DNA of 63,229 nt, counting the filler, from Folioceros fuciformis (lineage: Eukaryota): assembly GCA_049999805.1 (NCBI GenBank). It is 8 parts of 8 records of this genome, joined end to end, with 100 filler letters (N's around TTAATTAATTAA, not from the genome) between each part and the next. Parts side by side here need not be neighbours in the genome. Positions count along the whole stretch, not along the records: positions 44,785 to 51,144 come from JBNGIO010004033.1; 7 more parts are not named here. One strand, written 5' to 3'. This document shows positions 1 through 63,229 of the stretch, piece by piece. Below the pieces are notes generated by a model. The model worked only from the letters and a program-made list of their open reading frames with translations. It did no database searches and had not been told where the DNA came from. The position numbers and the translations under genes were made by a program. Numbering within the stretch: the first letter of the stretch is position 1; every line of letters starts with the position of its first letter.

Positions 1-65
1 ACACTGAGTTCTTTTATGAACATATATACACACATATATAGAAAATGTAGTTCAATCAATTTATA

Positions 66-752
66 TTAAATATTCTGCATATTTTCAATTATTCTGAAAG
101 ATCTGAATGAAGAATTGGGGCTAGAGTGTCTCCTTCCCCCATGTCTCTTAGATTCCCACTGCCTCCTCCTTCTCTTGTTCATCTTTGTCGTCTCGTAGTC
201 TTCAGCAGCTTTGATGGCTCCTTCCAAAGTTGTCACACCTCTTCGACAGTAGGTCTCCATCTTCTCAGGTAAGCCACCAGCAAACCAATCGAGGGCTTGC
301 TCATCCGAATATCCAAGTGTACTTTGCCCTCTAGGTCCTCCTGACCTTCTAGGGACCCTATCTAGGTAGCTATAGAACCTCTCTATGTAAGAATATAGAA
401 CCTCTTTCCTACCTCTCCTTAGAGTCCTTAATCTAGCAAAGGTACCCGTATGATGACCACGACTCAACCCTCTAAACCTAGTCAGAAATTCAAACTTGAG
501 GCTCCCCCAACTCAACGGTGTGGCACTACTATACGTCCTACTGTACCATTGTTGGGCTTGTCCCCTCAATAGCCCTGGGAATAGCCTTAGCCTATCAGTT
601 TCTGTCCCCTCAAGGTTAGCATTGGATACGTGTTCAAAAGTCCTAATAAAAGCCTCTGCATCTTCTCCTCTCTTTCCCTCTATAAACTTAGCATAATGCT
701 GATGACTATGTGGGTGGACAGCACTTCCACCACTAACACCTGACCCACTCAT
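66..752 (-). CDS. gag: Ty3/Gypsy (Athila-like) Gag, retrotransposon gag domain; probably a remnant
   Basis: Capsid-like motifs F.G...EDAEAFIRTFE, LLRGQAQQWY, SWGSLKFEFLTRF, GLPEKM, TTLEGAIKAAEDYE; lies downstream of a PBS and LTR on the same strand. Confidence 0.85.
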   Translation of the reverse strand: MSGSGVSGGSAVHPHSHQHYAKFIEGKRGEDAEAFIRTFEHVSNANLEGTETDRLRLFPGLLRGQAQQWYSRTYSSATPLSWGSLKFEFLTRFRGLSRGHHTGTFARLRTLRRGRKEVLYSYIERFYSYLDRVPRRSGGPRGQSTLGYSDEQALDWFAGGLPEKMETYCRRGVTTLEGAIKAAEDYETTKMNKRRRRQWESKRHGGRRHSSPNSSFRSFRIIENMQNI

Positions 753-1282
753 CCTAATCGGTTGTGCAACAACTACTGACTATCTAACAGATGTTTGAGT
801 GCCTACTAACAGACTGATAGTTATCTGACCAACAACTATCGGACTGACAGATGATTGGTAAACTGCTGACAAACTGGTAGCCTGTTGGGTAACAGCAGAC
901 AGACTTGTAGCTACCTGCTGGATAGATCTAGCTTCCAAAACTTTGACAGATGTTGGCAGATGTGACTGAACTAACCCATAAGGATGTTCCCTCTTTGATG
1001 AACCCATAGGAACCTCTTGGATCACTCGTTCCTCCCCTTCAAACTCCTCAAAGGTAGGTCCTCCACTTGGAAAATCAGCTTCTTCCCCTGCAAGTACACC
1101 AAGACTAGGCACAAAGTCAGCCTCTCTCGCCCACTCGTCACTCCTTCCTCTGTGCGGCTCGCTGATCTCTTGGCAAAAAGGTGTCTCTCCTCCTTCCAGC
1201 TCCATGTTCACCACGACCACCAAACATGGATGCCCATGCTGCTCAAACACTTCATACACACAGAGGCAACACACAAGCTCAC

Positions 1283-1300
1283 TCCTCGGCAACGGCGCCA
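1283..1300 (-). promoter_or_regulatory. Primer-binding site, Athila-type (tRNA-Asp-like)
   Basis: Minus strand reads ...CCACA TTTT TGGCGCCGTTGCCGAGGA, a TGG-starting PBS 4 nt after the LTR end. Confidence 0.8.
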
Positions 1301-1962
1301 AAAATGTGGCGGCCGGATCTCGGGGAGTGGGGCTCCCTGAGCTCCGTCCTATAGTGGCCACACTTATTCCACTGTCGTTAGTATAGAATGGGTTTCAATC
1401 CCACCAAAGAGTGGCTGGTGTTCCCAATCTGCAGTGTATGTGATGACTTCTCCTAACTCCACAACTTCACAGCTCTTACATCCAATTGTTGACCCTCTAC
1501 TCTTGACCTTGCGACCCCTAGTCAGGACTTGGCTAGTTGCAAACAGATCAGGTCTGTCACCCCTAACCTGACTACACAACCTCCCACTTCACACTTCTCA
1601 CGTCTCACATCCCTCTTCCATCCAAATTACTTTGACCAGAGTAATTTAGTCTCCGGTCAGAGGTACTACTCACCTTCCGACAGACCTGCCAACTGCAGAC
1701 AGGTCAAGACTGTCACTCCTACCCTGCCAACAGTTCACGTCGCTACTGCCGACCTATGGACAGATCTTCACACTCTAAGCTACTGTAGCTGGTACTGCCT
1801 ACAACCCCCTCACTCCAAGTACTGGAAACCACAAGTCAGAACCTGCAGGAGGAAGCTACAACCAAGTTGCAACCCTCCCCCGTCAGATTCTGCCAGCACC
1901 ACGACAGAAACACAGACACTAATTATGGCGGATTTGAGGAAACACTGCCTCAGGCTCCTTGC

Positions 1963-4900
1963 TGTTAAACCCCATTAGGAATGACCTGCTGGGGTCGTAT
2001 ATATATAACCACGGTCACGGGTTAAGTAATTAGGGTTGTATAGNNNNNNNNNNTGCACATGAAGTGTTTTGATCTAACCTTTACGACTTCTAGCTACTTG
2101 CTAACCACCAAGGGCCCAACCAGTTCCGTGGTGGCTAGAGGCCTTTTAGAGCATGACCTCTACAGGTTAGACCTTTCATGGGCGCCTACTAGAAGTTCTC
2201 ATGTTGCTTCACAGTCACAAGCCCACCTAGCTCAGCTTTGGCATGCTAGACTAGAACATGCTAACAAGGACAAGCTCCTTAAGATGTCTAAGTTAGAATG
2301 CTATAGAGAGCCCCTACCTAGGTGTTTTAAGGAACTTCTTTTGTGCGACTCTTGCATAGTTGCAAAGCAAAAGGAGTTACCCTTTCCTACCAATGTCACT
2401 TTTAGGTCAGCTAACATCCTAGATCTTGTCCATGCTGATATATCTGGCAAGATACATGTTCCCTCTTTTGGTGGCTCTCTCTATTATTTAACAATAACAG
2501 ATGACTTCAGCCGCTATTCTTAGACATACCCAATGAAGAAGAAATAAGAGACCTTCCAGTTCTTCAAAGAATGGATCATCATGGTTCAAAGGCAAACAAG
2601 GTGTTACCTCCGATGCTTGAGGTCAGATAATGGTAGTGAGTTTGTTAACTCTCCATTTAATGATTACCTTGCCGCTCAAGGGATCACACGTCAGCTAAGT
2701 ATCCCATATACTCAACAACAAAATGGAGTAGCTAAGCGCCGCAACCAGACTTTGCTCAAAATGACACGTGCCATGCTAGCTAGGTCAGGCCTCAGCAAAG
2801 CCTATTGGGCGGAGGCAGTTGTTACTGCCACATATATCTTGAATCGAGTTCCAACAATAGTTGTGCTTGATCGCACTTTGTTTGAAGTGATATGGAAGCG
2901 GAAACCAAATCTGCTTCATCTTAGGGTATTCGGCTCACTAGCTTACACCTATATCCATTCAGAATAGCATAGGAAGCTCGAGGATAGGGCAAGACCTTTG
3001 GTTTTCATTAGTTATGGAGAAGAAACCAAGGCGTATAAACTCTATGACCTCCTACTTGATCGTTGATTTTTGTTCGGAGCATCACCTTCAAAGAGCTTGT
3101 CAAGCCTCGGCTTACGACTTTTGCTTTGGATTCTGAGTTCGTTACTTCTTCTCCACCCGTGCCTGATTCACCTGCAACTGCTGACCTTGGTTTTGATGAC
3201 TCCCCCTCCGAGTATCCACAAGATGCTTTCTATGAACTGCTTGTGTCTTCTCTGGCAGCTGGCAGTTCAAGGGGTGGATTTCCAACATCTATAGTACCAT
3301 TGATACCTACGTTGCAGCCCTCCCAACCTACCATTATTTCACCTGCTAACCCTACTGATGTTGAAGAGCATGAAGCAGATCATGTTCCTGAGCAACAGCC
3401 ACTTGAGCAGGACACACTTGAGCAACTTGAAGCAGATCCTCTTTATGATGAGGACCCTGAACCAGGTGCAGATGTTAATCAGGATGATCAGGTTCTTGAC
3501 TTGACCGATGATGTTGTCAATGCAGAACCAGATGGTGCTCCCATTCAGGTTGAACCTACTGTTGAGGAAAGGAGATATCCAAGCCGGTCACGTCCATCTC
3601 GAGATAGCTGGACCTCTAGACCCTATGAGTCAGAGGACTTCCGTCTCCCACGATCTACTAGGCTATGTGAAGCCTCCTCCACCAGCACACCTCACCCAGC
3701 AGAACCTCAAACCTACAAGGAGGCTATAAAAGGTGCACATAAACACCATTGGCTTCCATCAATTCAAGACGAGTATGACTCCTTTGATGAAGAATGGAAC
3801 ATGGGAACTTTGCCCCTTACCTGTTGGAAGGAAAACGATGAGTTGCAAGTGGGTGTTCAAATATAAGCTGAACGCACAAGGAGACATAGCACGTTACAAA
3901 TCACGTCTTGTTGCTCGCGGCTTCTCACAAGTAGCAGGTGTGGACTTCAACGAAACTTTCAGCCCTGTCGTCAAGACACAATCCATCAAGATGATCCTAG
4001 CCCTTGCAGCTGCTAGAGACTGGGATCTAGAGCAAATGGATGTCTCAACAGCCTTCCTCTATGGAGAATTAGAGGAAGATATCTATATGGACCAGCCTGA
4101 GGGCTTTGTCGATCTGGAACATCCAGATTGGGTGTGCAAATTCAAACAAAGTGCTCAAGAGTGGTACAAGTTTATCGACAAGTACCTCAAGTTCGTTGGC
4201 TTCATCCAAAACCCTGCAGGCGCCAACGTCTACATATGTTGCAGAGGAGGATATCTTGTGATATTGGCTTTGTATGTTGATGATGCAATCCTCGCGTCAA
4301 ATAATAGGGATTTGCTAGATTGGGTGAAGGCCATGCTGCACAAGCGATATGACATGAAGGACATTGGAGAACTCACCTTTGTTCTTGGGGTTAAGCTCCT
4401 TAGGGATAGAGCTAATCACACTCTTGTCCTTCACCAGACCAAGTATATCAACGAGACCATTTGCCGCTTCAACCTGCAAGATGCAAAGCCCGTCAGCACA
4501 CCTGGTTGTGTTGGGGTCAAGCTCACTTCCCTCCAATCTCCATAGGATGACATAGATCAGGAACTCATGAGCCAAGTGCCATATCGTCATGTCGTAGGGT
4601 GCTTGAACTATATAAGCTGCTGGACAAGACCAGATATCCAGCATGCTGTCAATGCAGTTTTCCAATTCTTGGAGAAGCCAGGTTAGGAGCATTGGATCGC
4701 CGTCAAAAGGATCCTCCGCTACTTGAAGGGCACTTCAACACATGGACTATGCTTCAAGGCATGGATCAGAATATCACCTTGGTTGGATATGTAGATGTTG
4801 ACTGAGGAACTGATCCAAATGAGCGTAGGAGTGTGTCTGCCTATTACTTTCTCTTGTCAGGAGCAGCCGTGAACTGGAGCTCGAAGAAGTAGGCTTCTGT

Positions 4901-5690
4901 GACTTTATCATCCACCGAAGCTGAGTACAAGGCATTGATAGAGTCAACCAAAGAAGCAGAGTGGGAACGATCATTCCTAGCCGGCCTGAACTTCAACCAA
5001 AAGATTCCTACAACTATATATTGCGACAATATGTCTACAATTGCTTTGGTTGGGAACCCTCATTTTCATGCTCGAACGAAGCACATTGAAATTCAGCACC
5101 ACTTCGTCCGGCACTCTGTTGAGCGGAAGGTGATACAGATTGAACATGTGCCAACGGAGCTGAACACTACCGACTTGCTGACCAAGTGTTTGTCAACACA
5201 TAAGCACAATTTCCACAAGGAAGCTCTGGGTTTGGTGGACTACAGCTCCTATCTACACTTCTCTTCTACAAAGCATTGATGGAAAATTGCTCACATCACC
5301 AGGAGTGGGACCAAACGGATGAAGCTTAGTGCCTACATCTAATCGTTCACCTCACTCTGGCAACTTTGCTTTGGCCGCCCTTTCCAGACCACCCAAAGCT
5401 CTTCATCACCCTGAAGATTTGCACACAACGCCTACAACTTCTAACTAGTGACGTGGTTAAGGGGGTGTGTTAAACCCCATTAGGAATGACCCGCTGGGGT
5501 TGTATATATATAACCACGGTCACGGGTTAAGTAATTAGGGTTGTATAGTAAAGGTCACTTAGAGTTAAACAACTTATGTATATAAGACACTCTTTTGATC
5601 ACTTAATATTATTGTCTTGTTTTCTTTATGACAAGTTTGCTCTTGTCTGCATCTTCCAGCATCTCTAGAATATTGTCTAAAATATTGACA
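1963..5690 (+). mobile_element. Ty1/Copia LTR retrotransposon, decayed; gag/PR portion missing at the 10-N gap
   Basis: 5' LTR begins 1963 (TGTTAAACCCC); 3' LTR 5468-5690 (TG...CA); PPT AAGGGGGTG before 5468; TSD CTTGC at 1958-1962 and 5691-5695; 2 mismatches in the 81 comparable LTR bases. Confidence 0.93.
2054..5279 (+). pseudogene. pol: Copia pol (GAG-pre-integrase, integrase, RT, RNase H) with stops and frameshifts
   Basis: LWHARLEH, LRSDNGSEF, QQNGVAKRRN, YKSRLVARGFSQ, LYVDD, SSTEAEYKA, HARTKHIEIQHHFVR, in INT-RT-RH order. Confidence 0.95.
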
Positions 5691-6377
5691 CTTGCCAGGC
5701 CTTGAACACTCTTGGTGCCTTGCAACTCTAAACATTACAACGACCTTCACCTCCACTCCTCTACTTGTTCTCCCCTCCGCGGGTCAGAACTCTCTTACGC
5801 TACCCCACAGATTGATGGAACCTGCCCTTACCTCCTACCAGGCTCCAAGTCTCCTTGACCGGCAACACACTAGCAAGACTAGTATGTGGGAACAGTAGGG
5901 ACAGCAACCATGGACACTTGCACCATCAGCCAGCAAACCCCAACCTCATCCACATCTACAGCTGCAACTTAGCAACATCTGACTAGAAAGGGAGACAAGG
6001 TCTCAACCACATCAATCAGCTGAAACAAGACACATCTAGAGCTCAAGAAGCAAGAGCTGAAGACTAAAGGGTGGCAAGTGACAAAATGAGTTCAGAGAAC
6101 TCTCCTAGCCTTATAGGAGATCCCCTCTCTCTTCACGCTCTCTCTCTTCTTAGGTCAATACTATAAAAATCAACTAAATTAATGAACCTCTTGGCTTATT
6201 GATGTTAGAGAAATAACCATCGAGGGTTAATTAATCCTAGCTACTTTAGGGTTACAACTATTATTTGTATATAACTCTTTTTGCTCCATTATTGAAGATT
6301 TTTTTTGCCTTTATTATCAACTACTTGCCTTTGCATGCTAGCTTACTTAGCTAGGTGCATGAGGCCTATTATTTACA

Positions 6378-6389
6378 TGGTATCAAAGC
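6378..6389 (+). promoter_or_regulatory. Primer-binding site, tRNA-iMet type
   Basis: TGGTATCAAAGC, one mismatch to canonical TGGTATCAGAGC, immediately after the LTR CA end. Confidence 0.85.
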
Positions 6390-6417
6390 CTGATGCCTAA
6401 TCTTTGTTGATTGTGCA

Positions 6418-7050
6418 ATGCCTCGTACAAGGGAATCCCATATATTACCTACCTCTTGTGAGGCGTTTCCATGCAATCACAGAGGAGCACAATGGATTCC
6501 CCCAACACGCAACGGACCTTGGAATCAATATCTTGATGAGTATCGTACCCAAATCCATGCGCATTGGAAGAGGCAAGCACAAGAACAAAGACAATATTGC
6601 AATCAGCTGAGAGATTGCAAAGGGGAGTCATCATGCTCTCATCCTGCTGAAAATTCTAGATTACAGTCGAATTCTAGACTTATGAGAACTCGAAGGGATT
6701 CATCCATTTATGACACTTTGCAAAATTCCAAATTAAAACAACAATTTTTGAATTTGGATGATGCCATATCAGATGAGGAGAATGATAACGATTTCCTAGA
6801 TTCCAATGAATCATTGTCAAAATTGATTAATTATCACTATGACAGACTTGATGTTCGAATTTCTCAATTGATTGCAAGACAAAATCTCTTTCTTACAGCC
6901 TTACATGACATGGAGAAGAGATTGCAACATGGCATGAATCAATGCAACAAGGATATCAATAATGGTGTATCTACTACTCAGCACTTAATCCAATTGTTTA
7001 TGCAACACTCAGACGTGAAGAAATTACAAAAATTGGGCCAATCAGGGTAG
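6418..7050 (+). CDS. Accessory ORF (210 aa, unknown, coiled-coil-like C-terminal half) between PBS and gag of a Copia
   Basis: Open ATG-to-TAG frame starting about 30 nt after the PBS; acidic patch and heptad-like C-terminus; no recognised domain. Confidence 0.5.
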   Translation: MPRTRESHILPTSCEAFPCNHRGAQWIPPTRNGPWNQYLDEYRTQIHAHWKRQAQEQRQYCNQLRDCKGESSCSHPAENSRLQSNSRLMRTRRDSSIYDTLQNSKLKQQFLNLDDAISDEENDNDFLDSNESLSKLINYHYDRLDVRISQLIARQNLFLTALHDMEKRLQHGMNQCNKDINNGVSTTQHLIQLFMQHSDVKKLQKLGQSG

Positions 7051-7455
7051 AGCCCTGAAGATATTGCTCTATAACTTCCGCTGTGCGCAGAAGGGGGGGA
7101 CATTACAGTGGTGTGCAGTGCTTGGGCGCTCACTACGGTCATGCTGGAGCAAGGGATTGACTGATTTTGCCTAAGATCTGAAGCAATTCATTCAATTTCT
7201 TCCTTGCTGCCAATTGGCAATTAAAACAGTTATTTGGCTCCTCCCCTGCCATTTAAAAAATCCCATGAACACTTTTATTAGTTTTTTAGGGCACTTTTTT
7301 CAGAACTTCGGATAGGTTTCCTAAATAGGGCACCTTTCACATTCATTTATACATTCACATTAGATCTGAATGGTCACAGATTTTTTTGACATACCTTCTT
7401 GTTAGTTTGCAATTCCCTGTTGCACTTCTCTTCATCCTCTTGCAAACACACAGTC

Positions 7456-9931
7456 ATGGCCACACCTACTTTTACATCTGATCTTAAGGATAAAGACAGA
7501 TTTAACGGCACTAGGTATGACATATGGAGTGTTAGGATGAAATCAACCTTGCTTGCCCGTGGAGTCTAGAAGGTGGTTGATGGATCTGATCCGGACCCAG
7601 GCACTCCATCTAATCCTACAACAGCAAGAGTTACAGTTACCCAAGCACAGAAGGATACATGGGATAACCTAAATAGAATTGCCATGGCCTTGCTTGTTAA
7701 TGGGCTTGATTTAGATCTTGTCCCCGAAGTAGAGTTCCTCACAATGCCAAGGCAATTTGGGATCAGCTTGTAGGAACCTACAAAGTTGAAACTATGATGA
7801 GCTTATGCGCAGTAAGGCAGCAATTTTATACCTTGCGCATGAAGGAAGGAGATTCTGTTGCATCATTCACTAGTCGATTTCGGCATTTGCGTGCCCAAAT
7901 GGCTGCCCTTGGCACAACTATGCAAGAAGTGGATGCGGTGGCTCAGCTTCTCACCAGCCTGCCTCCCAGTTACCAAACATTTGTCACAACACAGAACGGT
8001 CTAATTCGAACTGCTGGCCAGAATGTCAAGCTCACATATGTCATTGGGGTTCTTTACCAAGAGGAGATGAGCCGCCAGATGTCATCAAGGGGACAACGTT
8101 CTAAAACAGACAAAGTATTTTCTGCGACAAGAGGAGGTCGTTTCAACACAAGAGGTAGAGGGAGAGGTCAATCACCTGCTCAGCGCAACATTACCAATCC
8201 TTCCACTTCAAAGAGACAAGGTAACTGCAATTGGTGTGGGACTCCTCGGCATTGGGCCAGAGAGTGCAAAAAGAAGAAACCTGGGGAGCCTCAGTGGGCA
8301 ATGCCTCGACCTGCAACTGCACACGCCATATCACAATCCAAAGATAAGGTTTCAGAACCTCAGTCTAGTAAGCAAGTAGTGAAATTCTTGACAGTCCACT
8401 TAAGCACTCACACAAGTGAGGTAGACAGTTGGTACCTTGATAGTGGTGCCACAGCTCACATTTGTTGTAACGAGTCCCACTTCACTAGCTTGACGCTTAC
8501 TAGTATCTCTGAAAAAGCTTTCTTGGGTGATGAATCCAGCTCCAACAGTCTGCACATACATGGTAGAGGAGTATGTAAGTTCCCACTTCATGATGATACC
8601 ATCTTAGTTTTACCAGGTGTTCTCTATGTGCCTAAGATGGCCAAAAATCTGATGTCCCTTAATAGGATAATGCAAATGAAGGATTTGATACTTATAGTCT
8701 CCGAAAGCATTTGTTGCTTTGCCCGTCATAGCTCCCCTTCTTGCTGCATTTTTCAAGTTGTCCTAGAATCAGAACTATATCGTCTGGATATCACTTGCAT
8801 TCGTCGTGAACAAGTTAATTCTACAAATGTTGGTCCTTTGACAATAGCCCAACAGGCTGGACTTTGGCACACCTGCCTAGGGCATGCAAATCGCTCTAAA
8901 CTTGTTGATCTATCTAAGCAGGACTGTTACAAGGAGCCCCTCCCTTGCTGATTTAAAGATCTGCTAATTTATGAAGTATGTGCTTTGGCAAAATAGCGGG
9001 AGACACCCTTTCCTACAGCTCCTACATTTCGACCCACAGCAGTTATGGAGTTAGTACATGCAGACTCAGTGGGAGACTTCAAGAACGATCTCTTGGTGGA
9101 GCACAATATTACTTTACCCTTACTGATGACTACAGCAGATATACATGGACTTGCCCTATGGAGCACAAGAGTGACACCTTTCTTTTCTTTCAAGATTGGT
9201 TGCTAGTTGTTTAAAGGCAGACTGGTCGTATGCTGAAGTTGTTCCGCACCGACGATGGAGGGGAATTCACGAGCTTTGCCTTTGAGCATTTCCTGGAGAC
9301 ACAAGGCATTATCCATCAGCTAATAGTTCCATACACACAACAACAGAATGGCATTGCGAAAAGAAAAAATCAGACGCTGATGGGGATGATGCAATCTATG
9401 CTTTTGTGGTCTGGATTACCTAATCCTTTATGGGTTGAAGCTGTAGTCACGGCTACCTAAATATTGAATCGTCTTACCTCTCATTCTGTTTCCGGTAGCA
9501 CACCTTTTCAACTATTTTGGAATCAAAAGCCGAGTATTTTACACCTGCGTAATTTTGGTTCTCGTGCTTTTGCTTATGTGCCTGCAAAGAAGAGACGTAA
9601 GCTTGATAATCGTTCAAGACGATTGATTTTTGTAGGCTACAGTGAAGTGACTAAGGTCTATAAACTTCTAGACACTCAAACAATGCAGCCAGTGGTAGCT
9701 CAAAGTGTTACCTTTATTGAGAATTTGATTCCTTTATCAGCTGATTCCTCCCTTTTACCTGGAACAAAGGAGGATCTTGTTAGTAAGGAGTATTCTGAAA
9801 ATTCACGTAATTACCCATATGATGCAGACGATGAGTCAAATGCAGGTATTGTTTTCCCCCCTGCTTCAGCTCTTTAGCCCTTGCCTTTAGCACTTGCACA
9901 ACCAGTCATCCCCGCACCACCAGCTGATGCT
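7456..9931 (+). pseudogene. gag-pol: Copia gag-protease-integrase, disrupted
   Basis: ATG 7456 ...FNGTRYDIWSVRMK; LRMKEGDSV; zinc knuckle CNWCGTPRHWAREC; WYLDSGATAH; RTDDGGEF; several stops and frameshifts. Confidence 0.93.
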
Positions 9932-10061
9932 TGTGGAGGCAAAACCCCGGGCACTGATTGCCAATGGGTTCCACCTTTAGTGGCCACACTTATCCCACTG
10001 TCGTTGAGACATTGGGTTTCGTTCCCACAAAGGAGCGATGGGGTTCCTTGCTGCTGTGGAT
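9932..10061 (-). mobile_element. 3' end of an Athila-type LTR (family A), inserted in Copia and truncated by the contig end
   Basis: Nearly identical to 53913-54040; similar to the reverse complement of 11160-11290. Confidence 0.85.
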
Positions 10062-10161
10062 NNNNNNNNNNNNNNNNNNNNNNNNNNNNNNNNNNNNNNN
10101 NNNNNTTAATTAATTAANNNNNNNNNNNNNNNNNNNNNNNNNNNNNNNNNNNNNNNNNNNN
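10062..10161. other. Artificial scaffold linker (N44-TTAATTAATTAA-N44); also at 22066, 34816, 44685, 51145, 55007 and 61285
   Basis: Same 12-mer (stops in all frames) centred in 100-nt N blocks, seven times. Confidence 0.95.
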
Positions 10162-10190
10162 ACTACTACCCCAAACTTTGGAGGTTCACA

Positions 10191-11290
10191 GTTGCTAACT
10201 TTAGGCCCGGTTCTGGTTGCTGATCCCACCTCTTCCCTATCTTCTCCCACTACTCATACTCCTCCCTTGTACGCAGGCTCAGCCACCAAGGGGGAATAGT
10301 TGCAGGGGAAGGCTTTGTGGGTAGCCCTCCAGCAAGGAAGAGGTGGCGTCCGCAAGAACTTTGAAGATTAGGCATCTTTCAAAGTCTCAGGGTAGTTTGA
10401 GAGGTGGTACATACTTGTGGTGGCATAGGGTCAAGCAGGTTGTAGAGCCAGCTCATTGGCGGCAAGATGTGCTAGGAAAATCTAAATAAGTGGCCGGTGA
10501 CAACTGGCTAGGCTAGTGGTCCTATTAAAATAATATTTCTCTAGCTAGAGAGAGGTGGAGTCAGAGAGAGGCTCCTATAAGATCAAGGGAGCATGTAGGA
10601 GGCAGATTATCACTTTGCAAGCTCTCTTAGGCTGTCCGTGCTTGGATACAACAGTGTGTGTGCCAGTTGTGCATGTGTGCAGCATCTGGAAAGGCTTTGA
10701 GAATTGGTGGCCAGGGTTAAGGGTAGGGTCCCTTTTAATTCTTGATCGTGCTCTCCGTGTCGTGTCTCCATGATCTATCATTTTTGTTTCCTCGCAGGGT
10801 TGGAGTGAGTGCCGACCATGCTTGCATGGTGTCTAGTAGGATCGTGGGTGGCGGCATGCTTTTCTTTGGGGTTAGTCTAGTGACTCTTGCCGGGTAGGGG
10901 GAGTCAATAGGAAAGTGTAGAAGGTAGTGGTGTCATTGTTGGTTGCTGGTTGTCGCTGGTGCTGGAGTGAGTGAGTGAGTGAAGTGAAGTGAGGGAAGTC
11001 GCAGATTTGAGAAGTTAGGGTCGTTGTAGTGATTGGAGTGAGTTTGTGGGCACCAAGAGAGGTCCAATTGTCTGCTGCACAACGAAGTTTGTCCCACTCT
11101 TGATCGGAGTTGGAGGGGAGCCCTCGAATCTATCATCGAGTCGATTGAGTCCGACCCTCCATCCAGAGCAGCTAGGAATCCCATTGCTCCTTCGTGGGAA
11201 CGAAACCCAATGTCTCAACGACAGTGGGATAAGTGTGGCCGCTAAAGGTTGAACCCGTTGGCAAACAGTGCCCAGGGTTTTGCCACCACA
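10191..11290 (+). mobile_element. Family A long LTR fragment ending CCACA; 10162-10190 is the 5' terminus of a further nested LTR on the minus strand
   Basis: Colinear with the reverse complement of 53913-55006; TATA CTCCTATAAG near 10573; 10162-10190 matches the reverse complement of 21690-21718. Confidence 0.85.
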
Positions 11291-11707
11291 TGCTACCCGG
11301 GAACTCTGAGTAGAACCGCGGAGAAATATCTGAAACAACACGTATTAGTTAGAAACCTGAGGTGGGACCCACCCTAGTAGTAGAAGCGGCTATCGGTTGT
11401 GGAGGCCCTACCGGTAGTTGTAAGGTTGGTAGTTGTAGAGACCCCTACCCCTGTAGCTGAGTAAGTCTTGGGGAAGGGGTGTAGGATTGAGCCGTGGTAG
11501 TTAAGCCATTTGAGAGGTAGTGGTAGTGGAACCTGTGGTACTAGAACCGGGGTAGGTAACACTCGACCTAGGTAGAGACCAACTTTTAGAAGAAACCTAT
11601 GTTATTTGACACAAATCATTCCCTTGGGATCGAATGCCAGTGCTTTAACGACATAGAGGGTTTGTGTGGACCTCGAGGTACCCCCGAGTACAATATTTTC
11701 CCCCACA
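11291..11707 (+). mobile_element. Family B LTR 3' fragment ending CCCACA, abutting Copia RT
   Basis: Similar to the reverse complement of 20375-20750 (CCACACAAACCCTCTATGTCGTT, GTGGGTCCCACC). Confidence 0.8.
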
Positions 11708-13531
11708 AGGTCAGAATTCGAAATGACTAATCAAGGGCCATTGCAATTTTGTTTGGGTATCCAGATTCTCAGGGACAGATTTCAAGGTACAGTCATCCTG
11801 CACTGGACTAAGTATTTAAAGGAGATTCTAAAAAGGTTCAACTTACATGAGGCTCGTCCAGTTGCCATGCCTTCAGCAATGGGGGAAAAGCTAACCCTTG
11901 AGCAGTCCCCTCAAACTGCTAAGGAGGAGTCGGATATGCTTGGAGTATCTTTTGCTGAAGCCGGGGATTGCCTAATTTTTCTTGCTGATTGGACGAAGCC
12001 TAACATCAGCTATTCCGTGAGTATGGTCTCTCAATTCTTGAAGAACCTTGGCATATCTCACTGGGCAGCAGTTAAGTGTATCATTACCTGCGTGGAACCT
12101 TGAGTTATGGATTACACTATACAAGCAATGGCAGTAGAGAATTTTAACTTACTTCTTTTGCCGATGCAGACAGGGCCTCGGATGCAAATTCTCACAAGAG
12201 CTTGTCAACTTATGCATGCCTGCTAGCCTCAGGTTCTATCAGTTGGTTCTGCAAAAAACAAACGTCGTTAGCTCTATCATCCACAAAGGCTGAGTATAAG
12301 GCCTTGACATAGGCTTGCAAGGAGATAGAGTGGGAGCGTCAATTTCTTGAGTCCCTTCACTTACCTCAGCCTGAACCAACTGATCTGCTTTGTGACAACA
12401 TGTCTGCCATTGCCTTGGTCTCCAACCCTTGCTTTCATGCCCGTACCAAACACATTGAGTTGTACACATTAGGGATGTGGCAGAATGAGGACTTGTCAAG
12501 GTGCAGTATGTTAACACAAATGAGAATACAGCTGATTTGTTTACTGAAGGTCTGTCCAGACAAAAACACTTCAAACACTTGGTAGCCTTGGGGTTGAGGG
12601 AGTTTGTCTTACCTACTCCTACTAGCTCCTAGAAGTCTATCTACTGTAGTCTAGGGACAACACAGACCTAGTACTCCCAAGCTACAGCTGTGTTCATTGT
12701 CTTTGTGCTGTGTCCTTCCCTACAAGTGTACAATAGTGTGCTAGCTCAAAGACAGTTTAGTGGATGAAGCTTATCGACAACAATCCAATCGTGGGCTGTC
12801 TTCAATAGGCTTACCTCTCTTCAACGCGGAGTAAACTGTATGGCCTTCCTTCATCGACTTAGCCGACATAGCCGAGCTTCTCCAGCTCACTAACCAGCAC
12901 ACTTACTTCAATATCTACTAGTGGGGGCGAGCATGTGTCTCTAGCTGGAGTAGTTGCGACTAGTTTATGCACTTCCAAAGTTTTGGCCTTGGCAGACTTC
13001 AGCATTTCTTCGAGCTTCTCGCATGCTTTCTTTGTCAGAAGGAGGTGCTTGATTAGGGTTCTATCTGCCTGCGATGGCCAGCAGTTCCTCTTCAGCTTCT
13101 CCTCGTTGGTTATGGTACTCCCTTCCTCACACTTTTCTCTTGGTCTCTTCTGGCTGCTAAGGGCTCCGTTGCGCGACCAAGTCATTATGTCCCACAGCGC
13201 AGCTCCAATAGCGATGGCAATGCCCAAAGTGACCAGTGCAAGGGGGCTAGATGTCTCCATGTTTCACAGTCTTCTCGCACCCTGCCTGCGAAGCTTAAGC
13301 GCCGAACACAGTCTCCGCGTGTGCGTACAATTAATCCTCCGGGTTTAACCTGTTTGATTAAGAGGGGTGTTAGGGTTTATGTTAACCCCGGTTAGTTAAC
13401 CTCACAGGTTAGGTTAGTTTGCTTAACCTAAGATTTACTCAAGACTATATAAGACTATTATTTATTATTGAACATTTTTACCTTTGATATACAACATCTT
13501 TTGTGTTTTGTGTCTTCTCTACACTTTATCA
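11708..13531 (+). mobile_element. Third Copia element, 3' part: RT C-terminus and RNase H pseudogene, long 3' region, PPT and 3' LTR 13368-13531
   Basis: FEMTNQGPLQFCLGIQI, HWAAVK, HARTKHIE; PPT AAGAGGGG before TGTTAGGG...TTATCA; LTR differs from those at 5468 and 6203. Confidence 0.88.
12859..13260 (-). CDS. Antisense accessory ORF (133 aa) in the Copia 3' region; hydrophobic N-terminal segment, helical C-terminus
   Basis: ATG-initiated open frame METSSPLALVTLGIAIAIGAALW...; starts about 100 nt from the PPT and 3' LTR. Confidence 0.5.
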   Translation of the reverse strand: METSSPLALVTLGIAIAIGAALWDIMTWSRNGALSSQKRPREKCEEGSTITNEEKLKRNCWPSQADRTLIKHLLLTKKACEKLEEMLKSAKAKTLEVHKLVATTPARDTCSPPLVDIEVSVLVSELEKLGYVG

Positions 13532-14655
13532 GGCATAACTTGCTTGAACAAGCCGCCCTGTCCCCTATCACACGTGCCCATGTAGCTGCATCATCCAACT
13601 TGACAACCTCCAACATATGTTTGGCTATGGCACTAGGTGGAACTAGTTCTCTGCCAAACAAGAGGAAGTAAGGGGAAAAATGGGCAAGAGCAGCATGTTT
13701 GCTTATGCGGTAGCCCATTGCAATGTAGGGAAGCATGAGGTTCCAATCTATCTTGGGCTATCAAAGACACAACTTGCGAAGCCCCTTCTTAATAGTCTGG
13801 ACCATCTGTTCAGCCAGACCATCAGCCTGTGGGTGGTTCCAGCTGGTCCTCTTTTGGTCAATAAGGGTTGCATCCATCAGATCCTAGAGTTCTCCTCAAA
13901 ACTTGGAACCCTAATCTTTAAGACACATTGCGCAATGTAGAAATGCTTTTGAGGTGCTCCTATAAGTCTTCTTTGGCGCGGCAACAATCTCCACCCACTT
14001 GCTCAAGTGCTCCATCATGATCATGGCATAAAGATTGCCTCGTGGGGTCTGTGGAAGCTCACCCAACATATCACAAGATGTGGTGGAAAGAATCCGGGGA
14101 CACCCAGGGGCTTCCCTCTAGCGGCCACACCTATCCCGCTGTCGTGTAGTCTAGCAGGTTTCGTTCCCTCGAAGGAGGGCCTGTCCTAGTTGTGTGTGTG
14201 CGACTCTATTCGTACCTTTCTTCTACCGCGACCCTCGCGAACCTGAATACACCTCCTACCTGCCAAACACGCCTCTGCTGTCGGCGACTCACTCCAGTAG
14301 GACACCCACGAGTGTGCGTGCGAAACACGGCACCTCACACCCAGGCGTCTGGGCCGTCACGATCCCCACCAAGCTACCAGGCGCTGCAGACGACGCAGCC
14401 GGCAGGAGCGCACTTGTTGGAACACGAACAAGTGTGCTCAGGCTTGGTAAGAAACAAAGACCAACCACTTTATCTCTTGAGCCCTATGACTCTTATAGAG
14501 TTCCTGGCTACTGTCGGTTGGGTTGGTTGATCGGGTAGGCAGCAATTGATGGTCCCTCACCTGCTACAGCGCTTAAGCGCATTAAACAGTGTCTTTAAAC
14601 GCTTAAACCACCCCTCCTACCACGTCTATCCTAACTACCCAACTCTATTGGGGAT

Positions 14656-15295
14656 GCTTCGGTGGTTCGAATGGGCAGGTCAAAATGGCAATCTTTGCAT
14701 CCTCTAGCCTACCACCAACTTTTCCTTCAACCTTAATCAAGTCAAGGTTGACATCACGTCTCTCCAAATCCGCCACAGCAAGCACAGCTTTCACTGCAAT
14801 TTCCGCCGGCATCCGTTTGCACCTACCCACTATCTTGGAAAATAGCGTCGTCATGCACGTCTGAATGAGAGGCTCAGCATTATCTGCACTGAAGTCAGAC
14901 TTGTGCGCGATGTGATTCAAGTGCTCAGTGTCGACCTTAGACGCTATCTCATACCCCTCAGCGATCCCAATGGGGCGGATGCCCTGATCTAGTAGCTCTT
15001 CTGCCTGCTCCAAGAGTGTATCTGCTGTAACTACAACTCCAGTTGTGTCGTCACCAATCTCAAAATCCTGACCTTTCAAAAGCTTGACCATCAGCTTCCC
15101 AATTTGATTCTCAACCTCCCTCTGCTCAAGTATTGTAGCCCCATCGTTTGTCACAGTGACATCGCCGTCCGGGCTCTGCAGCATCTTGTCCATGCCCTTG
15201 GGGCCGAGCGAGGTTCTCAGAATCTTGGCCACGGAATGAGTTGCCAAAATGTTGGCCTTTTGGGCATCCAACCCTTGCAGGCGAGCCTTCTGCTC
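14656..15295 (-). pseudogene. CCT5: Intron-free fragment of T-complex protein 1 subunit epsilon
   Basis: [67 protein letters not shown]; degenerate motifs and an internal deletion. Confidence 0.9.
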
Positions 15296-15604
15296 NNNNN
15301 NNNNNNNNNNNNNNNNNNNNNNNNNNNNNNNNNNNNNNNNNNNNNNNNNNNNNNNNNNNNNNNNNNNNNNNNNNNNNNNNNNNNNNNNNNNNNNNCTGCC
15401 GCTCAAGCTCCAGGCTGCGCTCGCGCTTGCTGAAGGCCTCCCACTCCCGTTCCCGCTGCAGGCTCCGCAGCTGCTCCTCCTCGCCCAAGCTCTCAGCAAC
15501 GGCGGCGCGTTCCCCCGTCCCTGTCCGAACGCCCAACGTTTCTCCCCATCCGCTGTTGATCCACCAGCCAGGCCGGTTGGACCAACCCGCCGGCCTCCTA
15601 TACC

Positions 15605-15790
15605 ACCGACCTGCTACTCACCAGCGTCTTCAGCACCGTATGGCCCGTAAGTCCCTGCATTGCATGCCGCGACCCGTCCTCATCCACCACCGTCAGCCGC
15701 AGCGTCCGATCCGCCACCTTGCACGACCCGCTCCGACTCCGGCTGCTGGAGCCGGCTATCGCCGAGCTCCCCATCCATCGCGCAGGCCTA
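15605..15790 (-). pseudogene. N-terminal fragment of a mitochondrial complex I-associated ferredoxin-like protein
   Basis: KVADRTLRLTVVDEDGSRHAMQGLTGHTVLKTL resembles the plant C1-ferredoxin N-terminus (KVADR.V.L...D.DG....I.GL.G.TLL.AL). Confidence 0.65.
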
Positions 15791-16039
15791 GCAGCTGCGT
15801 CCCATACTCCTCCTCGCTCGCGCTGCCTGCAAGAACGGGCTACCAGAACCTTCCTAGAAGAAGCCTCTCCTCCATCTCCAGAAAACCGCAAAGAAAGGGC
15901 CTTCTACCCCCGCTCCAAGAAGAGGCCTGATGTGGCCCTTCCGCCGTTAGGACAAAATGCTGCTGTGCGCGGTGCCCCCGCCACCAAGCCCTCCCGAGTT
16001 CTGGGAGCCGCCGCTGGCCGCATTCTGGGGTCGCCGTGC

Positions 16040-16535
16040 TGCCTGTAACATGGGAGGCTTCACCATCTGCTTCAGGTCATTGGTGTAGGCCTTCACTTCA
16101 TTTAGTTCTTGCTCCTTTGATGCTAGCTTAACAATCATAGCACCCTCTCTCCGTTTACTGAGCAACACCTGTTCTTTCATCTGGCGTTCAGAGTTGCTAA
16201 GGCGCTGCAATTCCTGCACAACCGCTTCAGGTTCTGGGGCAGAACCAACCGACATGAAAGGCTCATCGCGAAAGGCCGCATGCCATCGCTCAAGGTTTGC
16301 TGTTGTGGAATCGAGAGTTCCCTGCAAAGACTTGATTGCAGATTCTCGATCAGCAAGGCTGGCTCGCAGATTAAGGATCGTGGTGGTAGCATGATCAGGA
16401 GCTGCACCAGGTGAACCACCGTAGGTCTTTTTCGCGGGGTATATCTCTTCATCCTCATCATCAAGCTCCGAGAAGGCTCTCTTTCCACCTTTGTTATCAT
16501 CGCATCGTCTCCACCAAAGTCAAAATCATCCGTCC
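16040..16535 (-). pseudogene. FIP37: Intron-free N-terminal fragment of FIP37 (WTAP orthologue, m6A writer subunit)
   Basis: DDFDFGGDD...GGKRAFSELDDEDEEI...ATTTILNLRASL...WHAAFRDEPF..G.APEPE...KEQE..E.K...DLKQMVKP.MLQA; one frameshift; stops before RRLLLDPA. Confidence 0.85.
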
Positions 16536-19500
16536 AACCACTCCCGGCTTCCAAAAAAAAGCGCAATCCTGCCAAACCTCAGATCCCATCTTCCGCCACT
16601 ATGGCTCAATCCACCTCAGCGTCAGGGGCTGCCATCCGTCACCACCTTCTTCGGCAATCACCAACTCTTGCCCTGCACGTCAACAAATTTTACCTCCGCC
16701 CTTGCCTCCGTTTATTTTCCAAGAACAAATGCCAGCTCAGTCTCCAAGCGCGCTCCCGCTTCATTTCGCCTTTTCCTAACCTTCATCACCGTCTCCACAA
16801 CAACCGCCTCCATAGACCACCCCAGTCCCCAAAGATTGAGAGCTCACACAAGACCATCTGAAAAATAAGCCCATGATGGGCAAGGGGTGCAGCTCTGGGT
16901 GCTGCATGTTGAAGGATGCCTTGACACGGTCACATTGCTCGTAGCAGGCTACTTGCTCCCTCACCTATCCATGCATGCGATGCCAATAAAAATAAGGAGT
17001 CAATAGGTTGTAGGTGCGTTTGACCCCAAAATGTCCCATGTCATCATGCACCCTACTGACGGGGGCAACACGATATGCTGGGGGGTACCAATCGCTCCAC
17101 TCCTTGGGCCTATTTACGGATGAGGTATCCATCTCGCCAACAGTACTTGGCAGCTTGCTGGTGAACGTGTTCCTTTGTGGCCCTAGTCCATGTGGGGTCC
17201 TCTTGACCTGTCTGCACATATTGAAGAGTGGTAGGATCTTCCTAAATGTCCTTGGAGGACTGTTGATTTGTACCCACAAACACCTGTCCCAAACGAGTCA
17301 TGGCCACTAAGGTAGATACTGCAAACATAGTGTTGTCCTCATCATTCTGGTGAGCCCCAGTGGTATCCACAAAGCTGTTGTTAGGATTTCGTGATAGTGT
17401 ATAAGCATTTTGGTGCTTTACTCGTGGCCGATGTTCAACCTAGAATTCATAGTCTTGCAGAATCATGGCCCAACGTGCGAGCTCCCACTGAGCTTGGTGT
17501 TGGTCATCAGCCACTGAAGTGGCTGATGGTCTGTTACCAACGAGAACTTCTGGCCATATAAATATGGCCTGAAGTAGCATACAGCCCACACAGTAGCAAG
17601 GCATTCACCTTCGTAGCTATTGTAGTTGGCTTCAGCTCTGTTGTTGCTGCTTGAGGCATAAGCAACCACAAGCTCATGCCGTGCTTCATCTTGCTAAGCC
17701 AAAATAGCCCCCCGCCCTAGACTACTCCAATTTGTGTGGCCTATGAAGGGCTTACTGAAATAAGGCTTGGCAAGTATTGGTGCAGTGGTCAGCTCCAACT
17801 TCAAAGTGTCAAAAGCCTATTGTGCCTGTTCAACCCATGTCCACTCTACGTCCTTGCGCAGCAAATCATCAAGAGGCTTGGCAATCCTAATGAAATTGGG
17901 TGTATATACCCAATAGTAATTGCACAACCCCAAAAATGCATGCAAGGCTGATACTTTGGTTGGCTCCTTGACCTGCATAATTGCCTGGACCTTGGTAGCA
18001 TTTGGAGTGACACCATTAGGAACAATTCTATGGCCCAGATACGCCACAATGCTCATGCCAAACTCACACTTGGTTGGGTGGCATGTGAGCTGTGCCTTTT
18101 GTAGTCTCACAAACAGGTCTTCCAAGTGTGCCAGATGATCCTCGAAGTCCATACTGTGGACTAGCACATTGTCAATGTAACACATGAGATAGCTGGCTCC
18201 AGCCAACACTATGTCCATGACACGCTGAAAGGTCACCGGTGCCTTCTTGAATCCAAAGGGCATCACTAGCCATTCCCATAGCTGATTAGAGCCATGGAAG
18301 GCTGTCTTCTTGATGTCTTCATCTGCCACTAGAACCCTGTTAAACCCCTATCAAAGGTCTAATGTGGAGAAGAATATAGACTGTCCAATGCAGTCAAAAA
18401 TATCCTCTGGCGACGGCATTGGGTACCGATCCATGGCAGTTACTGCATTGATGGGCCTGTAATTGCCACACATTTGAGTCCACAGACCTTGGCTGTCCTT
18501 CTTGGGTGGCATCACGGTGGCAGCAGCATAGTCACTATTAGACGTATTAGGCTTGCCTCATACAGATCCTTGCATCTTGCACCCACCATGTCCTATTCTA
18601 TCTTACTCAACCTGTACTAGCGCCTATATACATGCTCCTGAGTGGTCAGGTTGATGCGAAAGGTTATGACATTGCACATCTTGAGCTCACGCATGGAAAA
18701 GGCAAAATAATCCATGTACTTAAGCAACAAGTTATGAATGCGGTCCTGCTGCCCCAGGCTTAGTTCTGAGCCCATCTTCCAAGGAAAATTAGTAGCAAAT
18801 ACCTTGGCTCTTGGATCCTCCTATTATGCTTTGGCTTGGTCAGATGTTGAAAAAGCAGCACATGATGCCAATATTGCATACTCCACCCCCCTAGCATCTG
18901 ACAAGAAAGGCAAATGTGTATAGCCTGGAAAGGGAAGATGAACAACAGCTTTGGGGCACATGCTGGTGAACAAGCTTGGGAGAAGCACAGGAATGACCTG
19001 GGCGTGCAGCTGGAAGGCAAGGCACATACTCACCAGCTAAGTAATGGCGTGGAGGTCCATGGCTCGGCCTAGTGCGCCCTTGCGCTGCCAATTGGTGACT
19101 GTGGGAGCAGCAGTGCAATGGGTTTGATCACCTGAGAACCTTTGGCAGTCCTCCGGTCCGAAGGCACAAGCAGTGATCTTACTCGAACAGAGAATCTCTG
19201 CAGAGTGTCATGCACGTTTAGTTGAATATGGTTGCTTTGTTGCATTCACAGTTTGGTAGCAACCCTAAGCATTTTGTCATTTGCCGCATAGCACCCAGTG
19301 GTGCCCTTGATGAAGCCTCGTGTAAGACCAAGAAAGTGCGACCCCATATTTGCGAACGACGACAATGTTACCAAGAGGCTAAGACCAAGACCATGATTGT
19401 GGAAACAAATGGGGTTGATGAGAGACCAACTTGAAGTCCTATATGAGATGGCCAGACTCCAAAAACATGTAGACGGGCAAGGGACTAGGACTCTATCTAT

Positions 19501-20374
19501 GCACTAAGGCCTATGAGCACAATTAAAAATCAAGGAGCACAAAAAGCATTATATTATGAGAATTACCATGTACCTGCCCGACTGTTTTATGTAGCGGAGT
19601 TTGGAAGCATGCCGTGAGGCAACACCATTGCCAAATGGCACGAGCAATGTTTGGTTGGGAAATGAACAAGGAATTTGAAATGGAGGCTTTAGGTGGTGCC
19701 ACAACCTGGAAATTGCAGGTATAGTAGGTTAGGCTACTTGAGCGTACAAGGATTTGCTCTCTTGCTTCAGGGGCGATTCCCCCTTTTGTACAAGTGTGGG
19801 GGTGGTGGCCAAGAAGGTTGCACCCAACTATTCGTCTACCTAAAACTAATTCCAGTTTCGGGATCCTACTTGACTGCCTACCTAGTGGGTAGTTACAGAA
19901 TTGCTAGTCTTGCCAACATAACGGTTTGAATAGCCACTGGTCTAAATATCAGTAAATAACGAATAACTTAATAACCAAAAATTAGCAAATAACCAAATAA
20001 TAGCGAATAGTGGATTAACAATTACGAAATCAAATGACTCATCTTTATAGCAGCCAGATGAGGCGAATAATGAATGATCAGATGGCGTTTCGAACACGGT
20101 ACCTTGTTCGTGTGCCCTAGCTCTTGATCTAGCCGAGTCTGTCACTGTTGTGACATCCTCCTCAAAATGGCGCAGGCAATGTTTGGGCAGGAAATGAATG
20201 AGGAATTTGAAATGGAGTCTTTGGGTGGTCATTGACCATGCGGTCCTTATTGACTCAGATCCTCCACACTCGAGCGCCACACCACGTCATTGCCAAGTAC
20301 AACTCGCGCACGGACGGCAAGGAAATTGTCAATATCTACAGTTTGAACCAGCGACGAGCCTCGCTTTAACCTAG

Positions 20375-21689
20375 TGTGGAGGAAAATGTTGTGTCTGAGG
20401 ACATCGTGAGGCCCACACAAACCCTCTATGTCGTTGTAGCCATGGGATTTGATCCCCTAGGGAATGATTTGTGCCAAGTAACACGGGTTCCTCCTAATAC
20501 TGACTCTTACCTAGGTCAAGCCTTACCTACTATCAATTCTTCTACTGACTACCCCCTTCCACTACCCCTCAATTAGTCTAGCTATCGCAAAACCTACTCT
20601 ACGACTCTGGTCCCTACTCTATGACCGCTAACGTGGCCTCTAGTAGCTTCCACAATCATGGTGGGTCCCACCCGATACCCTAACTAATTATGTTCTGGCG
20701 CCTACGTCGCCGCAAGTTCCTCCACGGGGTTCTACCCAGAACTCTAAGATTCGCAGGTCAGGGCTTATTGAGTACTTTTCACACATAAAGATGCTAACCC
20801 CCGGACAACCAGGTCTTGCAGATTAGCCACACCCCACATTCACATCCCCATAGCACTTCCATCCGATGCAAAACGCACTAGGTCTCGGGTGTACACATAC
20901 TCCTTACCAACCCGTCTCAAGTACCGTCAATTGCCAGCCAGGTCCACGTACTTCCAACCAGGCTTCATCAATCTACCGGGGCTTCCTTCAACCTCCCCTT
21001 GACTCACCGCAGCCCACAGTTCAGGAAATAAGGGAAGGAGGGATCCTCCTTCCACTCCGCGTAGTGGGCGGATTCGTCTCCCTCACTGTAGCTTACACCC
21101 AAGCAGTCTTCCACTCTCCTCACTCCTTCACCTCCTTTGTCTCCAGCTCCACACTCCTTCTCACTTCACTCACTTCTTCTTCTCACACACACTTTGCTAC
21201 TAAGTCCAGGATGCAACTAACAGTCGGGGAATAAGGGAAGGAGAAACTCCCCCTCCACTCCGTGCAGGGGTTAGATTCGTTCCCCTCTCCTCAGCCACAA
21301 CCCACAATCAGTCCCCACTTTCACTCACTTCTTAATACTGGATTTGAAATGCAATTTAAGGGTCAGGGAATAAGGGAAGTAGGCGCCCCTCCTTCCGCTC
21401 CACTTACGAGCGGATTTGTCCCCCTCACCTCAACCACAAACCATAGTTCAGTCGTTTTGGGGAATAAGGGAAGGAGCGATTCTCCTTCCACGCAGCGAGG
21501 TTGGCGGATTCGTCCCCCTTCACTCCCTACCGTGGAGCACAATGAATGCTCCTAGGAATAAGGGAAGGCAACCTTCCACTCGATAGGTACCCCCGCCGAT
21601 TCATTCCCGTCACCAGCCGATGTGGAGCAAAGAAAAATGGACACCTCTCCTTCAGGAGCACCGCATGCCCGTTTCCACCTACATCCCTC
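20375..21689 (-). mobile_element. Family B long LTR fragment containing five hairpin-forming repeats
   Basis: TGTGG terminus at 20375; homologous to 11291-11707; cut by another LTR starting at 21690. Confidence 0.75.
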
Positions 21690-22065
21690 TGTGAACCTCC
21701 AAAGTTTGGCGTAGTAGTTTGTTTTGGTTGAAAAAGGGTTAATAGTGGTATGGTTTGGTTTTCTTTTTCAACTTATTTTCCCTAATTTTCCTTGATTTTT
21801 TGATCATTTTTCCTATTTTTCTTTGTGCTAATTAGGTTAATTGACCAGGAAATAGTTGGTTTGGTTATAAGAGTGGGTATAGGTTTGGTCCCAGACCTGG
21901 GAAGGTTTAGGTTCGGTACCAGGCCATAGGGTTGGGTGATTAGTTTAATATTAATTAAAGATATATAATATTAAATGATTGAATAATAATATTATTATTA
22001 ATATTAAATAATAATAATATAATAAAATAAGGGTTTGAACATAGGAACGGGTATCTGGGTATGTC
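21690..22065 (+). mobile_element. 5' end of a nested Athila-type LTR
   Basis: Begins TGTGAACCTCCAAAGTTTGGCGTAGTAG, the same terminus as 10162-10190 (minus) and similar to 16848 (minus). Confidence 0.7.
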
Positions 22066-22165
22066 NNNNNNNNNNNNNNNNNNNNNNNNNNNNNNNNNNN
22101 NNNNNNNNNTTAATTAATTAANNNNNNNNNNNNNNNNNNNNNNNNNNNNNNNNNNNNNNNNNNNN

Positions 22166-22420
22166 GGATTGATGGATCTCTATATGATTAGTTTTAGAGT
22201 GCGAGCAAATTCATCCATCCTTAGATATGCAACCCAATCACCAAGCTAAAGGATTGATGGATCTCTATATGATTAGTTTTAGAGTGCGAGCAAATTCATC
22301 CATCCTTAGATATGCAACCCAATCACCAAGCTAATGGATTGATGGATCTCTATATGATTAGTTTTAGAGTGCGAGCAAATTCATCCATCCTTAGATATGC
22401 AACCCAATCACCAAGCTAAT
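22166..22420. repeat. Tandem repeat, 85-bp unit, 3 near-identical copies, at the contig edge
   Basis: Units start at 22166, 22251 and 22336. Confidence 0.95.
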
Positions 22421-23031
22421 CTATTCTAGGTAGGTAGATCTAAGTATGATTAACTCTAGCACTTATGGACTGCTAGCCCCATCACGGGTAGGACATGCTA
22501 TTGCCATAATTAGCATATGCCATGGCCGGACCAATTACTTTCAGCATGTCCATTAAGGCAATGAGGTCTACTAGATCTTGAGTTGCTTTGATTCACTACG
22601 ATGGAGCTCTAACTTAGTGAACTTTCTATCAAGCATTTTGGAGCTGCATGTTTACCAGATCTTAAGTTGCTTTGATTCATTGTGATGGCTCTAACTTGGT
22701 GAACTCTTTGTCAAGTATTTTTGGGTTGATGTTCCCAATGTGTAATTAAGAGTGCTTCTTAGGGTTAAATGTTCATGCCAACGACACCTTCATGGCCTTC
22801 ATAGTGCAAAGAGAGCATGGAATCAATCATTCTCTTAGCATGCAACTTGCATCCAAGGCCTTCCTAGTGCAATGAGAGCATGGAAACGATCATTCTCTTA
22901 ACATGCAACTTGCATCCAAGGCTGTAGACAGTGAGGAAAGGTGGTGAGAAGCTAGAGGCCATGAAGCATGTACCACCATTGAGTGCAGGAAAACCTAGAC
23001 ACTAATCATGTGATTGCAAGGCCACAAAAAG

Positions 23032-23355
23032 CGTGGACAAGGTTTGAATCGAGAGTAGGCTTTGCTTGTGTGGACAAGTTTGAATCGAGAGCAGATTTTG
23101 TTTGTGTGGACAAGGTTTGAATCGAAAACAGGCTTTGTTTGTATGGACAAGGTTTGAATCGAGAACAGGCTTTGTTTGTGTCGACAAGTTTGAATCGAGA
23201 ACATGCTTTGTTTGTGGCTTTGATTGTGTCGACAAGTTTGAATCGAGAACATGCTTTGTTTGTGGCTTTGTTTGTGTCGACAAGTTTGAATCGAGAACAT
23301 GCTTTGTTTGTGGCTTTGTTTGTGTCGACAAGTTTGAATCGAGAACATGCTTTGT
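23032..23355. repeat. Minisatellite, about 35-48-bp units with core GACAAG(G)TTTGAATCGAGAACA.GCTTTGTTTGTG, 8 copies
   Basis: Directly visible; produces repetitive pseudo-ORFs in several frames. Confidence 0.92.
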
Positions 23356-24493
23356 CAGAGGTAGGCATGACGACTGAAGCAAGAGATTACTTCAATTGTA
23401 CCACTTGCCATGTGAATAGGATGTCATACACAATAGAGATGTTTAAGCAGAACAATCCATCACTCAAGCATGCCAAGTTTCAAGGAAAGGTGAATGCACA
23501 ATTGCTAAGAAAAGCAAGACCATGGCTAGTCTACTAAGCTTACACACAGGCAACCATTGTCCACTTAGAGGCAATCAATTGGATACACATAGTTGTGGCA
23601 AGTGCCTCATTGTAGTAGTAGGTGGGGAAGACAGAGGAAGGTGACTTAGGGGAAGACAGAGGAAGGTGCCTTAGACCTTACATAGATCAAATGAACAAAG
23701 CCAAGGAAGGAGGGCGGTGTCTTGGACCTTGCATGGATCCAATGAACAAGGAAGAAGGAGGAGGTTGCCTTAAACCTCACATGGATCATATGAACAAGCT
23801 AGGGAAGAAGGAGATGGGTGGCTTGGACCTTGCATGGATCAAATGAGCAGGACTATGTGCACCCAAGCCCTTTACCCAAGCACAAACCTTGTAGCAATTA
23901 TTCCCATCATCAAATGCACAAGACATGCATGGAGTCTTAGCAAAACCCTAACTTGGAAAGTCCAAAGCAACAAAAACAATTATAGCAACACCTACATGAC
24001 AAGATTTGTTCACTAGTAACATTAGACAATTTTGATATCTTTAATTAGTATTATGAATAAGTTATCCCATTTCATAAGACCACTTGTTTTCACAAATATC
24101 CCTTCCTAAGTTACATGTGCAATATATGTATATTATATGAAAAATATTAAAATAACTTGCTCAACCGGAAACTGGTTACGAAGCCGTATTTCGGTCGTAT
24201 TAATATATAATAAACGAGAGATTTGCCACATTCTGGCCTACCCAAATGATATGTGTAGTCTAAGTTGACACCAAGACACTGACGCGAGGGTACGTAAGAC
24301 TGGTTGGGTATAAGACACTATTGCGTTGGGGCAGGTAGGGCTTGCCTTTGACCTAAGTTCATAAGAAGCCCAAGCCCGCCAAAATGTTGAGCCCTGGAGG
24401 CTTGAGTTGTGGAGCCGTGGAGTAGGGGGTAGTGTGTCCGCGATGTAGCCCGGAGCGTGGAACAACAGCGATTTCCTTGGCCAACGGGACACA

Positions 24494-27400
24494 ATGCTGG
24501 AACTGCATCATTATCGGCAGATTGAGTGGAGTCCATCGCCCGTGGTGGCGCTTGCAGCGAGTGTGGATGGCTCCGTCGTTGCTGCTGCAAGGGATAGTGG
24601 AGCTATCGAACTGTGGATTGTTGCCCCGGGCGCTGTAGGATGGCACCGACAATTGGTATGGGATTCTGCCGAGGTTTAGGTTTAGCGTCGGCGCCCCCTG
24701 TTCCTGAACTGTACTTGACCTTGCTGGAATTGTTGGTGAGCTGGCCTGAGTGGGAGGTGAAATGCTCACGTGGCGATTTGTTTGGGTGAGCAGGTGTTTC
24801 CTGGGCAACAAGAGGCGGCGATTTCTTGTTTGGTGTGGTGCCACTCGGAGTCGTGTCGATTAGGACGGTTATTCTCTGCTGGATTGGATGGATTTATTAC
24901 TGAATGGGATCTCACGACCCTGCTGTCGAAGGTCTGGGGTTGGGGTGTTTGTTTATTGCAGGATTCTGGGATTGCGAGTGGGGAGAAAGCGAGCTGAAAT
25001 TATGCGTGGCTTGGTTGTGCAGCATGTCTCCGATTCGCATGGAGGTCCTGTCTGGCAGGTAGCTGCCGAGCCGATCCGAGGTGGATACCACGTGCAAGCT
25101 GCGAGCCGGGTGGAAAGGTCCGGTGATCGTGTCGGGACTGACAGTGATGATGATAGCGATGTTGAGAGCAGCAGTGGGTCTGATGACGACGATGATGTAG
25201 ATGAGGAACTTTTCACGGAACAGAGGGTTGCTGTGGCCTGCGATGATGGTTGTGTGCGCCTCTTCGTTGTTAGAGACGCAGAGAATGGCATGCACTACCA
25301 ACAATCGTTTCCGGGGGTCAAAGGTACCTGAATGATGATTCCTGCGTCCTTGATTATACGTTGCCAGTTGCCTTGTACCTGAAATGTTCTTGTGCAGCTC
25401 GAATACTGTCAGTTGTCTGGAGCGTGGATGCAACAAGGCTTTATGCTGGAAGTTCAGATGGGTATGTGTCCCTTCCTTATGGCGTGCATGAACGCTAACC
25501 TTTTTCAGTAGCTGTTCTGAGATTCTCACAAGGACTTTGAAGCTAATGTGCTCATGACTTTCCAGGTGCATTCGCTGCTGGGATGTTGGAAGCGTACGTG
25601 AGTTGTACAGAATAACAGTTGGTGTTGGAGGTCTTGGGGGCGGTTCAGACATTTGTGTCTGGTCTCTGTTGTTTCTCAGGTGGGTTGACTGTTTTGATAT
25701 AGGTGTACTTCCGGCAGTCTCATGTTTATTTGAATCTGAATCCTGGAAGGGCAGAGCCCGATTTGATGGTAACACAAGCACCATATTAAAATTGCATGCT
25801 GGTCTGTACCAGGGTGTATGAGCATGGTGCTATAGCTTGGTTGCCTACTTCTAAAGTGAACCTGACAGTGCAGATGATTGTCCACGTGACAGTAGGAGCA
25901 ACATATGAATGGCTGATGGTTTCCCAAGCTGATCATTTGTGTTTCTCAATCAAAGCTTTTGATGATTTTTAGTTGTAGTCAGAGGAGCAAGTAGTGATAA
26001 AACCAGTATCCCATTTGTTAGACCGTAGCAGTGCCGTGACTCCTCACACGGTTGAATGCATCCCGTGTTTAGCCTTGGGAACAGCACGTGGATTTTCCCA
26101 GGGCTGTCCCGTTGAGATTGCCAGTGTTTCGTTTTACTGCTTGCGAATGATCTTGCAATCTGCTTGTATGCTGCTCAGGGATGGAACTCTGGTCAGTGGA
26201 GATAGCTCAGGAACCACACAGTTTTGGGATAGCCGTCAAGGAACCCTTTTGCAGGCGTACAAACACCATAAAGCAGATGTTCTTGCCCTGGCTGCTGGTG
26301 CAGAACATCGTGGAGTGTTTGCTGCTGGAGCAGATGGGCAGGTATGGCAAGTGCCTCCCTAATGACAGAGCGCGGTAGTTTTGTATCGCTTGTTTTTGTG
26401 CTACTCATCTTTGATCTGAACAACTGGTCTGGCTACAGATCTCTCTCTACAGGTTTGTGACTTCAAGCACCAGGTCAGCAGGGCAGAGTGGCACACACAT
26501 TCGCGCTGGGGAAAAGTGGATTTTTGCTGGCAGCAAGCGAGCACATACTCATGATGTCAGGGCATTGACAGTGGCGCACCCCTTGGTTGCTGAAGAAGGT
26601 ATGTTGCACAGCCTCATCGATTTCAGAGGTGTACCATGTGTGCTGGTTGCCCATGTCTTTGTTGCCCTTATCTTTGTTGCCTCTGCAGGTGTAACAACAG
26701 AAGCAGAACACAGGAAAAAGTCCCGTAGGCAAAAACCTTCTCAAATCAGGGCTGACTACCAGAAATGGGCAGTTCCGGGGATCCCCATGCTTGTATCTGG
26801 TGGCAATGACTCAAAGCTTTTCACCTACCCTGCCGAGTCATTTTTGAACTTCCATCCTCATGATATCTGCATTGCCCCGGAGAGTCCTTGGTTTCAGGTT
26901 GCACGTGACTCCTCTGGGGCCACATTGATCATGTCTCAGCATGCCTGCCATGTAGACGTGTGGAGAGTGAGTTCAAACTCTGTGATATCTAAGGCTGGCA
27001 ACGGTCATGGGTTGAAGATAGGGGGTAGCCTCCTTGGAAGGTGGAAAAGGGAAGTGGTCCATGGAGTCGAAGAAAATGGGCATTCCTTGACGAATGGAAA
27101 TGCTGCAGGGTCAGGTCTGCCGGAATTGAAAAGATTGAAGGGTGACCCTAGTACTGAATTTGCAGCGGTAAGCATGAGATTTGGTAAAGCTGAAGCTGCG
27201 CCTCCTGAACATCTGGTCAGGATAAAATCCAAGGAAAGAGCCCACATATGTTGCAGTGCAATTTCGGTGGATGGGGCCTTTGTGGCCTTTTCTTGTCTCT
27301 CGAAGACTCGGCTGGTCCATATCCAGCAGAAGCGCAAAGGGGGTGGTAGCTCAAAGGCATGGGAGGTCAAGAAGGTGAAGCTCCCTCAGAATTTGCCAAC

Positions 27401-28528
27401 AGCGCATAAACTGGCCTTCAGCTCTGACTCCTCACGTATGTTAGTTGCTGGGCCGCACGGGTCAATTGTGGTACGGTGACCTTCCGCCTTCTGCCTCTGC
27501 AGCCACAATGGACAGCAGTTGTTTCTTGTTGCTAACCCCTAAAGAGTTTTGACTCATTTCCAGGTGGTGGACGTACAGAGTGCGAAGGTCCTCAGGAAAT
27601 TCGACATGTTTATGGACCAAGTGGATTCCCCAGTGAGCTTGTTATGCACAAGTCTGGATGGACAGTGGCTCGCTGCCGTAACTAGTGTAGGGCATATCTG
27701 TGTCTATAACTTAGAGACTTTGAGGTAAGAGCTTTTTTTGAAGGTTGTCTGTGTGCACTTAGTATGTTGACTTCAGAGTGTTTTGTGACAACGTTTCTGA
27801 TTGTGTGTATCAACTTGCTGCTCTTCCAGGCACCACTGGTCGATTCCTGTATTGGATGGAGCTTGTGTTACTGCTGCTGTATTCCACCCAAAGAGCTGCA
27901 ACGTGCTCGTGGTCGGTACTGCAAGTAACCAACTGCACGTGCTCGACATTGAAGCAAAAATGCTGAGCAATTGGTCAAAGAAATATGGATCACAGCTGCC
28001 CCGAGAATTCTTGGAATTCCCCGGAGGCCTCTCTGGTCTTTCCATGCCTCCATCAGCTGATGCCACATCATTGATTGTTTACAGCCCTAGGTACGGGTAC
28101 CAACCATACCTTGCGGCATGCTGGCTCGATTGCCTTGCCCAAGTTGCAGCGCGAGATTCTTTTTATTAGTCCTTGCCCTAATTTAAGCTGAACTCTGCTG
28201 GCTGCTATGTGGTTCCAGGGCTATGTGTTATGTGGATTTCCTAAAACCTGTTGGTGATGTACGCACTACGGAAGCTTACAAACCCGACGAGGCACGGCCA
28301 TCCAAGATCGGCGTCGAAGCAGGGAATCACATTGTTGTCAACGGTCATGACTCTTCATCGCGGAGGAAAGAAGCCTCTGAGAAGAATTTTGTTATAGCTC
28401 GCTTTGAGGAGCCAGTACTGTTCTTGTGCCATGTTTCAGAGGATTCAGTGTTTGTAGTAGAGAAACCTTGGATAGAAGTACTACACCAGAGACCTGCTCC
28501 CATATTCAGGCATCTGTATGGTACTTGA
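24494..28528 (+). CDS. UTP4: WD40-repeat U3 snoRNA-associated protein 4 (UTP4/cirhin, plant POPCORN-like). Exons 24494-24655, 24794-24931, 25023-25323, 25398-25461, 25566-25679, 26179-26341, 26439-26598, 26689-27470, 27564-27724, 27830-28090, 28219-28528
   Basis: [23 protein letters not shown]...[49 protein letters not shown]....[15 protein letters not shown] introns with consistent phases. Confidence 0.93.
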
Positions 28529-30894
28529 GGTTTGGAATACATATAGAGTGAGTGGAAGCTAAGTCCTGTCCAGTGTTTTCCATCGGTCGCCCACTGCACT
28601 GGTACCCTCATATCCTCCTCTTCGTTCACCAGATCCTATGAGGTATAATGACTTAGGATTGTGCGTTTTCGCACCTGATCCCGCGCGGAATGATGTCTCT
28701 GTAGCCTGCTCTGACCATCTCCGACTGTTGTGCTTCAAAGCAGGACCAGGAACACAAGATCTGTCGGTCTGTACTGGGTCCTCGAATGTTTTTCTTTTTA
28801 GGCAACGATGGTGCGTTTGTTGTTTTGTATGTACATGCACCCGTGACTCGTCAATTGTTATAGCTCGCGACTTGTGAACAGGATGCACTGGTACAACTGC
28901 ACACACGGACATACTAGGCCCCTGCTGCGAGCGTGCCCTGTGGCCTTAACCTGCACACACACTCCACACAACGGCAACGGATCACTGCACGAGGCCACGT
29001 GATGAGTGTCCAATTGCCCGTCCTGCCGGCAACCAGGTACTGTACACAGACCTGCCTTTTACCCATGTTCCTTTCCATGCCATGGCTTAGAATACAAAAG
29101 ACATTCTTCATGGTCCTGGACGCCTTGGATATTGCTTTTGCTTTCCTGGGTCTACGCAGCTCGGGTCATGGTGCCAAGTCTGCGTGGGCCCAGCCTGGGC
29201 GGCCAAACAAGGGAGACGCGACAAGATGGAGAAACGAACCAGGGGAAGCCGGGTTGGTGCCATATTCCAATATTACTACCCGCTGCGACTCGGCCACGCA
29301 GCCCTTTGTCGCAAACACTGGATAGATGGAAGGCATGGAAAAGAGGCCGAGCAATCCGGCTGACAAGGCGCGCCTCCTTCACTGCAACGCGCACCGCAAG
29401 GGTTTGGCCTGTTTCGGGCTGGGCCCGCTTCCTATTCAATTCGAGCTCATCCCGTGCCTCAGATATTTGTGCCGCCTGGACGGAAAGTGGCACATGGGAG
29501 GGAACAACATGGCCTGGGGACTCCATCTGGAACTCCCTGCTACCCATCATTCGACGTACATTTCCTAACCGTCTCAGTTATGTGGGCTTTAATGGCGTTG
29601 TGAAATCCCAATGTCAACGAGCCCCGCCACCCACACCTGTCACCTAACGCTCTCTGGCCCGCAACCACATTAGGCTTGTTGAAGCTCGCTGTACATAATT
29701 CGACGCAGCTGTTGTTTATCGCGGCGAATCATTGACGCTATAAGCCAAGATTTCAGTACACCAGTATGAGCGTGACGAAGTGACGGGACTGACTCAGGTT
29801 TCGACCCCTCGTCAGCTCGCATGTGACCTGCTACTACGGTGTCCTACCGCTTTGCTAACTGTCGAAAGAGTACATTACGTTAGGGTGTAAGCCGCGAATA
29901 TCGTCTGTGTTCAAACACTGACGGCGCATGGCGGGAACTGGGCACGGCACGGGATGGACCGGGCCGGGCTGGGCCGGGCGGGGTCTGGTCGAGTCACGGA
30001 CCAGGGGGGCAGGGGAGTACAGCGACTTCGTTTGCTTCTCTGTCTGGCGCGTTGCCTGGGAACGCGAGCCTGCGACTGCCTTTCTTCCATGCCATTGCTT
30101 GTGCGTTCTGAGCTCTAAGAGAGTCGGGATGACGATGCTCGCCCGTCTTATCTGTGTCACCATCCGAATCCGGCTGGCTGGCCACCATTGGCTGGCGAGG
30201 CGTGTGTGACGCCTGGCCGCCTCTCGGGCAGCATCGCATTGCCTGGACCCTTGGCACGGCCAAGCCAATGCAGGCGGCTAATTCTGTTTCCTGACCGTGG
30301 AGAGGGACAGTGGCGCTCTCCTGGCGTGAAAGCATCCGCTTGCGATTGCGAAATTGTTTTGAGGAAATTCCTTCTCGAGGTTTGGAGAGCAGAGAGATTT
30401 AGCTCGGTGGAATGGTTCCGTGTAGTTTGCAGCGGAAGGGAAAGACGCCATGGTGAGCAATAGCTTGGATTGGAGCTCCGCCAGTGATTGGATGCTGTCA
30501 CGTTTCTGCGGCAGAGCCAGTGGCGCTTTGGAAGCCGCTTGAGGGAGAGTGATTGTTCATCTTTTCGGGACGTGAGTCCGGTGCCCGGGTTTCTGTTCTG
30601 CGGTTGATTGTAGCTTAGACGGTGTGGACGAGGGATGGGACACCGTGCGCGTTCATCCGGCAGGCGCGCTTTCTGCGCCCCTAGGAGCGACAGAAGGAGA
30701 TCGAGGTCGCCGGATTGGCAGGTTTGTGAGAACAGATCTGGTTGATTCCTCCCGTGCGCGGGAGGGCTGGGATGGTGCGTCTGTTGGGTGATGGTGTTGA
30801 TCAAGAATTGTTGTGGTTTGTGTGTGTGCTTGAGGATCAGTTTGAGTGCAGGAGGGAGAATCCGGAGTTGGACTCTTTCGAGTCGTTTTTCAGG

Positions 30895-32286
30895 ATGAGG
30901 CCCTCAGACGCAAGGGTGCATGCTATGGGATCTCCTTTTCGAGACGGAGACTACGGAGGCGTGAAAATGTCCCCGAGTGAGAAGGCTTATCTTCCGCGGA
31001 GGCGGTCGGGAAGGCGGACTCACAACGTGGACTCGCCTGAGAGGGACAGCTACACGCTAGCGGACCTCTTCTGCCAGTGGGATGAAATGAATGACGCATT
31101 CCACACCTGCAAGAGCGGGCGTCCCAAGGGCCCTTGGAATGCGCTTTTTTCCAGTCTTTTCAGCTGCGTCTCCAGCCCGCGCTCTTCTGCCAATCGTGCC
31201 TTTACGGATAAGCGAGCCAGGGAGCTGATGGAACTTAGTAGGCGGCAGGAATCGGCGCTGGCTGAGAAGCAAGATACCATTGATCTTCTGGAGTGGAAGC
31301 TTCAGCAGCTGCAACTCTTCGGGCAGGACAGTGCGAGGTGGCTGTCGGCCATGTCCAAGCGGTTTGGTGTCGGCCGGGATCGCGAGACCCCCGCCCCCAA
31401 ATTGTCTGAGAAGGGACGCTTCGAAAGCTACCTTGCGGGAGTGAACCTGATGGACAACGATGTGCTGGCGGTGTTGGTGTTGCTCGATACCGCTGTGGTG
31501 CGCACAAGGATTGCTGTTCGATGCTTCTGCCGCATCTTCATGAAACAGATGGAGCTGTCCGGGTAATCAAATTAGTCGTATGTCCTGCTCTGTCTGTGCT
31601 CTTTACGTGCGGTTGATGAACCCGGAGATTCTTTCTTACCAGCCTTGATCGTCACTTGAGTCCTCAGATATGCAGTTTGGAAGGCTTTGTCTGACATGGA
31701 ACCAAGGGCGAATTTTGCGCGGAAGGAGCATGCGGCTTTTGTGCTGGAATCACACATCAACAAGGCCCTGTACCACTCCTTTGAAAGCGAGAGCTTTGAT
31801 GAAGCCGGAATTACGAAGTTCATGGACCCAGACCAGCGATGTGCGGTTCGGTTGGAAGAATACGAGACTTTGAAGCTAGTGGATGCTGTCGACGCTGTGA
31901 ACAGGAAACACAGACTGTTCGATTCCGAATTCTTTCGGTTCTGCGACACCAAGATGCGGGAGATGTGGTTCTTGTTTCCATGGAACATAGTGTTCCATAC
32001 TCCTGAGCAGAGGGCCGTCTTTACTGGTTCGTTTCTGGATGCAGCCAAGAATGTGTGGCTTCTTCACAGGCTGGCCCACTCCTTGAATCCTGTTTGCACT
32101 ATTTTGAGAGTGGGCCGAGGCTCACCCTTTGACGCGAGGTACGTTGAGGTGGTGGCCATCCCGCCTTATGAGACCTGTAGGAAATGCGTCAAGCCCAAGG
32201 TGGAGTTCATGACCATGCCAGGATTCAGGGCTCATCACAGGGTCACTAAATGTCAGGTCTACCTGCACTTCTCATGTACCAGATAG
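30895..32286 (+). CDS. IRK-interacting protein / GIL1-like (DUF641-related) coiled-coil protein; exons 30895-31562 and 31668-32286
   Basis: FCDTKM...FLDAAKNVWLLHRLAHSLNP..TILRV.RG..FD..Y.E...KVEFMTMPGF.....KCQVYL; phase-2 GT-AG intron; start codon uncertain. Confidence 0.85.
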
Positions 32287-32787
32287 CCTCTGGCAGTTCC
32301 ATATGAGTCTGCCACTGTCGTGGACGACAGTTGACGGTAAGGCGAGTTTTGGGCCTGTGAAGTTCATGGGATGATGCGCAAGGCATTAGTCAAGCTGATT
32401 CATTTATCCGGGATCTGTTTGTTTCTCAGGAGGACCTAAGAGCGCCTGAGGGTAGACGAGTTTTCCCTCCACGAAGCTATGGCCTACACTCCCCGATCTC
32501 CCCCCTCGGGACAGTACGGTTCTGAAGAGTTCTTTTGATTGTAAGTAGGTAGCTACCGGAGGACTATGAGCAGCATGTACAGTACACGATCTTGTATTTG
32601 TGGCGCTTATTCCCAATCCCAGAATCGACGTTCGTGTAACCACCCTAATTCAGGATTTGTGCCTTGTGGCCACTTATGCCCAGTTTCTTAGTTACGAATG
32701 GGGACTTCATTAATGAACGTGCTATTTTCTGGATTGAGATTAGTTTGTTTATGCACACATTTTTATCCTCAAGTCCAGTAACACCCC

Positions 32788-33240
32788 TTCTAGGAGGACT
32801 CGCAGCCAGCAGCTAGCAGCCCGCCCTCCTCTTCTAGGAGGACTCGCAGCCAGCAGCTAGCAGCCCGCCCTCCTCTTCTAGGAGGACTCGCAGCCAGCAG
32901 CTAGCAGCCCGCCCTCCTCTTCTAGGAGGACTCGCAGCCAGCAGCTAGCAGCCCGCCCTCCTCTNNNNNNNNNNNNNNNNNNNNNNNNNNNNNNNNNNNN
33001 NNNNNNNNNNNNNNNNNNNNNNNNNNNNNNNNNNNNNNNNNNNNNNNNNNNNNNNNNNNNNNNNGCCCGCCCTCCTCTTTTAGGAGGACTCGCAGCCAGC
33101 AGCTAGCAGCCAGCAGCTAGCAGCCCGCCCTCCTCTTTTAGGAGGACTCGCAGCCAGCAGCTAGCAGCCCGCCCTCCTCTTCTAGGAGGACTCGCAGCCA
33201 GCAGCTAGCAGCCCGCCCTCCTCTAGGATGACTCGGAGCC
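32788..33240. repeat. Tandem repeat, 44-bp unit TTCTAGGAGGACTCGCAGCCAGCAGCTAGCAGCCCGCCCTCCTC, at least 7 copies around a gap
   Basis: Period 44 visible (32791, 32835, 32879, 32923); array collapsed at the N gap. Confidence 0.95.
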
Positions 33241-34915
33241 AACACCCTTGCCGCTGCTCTTTATTGAAGACTTGTACTGTTGACCTAGAAGAACTAAACC
33301 AGGGAATTTCAAATCACTTCATTGAATGCAAGCTTTTAAATTAGTCTTAGCTTCTTGGCACCCTTCATAAGTATACCCTTATAGGATAGAGACACCTTTA
33401 TTCCTCTTTGTCATGGGGACCCACGGGCTTTATGTAAGGTATTTTCTAAGTTTTCTAAGTTTTGGAAGTCTTATACCAAGGTGGTTCACAACACGAAAAA
33501 AGGGCTTAGTCTTCCTCTTTCATATATTGTAGTATTATTGTAGTGTTTTATCAGTAGAGTTTTTTCAGTAAATCAGTAGAGTTTTTTCAGTAAAGGGTTT
33601 CCATTGCTCTACAACATGCATTGGCTAATGCATGCAGGATGATAACAAGAAGGGCGGAGACCCTAAACCCTGTCTCTTCTCGGACCATGATGTTTGAGGT
33701 GTTATTGGTAGTTATTAGGCTATAGAGGGTTAGCCCCTAATGTCCCTATCATGGTTTATCTCTCTCTAGGTGTAGATGGGTTTTTCCATCTTGATTCTAT
33801 AAAATAAACAAAAAAAAAACGTCTTGACACCAAATTGTCCAAAAATTAACTATTCTTCTGTATTTGTTGGCACTCCAGTACTAGTATCAACCCTCCTACA
33901 AAAACAAACAAAGGGAATTTAGGATGGAAGAACAATCATAATTTGTAAGGACAGCATAATAAAATTCATATTGTTAAGTTATCAATCTTGTGACCAATAG
34001 TCATAAGGTCATGTTAGAATTGTTTTGTGCCTATTATGGGCATTGGAGTTGAATGCTTAGAATGAGAGATTAGCAACCGTTCAATATATTTAAATATTTT
34101 TAAGTTTTGTTATCCAATTTCTAAATAGGATCTGCCCCTAATGGGTGGATACTTCGAAGCTTAGTCGATCCTATTTTCAATTTAATATCCCCAACTGCTT
34201 TTCTACAAACTATCCTTTTTTTCAAAATGATGGTGTTGTAGGCATGTGTTACTACAATTCTCTTCATAAATAATGCACTAAAGAGAATACATATTTGATA
34301 ACAATTTAATTCATATAGACCAATTACACATTCTGTCACTTAAAGTCCCTCACTATGCATTGATATGACGGGGCATCTTACAAGAAACATTGGCATAGCA
34401 ACATTTGTAGGAATGCAAGGTGGGTAGGAAGCTGAAACCAACTGCCACAAGCACGTTGTTCCATCTAGAAAAGGGTATGGCAAAGAACACCAAGAGCATT
34501 AGGAGCCAAGGAGCCATGTGCAGATGGTGGTCACTTGAGAAATAGACAATTTTCTAGCCACCCGCTTCTATTTCTATAGTGACTAGGATGCACGCTTATG
34601 GAGCGGGAGAACAGATTTCAACTAAACCCATTATAGTAAAATAAGATCCATGCCTTCTCACTTTAATTAGATGGTGTTCCATACCCTCTACATTCAACTT
34701 GTCCTTTGAAAACATAACAATGACATTACACCCAATGGTCATAAACTTCATATGATAGCACATCAAGCATCATCATTTTGTTATTGGGGGAATAGATGAT
34801 TTTCCAGCCACTCGCNNNNNNNNNNNNNNNNNNNNNNNNNNNNNNNNNNNNNNNNNNNNTTAATTAATTAANNNNNNNNNNNNNNNNNNNNNNNNNNNNN
34901 NNNNNNNNNNNNNNN

Positions 34916-35900
34916 CTTTGTCTATTAGTAAGAGGAGGAGCATGGATACTTTGGTAGGGAGGAGGGATAAAACAGAATGTGGTGGTTTGTGGACCCGTGT
35001 GAGTGCCATCCATACCCTTTCACGCAAGGGGTGAATGAAGAAGGTGCAAAGCGGAGCACGGAAGCTTTGTGGNNNNNNNNNNCCCACATGTGGCAGCTCA
35101 CAAAGGTGAGATATGCAGAAGGAAAGGAAGCAGCATGGCTATGCATTGACTGCATGACAAGGAGAAAGGCAGCGGTACTTCTTGTTCAGCGATGACGTGA
35201 ATGTGCAAGCTTAAGGTTTGGTATAGGTTTTACGGTGGTGAGCGATTGTGTCTAGAAGTGTAGGTCTGTAAAAGGAGAGGGTTGCTTGGTGAACGTTCGT
35301 AAGCTGAGACAGTAGGCTGTAGGAAATAATGCTGGCTGTGGTCAGACTTTGAATTGCCATAGAGAGTTGCAGCCAGATTTGGGACTCGCATCACAAACCT
35401 GCATCTAAGGATGAAGGGCAGTGCAAGGTTTTCATCCAGCCGTGGACCGTTGTGCATTTGGAGCACGGCTGTGAAATTGGGCCACCAGCACAGCTTTCAG
35501 CCGTAGGGGCTGTGTACTAGTAAAAACAGGAGCATGGACACTTGCGTAGGAAGGGATCAAAGAAAATGTGGTGGTTTGTGCACCCGTGTGAGTGCCATCC
35601 ATACCCTTTGACACAAGGGGGTGAATGAAGAAGGTGCAAAGCGGAGCACGGAAGCCTTGTGGTTGAGGTTGATCTTTTGAAGCGACTGGGAGATACATGG
35701 AGCTATGCCAACGACAGTGGTGGGATTGGGTGGGGAAACCTTAGTCAACAACCTACAACTGGCTCATAAGGTGCCAGTGGATGACGATGATGTGAATGTG
35801 GATGCAGGCTGGGCAGGTCTGAAGGAGGTTCTCAAACCCCTTGAAGGCGAAGGCCGCATGTGGGAGCTGTTTCAGCTCACACAAGAGAGATACGCAGAAG
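34916..35900 (+). pseudogene. Duplicated 3'-end fragments of a TORNADO1-like gene interleaved with a repeated non-coding module
   Basis: 35088-35195 and 35699-35900 match 38670-38945 (WELFQLTQERYAEG, KEAAWLCIDC); a further copy lies at 39497-39690. Confidence 0.8.
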
Positions 35901-37266
35901 GTTGCACCTGCAATTGCTTCTCGAGCGAAGGGGCTCTGGGGAAGAACTCGGAAATGACGCTTTCCTCACCGTCTGCACTATCACTGGAGTCGCTGGTACG
36001 CGGTTGGTGAAGGCGAAGCCGGAAGCTTTTGGGTTGCCCCACAAGAATGGTGCCGAAACTTCCTTTGGGTGGTGCTTTCCCGATCGAAGCAACCGACAAA
36101 AGGACTCCTGCAGGATTTAGAATTTGAGAGCCCACCGGAGCTACTACAGCAATTCGGCCCCCCTGCCTTGGGGAAAGACAGTGCCCCATGATCTTTCACT
36201 CGGCAAGCTTACTGTTTTTCCCTTAGTTCAACGTTCTGTACAGCTCTGGTTATAGCAGAGAACGGGTGCGTTGAGATTGTCAGCTTCTGTAGGGTGGCAA
36301 GGTCCAGCCAGGTAGTCAGTGTTCTGACGGTTCACTCCTTGGATGGACCGGTGATGGCAGTTGTTTCTTGTACATCACATGGGTGATGGATCCAGTCTGG
36401 ATGGCGCCTTTTGAGTCTGGATTGACACAGCATCTCAGAGGGGGTCTGCGGGCAGCCGATTACTGTAGCTGTGTGAGGCCTCCTCTGATTCACATACATG
36501 CGATGCCCGCTATGGCGCTGCCGGTACCTTTGAACCTACTTCAATTTCCAGGTGTCTTTCACTGTGCCTTTTTCTACTCATCACCTTCATCATCTCCGAG
36601 TGAGGCATAGTAGCGTATCTGGTCAGTGTGCGCCACTTGTTCAGGTCTGAGGAGGTGAAATGCAACCATGACATCGAGCCTGGAGCATCTCAGAAAACCT
36701 AAAACAACCATGCCAAAATGACAAGGAGAAGAGGAGGTCATCCAGGCATAAAAACCAACGACAGACACGACATTGCGCCAGCCGAAAGAAGAAAAACTGT
36801 GAACACCGAAACGGCCAGGCGGACAATCTTTGGCAGCATCGCACGACCCCATGAAGACTCCCCAGGCCACACTTCCCTGCAAGCCTACAATTCGCTGGTC
36901 CACATTCCCAACTTCACAACCGCTGCTACAACCCGGACGTCAGTCAGCTGACGCCATGGCCACCTCCTCTCCCGGTCCCTCAAGCGCAACAGCACAATTG
37001 TAAACTGCGCCACGGTGCAATCGACCAAATTCTCTTCTCTACACAAGCGTGACAAGACTCAATCAAGAAGCACCGCATTGCAGACAACGAAGAACAGGCG
37101 TAATCAAGGCCGTGACAGCTGGACATGAGCACCAAACCCGCCGTGAAATCAACAAACACGAGAGGGCAAAGAGCAGGACCGACCATGCCGATGCACACGA
37201 ATCCATCCACAGCGCGCGAGGTGCAAGGCATATCCCAGGCATCCAGGGTGCGCGGCCGCTCCAACA

Positions 37267-38945
37267 GTGGGAAATAGATCTATCACCAACCTCCGTTTTT
37301 GGGATTTCCCAGATCAATGTCTTCGAGGGTTCAATGAAGTGTTGACAGTGAATGCAAAGTTGCAAAAATATTATCTCGGCATATTCAATATTCAGAGAAG
37401 TGACTGGTCAAGTGCGGAGACATTAAACTTGGATAGTAGAAATAAGAACAGTCTAAAAAAATTGTATCTTACGTGCTATAACTTACCAATGTTCTTCTTG
37501 CAACAAGTTGTCTCTTCTCTAGGACGAAATACATCAGTACAAATTATCGGCCTCTAGAATGTGGATGTGCGGAAATTGTTCGCAGACTTGCCACGCATCT
37601 TGAACAAAAATAGCACATTGAAAAAGCTGAAGATACAGGATGATCGATGGGAAAGAAGTAGCCAATATGCTTTGGTGGAGGAAATTTTGAAAGCTTCATC
37701 GAGAGGTTGTCGTGGGTCTCTCTCCGGGAAGGATTCATAAACCCATACTGTGTACAGCATTTGATCCCTTGCAAGTTCAGAGGAAACCAAGCGGAACTGG
37801 AGTCAGAATTGACAAAGTTTCTCCTGGACGAAGAACAAGGTTGGGAGTGCAGCCAAGGGTATTTTGGTTGTCGTGATCCTATATTGGATTTCAGACATAG
37901 TTGGCCTGCTACAGGATTGGATAATGGCATCCAGGTCTCCCATAAACTGGAGGCGTTTGTGGATTCAGATTACTTGGATGACATAGTGCGAAGGAATGCA
38001 AAGTTTCATGAACGGCAGAAAGATTGCACTGGGAAAGCTTGAACAGATCTTGGAGCGAACACAAGTTCAGAACCTTCAGGCGACCCCATTCCAGCCCCAA
38101 CGATTCCTGCCCCTGCTCAGTGTCTATCTGATCTGTCCCTGGACAAAGGGAGCACTGAAAGGTGTCTGCTATCACACAAACTAGATCGTAACCACAAGCA
38201 GGTGATGGAGAAACTAGAACGTAATCAGGAGGAGGTGCTGCAGAAACTAGATCGTAGTCACAAGGAGATCCTTGATGCGATTAGGTCAGCGGAAGCAGTG
38301 GTTGTGAGGGCCGAACAGCAGACACTACGGACTTTGAAGAGTAAGCTGGATAATATTCTAGGGTACCGTGGTTCCACCATGCCCCGTCGCCCGTTTTGGT
38401 CTGTTGATGGTGTTTCCTTCCAAGAAAGGATTATGGCCTCGATTCAGGTAGGCAAGGCTGTTCATTTACATCTCATGTGTTAAAACAAGGGTGAGAATCA
38501 TTTCGTGCAAGGACAACCTGGCTACCGCATGGTTGTGAAGCAGAGCAATCGCAAGTGGATTCGAAAGCTTACGGTGATGGGCGTCACCTTGCTCTTGTTT
38601 CTGGTGAAGGCAGGCTTGCATGTGGCTGCTGGTGTGGGAAATGCTATATCCGACTTTGAAAACCTGGAGGGAGCTATGCCAGTGACAGTGGTGGGATTGG
38701 GTGGAGAAACCTTCGTCAACAACCTACAACTGGCTCATAAGGTACCACTGGATGAGGATGATGTCACTGTGGATGCAGCCTGGGCCGGTCTGAAGGAGGT
38801 TCTCAAAGCCCTTGAAGGCGAAGGCCGCATGTGGGAGCTGTTTCAGCTCACACAGGAGAGATACGCAGAAGGAAAAGAGGCAGCATGGCTATGCATTGAC
38901 TGTACGACAAGGTGCAAGGCAGCGGGACTTCTGGTTCAACGATGA
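37267..38945 (+). pseudogene. TORNADO1-like ROCO pseudogene: LRR end joined directly to the COR/C-terminal region
   Basis: GNRSITNL...LKKLKIQDDRWERSSQYALVEEIL is paralogous to 43936-44350; followed by HSWP, coiled coil, MPRRPF, LHLMC*...H.VQGQPG; frameshifts and a stop. Confidence 0.78.
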
Positions 38946-41900
38946 CGTGAACGTGGAAGCTTAAGGGTTTGTAAAGGTTTTAAGGTGGTGACGTGAAGGT
39001 CTGTGTCTTGAAGTGTAGGTCTGTTAAAGGAGAAGGTTGCTTGGTGAACGTTCGTAAGCTGAGACAGTAGACTGTGTGAAATAATGCTGGCTGTGGCCAG
39101 AGTTTGAATTGCCATAGAGAGTTGCAGCCAGATTTAAGACTCACATCACAATCCTGCAGCTGAGAATGAAGGGCAGTGCAAGGTTTTGATCCAGCCGTGG
39201 ACCGTTGTGCATTTGCACTACGGCTGTGAAATTGGGCCACAAGGACAGTTGTCACTCGTAGGGCTGCGTGTTAGTAAGAGCAGGAGCAAGGATACTTTGA
39301 TACGGAGGGATAGAACAAAATGTGGTGGTCTGTGGACCCGTGTGAGTTCCATCCGTAACTTTTCTCACAATCGGTGAATGAAGAAGGTGCAGAGAGGAGC
39401 ATGGAAGCTTTGGGCTTTAAGTTCTATCTTTGGAAGCGACTGTGAGATATATGGAATGCTGCCACAGCATCTTCACGGTCCGCTTGCTCGCACGGTGGCA
39501 CTGGATGAGGATGATGTGATTGTGGATGCCTGGTCCAGTCTGAAGGGGTTCTCAAACCCCTTGAAGAGCGCATGTGGGAGCTGGTTTCAAACAGGTGAGA
39601 TACGCAGAAGGCAAGGAAGCAGCATGGCTATGCACTGACTGACTGCATCACAACGTGCAAGGCAGCGGGACTTCTTGCTCAGCGATGATGTCAATGTGCA
39701 GGCTGAAGGTTTGGTACAGATTTTACGGTGGTGAAGGTCGGTGTCTAAAAGTGAAGGTCTGTCGAAGGAGAGGGTTGCTTGGTGAACGTTCGTAAGCTGA
39801 GACAGTAAGTAGGGTGTGTGAAATAATGGTTTCACTCGTAGGGGCTGTGTACTAGTAATAAAAGGAGGAGCATGGGTACTTGCGTAGGACGGGATCAAAG
39901 AAAATATGGTGGTTTGTGGACCCGTGTGAGTGCCATCCATACCTTTTCTCACAATCGGTGAATGAAGGAGGTGCAGAGAGGAGCACGCAAGCTTTGGGCT
40001 TAAGGTTCCATCTTTTGAAGCGACTGTGAGATATATGGAATGCTGCCACAGCATCTTCACGGTCCGCTTGCTCGCAGCTGGAGCTTCTAAGCTCCACTGC
40101 GAAGTGCCTGAAGGCAGACTGTGTTTGTCACGTGAGCGCGCACAAGTGCGATGGCCACCATGTTGCCGACCCGCATCTCGCGGATCGTGGCCTACATTCT
40201 TCCTCTTGTGTCGGTCAATCGTGCTTCGACACCCATCAGCCTGGCTCCATGTGCAGCAGTAAGCAGTTGGGTGGTGACAATGCTGCCGCTGTGAAATTTA
40301 CTGGCACTGGCCTCTAGTGGTGTCTTTCACTCTGCCTTTTCAACTCATCACCTTCATCATCTCCGCGCGAGGGGCGAGGGTGGAGGAGGCCAAGGAATAG
40401 TAGCGTACGTAGTCCGTGTGCTCAACTTGTTCAGGCCTGAGGAGGTGAAATGCAACCATGACATCGAGCCTGGAGCCTCTCAGACAACCTAAAACAACCA
40501 TGCTAAAATGACAAGGAGAAGAGGTCATCCAGGATTAAAAGCAACGACAGACATGACATTGCGCCAGCCGAAAGAACACAAAAAAGTATCAACACCTAAA
40601 CATCCAGGCGCACTATCTTTGGCAGCGTCATACGATCCCATGAAGATTCCCCAGGCCACACCTTCCTGCATGCCACACAATGTGAGGGAATGAAAACCAT
40701 AATTCGCCAGACCACATTCCCACTCCACAACCGCTGCTACAACCCGAACCTCACTCAGCTCATGCCATGGCCACGTCTTCTGCCGGTCCCTCAATTGAGC
40801 TCAAGAGCACAATTACAAACTGCGCTGCGTTGCAATCGACTAATTTCTCTTCTCTACGCCAGCGTGACGAGACTCAATCAAGAAGCACCGCATTGCAAAC
40901 AACGCTGACCAGGCGTAATCATGTACATACTGTAGGTACTTGACATTGACCACAATCGGCCTGTCCTGTCCTGTGCTGTCCTGGCTTGCCACACATGCGC
41001 TGGGCAAAATGACAAGTCTCCTCCTCCAAGATTCGCCTCTCTTCTCGGGCTACACGGGGATGGAGATACGAGGTCTACGTTTCCCAGCAACCAGTACAGC
41101 TATGTATATTCATATCGGAGAAAAATCAAGAGGAAGAGGATGTCCAACAAGCAAGAAAAATCGATCCTGGCTCTTAGGTACATCGCCATGACTACATGTC
41201 CAAAGAGTCTCAACGGAGCAACTAAAACGAAGGCGAGCATGGCTGCTTGTTTTGGTTTGGGCCTCCATCTCCCACTGGTGCGCAGTACAGCGCAGCGTAG
41301 CTATCCACTTTAGGCACTGTCCTATTTTTTTCTCTTCCTTTTGGCTTACCTTCGAAGCTTTCCTGAATGACTGGACTCGAATTGACTGGATGCCCAAGGC
41401 TTTCGTGAATTGGACGTCATGAGAGGATGGGGTGGTACGGTCTGCAGGCATATGCGACAACGCGCTGAACGGCTGGACTGACAAGCTTCTCGTTGACGAA
41501 GGTGTGTGAGGAGCTTCGCTTTTCATGCGCGTGGGTGCCACCCTCCGCCCTACAAAGCTGACCAGGCCTTGTTGTTGTGCGTGGGCTGCCGTCTTTGGGC
41601 TGCCGGGCCCTGGTTTGCTGCATGTTGACATAGAGAAGCCCTGAGGGCCGCCCAGTGCAAGCCAGGGATAAACTTGGCACCTGCAGCGCGTTTGCTGATG
41701 TCGACTGCAGTAGCTGTGGTGGGTTTTTGCAACATGCTTCAGAGGTCATGGCTGTTGAGGTCGGAACTCGCATTGCTGGCTTAGGGGTTTGTGCCTGGAA
41801 CTTGTTGATGTCGAGGCGTATGCAGGATTGGTAAGGTGACCACGATGAGAAATGTGTGTTGGGTGGGGCTCGGGACGGTGCAGATGATCAAGCAAGCTGC

Positions 41901-42960
41901 CTTACGGGTGGGAGACCTGGAGTTGGAGCTGGTATGCCTGCGGTAGGTAGCCCGTGGGAGTCAGTTGGTGGGATGACGGTGGACATAGTCGGTGCGAGAT
42001 GCCTCTGCTTGGATGTTGGTAGTTTGGCAGAAGAGCGCTTTTGATGGAATGTGAGGCGCAGGACGCTGTGATGATGCGGGCTGGGTGGTATCGTGAGTAG
42101 GTGAGGATCAAGCGCTGGCAGTGAAACTCTGGGTTGCAGGATCCGGAGCCCGTCAATCTGTTGGTGGGGTAGCGGTCGACATGGTCGGTGTGCGACGCGT
42201 CTGCTTGGCTTGCGGAGGATTCGTGCATAGATTGGCACTGGAACTTGTGCCCTGCCAGTTTCCGTACTGACGTGTGTGAAGTAGGGTAGTTGTGTTGCTA
42301 GTTCATGATCTGCTGGTCGAGATCTATGCGTTTGATGAGTGTTGTGATGGCTGATGTATGTCGAAGCTCTGTCACAAAGTCTCCAGAAGTCAAGGCAGTG
42401 ACGGTGTGGGTGGCAGGATTCGGAGCCCGCGAATCAGCTGCTGGGATATAACGTTACCGGACACCTCGGGGTGAGACGCCTCCGCTTGGCCGGCGGTGCC
42501 TGGGCGACCATGCCTAGTTTGACAGAAGAGAACATTTGGTGACTCTGAGGCACAGGAGGCTGTGAGGATGTGGACTTGGTGTCATCGTGCTTAGGTGAGG
42601 CACCAGTATTGGTCAGTAACGTGTGCTCTAGCTGTGTGCAAATTGGCGTTTGTGGGATGGACTTCCGGAACGGATTGCATTTAAGTTGTGTTGCGAGTTG
42701 ATCCTCTGCCGACCTGGATCGATGCATCGGATTGAGTGTTATGATGGCTCATGAATGTTGTCGCTGATCATGACCCAGAAATGGGTGCGTTGCTACTTCA
42801 GGATGTAGCGGTAACGCTGACGATAGACTGGTGGTGGGTGCAGGTGACTGTGTGCAGGAGGGATATGTCCTACCCTGCAAGTGCTCTAGATTGTCCAACC
42901 TGGTAGCTGGCTGGGGTGGTGGCCAGCGTTGAAGAGAGTGCGGTAAGAGCATCTGGTGGC

Positions 42961-44683
42961 ATGGCAAGTTCGAGCTCCAGTAGGCCAAGCTGGCAGGATC
43001 AGGATTCGGAGGAGGAGGCGCTTCCTGATGAGTTGCAACAACTTCTGGCCGAGCTGGGCGCCGGTTCCTGGCCAGCGGCTGCAGATGGAGCGTCCGCTTC
43101 TTCATCCCACACTCCGCTGCCGCGACGGCGCACCGAGTTTTCTCCTCCTTACATGGAACAGGACTCGTACAGCCGATTCTTTTTGCATCCTTGGGAAAAC
43201 GGGGAGCAAAGGCAGCGTTCAGCCATGCTACAGGTTCTCGAAGCCGTTAGCCTGTGCCCGACTCTCAAGACCATTGAACTGGACACGAGACTGTCGAACA
43301 CGCTGGCGAAGGAAATGGGTGCAGAGTTGCGGAATCAGTTCATGGCGTCCTTATCCGACAACTCCGAACTAGAGATGCTAAGCTTATGGATCCCCGAGGA
43401 GAGTGGAGCTGTGTTGTGGTCGGATTTGGGAGACTTACTGCGTCGCAGTTGCACTCTCCGCAAGCTGGATGTGCAGTGTGGTTACGCCTCTCTAGCCAAA
43501 GTCGGGTATGTGATGTTCAGGTTCGACGAGAAGAATTTCGCTATGTTGGATGACGAAAATGTGGACAAGCTGGACAGCAGCACTGTGCATCACTTCCGCA
43601 ACTTGCGCACTTTGCTGAGCGGGTTGCCGGCGAATCCGCACTCAGCGTTCCAAGTCCTGCACATGGGTGTAACATGCCCTTTATCGTCGTTTGAGACAAT
43701 ACTGGACCACACTCTGTATCCGTCTTTGCACGAGCTGTACCTTACGCTTGACGAAAATATGGATGTGGCAAAAGCGCAACTGATCGCGCAAGCGTTGGCC
43801 AGAAACACTGTTGTGCAAACTGTGGAGCTAAACTTCCTGCATACTGATTCGGAAGCTGTAAGAGAAGGGAGGAAAATGTTGCTGCGAACAGGTTTAGGTG
43901 AAGGAAGGAGGAGTGGCCATGTTGAGCGAATCCTGGGTAACAGATCTATCACCAACCTAGTCACTTATGGATTGAGTCATGAATTTGTGACAGATCTAAA
44001 TTTCGTGCTCAAAGTAAATCCGATGTTGAAAGAATGTCATCTGAAGGAAAGTACATGCGAACTAGCTCCGGAAGGATTAGAATTGGATAGGATACCAGCT
44101 AAAGGTGTGCAGATTTTACATTTGGATGGTGGAATGTACAGCACACCATTCATGACTGCAATGTTTTCAACTTTGGGGGAGAACAAAACACTACACACCC
44201 TCACCATTGACGTAGAAAACTATTTGGAGGAGAAGGTGTATGCTAATCTTGCACACAACTTAATCAGGAACATGAGTTTGAAAAAGTTAGAGATACATGA
44301 CAACAGATGGGAGAGAAGTGGGCAATATGCATTGGTGAAAGAAATTTTGAATAGAAATTGTCGTCATGATGCATATTTACCTACACTATACAGGCAACAA
44401 CTCCATTTTGATGTACCCAAAGTGGGTAGACTCTTCCTTTGTGGACCCCCAAAAGCAGGTAGGTAGTTTCTTTTTGTGCTACTTATTATTATTTCTATTT
44501 ATTTTTTTGTTACTTCATTATTATTGCTACTTCTCTGCTATTTTTTATTCACTTGTGATCTATTCATTGGTAACCTCTTGTCTTGCAGGCAAAAGCACGA
44601 TACGACGAAATCTCGTGCATCATTTTCGTCGCCATTTTCGACGATGGAGATGTCTCCCAATACCAAGAGCAATGCCGTGGGTG
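42961..44683 (+). CDS. TORNADO1-like LRR-Roc(-COR) protein, 5' part; exon 42961-44458, intron 44459-44588, exon 44589 to contig end
   Basis: RI-like LRRs (LSDNSELEMLSL, LARNTVVQTVEL, LGENKTLHTLTI, LIRNMSLKKLEI), then PKVGRLFLCGPPKAG|KST P-loop restored by splicing. Confidence 0.82.
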
Positions 44684-44784
44684 ANNNNNNNNNNNNNNNN
44701 NNNNNNNNNNNNNNNNNNNNNNNNNNNNTTAATTAATTAANNNNNNNNNNNNNNNNNNNNNNNNNNNNNNNNNNNNNNNNNNNN

Positions 44785-45640
44785 ACCAGGCCAAGCTGCC
44801 TGCTTGCAGCCTGACCGAGTTGCCGTCTGCCTGGTAGACCCCGTTGGGACCTTAGCCGGGCCCCGGCCTACTAACGCCACGGCTAGCCCAGGCCGACTGG
44901 CCAGTGCCACTAGGCGACCCCCAGCCTGCCGATCCGAGCCACCGCCTTGCTCCAGCCGTGACCAGCCAAGTCGCCCAGCAGAACTTGCCCCCTTCAGCCT
45001 GGCGACTTCGGCCCCGATTCAGCCAGGTCGCCGACTGGCCAGAGGCCAGCCCGTCAACTTGGTTACCCGGATCCACCTCGGCCATCTGGAGCCCCTAGCC
45101 AGCCGCCAGCCTTGGCCTCCCAGACTCCTTGCCGCCCAGCCGGACCGTCCAAGCTGTTTGGCTGGATCCCCTGCAGCCAGTTTGCCAGCCAGCCCTCCTA
45201 CCAGCCTAGTGCCGGCCGCTTGCCCAGAGGCCGCAAGCTGGCTCCTGCCTTCTGAATCCGGCCAGATCCAGGCCACCGCTCCGAATCCCGTCGGTCTGCT
45301 AATCTGGCCACCTGTGCTCTAGTGATCCCTATCCACCCGATGCACCAGGGCAGCATCCCGACACCTCCATCTCCGTCCCCAACTTTCACCAGCACCCCCC
45401 CAGAGGAAACCCCGGCTCACCTCCCATGACCCGTTCTAGGGTTCCTATCCCTCTGTAACTGAGGAACTGGAGCCCGTGAATATCTACCACACACCCTCCT
45501 AGACCCTATCGACTCACCATTAATCTAGCTACTAATCTAACCTAATCTTCTAACCATTGCACTACAGGATTCACTCAGAGATTCCAAAAAAGAGAAATCC
45601 TACCATTTTCCAGGGACCTGTTCATCATGTGGAGTCTACA
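44785..45640 (-). mobile_element. Family D LTR 5' part, inserted in Gypsy RT
   Basis: Minus strand begins TGTAGACTCCACATGATGAACAGG, matching 62567 TGTGGACTCCACATGCTGAACAG; GC-rich GGCTGG/CCAGCC repeats. Confidence 0.75.
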
Positions 45641-48600
45641 GAGGGCTAGCTGTGCTGCTGCATCTAGGTTGAAAGATTTGTTGGGGGACTGTTTCAGGGC
45701 GTCGATTAAGGGTAAGGCAATCTTACTGAATTCCTGGATAAACCGATGGTAGAATCCTGCAAGTCCCAAGAACCCTCTGAGCTGGGTGATGTCTGTGGGT
45801 AATGGCCATGCTGTGACTGCCTGGACCTTGCGGGGGTCCATCCTGATGCCATCTTTCGTGACGATGTGTCCTAGGTAGTCCACTTCTTTGTACATGAAGG
45901 TGCACTTGCTCCTCTTGGCTAACATGTGGTGCTTCCGCAAGAGTAATAGGACAGCTCTAACCAGGTTTATGTGGGTCTCTGCATTTGCAGAATGGATCAG
46001 GATGTTGTCGAGGAACACTTCTATGCCCTGCCCCAAGAACGGCCAGAGGATGTCCTGCATCAGGCACTGGAAGGTTGCTAGTGCGTTGGTGAGCCCCATG
46101 GGCATCACCACCCACTCATAGTGGCCATGGCGGGTTTCGAATGCTATCTTGTGCTCATCCCCTTCCTTAACCTGTATCTGGTAGAAGCCAGAACGTAGGT
46201 CAATCTTGGTAAACCATGTAGAACCATGTAGCTGGTCTAGAATCTCATCGATTCTAGACATTTGGTACATGTTCTTCACTGTGGCCCTGTTTAGACCTCT
46301 ATAATCTATACAGAGCCTCCAGCCACCATTTGGCTTGGCCACTAGCAACACTAGGGCTCCATAAGGTGAGACAGATGGACGCACAAAACTTTGAGCCAAG
46401 AAGGCGTCAACTTGTTTTTTTATCTCTACATTCTCCATGACTGACAATTGGTATGGTGGAATGCTTACACGTTTGGAGCCTGCTACAAGGTCGATGTTAT
46501 GGTCCACTGGTCTCCTAGGAGGAAGCTCTGCAGGGTCAGCAAACAACTCGCTGAATTCTGTCAACAGTGACTTCATTTCTTCAGGAAGGGCTTCTTTCTC
46601 TTGAGCTTGCTTCTCTGCTCGAGTTTTTGTTGTGCCTTCCAATGGGGAGACCTTTTTCAGCTTGGCTATGTACAAGAAGCTGCCGTGGGCAGTTGCTTTA
46701 TGTAATGCTGAGACAGCGACCAAGTGTTTGTCGGGGATGTAGGTTTCTCCTAATAACTTGTATTGCTGGTGGCCCACTTGCAGACTTACTACATTGTTCA
46801 GCTAGTCGATCCTGAGGTGCTGAGAATGGGCAACTAACCAAGGCTTTCCTACGATCATATCGTGGACTAGGCTAGGCATCACAATCAGCTTGAGCTCCTC
46901 AGTGTACCCCCCTGGGAAAGTAAGGTGAGCTTCTACCCACTTCTCTGAGCTAGTATCCTTCTTCCCTAAGGTTGTCACCACTGTGGATAGCTGACTGGAG
47001 TCCTGGATGTGCAGATTTGCTCTATGAGCCGCAACTTCCAAGATATAGTGGTGGCCAGCCCCATTGTCTAGAAGGGCTGTGACCGTGATGCCCTCCAACT
47101 GCATCCTGACCTTGAGGGGGACATGGTGCAGGTTACAAGCATTTAACAAACAGCAACCATTGCAGGCTTTTGGGGCACCTGATGAGGGGTCTCCTTCAAC
47201 TTCCTTGAGGGTGACCGAATGACTGCTGCGAGGGTAGGGGTGGCTGCGAATGGGGCCGCTCCTGGTGGTGTTGCCTGTCTCCTTCAACCAAGCAATGAAC
47301 TCCTTACGGTGTGGACAATTTCAAGAACCATGGTCAGTACCTGTAGAGGTAAAACACATTTTCTTGTCGCTGTAGTACTTCTTCTCCTCTTCTATCAGGA
47401 TCTTGAACACAGGCTTTTTGTTCACCACATTGGATGTCCTCCCAAACTACGGCCTCTGACCCATGGGAGTGCCCAAGTGTTTGTACTTGTTCAGGCCATA
47501 GTTCATGGCAGCTCGGATCTCCTCTGCCAGAGTTCCAGGATTGGTCTGGTTGACGTCTGCACGCAACTCAAATCGGAGTTCGTCAATGAACTTTTCCACC
47601 TTCTGCTCTTCGTGTAGCCTTGGCATATCCAGGGTAAGTTGGAGGAACTTGTCACAATACTCCTGCACACTGCCTTGTTGATATATTTTCCGGAACTGAT
47701 GATACAGCTCCTTCCTGTGGTTGACGGGAAGGAACTGTTCCAGGAAAATTTGGCAGAACAAGGGCCATGAGTACACCGGGGACTCCATTTTGAGGTCCAC
47801 CTGTTTCTCCCGCTGTCGCCACCAGCGATACGCATATCCATCCAAGGACATCACAAAGAATTGAATCTTTTGGAGATCATCCTTCTCACTCGCTACGAGG
47901 TACTTGTCCATCTTATCCAGCCAGTCGTACACGCTTTGGGCTTCCTTAGCTTGGTCGTCGAANNNNNNNNNNNNNNNNNNNNNNNNNNNNNNNNNNNNNN
48001 NNNNNNNNNNNNNNNNNNNNNNNNNNNNNNNNNNNNNNNNNNNNNNNNNNNNNNNNNNNNNNACACGCTTTGGGCTTCCTTAGCTTGGTCGTCGAAAGTG
48101 GTTGTCTTGATCTTCCGCTGGAGCTCTCGGTCTTGTTGTGGTTTGGGCTTGAACAAGTACTCGTGCTCTTTAGGTACTCCTCCTCCTGTCTTACCTCCTT
48201 GTCGCTCCCACTGTTCATACCGCATCAGCTATAGCCTCTTGACCATCGCCTTGATGTCCTTGTCCTCCTTCTCTGCAGGTGTGAGTTCGATTTCGAGCCT
48301 CCTCTTCTCTTCCTCCTCGGCGCTCAACTCCCTGTCTTGGGAAGGCCCCAGGGAAACTCCCTTTGTTTCTCCGATCTCCCTTTTGCTTGCAGTGCCCTCC
48401 ACGGGCATCTCCAACCGACAATGGGGGCCGGGTGGAGGCGTTGGGGGACTGGACGTGGGAGGCAGGGACTATTCCAGCAACTGGAGCACCCCATTGAGTT
48501 GCCTTTCCAGACGGGCCTGTCCCTCCCGCACTTGCGACTCAACCCGAGTCAGCGAGGTTTCTACCTTCTCCAGTTTCAAGTCTTTCCGAGACAGGGGACT

Positions 48601-49666
48601 GTACAGTTCAGCACAGGTGCGTTCTATGCTCTGTCCAGTCTTCCAACCTTTGCAGAAGGTCGCCCGGTGTCGGTTCTCCCTGTCCGGTGCTAACTTGCCT
48701 GGATCGTGGGTGGGTGCAAGTCGGGATCCAGCGTGGGCACCCCGCTTCCTTAGGCGGCCTCTCCTTCGGGCCATAGGCTCACTGAAGTATTCAATGGCGC
48801 CCGTGTCCACTCCCGCCTCCAGCTCCTCATCTTCAGTCGCCAGGAGGGTGTCTGCCCGAGATTCCTGCAGATGCAGGTCGCCCGCCCTTCCGCGGCATCG
48901 CCTGCCAGGTTCTTCCTCCCGCATTTGAGCATGCCGGGTGACTTCTTCTTCTTGCCGGGTTCTCAATCTCAGGCGACAAGGTGGTGTCGTCTCTTCCACT
49001 CAGGACTTTCCCAAGGCCAATTCAAACTCTTCTCTCTGGTCCACAGGAGCATTGATGTTGGGCGACCCAACGGGTAGGCTCCCTGGCTGTGCGCTGCTGT
49101 TTCTCTTCAATCTCTTGCGCCTGACGTTGTGAACTCTTGATGTTGGCCAGGTCGCCACAATTGCCGCTGGCTCTGGCATGAGGCGTCCTACCAACTCTGC
49201 TCCTATTCGATCAGATTCGCATCAGGATTCGGCTCTGATACCAAGTGTCACGCTCTCGATTCCTAGACCTAGCTAGATTTCTAGGGTCGGATCCAGAATT
49301 CATGAAGGAGCTTAGATAGGCTGTCTTTAGTTTCAATGTCCAGGGCCTAAGAAGGCTGGTCTTGGTTTAGGCCAAGAAGGCCCAAATAACAAACTCTAAC
49401 TACTTCCTAAGGTTAATCGGTAATTATCCTAATTATTCTAATTACCCTAGTTTAAGTAACAGTTCTAAATAGCTTGTCTAAGTATACTTTATCTAGCATG
49501 CCTTTTCTCATACCCGTTCGGGTTCACACCGTCCTAATCGGGATTCGGGATTTTTGTGGGTACCCTATCTAGTGCCTTAGACCTAGCAGGGTTCCAGTCG
49601 TCCCTGCGGCGTCATTCTCCTTGCTGGTGATCGTCACAGGCGCTCCTGCTTTTAGCGATCATAACA
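45641..49666 (-). mobile_element. gag-pol: Chromovirus-like Ty3/Gypsy: 5' LTR 49246-49666, PBS 49232-49243, leader ORF and gag, protease, RT
   Basis: PBS TGGTATCAGAGC; gag Q.GSVQEYCDKF; protease ALLDNGAGH; RT WRLCIDYRGLN, KIDLRSGFYQI, VMPMGLTNA, FLDNILIHS. Confidence 0.92.
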
Positions 49667-49940
49667 ACCAGGGTCCTTCATGCATGCAATTGTGAAGATT
49701 TTCAAGGATTTCCTTAGGGATTTCATATAGGTCTTCCTCGATGATTTTTGTGTGTTTGGAGCAAGGAAGGATCATTTGGGCCACCTTCACAAGTGTCTGG
49801 AGCGATGTAGGCAATCCAAATTGCGTCTACATTCGGACAAGTGCTATTTCGGTATGGCTGAAGGTATCTTGTTGGGCCATCGCATCTCGGCGAGGGGAAT
49901 AGAAGTGGATCCTGATAAAGTCAAGATGATTATTATCTTG
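49667..49940 (+). pseudogene. pol: Ty3/Gypsy RT fragment (Athila/Tat-like)
   Basis: PGSFM...IFKDFL.DF.*VFLDDFCVFG...KCLERCRQ.KL.L...KCYFGMAEGILLGHRISARGIEVDPDKV. Confidence 0.9.
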
Positions 49941-51041
49941 ACAATTGCACACATGGAGATCAAAGGTCCACAACCTTTGATCTCCATGTGGATATATTGC
50001 ACCCTGCCTCCTTCATCACCTCTGACGCACAGATAAGGCAGGTGGACGAAGCCTGGATGAAAAGCTTAGTGAGGCAGATGCAGGCTGGCTTTGTTAAGGA
50101 AGGGATCTTGCCCCTCCTCTGTATGGTTGATCCGAAATAAGCAGCAAGCAAGGAAGAGGTTTCTTTGGACAGGATCACGGCGCAGCAGTACCACATGGGA
50201 GTGTTGGGGGGAAACCACTGTTTTGCAGCCATGCAGAAACTTCATCAGATGTTCCCCGCAGAAGATAAATATGAATGGATGGAAGGGCACGTCTATACTG
50301 GCTTGACAGAGGAAGAGATGAAGGTTCTCACCGTCGATCACAATGTATATGCAGACAAGCGGAAAAGGATGGGGTTTATTGAGCAGGTCAAGTACATCCA
50401 CGATGAGCTTGATATTTTTTTTAGGCATCACTCCGGAGAAGAGAAGCCACGATGAAATGGAAGTTCAACCTCTATAGGTTGCTTAGGATGACGGACGAAG
50501 GTGGAGATCCCCACGACATAGACTAGGTGCAAAAGATGGTGGACAGACATACTTTGCCGTATAGGGTTGCAAGGTGCACACCCGTGTTCTGTGGGAGAAT
50601 GTCGATAGGATATTCAGAATGTGGGAACAGGGGGAGCTTCCAGAGGATAAGACATTGGCAACATCTGGAGCAACGAAGAGGGCAAAGGCGAAAAGGAAGA
50701 AAGGAGATTCTACCCTCCAAAGTTCAGTGACCTAGGTGACCGAGGACAGCAGCAGGAGGCCAGGAGCTATGCAGGGCAGGCCATGGAGAGCATTTCAAGG
50801 GGTCCCCAGAGGTGTGAAGGGAGAGGAGATGCTCATAGCGGTGACTCAGAAAGTGATCCAGGGGAAGCTGCAACTACGTGACATGGACACTGAAGTAGGA
50901 AAGAAGAAGAAGATTCATCTCATCCAACATGCCTTCTGACTGGCGATGAAGTGCGACACATTTGAAGAGGCCAAAGAGATGTACCCAAAGCACACAGAAG
51001 ACGGCCATCTCCTCAAATTCCAGACTGCATTCGCCCAAGTG
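49940..51041 (+). pseudogene. Decayed gene with a ParB/Srx-like N-terminal domain and helical C-terminal region
   Basis: TFDLHVDILHP...QIRQVDEAWMKSL...PLLCMVD...VLGGNHCFAAMQKL...VYTGLTEEE...DHN; several stops and a frameshift; ends at a GTAAGT donor-like site at 51042. Confidence 0.6.
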
Positions 51042-51244
51042 GTAAGTATTTGTGTTCTTCTTTCTTGTTACTAATCCGCATCATGCAGTAGGAATGTGCC
51101 GGTAGACCGGTGCACTGCACCTACACTCGGTAGGAGTGCGCGGGNNNNNNNNNNNNNNNNNNNNNNNNNNNNNNNNNNNNNNNNNNNNTTAATTAATTAA
51201 NNNNNNNNNNNNNNNNNNNNNNNNNNNNNNNNNNNNNNNNNNNN

Positions 51245-52187
51245 ACCGAGGCCGAGTACGCAGCCACATCTCTGGCCGCGAAGGAAATACTCTGGATTCA
51301 ACAATTTCTGCATAATCTGCACGAGGACCAGGAACAGCCAACAGAGTTGCAGTGCGACAACCAATCCGCCATTGCCATGACACTAAACCCGGTCCTCCAC
51401 GCAAGGACAAAACACGTTGAAATCCAACACCATTTCATCCGGCAGGTGGTAACCAACAAGCACGTGAAGTTGATATACGTGAGCACAACAGAGAACACGG
51501 ACGATCTTCTAACCAAGGGGCTGGCAAAGCAGCAGCTCGACAAGCACAGAAGGGGAATCGGACTACGTAGCAAAGACGTATATTCTGCACGCATCCAGCA
51601 ATCGGACGAAGGGGGAGCTACAACTCCAACGACTCCGTTACAACACAAGCAGCTCAATTGTCAAGCAAAGGCTGCATCACGGCAACCTTAAACCTCTTCA
51701 TAATCGCGTCCGCCTCCGCCCCCTTCGAGGGAGCCGTAAAACTGACTGCCCCGCGTCCCTTCTTAAAGGGTTCGCGCGCCATCACGGCAGACGGATCGCG
51801 CTTCTCCACGAGTTCACATGTAACCTGTACAGCACAACTCGCTAGCTGCAGCAGCCATCATAGCGCGGACAGCAAGCACAACAACAACTGAAGACACACA
51901 TGCACCAAAGAGGCCATCTGTCGAAGACTGACTGACCAGCCTAGCAGTCTCCTTATCCGCACCGAGGGGGAGTGTTGTGACAATAGCGACACGTTGACGG
52001 AACGGAGACTCGACGAGATTAGGGCACGGTTCGTCTAGTTATGAGAATTAGCGGTTCGCATAGTTACAAACTATAAAACAGTTAATTACAGTTCAACTAA
52101 ATACGGTAACGTGTATATAAGACCCCAAACTTAATCAGACAGTACGCGCATCTTTGCACCATATACATTGCCGCTTTATTGACCACA
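51245..52187 (+). mobile_element. Fourth Copia 3' end: RNase H, PPT GAGGGGGAG, 3' LTR about 51973-52187
   Basis: TEAEYAA, CDNQSAI, HARTKHVEIQHHFIR, DLLTKGL; TGTTG LTR start; LTR end approximate. Confidence 0.85.
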
Positions 52188-53640
52188 AAGGGCTAACTAC
52201 TTTCCAATGAAACGACCAATGACGAGCTGGCCACTCAAGTCATCCACCGCACAATCATGGAGCCGATGCTACCATGACTAGGTAGCGGGAACCCTACGAA
52301 ATACACATATTTTCCCTTGTATAATCAGCTGATATAAAATGATAAATAACTAAATAGATAAATAACAGTAAATAAGATAGCCTGATAACCAAAAGCCGTT
52401 GTACCAGTAAAACCCCAAGAAATAGGGTAGTTAGACGGGCAGACATAGCCTTCTTGGCCATGCTCACACACATGTATTTGTAGCCATTCCGAACATAGAA
52501 AAAACGTCCATTCCCTGAAGCTGGAAACCGGAGCTGCCCTGTAACATCTTTCGTATCAGAGCCACTGAGCTAGCCACCCTTGGATCGAGGATCAAGGCCG
52601 GCAGCCAAGATCTAGAGGCCAGGTTCGGGAGCACCTAGAGGTGGTAGCAGCAATTTGCAGCAACCATAATCAGCGAGAGAGGATTGACCAACTGTGAAGA
52701 AGCGCAGAAACAAGGAGGAGTCTTGGAGATCTCTCTAGGTAAGCCAACATGAGCAATCGCACCTTGCCCCCAGCAGAGGAACAGGCAACCTCCAGCGCAA
52801 GCGAGGAAGAAGACTAGCCATCCGAAGGAATTGGGGAAAGGGTGCGCCGCCGCGCACAACAACACCTCCACAATTTCTCAGAAGGCCGTCTCCCTTGCAT
52901 CCCACCACCGGGGCAAGAGTTTGCAGAAATGTCGGCTGCCCAGGAGCACCAGAGCCGAGAGCATACTCGCCGCCTCGTGGCCCAAGAAGAGGCCAAGATC
53001 CGGTTACGGAGGTCAAACCCCGAGCCAGATACTCTAGGAATACTCGGTGAATACGCCTCAAAGCTGGTAATTCGGCGACGTGGGCGTCCGAGGAAGCATG
53101 GCACTCCAGTGGAATCACACTGCCATCCTGCACACATCATAGTTGGTGAGCCAATCAGGGGTGAGGCAAATCGGACAGACACCTTGCGAAGAATGGAGGA
53201 AAGGACAGCCAATGTCGAACAGACCTGTGATGAATTATGCTCATCCTTATCATGACAAGACCAATAGTTGGCAAAGGTAGAGCGAGCTGTCGATCGGATC
53301 GAGGTCCAGGTGGGAGAGGGCTAAGCCCAATTGGAGAGGCAGCTGGAGGGTGTGCTCCAGATGTTGGAGCAATCGGCACCCCCAGGCTCTCACCAATTCC
53401 CACCCTCGGACACTGAGAGGCCTAGACCCGTACCATCGGTGGATGGGACACAGCCCTCCACACATGTGGACGACATGTTATTTGGAGCAACACGCCCTGC
53501 CATGGGGAAAGAAGAAAAACGTAGGTACACAACCGTACCTTGTGCTGCAAAGGAATCCAATTTGGAGGACGAAGAGCTAAAGGAAAAACTCATCGTGGAA
53601 CTCCAACCTGGCAAAGAAGAAAACAAGGACATCAATAACG
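52188..53640 (+). mobile_element. Chromovirus-like Gypsy 5' remnant: LTR part ending 52546, degenerate PBS 52551-52562, leader ORF remnant
   Basis: TGTAACA TCTT TCGTATCAGAGCC; VEQTCDELCSSLS and ERQLEGVLQMLE match IERTCAELYSPLS and ERQLNGVLQLLE at 48469-48999. Confidence 0.75.
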
Positions 53641-53912
53641 AAAGTGGATGCCCTAACTAGCCTGTTTCCCGGCGTCAAGTAGTGTGACGTCATATTTTGA
53701 GAGTAAAAGTGCCCATTGAGCCAACTTGCCACTAAGCTTCATATTGGTGTCACTGAGTAGCCAGTGCAACGGCTGGTGATCTGTAACTAGCTAAAACTTC
53801 CTACCAAACAAATACACCCTGAAGTGTAACACTCCTCAAACTGCGGCTAGACACTCCCCTTCATATGCAAAGTAATTCTCCTCAGCTGAGTTATAGGATT
53901 TGCTGGCGTAGG

Positions 53913-55006
53913 TGTGGAGGCAAAACCCCGGGCACTGATTGCCAATGGGTTCCACCTTTAGTGGCCACACTTATCCCACTGTCGTTGAGACATTGGGTTT
54001 CGTTCCCACGAAGGAGCGATGGCGTTCCTTGCTGCTGTGCATGGAGGGTCGGACTTGATCAACTCGATGATGGATTCGAGGGCTCCCCTCCAGCTCCGAT
54101 CAGGCGTAGGACAGGCCTCGCTGTCCAGCAGTCAGCTGCACCTCTCTCGATGCCCACAAACTCACTCCAATCACTACAACGACTCTAACCTCTCAGATCT
54201 GCGACTTCTCTCACACACTTCACTCACTCTCTCGCTCCAGCACCAACACCAACAACTACCAGNNNNNNNNNNNNNNNNNNNNNNNNNNNNNNNNNNNNNN
54301 NNNNNNNNNNNNNNNNNNNNNNNNNNNNNNNNNNNNNNNNNNNNNNNNNNNNNNNNNNNNNNGCAAGCCCCTACACCCTGGTCATTACACCTTGTGATCC
54401 TACCAGACACTATACAACCGGCAACACGCTGCCCGCGATCCTACGAGACACTGTACAGCCGGCAACACGTTGCCTGCAATCCTACCAGACACTGTACAGC
54501 CGGCAACACACGGCTTGCGATCCTACCAGACGTTGCACAGCCGGCAACACACTACAAGTCCTAAACCAAGCAGGGACAGACCACAAAAGCTCATGAAGAG
54601 AGGACCTCCAAGAGCTCACGAAGAGATAGACTGACTCCCAAAGTGAATGACTCCCTCCTCCTACAGGCTCACCTGATCTTATAGGAGCCTCTCTCTCTCT
54701 CTCTGACTTCACCTCTCTCTAACTTGAGAAATATTATTTTAATAGCCTAGCCGGCTGTCACCAGCCACTTATTTAGACTTCTAGCACAACCTGCCACCAA
54801 TGAGCTGGCCCTACCACCACAAGGATCTACCACCTCTTAGACTATCCTGAGACTTCAAAGGATGTCTGATCTTCAAAGATCTGCGGACGCCGCCTCTTCC
54901 TTGCTGGATGGTCGCCCGCTAAGTCTTCCCCTGCAACTGTTCACCCTTGCTGGCTGCGCCAGCCTCTAGGGAAGGAGCATGAGCAATGGGAAAGATAGAG
55001 AAGAGG
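53913..55006 (-). mobile_element. Family A long LTR fragment with about 41-bp internal tandem repeats (54396-54555)
   Basis: Matches 9932-10061 and the reverse complement of 10230-11290; four copies of ATCCTACCAGACACTGTACAGCCGGCAACAC. Confidence 0.85.
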
Positions 55007-56264
55007 NNNNNNNNNNNNNNNNNNNNNNNNNNNNNNNNNNNNNNNNNNNNTTAATTAATTAANNNNNNNNNNNNNNNNNNNNNNNNNNNNNNNNNNNNNN
55101 NNNNNNCCCAGGTCCCGCGAGTCTCCCGAGAGCTACGTTAGGTTATTCGACCACACATGGACTGAATTTTTGAAGGCGGCCCGAGTGTTAATTCCTACAA
55201 TGTCAAGTTACAGGGCTACGGAATAAAATGCCTCATGAAAGAGCCCTTTCTATTGGTTGATTCTCCAGCATATTTTAATGATTTAGACTATCTAAAGATA
55301 GCTGCGAGAGGGATTCCCGTTGCGCAAGGAAATCATAGATATATATTATTGAATAGTTTTCTTGAATGATATCAGACAATAAAATATGTCTAAATTTTTT
55401 ATTAAATAGTTTTTAATATTTTCCTTCAAATCTAAAATTGTATAAAATGTATCCTGTATAATCTTCTTGTTCGTGAAAATGAGTGTGTACATCACGTTCC
55501 AGGATTTTTGGCGGAGGCTTGGGTGAGGTGAAACTCTTGGTAGTGAAAATCATGGATAGGACTAGACGTCGGCAGGAAAGCCTTTGAACAAGGACAAGCA
55601 GCAATAGAAAGGCGCATAGGAAATTCCACTGGAAGGAACCTGGCTGAACAACAAGGCGGGTGGGTCGTGTTATGGCGGAAGATTATTAGGGTTCAGTAGC
55701 GTACAATAAGTGCGCAAGTCGTGGAACGCGGTTGCGCGCGAAGGTTCATGGAGTGAAACACGGAATCCAAGCTCAGCACCAAGTACCAAAATGTGGTAAT
55801 CGACAGCGATCAGGGCCAGGCACCCCACCTTTTGGCTGCTGCCTTGCAGCAATGTCGCTGTCAGATCCACCGGGACTGACAGGGAAAGAAAGAGACGCAT
55901 CTGCGAGCGCTGGGAGAAGGAAGTCCTCGATGACTCCGCCGCGCAGAACTGAGCAGCAGGAATCGAGCGTCCACCAGCCATCGTTCTAGAGGCAGCAGAG
56001 CAGAGCAGAGTACACACAGCTCACCTCGGGGCACACAGAAGNNNNNNNNNNGCAGAGCAGAGCAGAGTACACACAGCTCACCTCGGGGCACACAGAAGAG
56101 CGCAGAGCAGAGCAGAGCAGAGCAGGAGCCTGGGCTTGTCAATCTGGCGTTTGTAGGTTCAAAAGTTCGTCAATCTGGCGTGGAGATCTTTGAGAAGGGG
56201 TTCGGGAAGTGGTGCCAAAAGCTGGCCAACTGTGGTGGCTTTGCTTTTTAGGCCTCGCTTTGCA

Positions 56265-57946
56265 ATGGCGTGGAATGTATTTAAATTTTGCACGGGCCTG
56301 CGAGTTGTAGGTTCCATCATGATTCTGGTGGTCCTCGCCGTTGTTGGAGTATCGTATTATGGTGTCGTCGTATCCAATTATGGCCCTGATGTGCTCAAAG
56401 GTGGTTCGCACGCTGTGACTGCGGTTCTGGTCCTCACCTGCTTCCATGTTCTGGTAAGCTCGGGGCAGCCTCCTGGTTGGCGGCTGTGTGTGTTGAGCTC
56501 CGTGCCTGTCTTTGTGGTGTCGAGATTGTTTTGATTGTGAGCTTGTCTGGGGCGTGCAGCTGGTGCTGCTTCTGTGGTGTTACTTTTCGGTGGTGTTCAC
56601 CGACCCCGGTGGCGTACCTCCAAGCTGGAGACCCACGGATGTGGAGGAGGATCTTGAGGGCCAAACACTTCTGACGGCCACCAATGCTACCCCTGGTGTC
56701 ATCCCCATGAATCCTGCTGCAGCAGTTGTGAACAATCTGCAGAATCCAAGATTTCGATACTGCAGGAAATGCTCGCAGTTTAAGCCTCCTCGCTGCCATC
56801 ATTGCTCTGTCTGTGAGTATTTAGTTCCTTCCTCTTTGTAGTTGATACGTGCAGTAGTGGTGTATTCCTTTAGGTCAGCAGTAGGCTGGTGAACCTCCAT
56901 GTCTGCGCTTCCTCCAGAACTCAGGTGCTATTTGTTGTCCAACAGGAAGTGGACAGTGTCTCATTCCAGTGAACTGCTGTTTTGGTCCAGGTGGGCGGTG
57001 TATTTTGAAAATGGACCATCATTGTGTCTGGGTTGTTAATTGTGTTGGAGCCCGTAACTACAAGTTTTTTCTCCTTTTCCTGGTATGTTTTGCAAATTAG
57101 ATGCACGGTTGTCAATCTAGGGGCGTTGTCATTTATCTCTGTTGATTTCTCCATGCTCCTAACGCTAGTAATTGATGATCTGCGACAGCTCTACACGTTC
57201 TTAGAAACATCTTTGGTGACTGTTGCACTCCTTCCACATTTTATTTCCTTCTTTGGAGATATTGATGAAGAGAGCACCCATCCTGGGAGCCTTGCCTCGA
57301 CCTTTCTAGGCTTTGGTAGCTCCTTTGACCTTTATTTGTTTGGGAGACCCTGTGTGCATCTGCGATCGCAGCTTCTGTTGTTTCTTTCGTTTCTGACAAC
57401 GTTTTGCTGCTTTGGCAGTTCTGAATCTCGCGTTTGCACTCAGTGTCCTGGGCTTCTTAATTATGCACGTTTCATTGGTCTCCGGGAATACTACGACGAT
57501 AGAGGTCAGTTCTGCTTTTGCTTAGTTGGACTGGGAGGCTCAAGAGTTAGTGCACTTAGGGTCGGGGGGATTGTGAAGGTGGATGATGCAATGTTGGTGT
57601 TTGTGCATGGTCGTATCACAGGCGTATGAGAAAAAGGCGTCAACAAGATGGAGGTTTGACTTGGGTCGCAGAAAGAATTTTGAGCAGGTGCGCTCGTTTC
57701 TTTTCTTTCACTAGTCTCTACCCACTCAGCTACGTGGCATCAAAGTGAACGTTTGCGTTTCCATCTGATCTGTATGGAGAGCTGTTTATCTGACTGACAG
57801 AATGAATTGCGCCTGAACAGGTTTTCGGCACAAGAAAGTTGTTCTGGCTAATCCCTCTTTATGCCGAAGAGGATCTGAGGAAGATGGTCGTCCTCCACGG
57901 ACTCGATTACCCCGTGAGACCTGAAGTCGATGGACAAGAGTTCTAA
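56265..57946 (+). CDS. DHHC protein S-acyltransferase (plant PAT12/13/14-like). Exons 56265-56453, 56560-56812, 56991-57082, 57189-57315, 57419-57504, 57622-57687, 57821-57946
   Basis: [84 protein letters not shown]; all phases consistent. Confidence 0.96.
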
Positions 57947-59273
57947 CCTGGCAAGGACACGAAAAAACGACACACGATGGAGTGTCAATCCCTGGAAGTA
58001 TCCCGGATAATGGACAGCAGGCTTCTGTGCAGGCTCCGTTGAGACATGCACGTGCGTACAACTATGTGGCCGCAAGGTTCTAGGAAACCCCTTGGACAAA
58101 GTCGGGATCCGAAACCATGGGGGCTTCCTTTGCTGTTGGCGCTACCCCGTTATGTTTTCCCACCATATGGGCAAGAGAAAGAAGAGTGAACCTGGTATGC
58201 AGGATGTCTCCAAGAGTTAAGGCCCACCCCCTGGGTGTGTTGTGTAAACTGAATCATGAAGGTTCACTGGCGGCAGCTACCAGATCATCATTCATCAAGT
58301 GCAAGTGAGATGACAAATGTAATCTCGCTCGTCTCAGTAGGAATCTCTGAAAGGTTGTGGACCGTTCAGTTTGCCTTGCCCTTTGGATCCATGTGGTACT
58401 AGGCAGGGAGCTCAAAGTTTTCCTCTGCACTGCACGAAGGGTACGTGAAACTGTCGGCGTTCCCTGTACCATGGGCTGTGCAACCTACCAGGAAACGGGC
58501 CCGCCACCCCTGCCGAAATGGGGGTGGCGCTGCTGAACAGCGACCCAACGCACGCAATTCAGATGTACTGGAATCACGGTTTCAGTTCTCACCCACCGCC
58601 GTCCTTGGTGCTGGCCTCCCTGCCTCCAGCCAGATCCTTAATGAAACCCAACACCGCCCGCATGACAGACGGCTGTGGTCGGGGAAACCTGTCTATCCAC
58701 CATTGGTGAGTCGCCACTCTATTTGTCGCTGGTGCCAGTTGGAACGTGCGATATTTCAGTTGTCTATCTCTCTATTTCTCAACCTTGTGATATATATGCA
58801 TACTAAAGCGAGCTAGATGCAGAAAGTGATGAGCTGGAGATATCGCGCTCCAAGGGGTGATACAATCTTCTCGCTATCTCTATCAGCGTTCCAGCGTTCC
58901 TAGGAGCTCTTGCCCTCTCTCCTCACTCTTTCCAGCGGCAACCAGAACTGTTCACGCTCCACCTCCCCTGCCAAGAGCTGTCGATTGGGGCCAGCCGCGG
59001 CATTGACGCCTGTGATGGAACATCGACGAGTCTTGCGGCATATCTCTGACACTAGCTAGCTTCAGCTGCAATCTGCGATCTGAACGATGTGGGTTGACCA
59101 ATGTTTGCCTGCACTCGCATGGTCGTTGCGGGATCCTTCCTGCGCTGTTGGATGCAGCCCCACCTTCTCCTCTCCTCTGATGCTTGCTCACTCTTTCTCG
59201 TCTTGCTCCCTGTCACAGATTGCTGATCAATGCGGTAGATACGGCGGACGAGGGTGTCAAGAGCTTCGGCACC

Positions 59274-60410
59274 ATGTTTCCGCGGACCAGACCGACTATG
59301 CCGAGCGGGAGGAGGTCCCGGAGCGTGCATTTCGTGTGGTTTCTGGCGGTGGCGTACTTGTGTGGGGTGCTCACGGTGCCCCTGGTGACGCTCTCCGGGA
59401 GCGTGCTGGGTCGTAGGACCGGCGTGGAAGTAGAGCAGGTGAAGGAGAAAGTGGTGGATTTGGAGCCCGAGCGCATTGTCGCGGCCAGTGTGGATGTGGC
59501 CAAGGTAAACCCTACCACCAGGCGGCCTCAGGCGGAGACGAAGCCGCTGCAGTTCAATCCTCACTTGGTGCTGAACCGGAAGCATCCCACGGACTTCTAC
59601 AAATTCAGGTCCGACTGCAACTCCAATTTCACCAATGCTGTGGATGTGCGCACCTTCATCCATGATATGCTCTTCGACGGAGTGAGCCCGTTCAAGAACT
59701 TTCCCCCGCAGCACGCCCTGCCGTATCTGCAGGAGAACAATGTCAAGGGCTGGGGTTCTAGGGCCAAGGTGTTCGAGCGGCTGGTGAAAGAGGTGGAGCC
59801 CGAGGTGGTGATCGAGCTGGGAGTCTTCCTCGGGGCGTCAGCCATCAACATGGCCAACCTCACCCGCAACCTGGGCCTGCAGACCACCATTCTGTGCGTG
59901 GACGACTTCCGGGGCTGGGCCGGCTTCCGCAAGATGTACCCCGAGCTCCACTTGGCCGTGGAGAACGGCAACGTCATGCTGCTCTACCAGTTCATGCAAA
60001 ACGTGGTGTCGGAGGGCTTCCAAGACACCATCATCCCCGTCCCCTACGCCACCACCTCGGCGCTCTCCAAGTTCTGCGAGTGGGGCGTGAAGGCGGACCT
60101 CATCGAGGTGGACGCAGGCCACGACTTCCACTCCGCCTGGCTCGACATCAACGAGGCCTACCAAGTGCTCAAGCCCGGCGGAGTTATGTTCGGCCACGAC
60201 TACTATAACCGGTAAGCCACACAGCTAGCGTCCTGGAAAGCAATTACCGTCTCGTCTCTTGTGGTGGCTGCCAGTGCTCACAGTGCTCTGCTGTGTCGTT
60301 TCAGCGTCGACAAGAGGGGTGTGGCCAGGGCAGTCGATCTGTTTGCCAAGACTTACGGCTTCCGAGTGGAGCCGGATAAACAGCATTGGATCCTGCGGGA
60401 CACTCCCTGA
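59274..60410 (+). CDS. Type II membrane-anchored class I SAM-dependent methyltransferase (Methyltransf_24-like); exons 59274-60211 and 60305-60410
   Basis: N-terminal TM segment; GWGS...VIELGVFLGASA; ILCVDDFRGW; DLIEVDAGHDF; LKPGGVMFGHDY; second exon RGVARAVDLFA...QHWIL. Confidence 0.9.
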
Positions 60411-60619
60411 CTCCATAGCAACATCCGACTGTAGCTTACTGCAATCTCGAGCGTGGCAGAAATTAGATAGGTCAAAACGTAGTCGGATTGGTCCCAACGA
60501 TACGGAACGATCGTAACTTAGTCAGATAGACCCCCACGAAACGTAACGTGACTTTACGTTTCGTGATTTTTCCAGGTACGGCAGCGTCTCAGGAACGAAG
60601 CTTGGACGCGAGCCTGGTC

Positions 60620-61284
60620 CTTTTCTCTTGTGCCTTAAGCTCTTCCGGAGATTTTCTCTTGTGCCTTAAGCTCTTTTGGAGGTATGAAACATGATTGAAT
60701 GGACACTTTTGGGAAAGCCAAAAGAAATTGGAGATATGAAATAGGATTGAATAGACACTTCGGGAAAGCGCAAAAGAAAAAAGAAAAGAGGATCAGAGCA
60801 AACAAAATAGCAAATCTAGAGAGCTATGTCAAGAGTTATGTCAATAAGCCTAAGTTACGTAATCGCCAATCGCCTTGGAGTAAGAGAAGTTTTTCCCTGA
60901 GTTTGGGAACACTAAGAAGTTGACAGATATCGTAGTAAGAGCCTTGAAACATCTGGATCCAAGTGTTGCGAGTGGCCATACATTGGCCAAGGATGTGGTG
61001 ACGAGTTTCTTGTGAAGACATGCATTTCCGACAAAATGGATCCTCTGCAATGTTGAATCTCCTAAAGTAAGCCCCAATAGCCATATGCCCAGTCCGAAGC
61101 AAGGTGAGAAATGATGAGAGCTTACGGTCATGGAGACCAAGGCGTTGTAGCACCGAGGCCGAAGGGCCACCAAGCACCACCCTCTTAAGCGCAGAAGCCT
61201 TAGTTGAGGAAACCCACCGTAAACGCCACTCCTGTAGACTTGCAGCATGAATTTGCTGGCGAGCTCTGGACACTGATAGGATCC
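60620..61284 (-). mobile_element. Non-LTR retrotransposon 3' end (ORF2 C-terminal zinc knuckle 60836-61284, 3' UTR, duplicated terminal unit)
   Basis: LTLLRTGH...CRKC...ETRHHILGQC (CCHC); truncated by a linker. Confidence 0.7.
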
Positions 61285-62566
61285 NNNNNNNNNNNNNNNN
61301 NNNNNNNNNNNNNNNNNNNNNNNNNNNNTTAATTAATTAANNNNNNNNNNNNNNNNNNNNNNNNNNNNNNNNNNNNNNNNNNNNGTTTAGAAAAAGGAAG
61401 AAAATCATGTAGAAAAATGAAAACCAATTTTGTATTTATTTTCTTGCCTCCTTTCCTATCTACTAGCCTATGGGATTTGATTGGGTGTAAGTAGCCTGGT
61501 CCTCAAGACGGATAGAGGGGGAGGGGGAGCCTCAAAGGTTTTTCTCTCTACTAACATTTATCCTATTGACCATCTTACATTCTCTTATCTCCTAGCCACT
61601 AATCTTGGCAAACATGACAAGGAATCGCCGCTCTTAGCCCTAAGCACCTCGCATTGGAGAGGATAGGGAGCAATCTCATGGGCGTGCCAACCAATGGAGA
61701 GTCACTCGAGGTTTTGGCTTCACTCCAGCACCTCGCCATTACTAGATGTTCGGCGAGAATCGGGTGGATGCCCTCATACATACCTTGCAAGATCAAGGGT
61801 GGTCTCTGCCATTAGGATTCCATCTTCATCAGTTTGAGACGGCAGCAGATCACTTAGAAGTGCGCTTGAACCATCAACATCGGAGAGCATAAGAACGATT
61901 GAGAAGATATGATTCTCTGTCTCAATCTCAGTCCGATTCTAGCCAAAATTCATCACAGAGAGGTGCTTCTCCAGGGCGCCTTGATCGACTTAGGCCCCAC
62001 AGGCGTCTGGTTTCCTCAACTGACTGTGAATCGCCGAGGAGTTTTGTGCATTGGGCGGAGAGTGATGATGAATTGATCATCACCGAATCTCAACAATTTT
62101 GGCATTCGTCATGACAGGGGAGGCACGAGATCTTATTAGGCCCCTGGGGCACCCCATCTGCTGGAGNNNNNNNNNNNNNNNNNNNNNNNNNNNNNNNNNN
62201 NNNNNNNNNNNNNNNNNNNNNNNNNNNNNNNNNNNNNNNNNNNNNNNNNNNNNNNNNNNNNNNNNNCCCCCGAACAGGTGCCACCCGTTCGATGTAACAG
62301 TGCACCCGTTTGACAGAACGGCGTGCCCGTTCCACGAATAGGTGTCACCTTCGTTACGTTGAACGGGGCCCCTAATTCTTTTTCTTTCGCTCTTGTTAAT
62401 TGTTTTTTGGGCTCTTTTCCAGTAGAAATTAGTGGAGATTTTGGTGGCAATACTTCTCAACTGTGATGGCTCTTGGCTATGCAAAGTGTGCCTCCTACAC
62501 ACGATTTCAACACTGGGACATCATCAATACCTACCATCGTAGCTGTTAAGGAGGAACCAAGATCAT

Positions 62567-63229
62567 TGTGGACTCCACATGCTGAACAGACCCCTGGGAA
62601 ATGATAGGTTTTTTTTTTTTTGGATTTGTGAGTGAGTATTGTAGAGGAAAGGTTGGAAGGTTAGGTTAGAATAGTAGCTAGATTGATGGTGAGTCGATAG
62701 GGTAGGTAGGTTGTGTGGTAGATAGGATGTGGGCTCTGGTTCCTGGGCCAAGGGTAAGTAGGCTAGAGGGTAGCCGGATGAGGAATGGGCCGGCTGTTCG
62801 GCTAGCCACACTGGTCGCCTGACTTGACCTGGGTAAGACCGGGCAGTGGCGGCTGAGTCAGAAGGTATAGGAGACCGATCGGCTGATCTAGCTAGGCTAG
62901 TTGGTGGATCCAGTCGATTAGGCAGCCGGCTGGCCGAGGAAGGAGTAGGCGGCAGCCGAGGAAGGAGTAGGCAGCAGCCAGGTAGGCGACCTAGCTACTG
63001 GCAGGCCGCATGGCCAGACCCAGGCCGGGGTCCTGGCCGGAGCTGCGAGGCAATAAGCCGAGTAGGCCACCGGAGCGCTGGCGGGATGCAAGCTCAGGCA
63101 GCCAGGCTTACGCGCTGCTTGCAAGCCAGGGGGTAGCCTGGTCAGGTAGGCAACCGAGCGGATGGAAGGCGGTCCTACAGGTCCAAGCTTTAGGCCGGTT
63201 GGTGGATCCAGCCGGGCTGGACAATAGAC
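62567..63229 (+). mobile_element. Family D LTR 5' part
   Basis: TG start; homologous to 44785-45640 (minus). Confidence 0.72.

Follow-up and report, generated by a model that had tools for sequence, protein, structure and literature searches.

An LTR-type insertion with host-gene sequence on its U3 side splits a Ty3/Gypsy integrase gene in Folioceros fuciformis

Results

Anatomy of the insert and its empty site

The window, that is, the whole stretch of 63,229 nucleotides analyzed, consists of several contigs joined by N44-TTAATTAATTAA-N44 linkers. It contains a degenerate Ty3/Gypsy element on the minus strand, in which Pfam recognizes RVT_1 (17817–18347, 5.7e-18) and Integrase_H2C2 (16965–17297, 3.4e-8); the rve match at 13911–14078 is weak and under the cut-off (profile positions 10–60, E = 0.024). 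The element is interrupted by an insert at 14079–16848, whose termini on the plus strand are TG (14079–14080) and CA (16847–16848). The features are listed in Table 1.

Table 1 Features of the insert and of the element that it interrupts. Positions are those of the window.
Feature	Position	Strand	Evidence
Degenerate Ty3/Gypsy pol (RT, then integrase), split by the insert	13458–18347	−	RVT_1, Integrase_H2C2, weak rve, ORFs
TSD CAAGA, left copy	14074–14078		Sequence read; empty-site paralogues
LTR core: proximal U3 with TATA-like box, R, U5; ...CA at 14079	14079–14655	−	Run contigs
Conserved U5 block, common to other ATHILA-type LTR ends in the window	14115–14177	−	Alignment
Predicted TATA-like CTCTATAAG, downstream of all cargo	14492–14500	−	Sequence read
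CCT5 (TCP-1 epsilon) fragment, sense to the LTR, in-frame 72-nt deletion	14656–15295	−	Pfam, CCT5 alignment, X3 contig
100-N scaffold gap, probably 3 bases (CTT)	15296–15395		X1 and X2 contigs
Piece E, host transcript fragment	15396–15553		X3 contig
C1-FDX/NDUFX fragment (complex-I ferredoxin-like, AT3G07480-type), sense	15610–15783	−	PDB matches, X3 contig
Piece D, host transcript fragment	15776–16044		X3 contig of 986 nt, 6 differences/269
FIP37/WTAP fragment (N-terminal half), sense to the LTR	16041–16531	−	BLASTP, Pfam, PDB, X3 contig
Piece B, host transcript fragment	16555–16776		X3 contig of 347 nt, 4 differences/222
Piece A, 37-nt fragment of another transcript	16775–16811		X3 overhangs at 16775 and 16811
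LTR 5' tip (TG...), sole non-cargo sequence on the 16848 side	16812–16848	−	Sequence read
TSD CAAGA, right copy	16849–16853		Sequence read; run contigs

The earlier note described a TG...CA insert that splits a Gypsy integrase and is flanked by a CAAGA target site duplication (TSD), and this description is borne out by the termini as read, by junction contigs, and by empty-site paralogues. DNA contigs of public runs cross both junctions with no differences (13712–14133, 13712–14108, and 16816–17300). In paralogous Gypsy contigs, 14065 is linked to 16852 with 11 letters between them, i.e., 16 minus 5, which is the length predicted for a 5-bp TSD. The pentamer CAAGA (or CATGA) is present once in these paralogues, and CACAAGACC is present once in four X1 and four X2 contigs of the empty site. 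Runs X1, X2, and X4 come from one sample, may be the source reads of the window's assembly, and are not independent of it.

Protein families found by Pfam within the insert are those of host genes only. Neither a terminal direct repeat longer than 30 nt (repeat search) nor a PBS (motif search) was found inside the insert, and a two-LTR mini-element (a TRIM or LARD with internal cargo) was rejected on these grounds. The inverted repeat common to both termini is TGTG only, judged by eye, and the repeat search gave no terminal inverted-repeat pair in the insert among arms of 12 nt or more. Pack-MULE, CACTA, and Helitron origins were rejected, since the 5-bp TSD differs from 9-bp or 3-bp TSDs with terminal inverted repeats and from the TSD-less ends of Helitrons. 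That the insert is a discrete LTR-type insertion, with its U3 side filled with host-gene sequence, is supported. The scaffold gap probably hides only three bases; one X1 and one X2 contig link 15295 to 15396 via CTT, with a shorter side of 28 letters, under the 31-letter rule for matches.

LTR core, U5 end, and 5' tip

DNA contigs of the LTR core have word depths of 210–454 vs 9–23 in contigs bearing unique flanks, where word depth is not to be read as copy number. No RNA-like contig over 14096–14591 was found among the run contigs. The U5 block is 79–83% identical to 11248–11187, 53955–54016, and 9974–10035, with sub-blocks at 90–95%. Three X1 contigs run from 14074, at the U5 end of the insert, into CCCGGCAACGGCGC. 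If the two bases that follow are included, this gives, behind a 3-nt spacer, the ATHILA PBS TGGCGCCGTTGCC in reverse complement. In the passage cited from the ATHILAfinder preprint, this motif has a spacer of 3–6 nt, which is AT-rich in Brassicaceae; the spacers here are TCT and TTTT. In a neighboring contig of the window, a PBS at 1285–1300 (minus strand; motif at 1288–1300, 4-nt spacer) adjoins a similar LTR end at 1305, whose likeness to the U5 end of the insert was judged by eye and gave no BLAST match.

The PBS at 1300, from which the orientation of the insert had been taken, is not physically linked to it, because the window is made of joined contigs, and therefore orients it by family analogy only. 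The minus-strand orientation of the LTR itself stands, and its U5 aligns with three LTR ends. On sequence grounds, the U5 end can be assigned to a tRNA-Asp/Asn-primed ATHILA-type Ty3/Gypsy LTR family. The TATA-like CTCTATAAG placed near 14492 reads as such from 14500 to 14492 on the minus strand.

The 5' tip behaves differently from the U5 end. A 20-mer search of the window with up to three mismatches returned only the tip itself (1/1), and a 13-mer search gave matches at chance level. The last 100 nt on the 16848 side gave, by blastn-short against the window, matches of 14 nt or less only (E ≥ 1). A unique-flank contig begins 33 nt inside the tip, and no polypurine-tract neighbor of the tip was found among the run-contig overhangs listed. 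The claim that both ends match other LTRs in the window is thus confirmed for the U5 end but not for the 5' end.

Host-transcript pieces in the insert

Approximately four-fifths of the insert is patched together from host transcripts, in at least seven pieces. RNA-like contigs of run X3 tile 14656–16811 and match, outside the gap, all but approximately 79 nt (15554–15609 and 16532–16554). The depth of X3 gene contigs (29–155) exceeds that of the Gypsy contig (17.5), a pattern opposite to that of the DNA runs, and X3 is therefore argued to be RNA, as an automated guess also has it. For every X3 contig listed, the match is confined to a single piece, with 95.4–98.2% identity, beyond which the contig departs from the window (share 0.77).

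The CCT5 piece (Cpn60_TCP1, 3.1e-48 by Pfam) corresponds to residues 19–216 plus 241–255 of plant CCT5. The X3 contig of 2745 nt differs from 14699–15295 at 24 positions and continues in an overhang that codes for the genuine N-terminus of CCT5; of the 160 positions invariant in six plants, 16 are altered in the piece. The fragment formerly called ferredoxin is indeed ferredoxin-like and is, more precisely, the N-terminus of C1-FDX/NDUFX of complex I (9 nt of 5'UTR and the first 55 codons; PDB 8e73_FD, E = 1.4e-8; 7aqq_O, E = 8.4e-5), with 8 differences in 174 nt from an X3 contig of 3043 nt. The FIP37/WTAP piece matches residues 24–174 of Marchantia WTAP (58% identity, E = 4e-60 by BLASTP; PDB WTAP, 3.4e-4; Pfam Wtap, 1.4e-6, under the cut-off) and has two deletions relative to its transcript, one of 1 nt and one of 6 nt; over 491 nt, the comparison with the 1335-nt X3 contig shows 9 differences and 7 gaps. 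The three host fragments of the earlier note are confirmed, and are sense and uninterrupted, but the count rises to at least seven pieces.

No Pfam family was found in pieces E, D, and B. One frame of piece E gives a coiled-coil-like peptide, and its X3 contig matches 15396–15553 only, with unlike overhangs at 15396 and 15553. On the plus strand of piece B, the ORF listing shows an ATG and, after it, a Ser/Thr-rich peptide free of acidic residues. The X3 overhang at 16811 next to piece A opens with ATG when read on the minus strand. An antisense orientation of any unnamed piece would conflict with simple minus-strand template switching.

Junctions, introns, and further copies

Adjacent pieces overlap by 8 nt (15776–15783), 4 nt (16041–16044), and 2 nt (16775–16776) in contig coordinates, and by 6 nt at the bridged gap as read from the overhangs. 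Overlaps of 2–8 nt at four junctions agree with the prediction from template switching. The CCT5 and C1-FDX pieces diverge from their transcripts by 4.0–4.6% vs 1.8–2.2% for the 5'-side pieces (Fisher p = 0.009; 0.11 with gap positions counted). Serial capture, in more than one round, is weakly supported by the sequences.

In six metagenome loci (L001–L006), the match to the CCT5 piece extends without interruption over 711 nt. L005, the only locus for which ORFs were listed, is a bryophyte-like genomic contig with a complete, uninterrupted CCT5 ORF of 535 amino acids. Since an intronless CCT5 exists there, the uninterrupted CCT5 piece is no proof of cDNA origin. Of 13 CCT5 loci examined, which were plant-like or from other eukaryotes, 9 have a break in the coding sequence at residue ~66–68, and in 7 of those 9 there is a second break at 173/174; both sites lie inside the uninterrupted piece. 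A cDNA origin of the cargo is likely, and we infer that its capture was RNA-mediated.

At the D/FIP37 junction, spanning contigs with a depth of 63–72 show 5 differences from the window in 394 positions and 10 in 473. Contigs of the CCT5 piece with a deletion of 15–16 nt, which is missing from the transcript contig, have a depth of 128–170. By their differences from the window and their higher word depth, such variant contigs suggest that other cargo-bearing copies exist.

Discussion

The locus is probably best explained as an ATHILA-type solo LTR, approximately 2.67 kb long with the gap resolved, whose U3 was stacked with at least seven host-transcript pieces by template switching of reverse transcriptase (RT). 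On landing, it disrupted the integrase gene of a Gypsy element older than itself and produced the 5-bp duplication. Its retrotransposon sequence would be limited to 37 nt at the start and 577 nt at the end, the latter with the TATA-like box, R, and U5, so that approximately 2.1 kb of cargo would lie in U3 upstream of that box. While copying the 3' U3 of the element RNA, RT may have used short microhomologies to jump to host mRNAs packaged alongside that RNA, and to return. In the next cycle, the 3' U3 sequence would be copied into both LTRs, and the stack would therefore be inherited and amplified. LTR–LTR recombination would later have removed the body of the element, the cargo stack outliving it. 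The locus is now probably an inert relic.

A single aberrant RT product could also have integrated directly as a one-off chimeric cDNA, without ever forming an LTR pair. Such a product would have the order U3 tip, several host mRNAs, and proximal U3-R-U5, and the tip is just 37 nt long. A lone LTR-like unit is known from retroviral biology to bear both integrase recognition ends. The 5' tip has no counterpart among the LTRs of the window, and a full-length cargo-bearing element was not seen. This origin is nevertheless unlikely, since the contigs at cargo junctions differ from the window by 1–2% and have several-fold higher word depth. The deletion variant of the CCT5 piece also points to several copies with the same junctions, and the unique-flank contigs reach approximately one word length into the insert on either side, which would be expected of ends that recur elsewhere.

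Assembly of the pieces at the DNA level, from genomic genes by double-strand-break repair (microhomology-mediated end joining with filler DNA) or ectopic conversion, is likewise unlikely, if anything a little more so. The junction microhomologies of 2–8 nt suit end joining equally well, and missing introns are not decisive given a bryophyte-like genome with an intronless CCT5. However, the RNA-like contigs account for nearly all of the cargo outside the gap, no non-transcribed DNA was recognized in it, the three nameable pieces are all sense, and the CCT5 breaks fall inside an uninterrupted piece. It is very improbable that the mosaic arose artificially when short reads were scaffolded over repeats and the N gap. 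The window is indeed concatenated from contigs with many gaps, one of them the 100-N gap within the insert. Unscaffolded contigs nevertheless span both insertion junctions, the D/FIP37 junction, and the B/A junction, extend 20 nt beyond the CCT5/LTR-core junction, and bridge the gap with three letters; no scaffolding went into these contigs, although their reads may be those of the assembly.

A solo LTR with captured transcript pieces should be compared with known gene-carrying LTR elements. The cargo of Bs1 of maize is reportedly located between its LTRs. The insert is unlike Bs1, as its cargo lies within the LTR, in U3, is kept in a solo LTR, and comprises at least seven pieces. In the passages cited, Bs1-type transductions contain exons only and resemble the insert in that several host genes are taken up, in sense, presumably via reverse transcription (PMC7264820, PMC4717578); transduced sequences in LTR elements are mostly sense (PMC7264820). 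The Bs1 and TRIM cases described there agree with the earlier statement that capture by LTR elements usually sits between the LTRs (PMC7264820, PMC4717578). Soybean TRIMs of the GmaRetroS15 type are described as small and non-autonomous, with TSDs of 5 bp, as in the insert, and with intron-free exon pieces of at most three genes (Gao et al. 2016, PMC4717578). Gene-carrying TRIMs were amplified after capture, according to the same passage (PMC4717578), and have two LTRs with internal cargo, whereas the insert is without terminal direct repeats and PBS.

Coding-fragment capture by Ty3/Gypsy and other transposable elements is reported as common in Platycladus, with two or more fragments in an average of 13.68% of host elements (PMC13477047). 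The part of a maize survey cited here reports no LTR element that combines pieces of two or more genes (PMC2774510). Unlike the insert, the passages from both studies place no cargo inside LTRs, though the supplementary tables may include such cases (PMC13477047, PMC2774510). As is proposed for the insert, foreign sequence was put into an LTR in BARE-2/Veju chimeras, for which abnormal template switching between co-packaged RNAs is described; the donor in that account was another retrotransposon (PMC13317346), whereas the likely donors of the insert are host mRNAs. Cassandra TRIMs are described as carrying 5S rDNA-related sequence inside their LTRs (10.1101/2023.07.14.548913). As far as that account goes, they are like the insert in having cellular gene sequence within the LTR, so that it is doubled in each cycle. 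A Cassandra-type LTR was rejected for the insert, as no Rfam family reached the gathering score in 10162–22065. The gene in Cassandra is a single conserved pol III gene, from which a promoter is obtained, whereas the insert has many pol II mRNA pieces of no evident use. Gene capture by LTR elements is thus well known, and the insert is an unusually dense example of it, with a many-gene stack inside U3.

Window architecture and the insertion event

The window consists of eight contigs and seven linkers, each with TTAATTAATTAA between two runs of 44 N. Since the linker is a six-frame stop, the window represents eight unrelated contigs, and adjacency across the linkers is meaningless. The insert at 14079–16848 is contained in the contig at 10162–22065, which has one ordinary 100-N scaffold gap (15296–15395). 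Evidence beyond the window came from public sequencing runs (X1 to X4, whose contigs were aligned to the window), protein databases, one metagenome scan, and papers. The four tandem repeat arrays in the window (Table) lie partly within LTR-like sequence. Elsewhere, an 81-nt stretch with a TATATATA run occurs twice (1963–2043 and 5468–5548); the two copies, 98% identical and 3.5 kb from each other, flank a 10-N gap and the coding region of another transposable element (TE). A nested insertion may have split a single LTR into this pair.

As described in the earlier note, the insert is a TG…CA unit (TG at 14079 and CA at 16848 on the + strand) with a perfect target site duplication (TSD), CAAGA, at 14074–14078 and 16849–16853, and it splits a Gypsy integrase. 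The flanks are degenerate Ty3/Gypsy pol on the minus strand. Run contigs have zero differences over 13712–14133, 13712–14108, and 16816–17300; because they cross both insert ends in this way, both junctions exist independently of the scaffold. In paralogous Gypsy contigs (400 nt in X2 and 9251 nt in X3), 14065 is joined to 16852 with 11 letters between, whereas the same interval in the window minus the insert has 13 + 3 = 16 letters. The shortfall of 5 letters equals the target site duplication exactly. The empty site is read once as CACAAGACC in four further contigs each of X1 and X2. The insertion is genuine.

Table. Coordinates of features in the window
Feature	Position	Strand	Basis or remark
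Linkers, TTAATTAATTAA	10062–10161, 22066–22165, 34816–34915, 44685–44784, 51145–51244, 55007–55106, 61285–61384		six-frame stop
Tandem repeat arrays	22166–22420, 23034–23403, 32755–33268, 54397–54550		units of 85, 48, 44, and 41 nt
RVT_1	17817–18347	−	profile match, Ty3/Gypsy pol flank
Integrase_H2C2	16965–17297	−	profile match, Ty3/Gypsy pol flank
rve	13911–14078	−	weak match in Ty3/Gypsy pol flank, profile positions 10–60, E = 0.024, below cut-off; directly after insert
Conserved U5 block	14115–14177, 9974–10035, 11187–11248, 53955–54016; 1345–1410		last one by eye
CCT5	14699–15295 (plus 14656–14698)	−	X3 contig, 24 differences/597
E, unnamed	15396–15553		X3 contig
C1-FDX	15610–15783	−	X3 contig, 8 differences/174
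D, unnamed	15776–16044		X3 contig, 6 differences/269
FIP37	16041–16531	−	X3 contig, 9 differences/491 and 7 gap positions
B, unnamed	16555–16776		X3 contig, 4 differences/222
A, unnamed	16775–16811		X3 contig

Identity and orientation of the LTR

On the + strand, the beginning of the insert can be aligned with repeat ends at three other places in the window, 9929, 11293 (reversed), and 53913; the block 14115–14177 is 79–83% identical to these, with sub-blocks reaching 90–95%. A similar end lies at 1305, and there the + strand carries, ahead of the end and separated from it by four bases, the reverse complement of TGGCGCCGTTGCC. [quoted passage not shown] The matches in the U5 block and the PBS beside the 1305 end thus indicate that 14079 is the U5 end and that the LTR lies on the minus strand. 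The earlier note had set the orientation by the PBS at 1300; the 1305 end beside it is in another contig and serves by analogy only. Three X1 contigs run leftward from the insert end into CCCGGCAACGGCGC, the same PBS with a 3-base spacer, showing that full-length relatives with the U5 end of the insert exist. The 5′ end had also been said to match other LTRs in the window. This was not borne out, as searches with a 20-mer (≤3 mismatches), a 13-mer (≤2 mismatches), and the last 100 nt (blastn-short) gave only self or chance-level matches. Neither an internal direct repeat longer than 30 nt nor a PBS was found within the insert, which is therefore no small element with cargo between two LTRs.

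The TSD copy at 14074–14078 is identical to the five bases next to the LTR end in full-length copies (X1 contigs at 14074), which on the + strand are the 3-nt spacer and the first two PBS bases. Chance, at about 1 in 1000, may explain this coincidence, or the element may have lost its body via deletion between these two pentamers and not by LTR–LTR recombination; both routes give an identical product.

A U5-proximal block of ~65 nt is kept (about 75–95%) among LTRs that are otherwise unalignable. A few dozen bases separate it from the PBS, and by eye it resembles tRNA arms, a likeness that would suggest extended primer contact. A tRNA-like nature was rejected, since Rfam (E ≤ 10) gave no tRNA match on 14060–14260 or 1270–1470, and ARAGORN predicted none anywhere in the window.

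Host-gene pieces in U3

Of the insert, only a 5′ tip of 37 nt and a 3′ part of 577 nt are retrotransposon sequence, and host-gene pieces fill almost all of the rest. The fragments of CCT5, ferredoxin, and FIP37 listed in the earlier note are all present on the LTR strand, though their total of three is too low, because run contigs delimit more pieces. The placement of the cargo in U3 also agrees with that note, as the TATA-like CTCTATAAG at 14500–14492 (−) is downstream of every piece.

The CCT5 piece (Cpn60_TCP1, 3.1e-48) corresponds to residues 19–216 and 241–255 of plant CCT5, with an in-frame deletion of 24 residues (217–240). The "ferredoxin" is the N-terminal part of C1-FDX/NDUFX, a ferredoxin-like subunit of complex I (8e73_FD, E = 1.4e-8; AT3G07480 chain, E = 8.4e-5). 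The FIP37/WTAP piece covers residues 24–174 of Marchantia WTAP (58% identity, E = 4e-60); its top protein matches are from liverworts (55–58%), and Pfam and PDB matches are weak. For A, B, D, and E, a Pfam search on all long frames gave no family, and one IQ motif (E = 0.23) was disregarded.

In X3, 18 contigs aligned to the window, 77% continuing unlike the window, and each listed contig matches a single piece only. The overhang of the CCT5 contig past 15295 encodes the true N-terminus missing from the fragment, indicating that the X3 contigs are parent transcripts, not element transcripts. That X3 is RNA is a guess of the alignment tool; in its favor, gene contigs have depths of 29–155 and the Gypsy contig 17.5, the reverse of the DNA runs.

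The CCT5 piece is decaying, with substitutions at 16 of the 160 positions that do not vary among six streptophyte CCT5 proteins. By our estimate, its open frame is explicable without selection at 4% divergence. Among protein-database entries of the length class "near", no near-identical CCT5 ORF carried by a TE turned up, the best match having 76% identity, and the organism's own CCT5 was not recovered either.

Joining of the pieces

Neighboring parent alignments overlap by 8 nt (15776–15783), 4 nt (16041–16044), 2 nt (16775–16776), and 6 nt at the scaffold gap. X1 and X2 have one contig apiece in which CTT alone separates 15295 from 15396, the shorter side of these bridging contigs being 28 letters, slightly below the 31-letter threshold. 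The gap therefore probably hides 3 bases only. At the bridged junction, a 6-nt stretch is common to both parents' overhangs and the mosaic, and piece E and the CCT5 piece are in one reading frame if the gap is three bases. One short X4 contig passes from the CCT5 piece at 15127 directly into the post-gap sequence (the start of piece E). Both 15120–15127 and 15288–15295 end with TCTGCTC. The contig may represent a copy that has lost 168 nt in frame; otherwise it would be a converted read placed wrongly.

LINE-type retrocopies inserted singly are argued against, since the cargo pieces have neither poly(A) runs at their ends nor duplications of their own. Template switching by reverse transcriptase between element RNA and co-packaged mRNAs fits, because the overlaps are short, the nameable pieces are sense, and the cargo is almost wholly transcribed sequence. 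By established retroviral biology, sequence in the 3′ U3 is copied to both LTRs in the next cycle. Template switching between co-packaged RNAs is known for BARE-2 and Veju, according to a review (PMC13317346).

No interruption occurs in the CCT5 piece (about 640 nt) or in the FIP37 piece (about 490 nt). However, six metagenome loci (L001–L006) match the CCT5 piece along an uninterrupted 711 nt, and L005, the locus whose ORFs were read, has a complete, uninterrupted ORF of 535 residues (9842–11554) on a 143-kb genomic contig with AT-rich flanks (31–33% G+C). The contig looks bryophyte-like, with an intronless CCT5 as the apparent reading of the ORF and a retrogene as the alternative. Among 13 other CCT5 loci, the coding sequence breaks at residue ~66–68 in nine, and also at 173/174 in seven of these, both positions falling within the CCT5 piece. 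Because CCT5 is uninterrupted in L005 yet broken by introns in those nine loci, a cDNA origin of the cargo is likely, with the intron evidence as its weak point. The 24-residue deletion was also considered as a skipped exon. This idea was rejected: in the intron-bearing loci, the closest exon boundaries fall at about 207 and 233/234, or the region holds no intron, and in none of the loci does the deletion correspond to an exon. The deletion is bordered by repeated …ED codons and is better read as slippage, or a jump, from one short repeat to another.

Further copies and order of capture

Contigs spanning the D/FIP37 junction have 5/394 and 10/473 differences from the window. Word depth, which is not copy number, is 63–72 in these contigs, 92 in a contig over the B/A junction, 128–170 in contigs with a 15–16-nt deletion in the CCT5 piece that is absent from the transcript contig, 210–454 in LTR core contigs, and 9–23 in unique-flank contigs; X1, X2, and X4 are one sample, maybe the assembly's own source. 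The unique-flank contigs reach 30–55 nt into the insert on the left and 33 nt on the right, roughly the length of a single 31-letter word. The junction and deletion variants, the depth contrasts, and the stops of the flank contigs suggest that further cargo-bearing copies exist.

CCT5 and C1-FDX together differ from the transcripts at 32/771 positions versus 19/982 for D, FIP37, and B (Fisher p = 0.009; 0.11 when the seven FIP37 gap positions are counted). These values weakly suggest at least two capture rounds, in which the older pieces would adjoin the LTR core.

Possible consequences

Nothing indicates that the insert locus is currently active in any way. It lies within a dead Gypsy copy, the TATA-like box points away from the cargo, and no transcript over two pieces was found among the X3 matches listed; no RNA data set was listed as containing the stretch as a whole. 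On 13600–17300, G>A changes occur at 95 places in X4 and C>T changes at 52, versus about 28 each in X1 and X2 from the same sample, the pattern of a bisulfite-converted library; contigs give no methylation levels.

FIP37 is an m6A-writer subunit and CCT5 a chaperonin, and both, with C1-FDX, are essential genes. Near-identical sense copies of these genes end up within repeat DNA. The LTR itself, beyond the internal region, can carry a long multi-gene transcript stack that persists in solo LTRs. Such units are open to mis-annotation as genes or pseudogenes and are raw material for exon shuffling, and presence or absence of pieces among copies could yield a dated template-switching record for plant reverse transcriptase. 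In a broader and, in our judgment, rather improbable scenario, U3 of this ATHILA-type lineage would act as an open-ended cargo bay: serial template switches at microhomologies would add host mRNA pieces, newer ones at the 5′ side, every transposition would double the stack into the two LTRs, and solo LTRs would scatter sense copies of FIP37, CCT5, and C1-FDX in silenced repeats, with possible small-RNA or methylation feedback on the parents. Such feedback on FIP37 is speculation, though testable, since cargo and parents differ at 2–4% of sites. One study associates TE capture with elevated methylation of the donor genes in gymnosperms and maize (PMC13477047).

Comparison with known systems

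The accessible portions of the papers cited here describe Bs1 and hundreds of gene captures by LTR retrotransposons in maize, rice, and sorghum (PMC7264820, PMC2774510). TRIMs contain intron-free exons from up to three genes, amplified after capture, with the cargo in the internal region (PMC4717578). Gymnosperm genomes have about 400,000 captured fragments each, with two or more in 13.68% of host TEs (PMC13477047), and the maize survey gave no LTR element with fragments from more than one gene (PMC2774510). For host-gene cargo inside an LTR or U3, searches of the accessible literature gave nothing but a paper on TRIMs; supplementary tables may hold similar cases. As in the insert, cellular or foreign sequence resides in the LTRs of Cassandra, which has 5S sequence there (10.1101/2023.07.14.548913), and of BARE-2 (PMC13317346), again as far as the accessible text goes. 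Gene capture by LTR elements is itself known; what we rate as new here is an unusually dense stack of many genes in U3, preserved in a solo LTR.

What the first reader, a model, noticed from the sequence alone, without database searches (positions are those of the whole stretch)
49940..51047. ParB/Srx-like domain gene in transposon context
Seen: across stops, one frame gives 'LHVDILHP..QIRQVDEAWMKSL..M..GF..PLLCMVD..VLGGNHCFAAM..L..VYTGLTEEE..L..DHN', followed by a helical region ending 'IQHAF..CDTFEEAKEMYP..L.KF' and a GTAAGT donor. Known: this pattern fits the ParB/Sulfiredoxin fold (R..L..PI.V..GxHR..A), which is mostly prokaryotic and often fused to DNA-modifying domains. It abuts a Gypsy RT fragment on the same strand. 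Inference: an intron-bearing, TE-borne ParB-like accessory gene, possibly with a downstream methyltransferase lost at the contig end.
Basis: partly seen in the sequence, partly recalled or inferred. Interest (0 to 1): 0.75.

Follow-up and report, generated by a model that had tools for sequence, protein, structure and literature searches.

The report
Dead ParB-methylase gene fragment
This is a broken, cut-off copy of a repeated eukaryotic gene whose intact relatives join a bacterial-type ParB DNA-handling domain to a DNA methylase, a kind of gene so far reported from giant algal transposons.

Summary
Window 49973-51041 (+) encodes, across three frames, 4 in-frame stops and 2 frameshifts, a protein fragment with 46 relatives at E<=1e-3 in 1.84 billion proteins (best 2.8e-22).

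The first 160 residues model confidently (pLDDT 93) as a ParB/Srx fold (M. xanthus ParB Z 11.7, rmsd 2.0 over 94 aa). No sequence profile (Pfam, NCBIfam, PDB) sees this.

Longer relatives (Chara, a fern, Ginkgo, Saccoglossus, metagenome loci) continue into a beta-class N6_N4 DNA methylase (PF01555). They share an exon end at or next to the window's GTAAGT (51042). The methylase exon is missing here because the contig ends at 51144.

The copy is 5'-truncated at a perfect 18-nt palindrome (49950-49990). It sits beside a separately truncated LTR-retroelement RT piece, which is a private junction and not a Gypsy accessory gene. In the one sample that holds the stretch, over 200 contigs, most 85-95% alike, lie on it, so the family is repeated there. 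Which element carries it, if any, could not be seen.

Closest in print is the ParB-like plus methylase accessory gene of the Ectocarpus Sola1 transposon.

Verdict: a real pseudogene; a new member of a known, barely studied kind.

The parts
49973..50452 (+). ParB/Srx-fold domain of the pseudogene (frame 49973 mod 3), with an in-frame TAA at 50138-50140. It holds the family's conserved GGxH...A and (V)Y(A/T)GLT..E....HN motifs.
   Evidence: (invariant G79; near-invariant H82, A86, G110, L111, N124).
50455..50586 (+). Short stretch read in a second frame after frameshift 1 (near 50452), with an in-frame TAG at 50524-50526. It matches the segment between the ParB domain and the helical region in P0010 and P0003.
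   Evidence: by eye against P0010 and P0003; one contig has an extra letter at 50449, and other contigs differ at 50525.
50580..51041 (+). Helical middle region in a third frame after frameshift 2 (near 50580): a conserved helix, a lysine-rich disordered linker, then a helical bundle ending '...EEAKEMYPKHT...FQTAFAQV'. In-frame stops at 50733 (TAG) and 50937 (TGA).
   Evidence: P0010 32% over 153 aa, E 4e-16; also P0034, P0048, P0002, P0009, P0015. (pLDDT 79.6, with 28-59 disordered); contigs lack 2 letters at 50581/2 and differ at 50937.
51042..51144 (+). Start of an intron (GTAAGT donor) running to the contig end. The methylase exon expected downstream is not in the window.
   Evidence: N linker from 51145; P0010 versus P0049; same exon end; methylase exon after about 440 nt in L001 and L002.
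49950..49990 (.). Perfect 18-nt inverted repeat with a 5-nt loop. Its right arm is the first 18 nt of the ParB-like fragment. This is the 5' truncation and rearrangement junction.
   Evidence: I4, 100% complementary; also I1, 49676-49699 against 49935-49958; exact-match contigs of two runs bridge 49852-50056, and depth steps up at 49982.
49662..49940 (+). Truncated reverse-transcriptase fragment (C-terminal third of RVT_1, one in-frame stop at 49728) of an LTR-retroelement type. It is not part of the ParB-like gene.
45575..48999 (-). Neighbouring retroelement on the other strand with ORFs in the order gag-like, protease-like, RT (Gypsy-type order). It is context only and is interrupted by a 100-N gap at 47963-48062.
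   Evidence: The gag and protease labels come from reading the ORFs, not from a profile search.

Best explanation
Window 49973-51144 is a dead fragment of one member of a repeated, intron-bearing eukaryotic gene family. Intact members encode four parts in order: a variable N-terminal part, a ParB/Srx-fold domain, a helical region with weak likeness to the ParB helix-turn-helix, and a beta-class N6-adenine/N4-cytosine DNA methylase (Pfam N6_N4_Mtase).

Shown: the homology, the fold, the shared exon boundary, the methylase in relatives, the decay of this copy, its 5' truncation at a palindromic junction, its loss of the 3' exon to the contig end, and the presence of many diverged copies in the source sample.

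Inferred: intact members bind DNA through the ParB/HTH half, possibly at palindromic repeat arrays that fill the non-coding parts of related loci, and methylate nearby DNA. The family multiplies as, or on, a DNA-level mobile element, like the ParB-like plus methylase accessory gene of the Ectocarpus Sola1 transposon. The adjacency to the RT fragment is an accident of nested, rearranged repeats. This copy does nothing.
For: Homology:
- 46 hits at E<=1e-3, best 2.8e-22.
- Both halves of the fragment are matched.

Fold:
- pLDDT 93.2, pTM 0.83.
- Foldseek top hit ParB 7bnr_A, E 1.4e-4, prob 1.00. The rows shown are ParB, Noc, KorB, PadC, Srx, SerK and related chains.
- VIA-align gives 7bnk_B Z 11.7, rmsd 2.0 over 94 aa, and Srx at Z about 8.

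Methylase in relatives (PF01555):
- P0034 7.6e-18, P0017 1.1e-10, P0002 4.3e-6.
- P0053 6.6e-14.
- L001 and L002 downstream exons 4.8e-8 and 4.5e-8.
- D-x-P-Y-G motif in P0002 (twice), P0008, P0014 and P0017, and DVPYGFN in L001 and L002.

Exon boundary.

Decay: 4 stops and 2 frameshifts.

Repetition:
- 219, 233 and 138 contigs of runs X1-X3 lie on 49300-51144 at >=85% likeness, most of them 85-95% alike.
- Summed depth is 100-450 over 49982-51035 against about 16-50 on 49672-49981.
- At two of the stops and at both frameshift sites, other contigs read differently.
- Several distinct paralogues per species: Chara 8 rows, Adiantum 4, Saccoglossus 5. Chara forms a starred species clade (SH-aLRT 99), Saccoglossus a clade at 82, and Adiantum groups with two unnamed rows.

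Binding-site idea:
- In L001, 20 matches to CCGATGTTTGGATCGG against 0.01 expected.
- In L002, 27 matches (about 17 palindromic sites) to GAGCGAGAC-NN-GTMTCG against 0.04 expected.
- By my reading of the ORF maps, all lie outside the coding exons.
- HTH_ParB scores below threshold in 4 of 29 members.

Precedent: Ectocarpus Sola1-1_Ec32 (PMC12477816, passages); phage ParB-fold plus N6_N4 methylase fusions (10.1101/2025.10.10.680097, passages).
Against: - No sequence profile supports ParB. Pfam, NCBIfam and PDB sequences gave nothing for the window.
- Of 39 family members, only sub-threshold hits appeared: DUF6551 in 4, ddrB-ParB in 1, PF08775 in 1.
- hhalign of the family profile against phage P1 ParB gave probability 1.4%. 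The fold call therefore rests on a predicted model.
- The conserved GGxH lacks the arginines of ParB box II in the window, so nucleotide binding is uncertain.
- The methylase is not in the window. Its motif IV is D-x-P-Y rather than D/N/S-P-P-Y, and it is degenerate in the animal and Ginkgo members, so activity is unproven.
- No transposase, terminal repeat or target duplication was seen anywhere, so the carrier element is unknown.
- Contig depth is not a copy number. All three holding runs are one sample, probably the assembly's own.
- The palindrome arrays are in a different clade of the family. The window shows at most one doubtful unit.
Confidence: 0.7

Rival explanations
1. Accessory gene of a Gypsy retrotransposon. 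The ParB-like gene would be part of the same element as the RT just upstream.
For: Same strand and immediate adjacency. Retrotransposons are known to capture methylases (10.64898/2026.05.21.726589, Results part 1 and passages).
Against: - The RT piece is only the last third of RVT_1 and stops mid-domain.
- The junction is an 18-nt perfect palindrome with a second inverted segment beside it.
- Depth of look-alike contigs steps up about 5-fold at 49982.
- 0 of 29 relatives scanned show RT, integrase or protease.
- L001 and L002 have their own upstream exon and no RT.
- An intron shared between copies does not fit passage through spliced RNA.
- The methylase captured by retroelements in that preprint has an N-P-P motif and is reported absent as DAM-LTR from Streptophyta and Metazoa.
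Confidence: 0.04
2. Ordinary host gene family, not mobile, that expanded by duplication. This locus would be one decayed paralogue caught in a repeat-rich region. Intact members might serve host chromatin methylation, as the beta-class N4-cytosine methylases MpDN4MT1a/b do in Marchantia sperm.
For: - Conserved intron position across distant clades.
- Species-specific clades in the tree.
- No TE protein domain in any relative.
- The named plant holders among the 30 proteins looked up are Chara, a fern and Ginkgo. From recall, these all have swimming sperm.
Against: - Hundreds of diverged contigs in one sample and many fragmentary paralogues per genome look like repeat dynamics.
- MpDN4MT1 has TSPPY, and the word ParB does not occur in that paper's text (10.1101/2021.02.12.428880, passages).
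- The same architecture is TE-borne in Ectocarpus.
Confidence: 0.2
3. Remnant of an integrated virus (giant virus or phage-like DNA) that carried a ParB-methylase fusion, as many prophages do.
For: ParB-fold plus N6_N4 methylase fusions are enriched in phages and prophages. An ESM Atlas feature hit at 0.90 is a viral 'ParB N-terminal domain' cluster (a lead only).
Against: - The scan of IMG/VR with the A2 profile found 64 pattern matches and 0 relatives.
- tblastn of P0008 against 50,697 phage records found no match.
- The genes have spliceosomal-type introns at conserved places, and the named relatives are all eukaryotic.
Confidence: 0.04

Closest known systems
ParB-like plus DNA methyltransferase accessory gene of the 21.5-kb Sola1-1_Ec32 DNA transposon of Ectocarpus (PMC12477816; passages read)
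   Same: [quoted passage not shown] The authors propose that it binds and modifies its own element.
   Different: I could not obtain that 1104-aa protein, so homology to this family is untested. Here no transposase or element ends are known. The hosts are streptophytes and marine invertebrates rather than a brown alga. The window copy is a pseudogene without the methylase part.
Phage and prophage ParB-CTPase-fold plus N6_N4_Mtase (PF01555) fusion proteins (10.1101/2025.10.10.680097; passages read)
   Same: The same two domains, and PF01555 is the same Pfam family as in the relatives here. The domain order was seen for the relatives here, not for the phage proteins.
   Different: No detectable sequence match to phage records. 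The eukaryotic family has introns, a long helical middle region, GGxH in place of the arginine-rich box II, and D-x-P-Y in place of D-P-P-Y.
Chromosomal and plasmid ParB, Noc, KorB and PadC N-terminal domains (PDB 7bnk, 6sdk, 7ng0, 7bm8, 8qa8, 6ryk)
   Same: Best structural matches: Z 9.5-11.7, rmsd about 2-3 over about 93-97 aa for most (PadC: rmsd 6.2 over 113 aa).
   Different: 8-20% identity. No Pfam ParBc hit. No sign of a ParA partner or a C-terminal dimerisation domain. The CTP-binding arginines are not conserved.
Sulfiredoxin (PDB 6ky4, 2rii, 1xw3)
   Same: Same fold core (Z 7.2-8.0). From recall, its GGCH(R) motif resembles the family's GGxH.
   Different: Srx is a small stand-alone redox enzyme with a catalytic cysteine. 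Here the position is N, G, T, Q or D, and the domain is fused to DNA-related parts.
Plavaka accessory gene PAG3 of the red alga Bostrychia (ParB-like plus 2OG oxygenase) with adjacent arrays of inverted repeats (10.1101/2025.02.11.637652; one passage read)
   Same: A ParB-like N domain on a TE accessory protein. Arrays of inverted repeats lie next to the gene, as in L001, L002, L003 and L005 here.
   Different: The enzymatic partner is an oxygenase, not a methylase. Homology was not tested.
Retrotransposon-borne DAM methylases (10.64898/2026.05.21.726589) and Marchantia MpDN4MT1 (10.1101/2021.02.12.428880)
   Same: Prokaryote-type DNA methylases living in eukaryotic genomes. The first is TE-borne; the second is a beta-class enzyme in a streptophyte.
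   Different: The DAM domain has N-P-P and sits in RT-bearing polyproteins. MpDN4MT1 has TSPPY. The word ParB does not occur in the MpDN4MT1 text; the listing shows no ParB in the DAM preprint.

Membership tests
ParB/Srx fold superfamily (ParB N-terminal domain) | Three-dimensional fold of the ParB N domain / sulfiredoxin | tested here: met
   AF2 model pLDDT 93.2. Foldseek top rows are ParB/Noc, prob 1.00, E 1.4e-4. VIA-align gives Z 11.7, rmsd 2.0 over 94 aa, and 25 chains at Z>=8 (the 15 listed in the table at Z>=8 are ParB/Noc/KorB/PadC/pNOB8 ParB/Srx chains). This is a predicted model, not a solved one.
ParB/Srx fold superfamily (ParB N-terminal domain) | Significant match to a curated ParB-type sequence profile (PF02195 or clan members) | tested here: not met
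   Window: no ParB family at E<=1. Of 39 family members at E<=10: DUF6551 in 4 (best 0.034), ddrB-ParB in 1 (0.0038), PF08775 in 1 (0.16), none above the cut-off. The PDB profile search gave nothing. hhalign against P1 ParB gave probability 1.4%.
ParB/Srx fold superfamily (ParB N-terminal domain) | Box II / P-motif (GxRR in ParB, GCHR in Srx; both motifs recalled) at the strand-helix junction | tested here: inconclusive
   The family has invariant G79 and near-invariant H82 in 'GGNH' at the strand 75-79 / helix 81-93 junction. The window has no arginine there. Chara (GGGHCREA) and the P0015 clade (GGNHGARAK) have one 2-3 residues later. No residue-level structural alignment was printed.
ParB-fold plus N6_N4 DNA methylase fusion proteins (phage type; algal TE accessory type) | C-terminal PF01555 methylase on the same protein | not testable with these tools
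   The contig ends 103 nt into the intron, and no methylase fragment lies elsewhere in the window. In relatives the feature is met: P0002, P0017, P0034, P0053, L001 and L002.
ParB-fold plus N6_N4 DNA methylase fusion proteins (phage type; algal TE accessory type) | Canonical motif IV (D/N/S)-P-P-(Y/F/W) (recalled) | tested here: not met
   Relatives read DFPYGF, DLPYGF, DAPYGF and DVPYGF. Ginkgo reads DIPHGY, and Saccoglossus DTPQNW and DVPDEW. The window itself lacks this part.
Transposon accessory gene (carried inside a defined mobile element) | Location between element termini, together with a transposase or RT; copies sharing ends | not testable with these tools
   No genome is held for the window, and the look-up of encoding contigs is closed. 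Multi-copy state is shown only by contigs of one sample. The 5-kb related loci hold only the gene itself.
Gypsy/Ty3 retrotransposon accessory domain | Same transcription unit as an intact pol, between LTRs | tested here: not met
   The RT is truncated at both ends. The junction is palindromic. Depth is discontinuous at 49982. No RT appears in 29 relatives.

The most novel reading that the evidence does not exclude
The family is a eukaryotic counterpart of a ParB/parS system welded to a DNA methylase. It would be a self-recognising epigenetic module of an undescribed DNA-level mobile element in streptophytes and marine invertebrates. The ParB/HTH half would load on arrays of about 40-bp palindromes (outer GAATG...CATTC, with an inner core that differs between paralogous loci) that fill the element's own introns and flanks. 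The methylase would then mark that DNA with 6mA or 4mC. The single 'GGAATGTG-CCGGTAGACCGG' unit at 51091-51111, at the start of the window's intron, would be a decayed site of this kind.
Probability: 0.2. Interest if true: 0.8.

Novelty: new member of a known kind. Interest (0 to 1): 0.5.

Why it matters
ParB-like plus methylase proteins have only recently been pointed out as a possible new class of transposon accessory proteins in algae (PMC12477816). This finding shows a related architecture in Chara, a fern, Ginkgo, a hemichordate, a nemertean, an annelid and an oyster. Its ParB domain is so diverged that no curated profile detects it.

If the intact members really bind palindrome arrays in their own loci and methylate them, they would be a tractable example of a eukaryotic selfish element that writes its own epigenetic mark. 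They would also be a possible source of 6mA or 4mC signals in plant and animal genomes.

The window's own copy has no function. Its value is as a pointer to the family.

Tried and rejected
- Sequence-level tests for ParB gave nothing. I tried Pfam and NCBIfam on the window pieces, phmmer and a family profile against PDB sequences, Pfam at E<=10 on all 39 members of A1 (sub-threshold hints only), and hhalign of A1 against phage P1 ParB (probability 1.4%).
- The word-indexed protein searches found nothing with the single sequence. They also found nothing with A1 in 'longer' mode, which searched only proteins of 1181-3370 aa and missed even P0002.
- The IMG/VR scan with A2 found 0 relatives. tblastn of P0008 against phages found no match.
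- The helical tail (model pLDDT 79.6) found no fold. The best Foldseek E was 2.8, and the best VIA-align wide Z was 5.3, among designed helical proteins. This is uninformative and is not evidence of a new fold.
- The methylase exon of L001 against PDB sequences gave only M.RsrI at E 0.13.
- No whole genome is held.
- No RNA holder is listed for the stretch, so nothing can be said on expression.
- A script looking for GAATG...CATTC palindromic units found none in the 63-kb window. The same script found only 3 in L002 and 2 in L003, so it is insensitive.
- GGAATGTG occurs 4 times on both strands in the window, about what chance gives. The single unit at 51091 is therefore only a lead.
- The ESM Atlas pointed to fungal DUF3723 clusters (0.91, 159 shared features). 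Pfam DUF3723 was not among the 25 families shown of 30, and no paper holds both 'DUF3723' and 'ParB'.
- The earlier findings of this scan gave nothing.
- Accession AP001918 is not in the collections.
Full report
**1. What is in the sequence**

The window is a chain of short contigs joined by 44N-TTAATTAATTAA-44N linkers. The finding's contig runs from 44785 to 51144, with a 100-N scaffold gap at 47963-48062. GC content is 49%. No whole genome is held for the window.

The reading path uses three frames:
- 49973-50452, with a TAA at 50138.
- 50455 to about 50586, with a TAG at 50524.
- About 50580 to 51041, with a TAG at 50733 and a TGA at 50937.

That makes four in-frame stops and two frameshifts in about 1.07 kb, so this is a pseudogene. 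GTAAGT follows at 51042, and the contig ends 103 nt later.

**2. It is a real gene family**

- phmmer of the 179-residue read-through (X at stops) against 1.84 billion representative proteins gave 46 hits at E<=1e-3 and 6 at E<=1e-10, best 2.8e-22. One hit, P0024, is a repeat protein with 9 short stretches, and I dropped it as spurious.
- tblastn of the other 46 proteins then held back onto the window hits only 49970-50449 and 50577-51050. There is no second copy and no methylase fragment elsewhere in the 63 kb. The closest relative is P0010, from an unnamed contig: 45% over 71 aa and 32% over 153 aa.
- Of the 30 hits looked up by exact sequence, the named ones are as follows:
  - Chara braunii: 7 representatives plus 1 member
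  - Adiantum nelumboides: 4
  - Ginkgo biloba: 2
  - Saccoglossus kowalevskii: 3 representatives plus members
  - Lineus longissimus: 1
  - Owenia fusiformis: 1
- The 16 other hits were not looked up.
- A profile search added 29 proteins. Most belong to one clade from unnamed assemblies, and one is from the oyster Saccostrea cucullata.

**3. The N-terminal half has a ParB/Srx fold**

No sequence profile sees this:
- Pfam, NCBIfam and PDB sequences gave nothing for the window.
- A family profile against PDB gave nothing.
- Pfam at E<=10 on all 39 members of alignment A1 gave only sub-threshold hints: DUF6551 in 4, ddrB-ParB in 1, PF08775 in 1.
- hhalign against phage P1 ParB gave a probability of 1.4%.

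The predicted structure is clear:
- With A1 as the alignment, AlphaFold2 gave pLDDT 93.2 and pTM 0.83.
- The Foldseek rows shown are ParB, Noc, KorB, PadC, sulfiredoxin, SerK and related chains. The best is 7bnr_A, E 1.4e-4, prob 1.00.
- VIA-align gave M. xanthus ParB Z 11.7, rmsd 2.0 over 94 residues. Twenty-five chains scored Z>=8, and sulfiredoxin scored about 8.

The family's conserved residues sit where ParB has box II and the following helix-strand unit. These are the invariant G79 and the near-invariant H82, A86, G110, L111 and N124, forming 'GGxH...A' and 'VYxGLT..E....HN'. The box II arginines are missing in the window copy. That comparison with ParB and Srx motifs comes from recall.

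**4. The rest of the gene**

The second half of the fragment matches the relatives' middle region. It consists of a conserved helix ('...W..V..IF.MW..GE'), a lysine-rich linker, and a helical bundle ending '...EEAKEMYP..T....L..F'.
- Its model has pLDDT 79.6, with residues 28-59 disordered.
- It found no fold.
- The only hint is Pfam HTH_ParB below threshold, in 4 of 29 members. The best is 8.6e-4, or 19.9 bits against a cut-off of 22.6, in L001.

Longer relatives continue into a beta-class DNA methylase. PF01555 passes its cut-off in P0034 (65.7 bits), P0017, P0002, P0053 and the downstream exons of L001 and L002. Motif IV comes before motif I, and motif IV is unusual:
- It reads D-(F/L/A/V)-P-Y-G-F.
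- It is degenerate in Ginkgo (DIPHGY) and Saccoglossus (DTPQNW, DVPDEW).
- Activity is therefore not assured.

**5. The intron**

- P0010 and P0049 are 90%-identical cluster mates. They are the same up to '...FQLQFNGV' and then differ. One reads 'VSS...', as a GTAAGT-type read-through would. The other continues with sequence that matches other family members.
- The 13 members of the P0015 clade all diverge after '...EKL..QV'.
- In loci L001 and L002, the ParB/helical ORF ends at that point, and the methylase ORF starts about 440 nt downstream.
- The window's '...FQTAFAQV' followed by GTAAGT is at the same place. The donor is therefore credible, and the methylase exon should lie beyond the contig end.

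**6. Context and the RT fragment**

- Positions 49662-49940 encode the last third of an RT. Pfam RVT_1 matches profile positions 151-204 of 205 at E 1.7e-4, below the cut-off. It is 30% identical, E 5e-8, to residues 242-329 of the pol ORF of the neighbouring element.
- That neighbour lies on the other strand at 45575-48999. Its ORFs run in the order gag-like, protease-like, RT.
- The RT piece breaks off at about 49940.
- Positions 49935-49958 are an 83% inverted copy of 49676-49699.
- Positions 49950-49967 are a perfect inverted copy of 49973-49990, the first 18 nt of the ParB-like piece.
- Exact-match contigs from two runs bridge 49852-50056, so the junction is not peculiar to the assembly given. 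Those runs are probably from the same sample as the assembly.
- No relative's upstream sequence matches anything before 49970, so the gene is 5'-truncated here.

**7. Repetition**

Only one sample holds the stretch: runs X1-X3, organism coded.
- When laid at >=85% likeness, 219, 233 and 138 contigs lie on 49300-51144. Most are 85-95% alike.
- Summed depth is 100-450 across 49982-51035. It is about 16-50 on 49672-49981, about 38-73 in the first 60 nt of the intron, and about 3-5 after that.
- Up to 10 different contigs cover a single position.
- At the stops at 50524 and 50937, nearly all other contigs read another letter.
- At the two frameshift places, some contigs have one letter more (50449) or two fewer (50581/2). 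The defects are therefore private to this copy or to a few copies.
- The other two stops are not in the part of the table that was shown.
- Contig depth is not a copy number and the sample is single. I take this as good evidence for a repeated, diverged family, and no more.
- A quick ML tree of 71 domain rows (rows under 110 aa dropped) shows species-specific clusters: Chara 8 of 8 at SH-aLRT 99, Ginkgo at 100, Saccoglossus at 82, and Adiantum 4 rows with 2 unnamed. The window sits on a long branch near the unnamed P0003 and P0004. Its placement is unsure.

**8. A lead on mechanism from related loci**

- In L001 the motif CCGATGTTTGGATCGG (<=2 mismatches) occurs 20 times in both orientations, against 0.01 expected.
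- In L002 GAGCGAGAC-NN-GTMTCG occurs 27 times, at about 17 palindromic sites, against 0.04 expected.
- L003 and L005 carry variants of the L002 unit.
- The units are about 40-bp palindromes with outer GAATG...CATTC arms.
- By my reading of the ORF maps, all lie upstream, in the two introns, or downstream of the gene, and none lies in coding sequence.
- The window's intron start has one 'GGAATGTG CCGGT-AG-ACCGG' (51091-51111). With a single instance and a post-hoc comparison, it is only a lead.

**9. Comparison with what is known**

- The Ectocarpus TE paper describes a 1104-aa ParB-like plus N4C/N6A methylase gene on the giant Sola1-1_Ec32 transposon. It calls such proteins a possible new class of TE accessory proteins, citing Iyer et al. 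2011 and Petroll et al. 2025 (PMC12477816, passages and reference list). Iyer 2011 is not in the library and I did not read it.
- ParB-fold plus N6_N4 methylase fusions are common in phages and prophages (10.1101/2025.10.10.680097, passages).
- Iyer et al. 2016 list other ParB-associated eukaryotic methylase clades, namely chlorophyte Dam with a ParB-type HTH and a haptophyte clade (PMC4738411, passages).
- The retrotransposon DAM methylases (10.64898/2026.05.21.726589, abstract, Results part 1 and passages) and Marchantia MpDN4MT1 (10.1101/2021.02.12.428880, passages) are different enzymes.
- Searches for 'ParB' with 'Chara braunii' found 1 unrelated paper. Searches for 'ParB' with 'N4-methylcytosine', 'transposon' and 'eukaryot' found 2 papers, of which only the Ectocarpus one is relevant. 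I found no description of this streptophyte and animal family in the library searched. Supplements were not consulted.

**10. Verdict**

The Gypsy link is not.

The object in the window is a functionless fragment. The family it belongs to is a new member of a recently recognised and little-studied kind. Whether it is mobile, and on what element, is the main open question.

Noticed in passing
L001 62-392, 1232-1839, 2996-3418, 4637-4927; L002 205-604, 1746-2021, 3220-3463, 4700-4911; also L003 and L005: The non-coding parts of the related metagenome loci are packed with palindromic units of about 40 bp. The units have outer GAATG...CATTC arms, and the inner core differs between paralogous loci: CCGATGTTTGGATCGG in L001, and GAGCGAGAC-NN-GTCTCGCTC in L002, L003 and L005. 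There are 20 and 27 matches against 0.01 and 0.04 expected. These are candidate binding sites for the ParB/HTH half.
   Followed up: partly
window 51091-51125: At the start of the intron lies 'GGAATGTG' followed by two overlapping short palindromes (CCGGT-AG-ACCGG and GGTGCA-C-TGCACC). It shares GGAATGTGC and AGACCGGT with an L003 unit. It is a single instance cut by the contig end, and chance is not excluded.
   Followed up: partly
window 49950-49990 and 49676-49699 / 49935-49958: A perfect 18-nt hairpin-like palindrome and a second 24-nt inverted segment lie at the RT / ParB-like junction. The pattern looks like fold-back or template-switch repair. Exact contigs of two runs reproduce it.
   Followed up: partly
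window 50141-50452 (ESM Atlas): Among the nearest feature-space clusters are fungal DUF3723 proteins (score 0.91, 159 of 256 shared features). From recall, DUF3723 is a common accessory gene of Starship giant transposons. Pfam DUF3723 was not among the 25 families shown of 30, and no paper holds both 'DUF3723' and 'ParB'. This is a possible distant ParB-like link and an untested lead.
   Followed up: partly
run X3 laid on window 49300-51144: X3 shows C>T at full depth at many places (61 C>T of its listed changes) and T-rich loose ends, as a bisulfite- or enzyme-converted library would. If so, raw reads could show the methylation state of these repeats.
   Followed up: no
window 49231-49243 (- strand) and 49248-49655: On the minus strand, TGGTATCAGAGCC lies just after the gag-side end of the neighbouring retroelement. 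From recall, this is the usual initiator-tRNA-Met primer-binding site of plant LTR elements. The 400 nt above it would then be that element's 5' LTR, inserted into the plus-strand RT.
   Followed up: no
window 51245-51691 (next contig): An open frame reads 'TEAEYAATSLAAKEILWIQQFL...TKHVEIQHHFIRQ', which looks like the RNase H end of a Copia-type pol (recalled; not searched). The whole window is rich in LTR-retroelement pieces.
   Followed up: no
L001 138-1238, L002 403-1782; P0050 and P0053 N-termini: The relatives have a further conserved N-terminal region ('..KKKWYVRNGQD...PVLYVT..' in L001 and L002, '..RSWWLEEDGPKIYVYV..' in Saccoglossus) with no Pfam match. It is absent from the window copy.
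   Followed up: no
joints 50558/50580 to 50671: Some look-alike DNA contigs lack 90-112 nt of the lysine-rich linker, and others have different sequence before 50671. The linker varies in length among copies.
   Followed up: no
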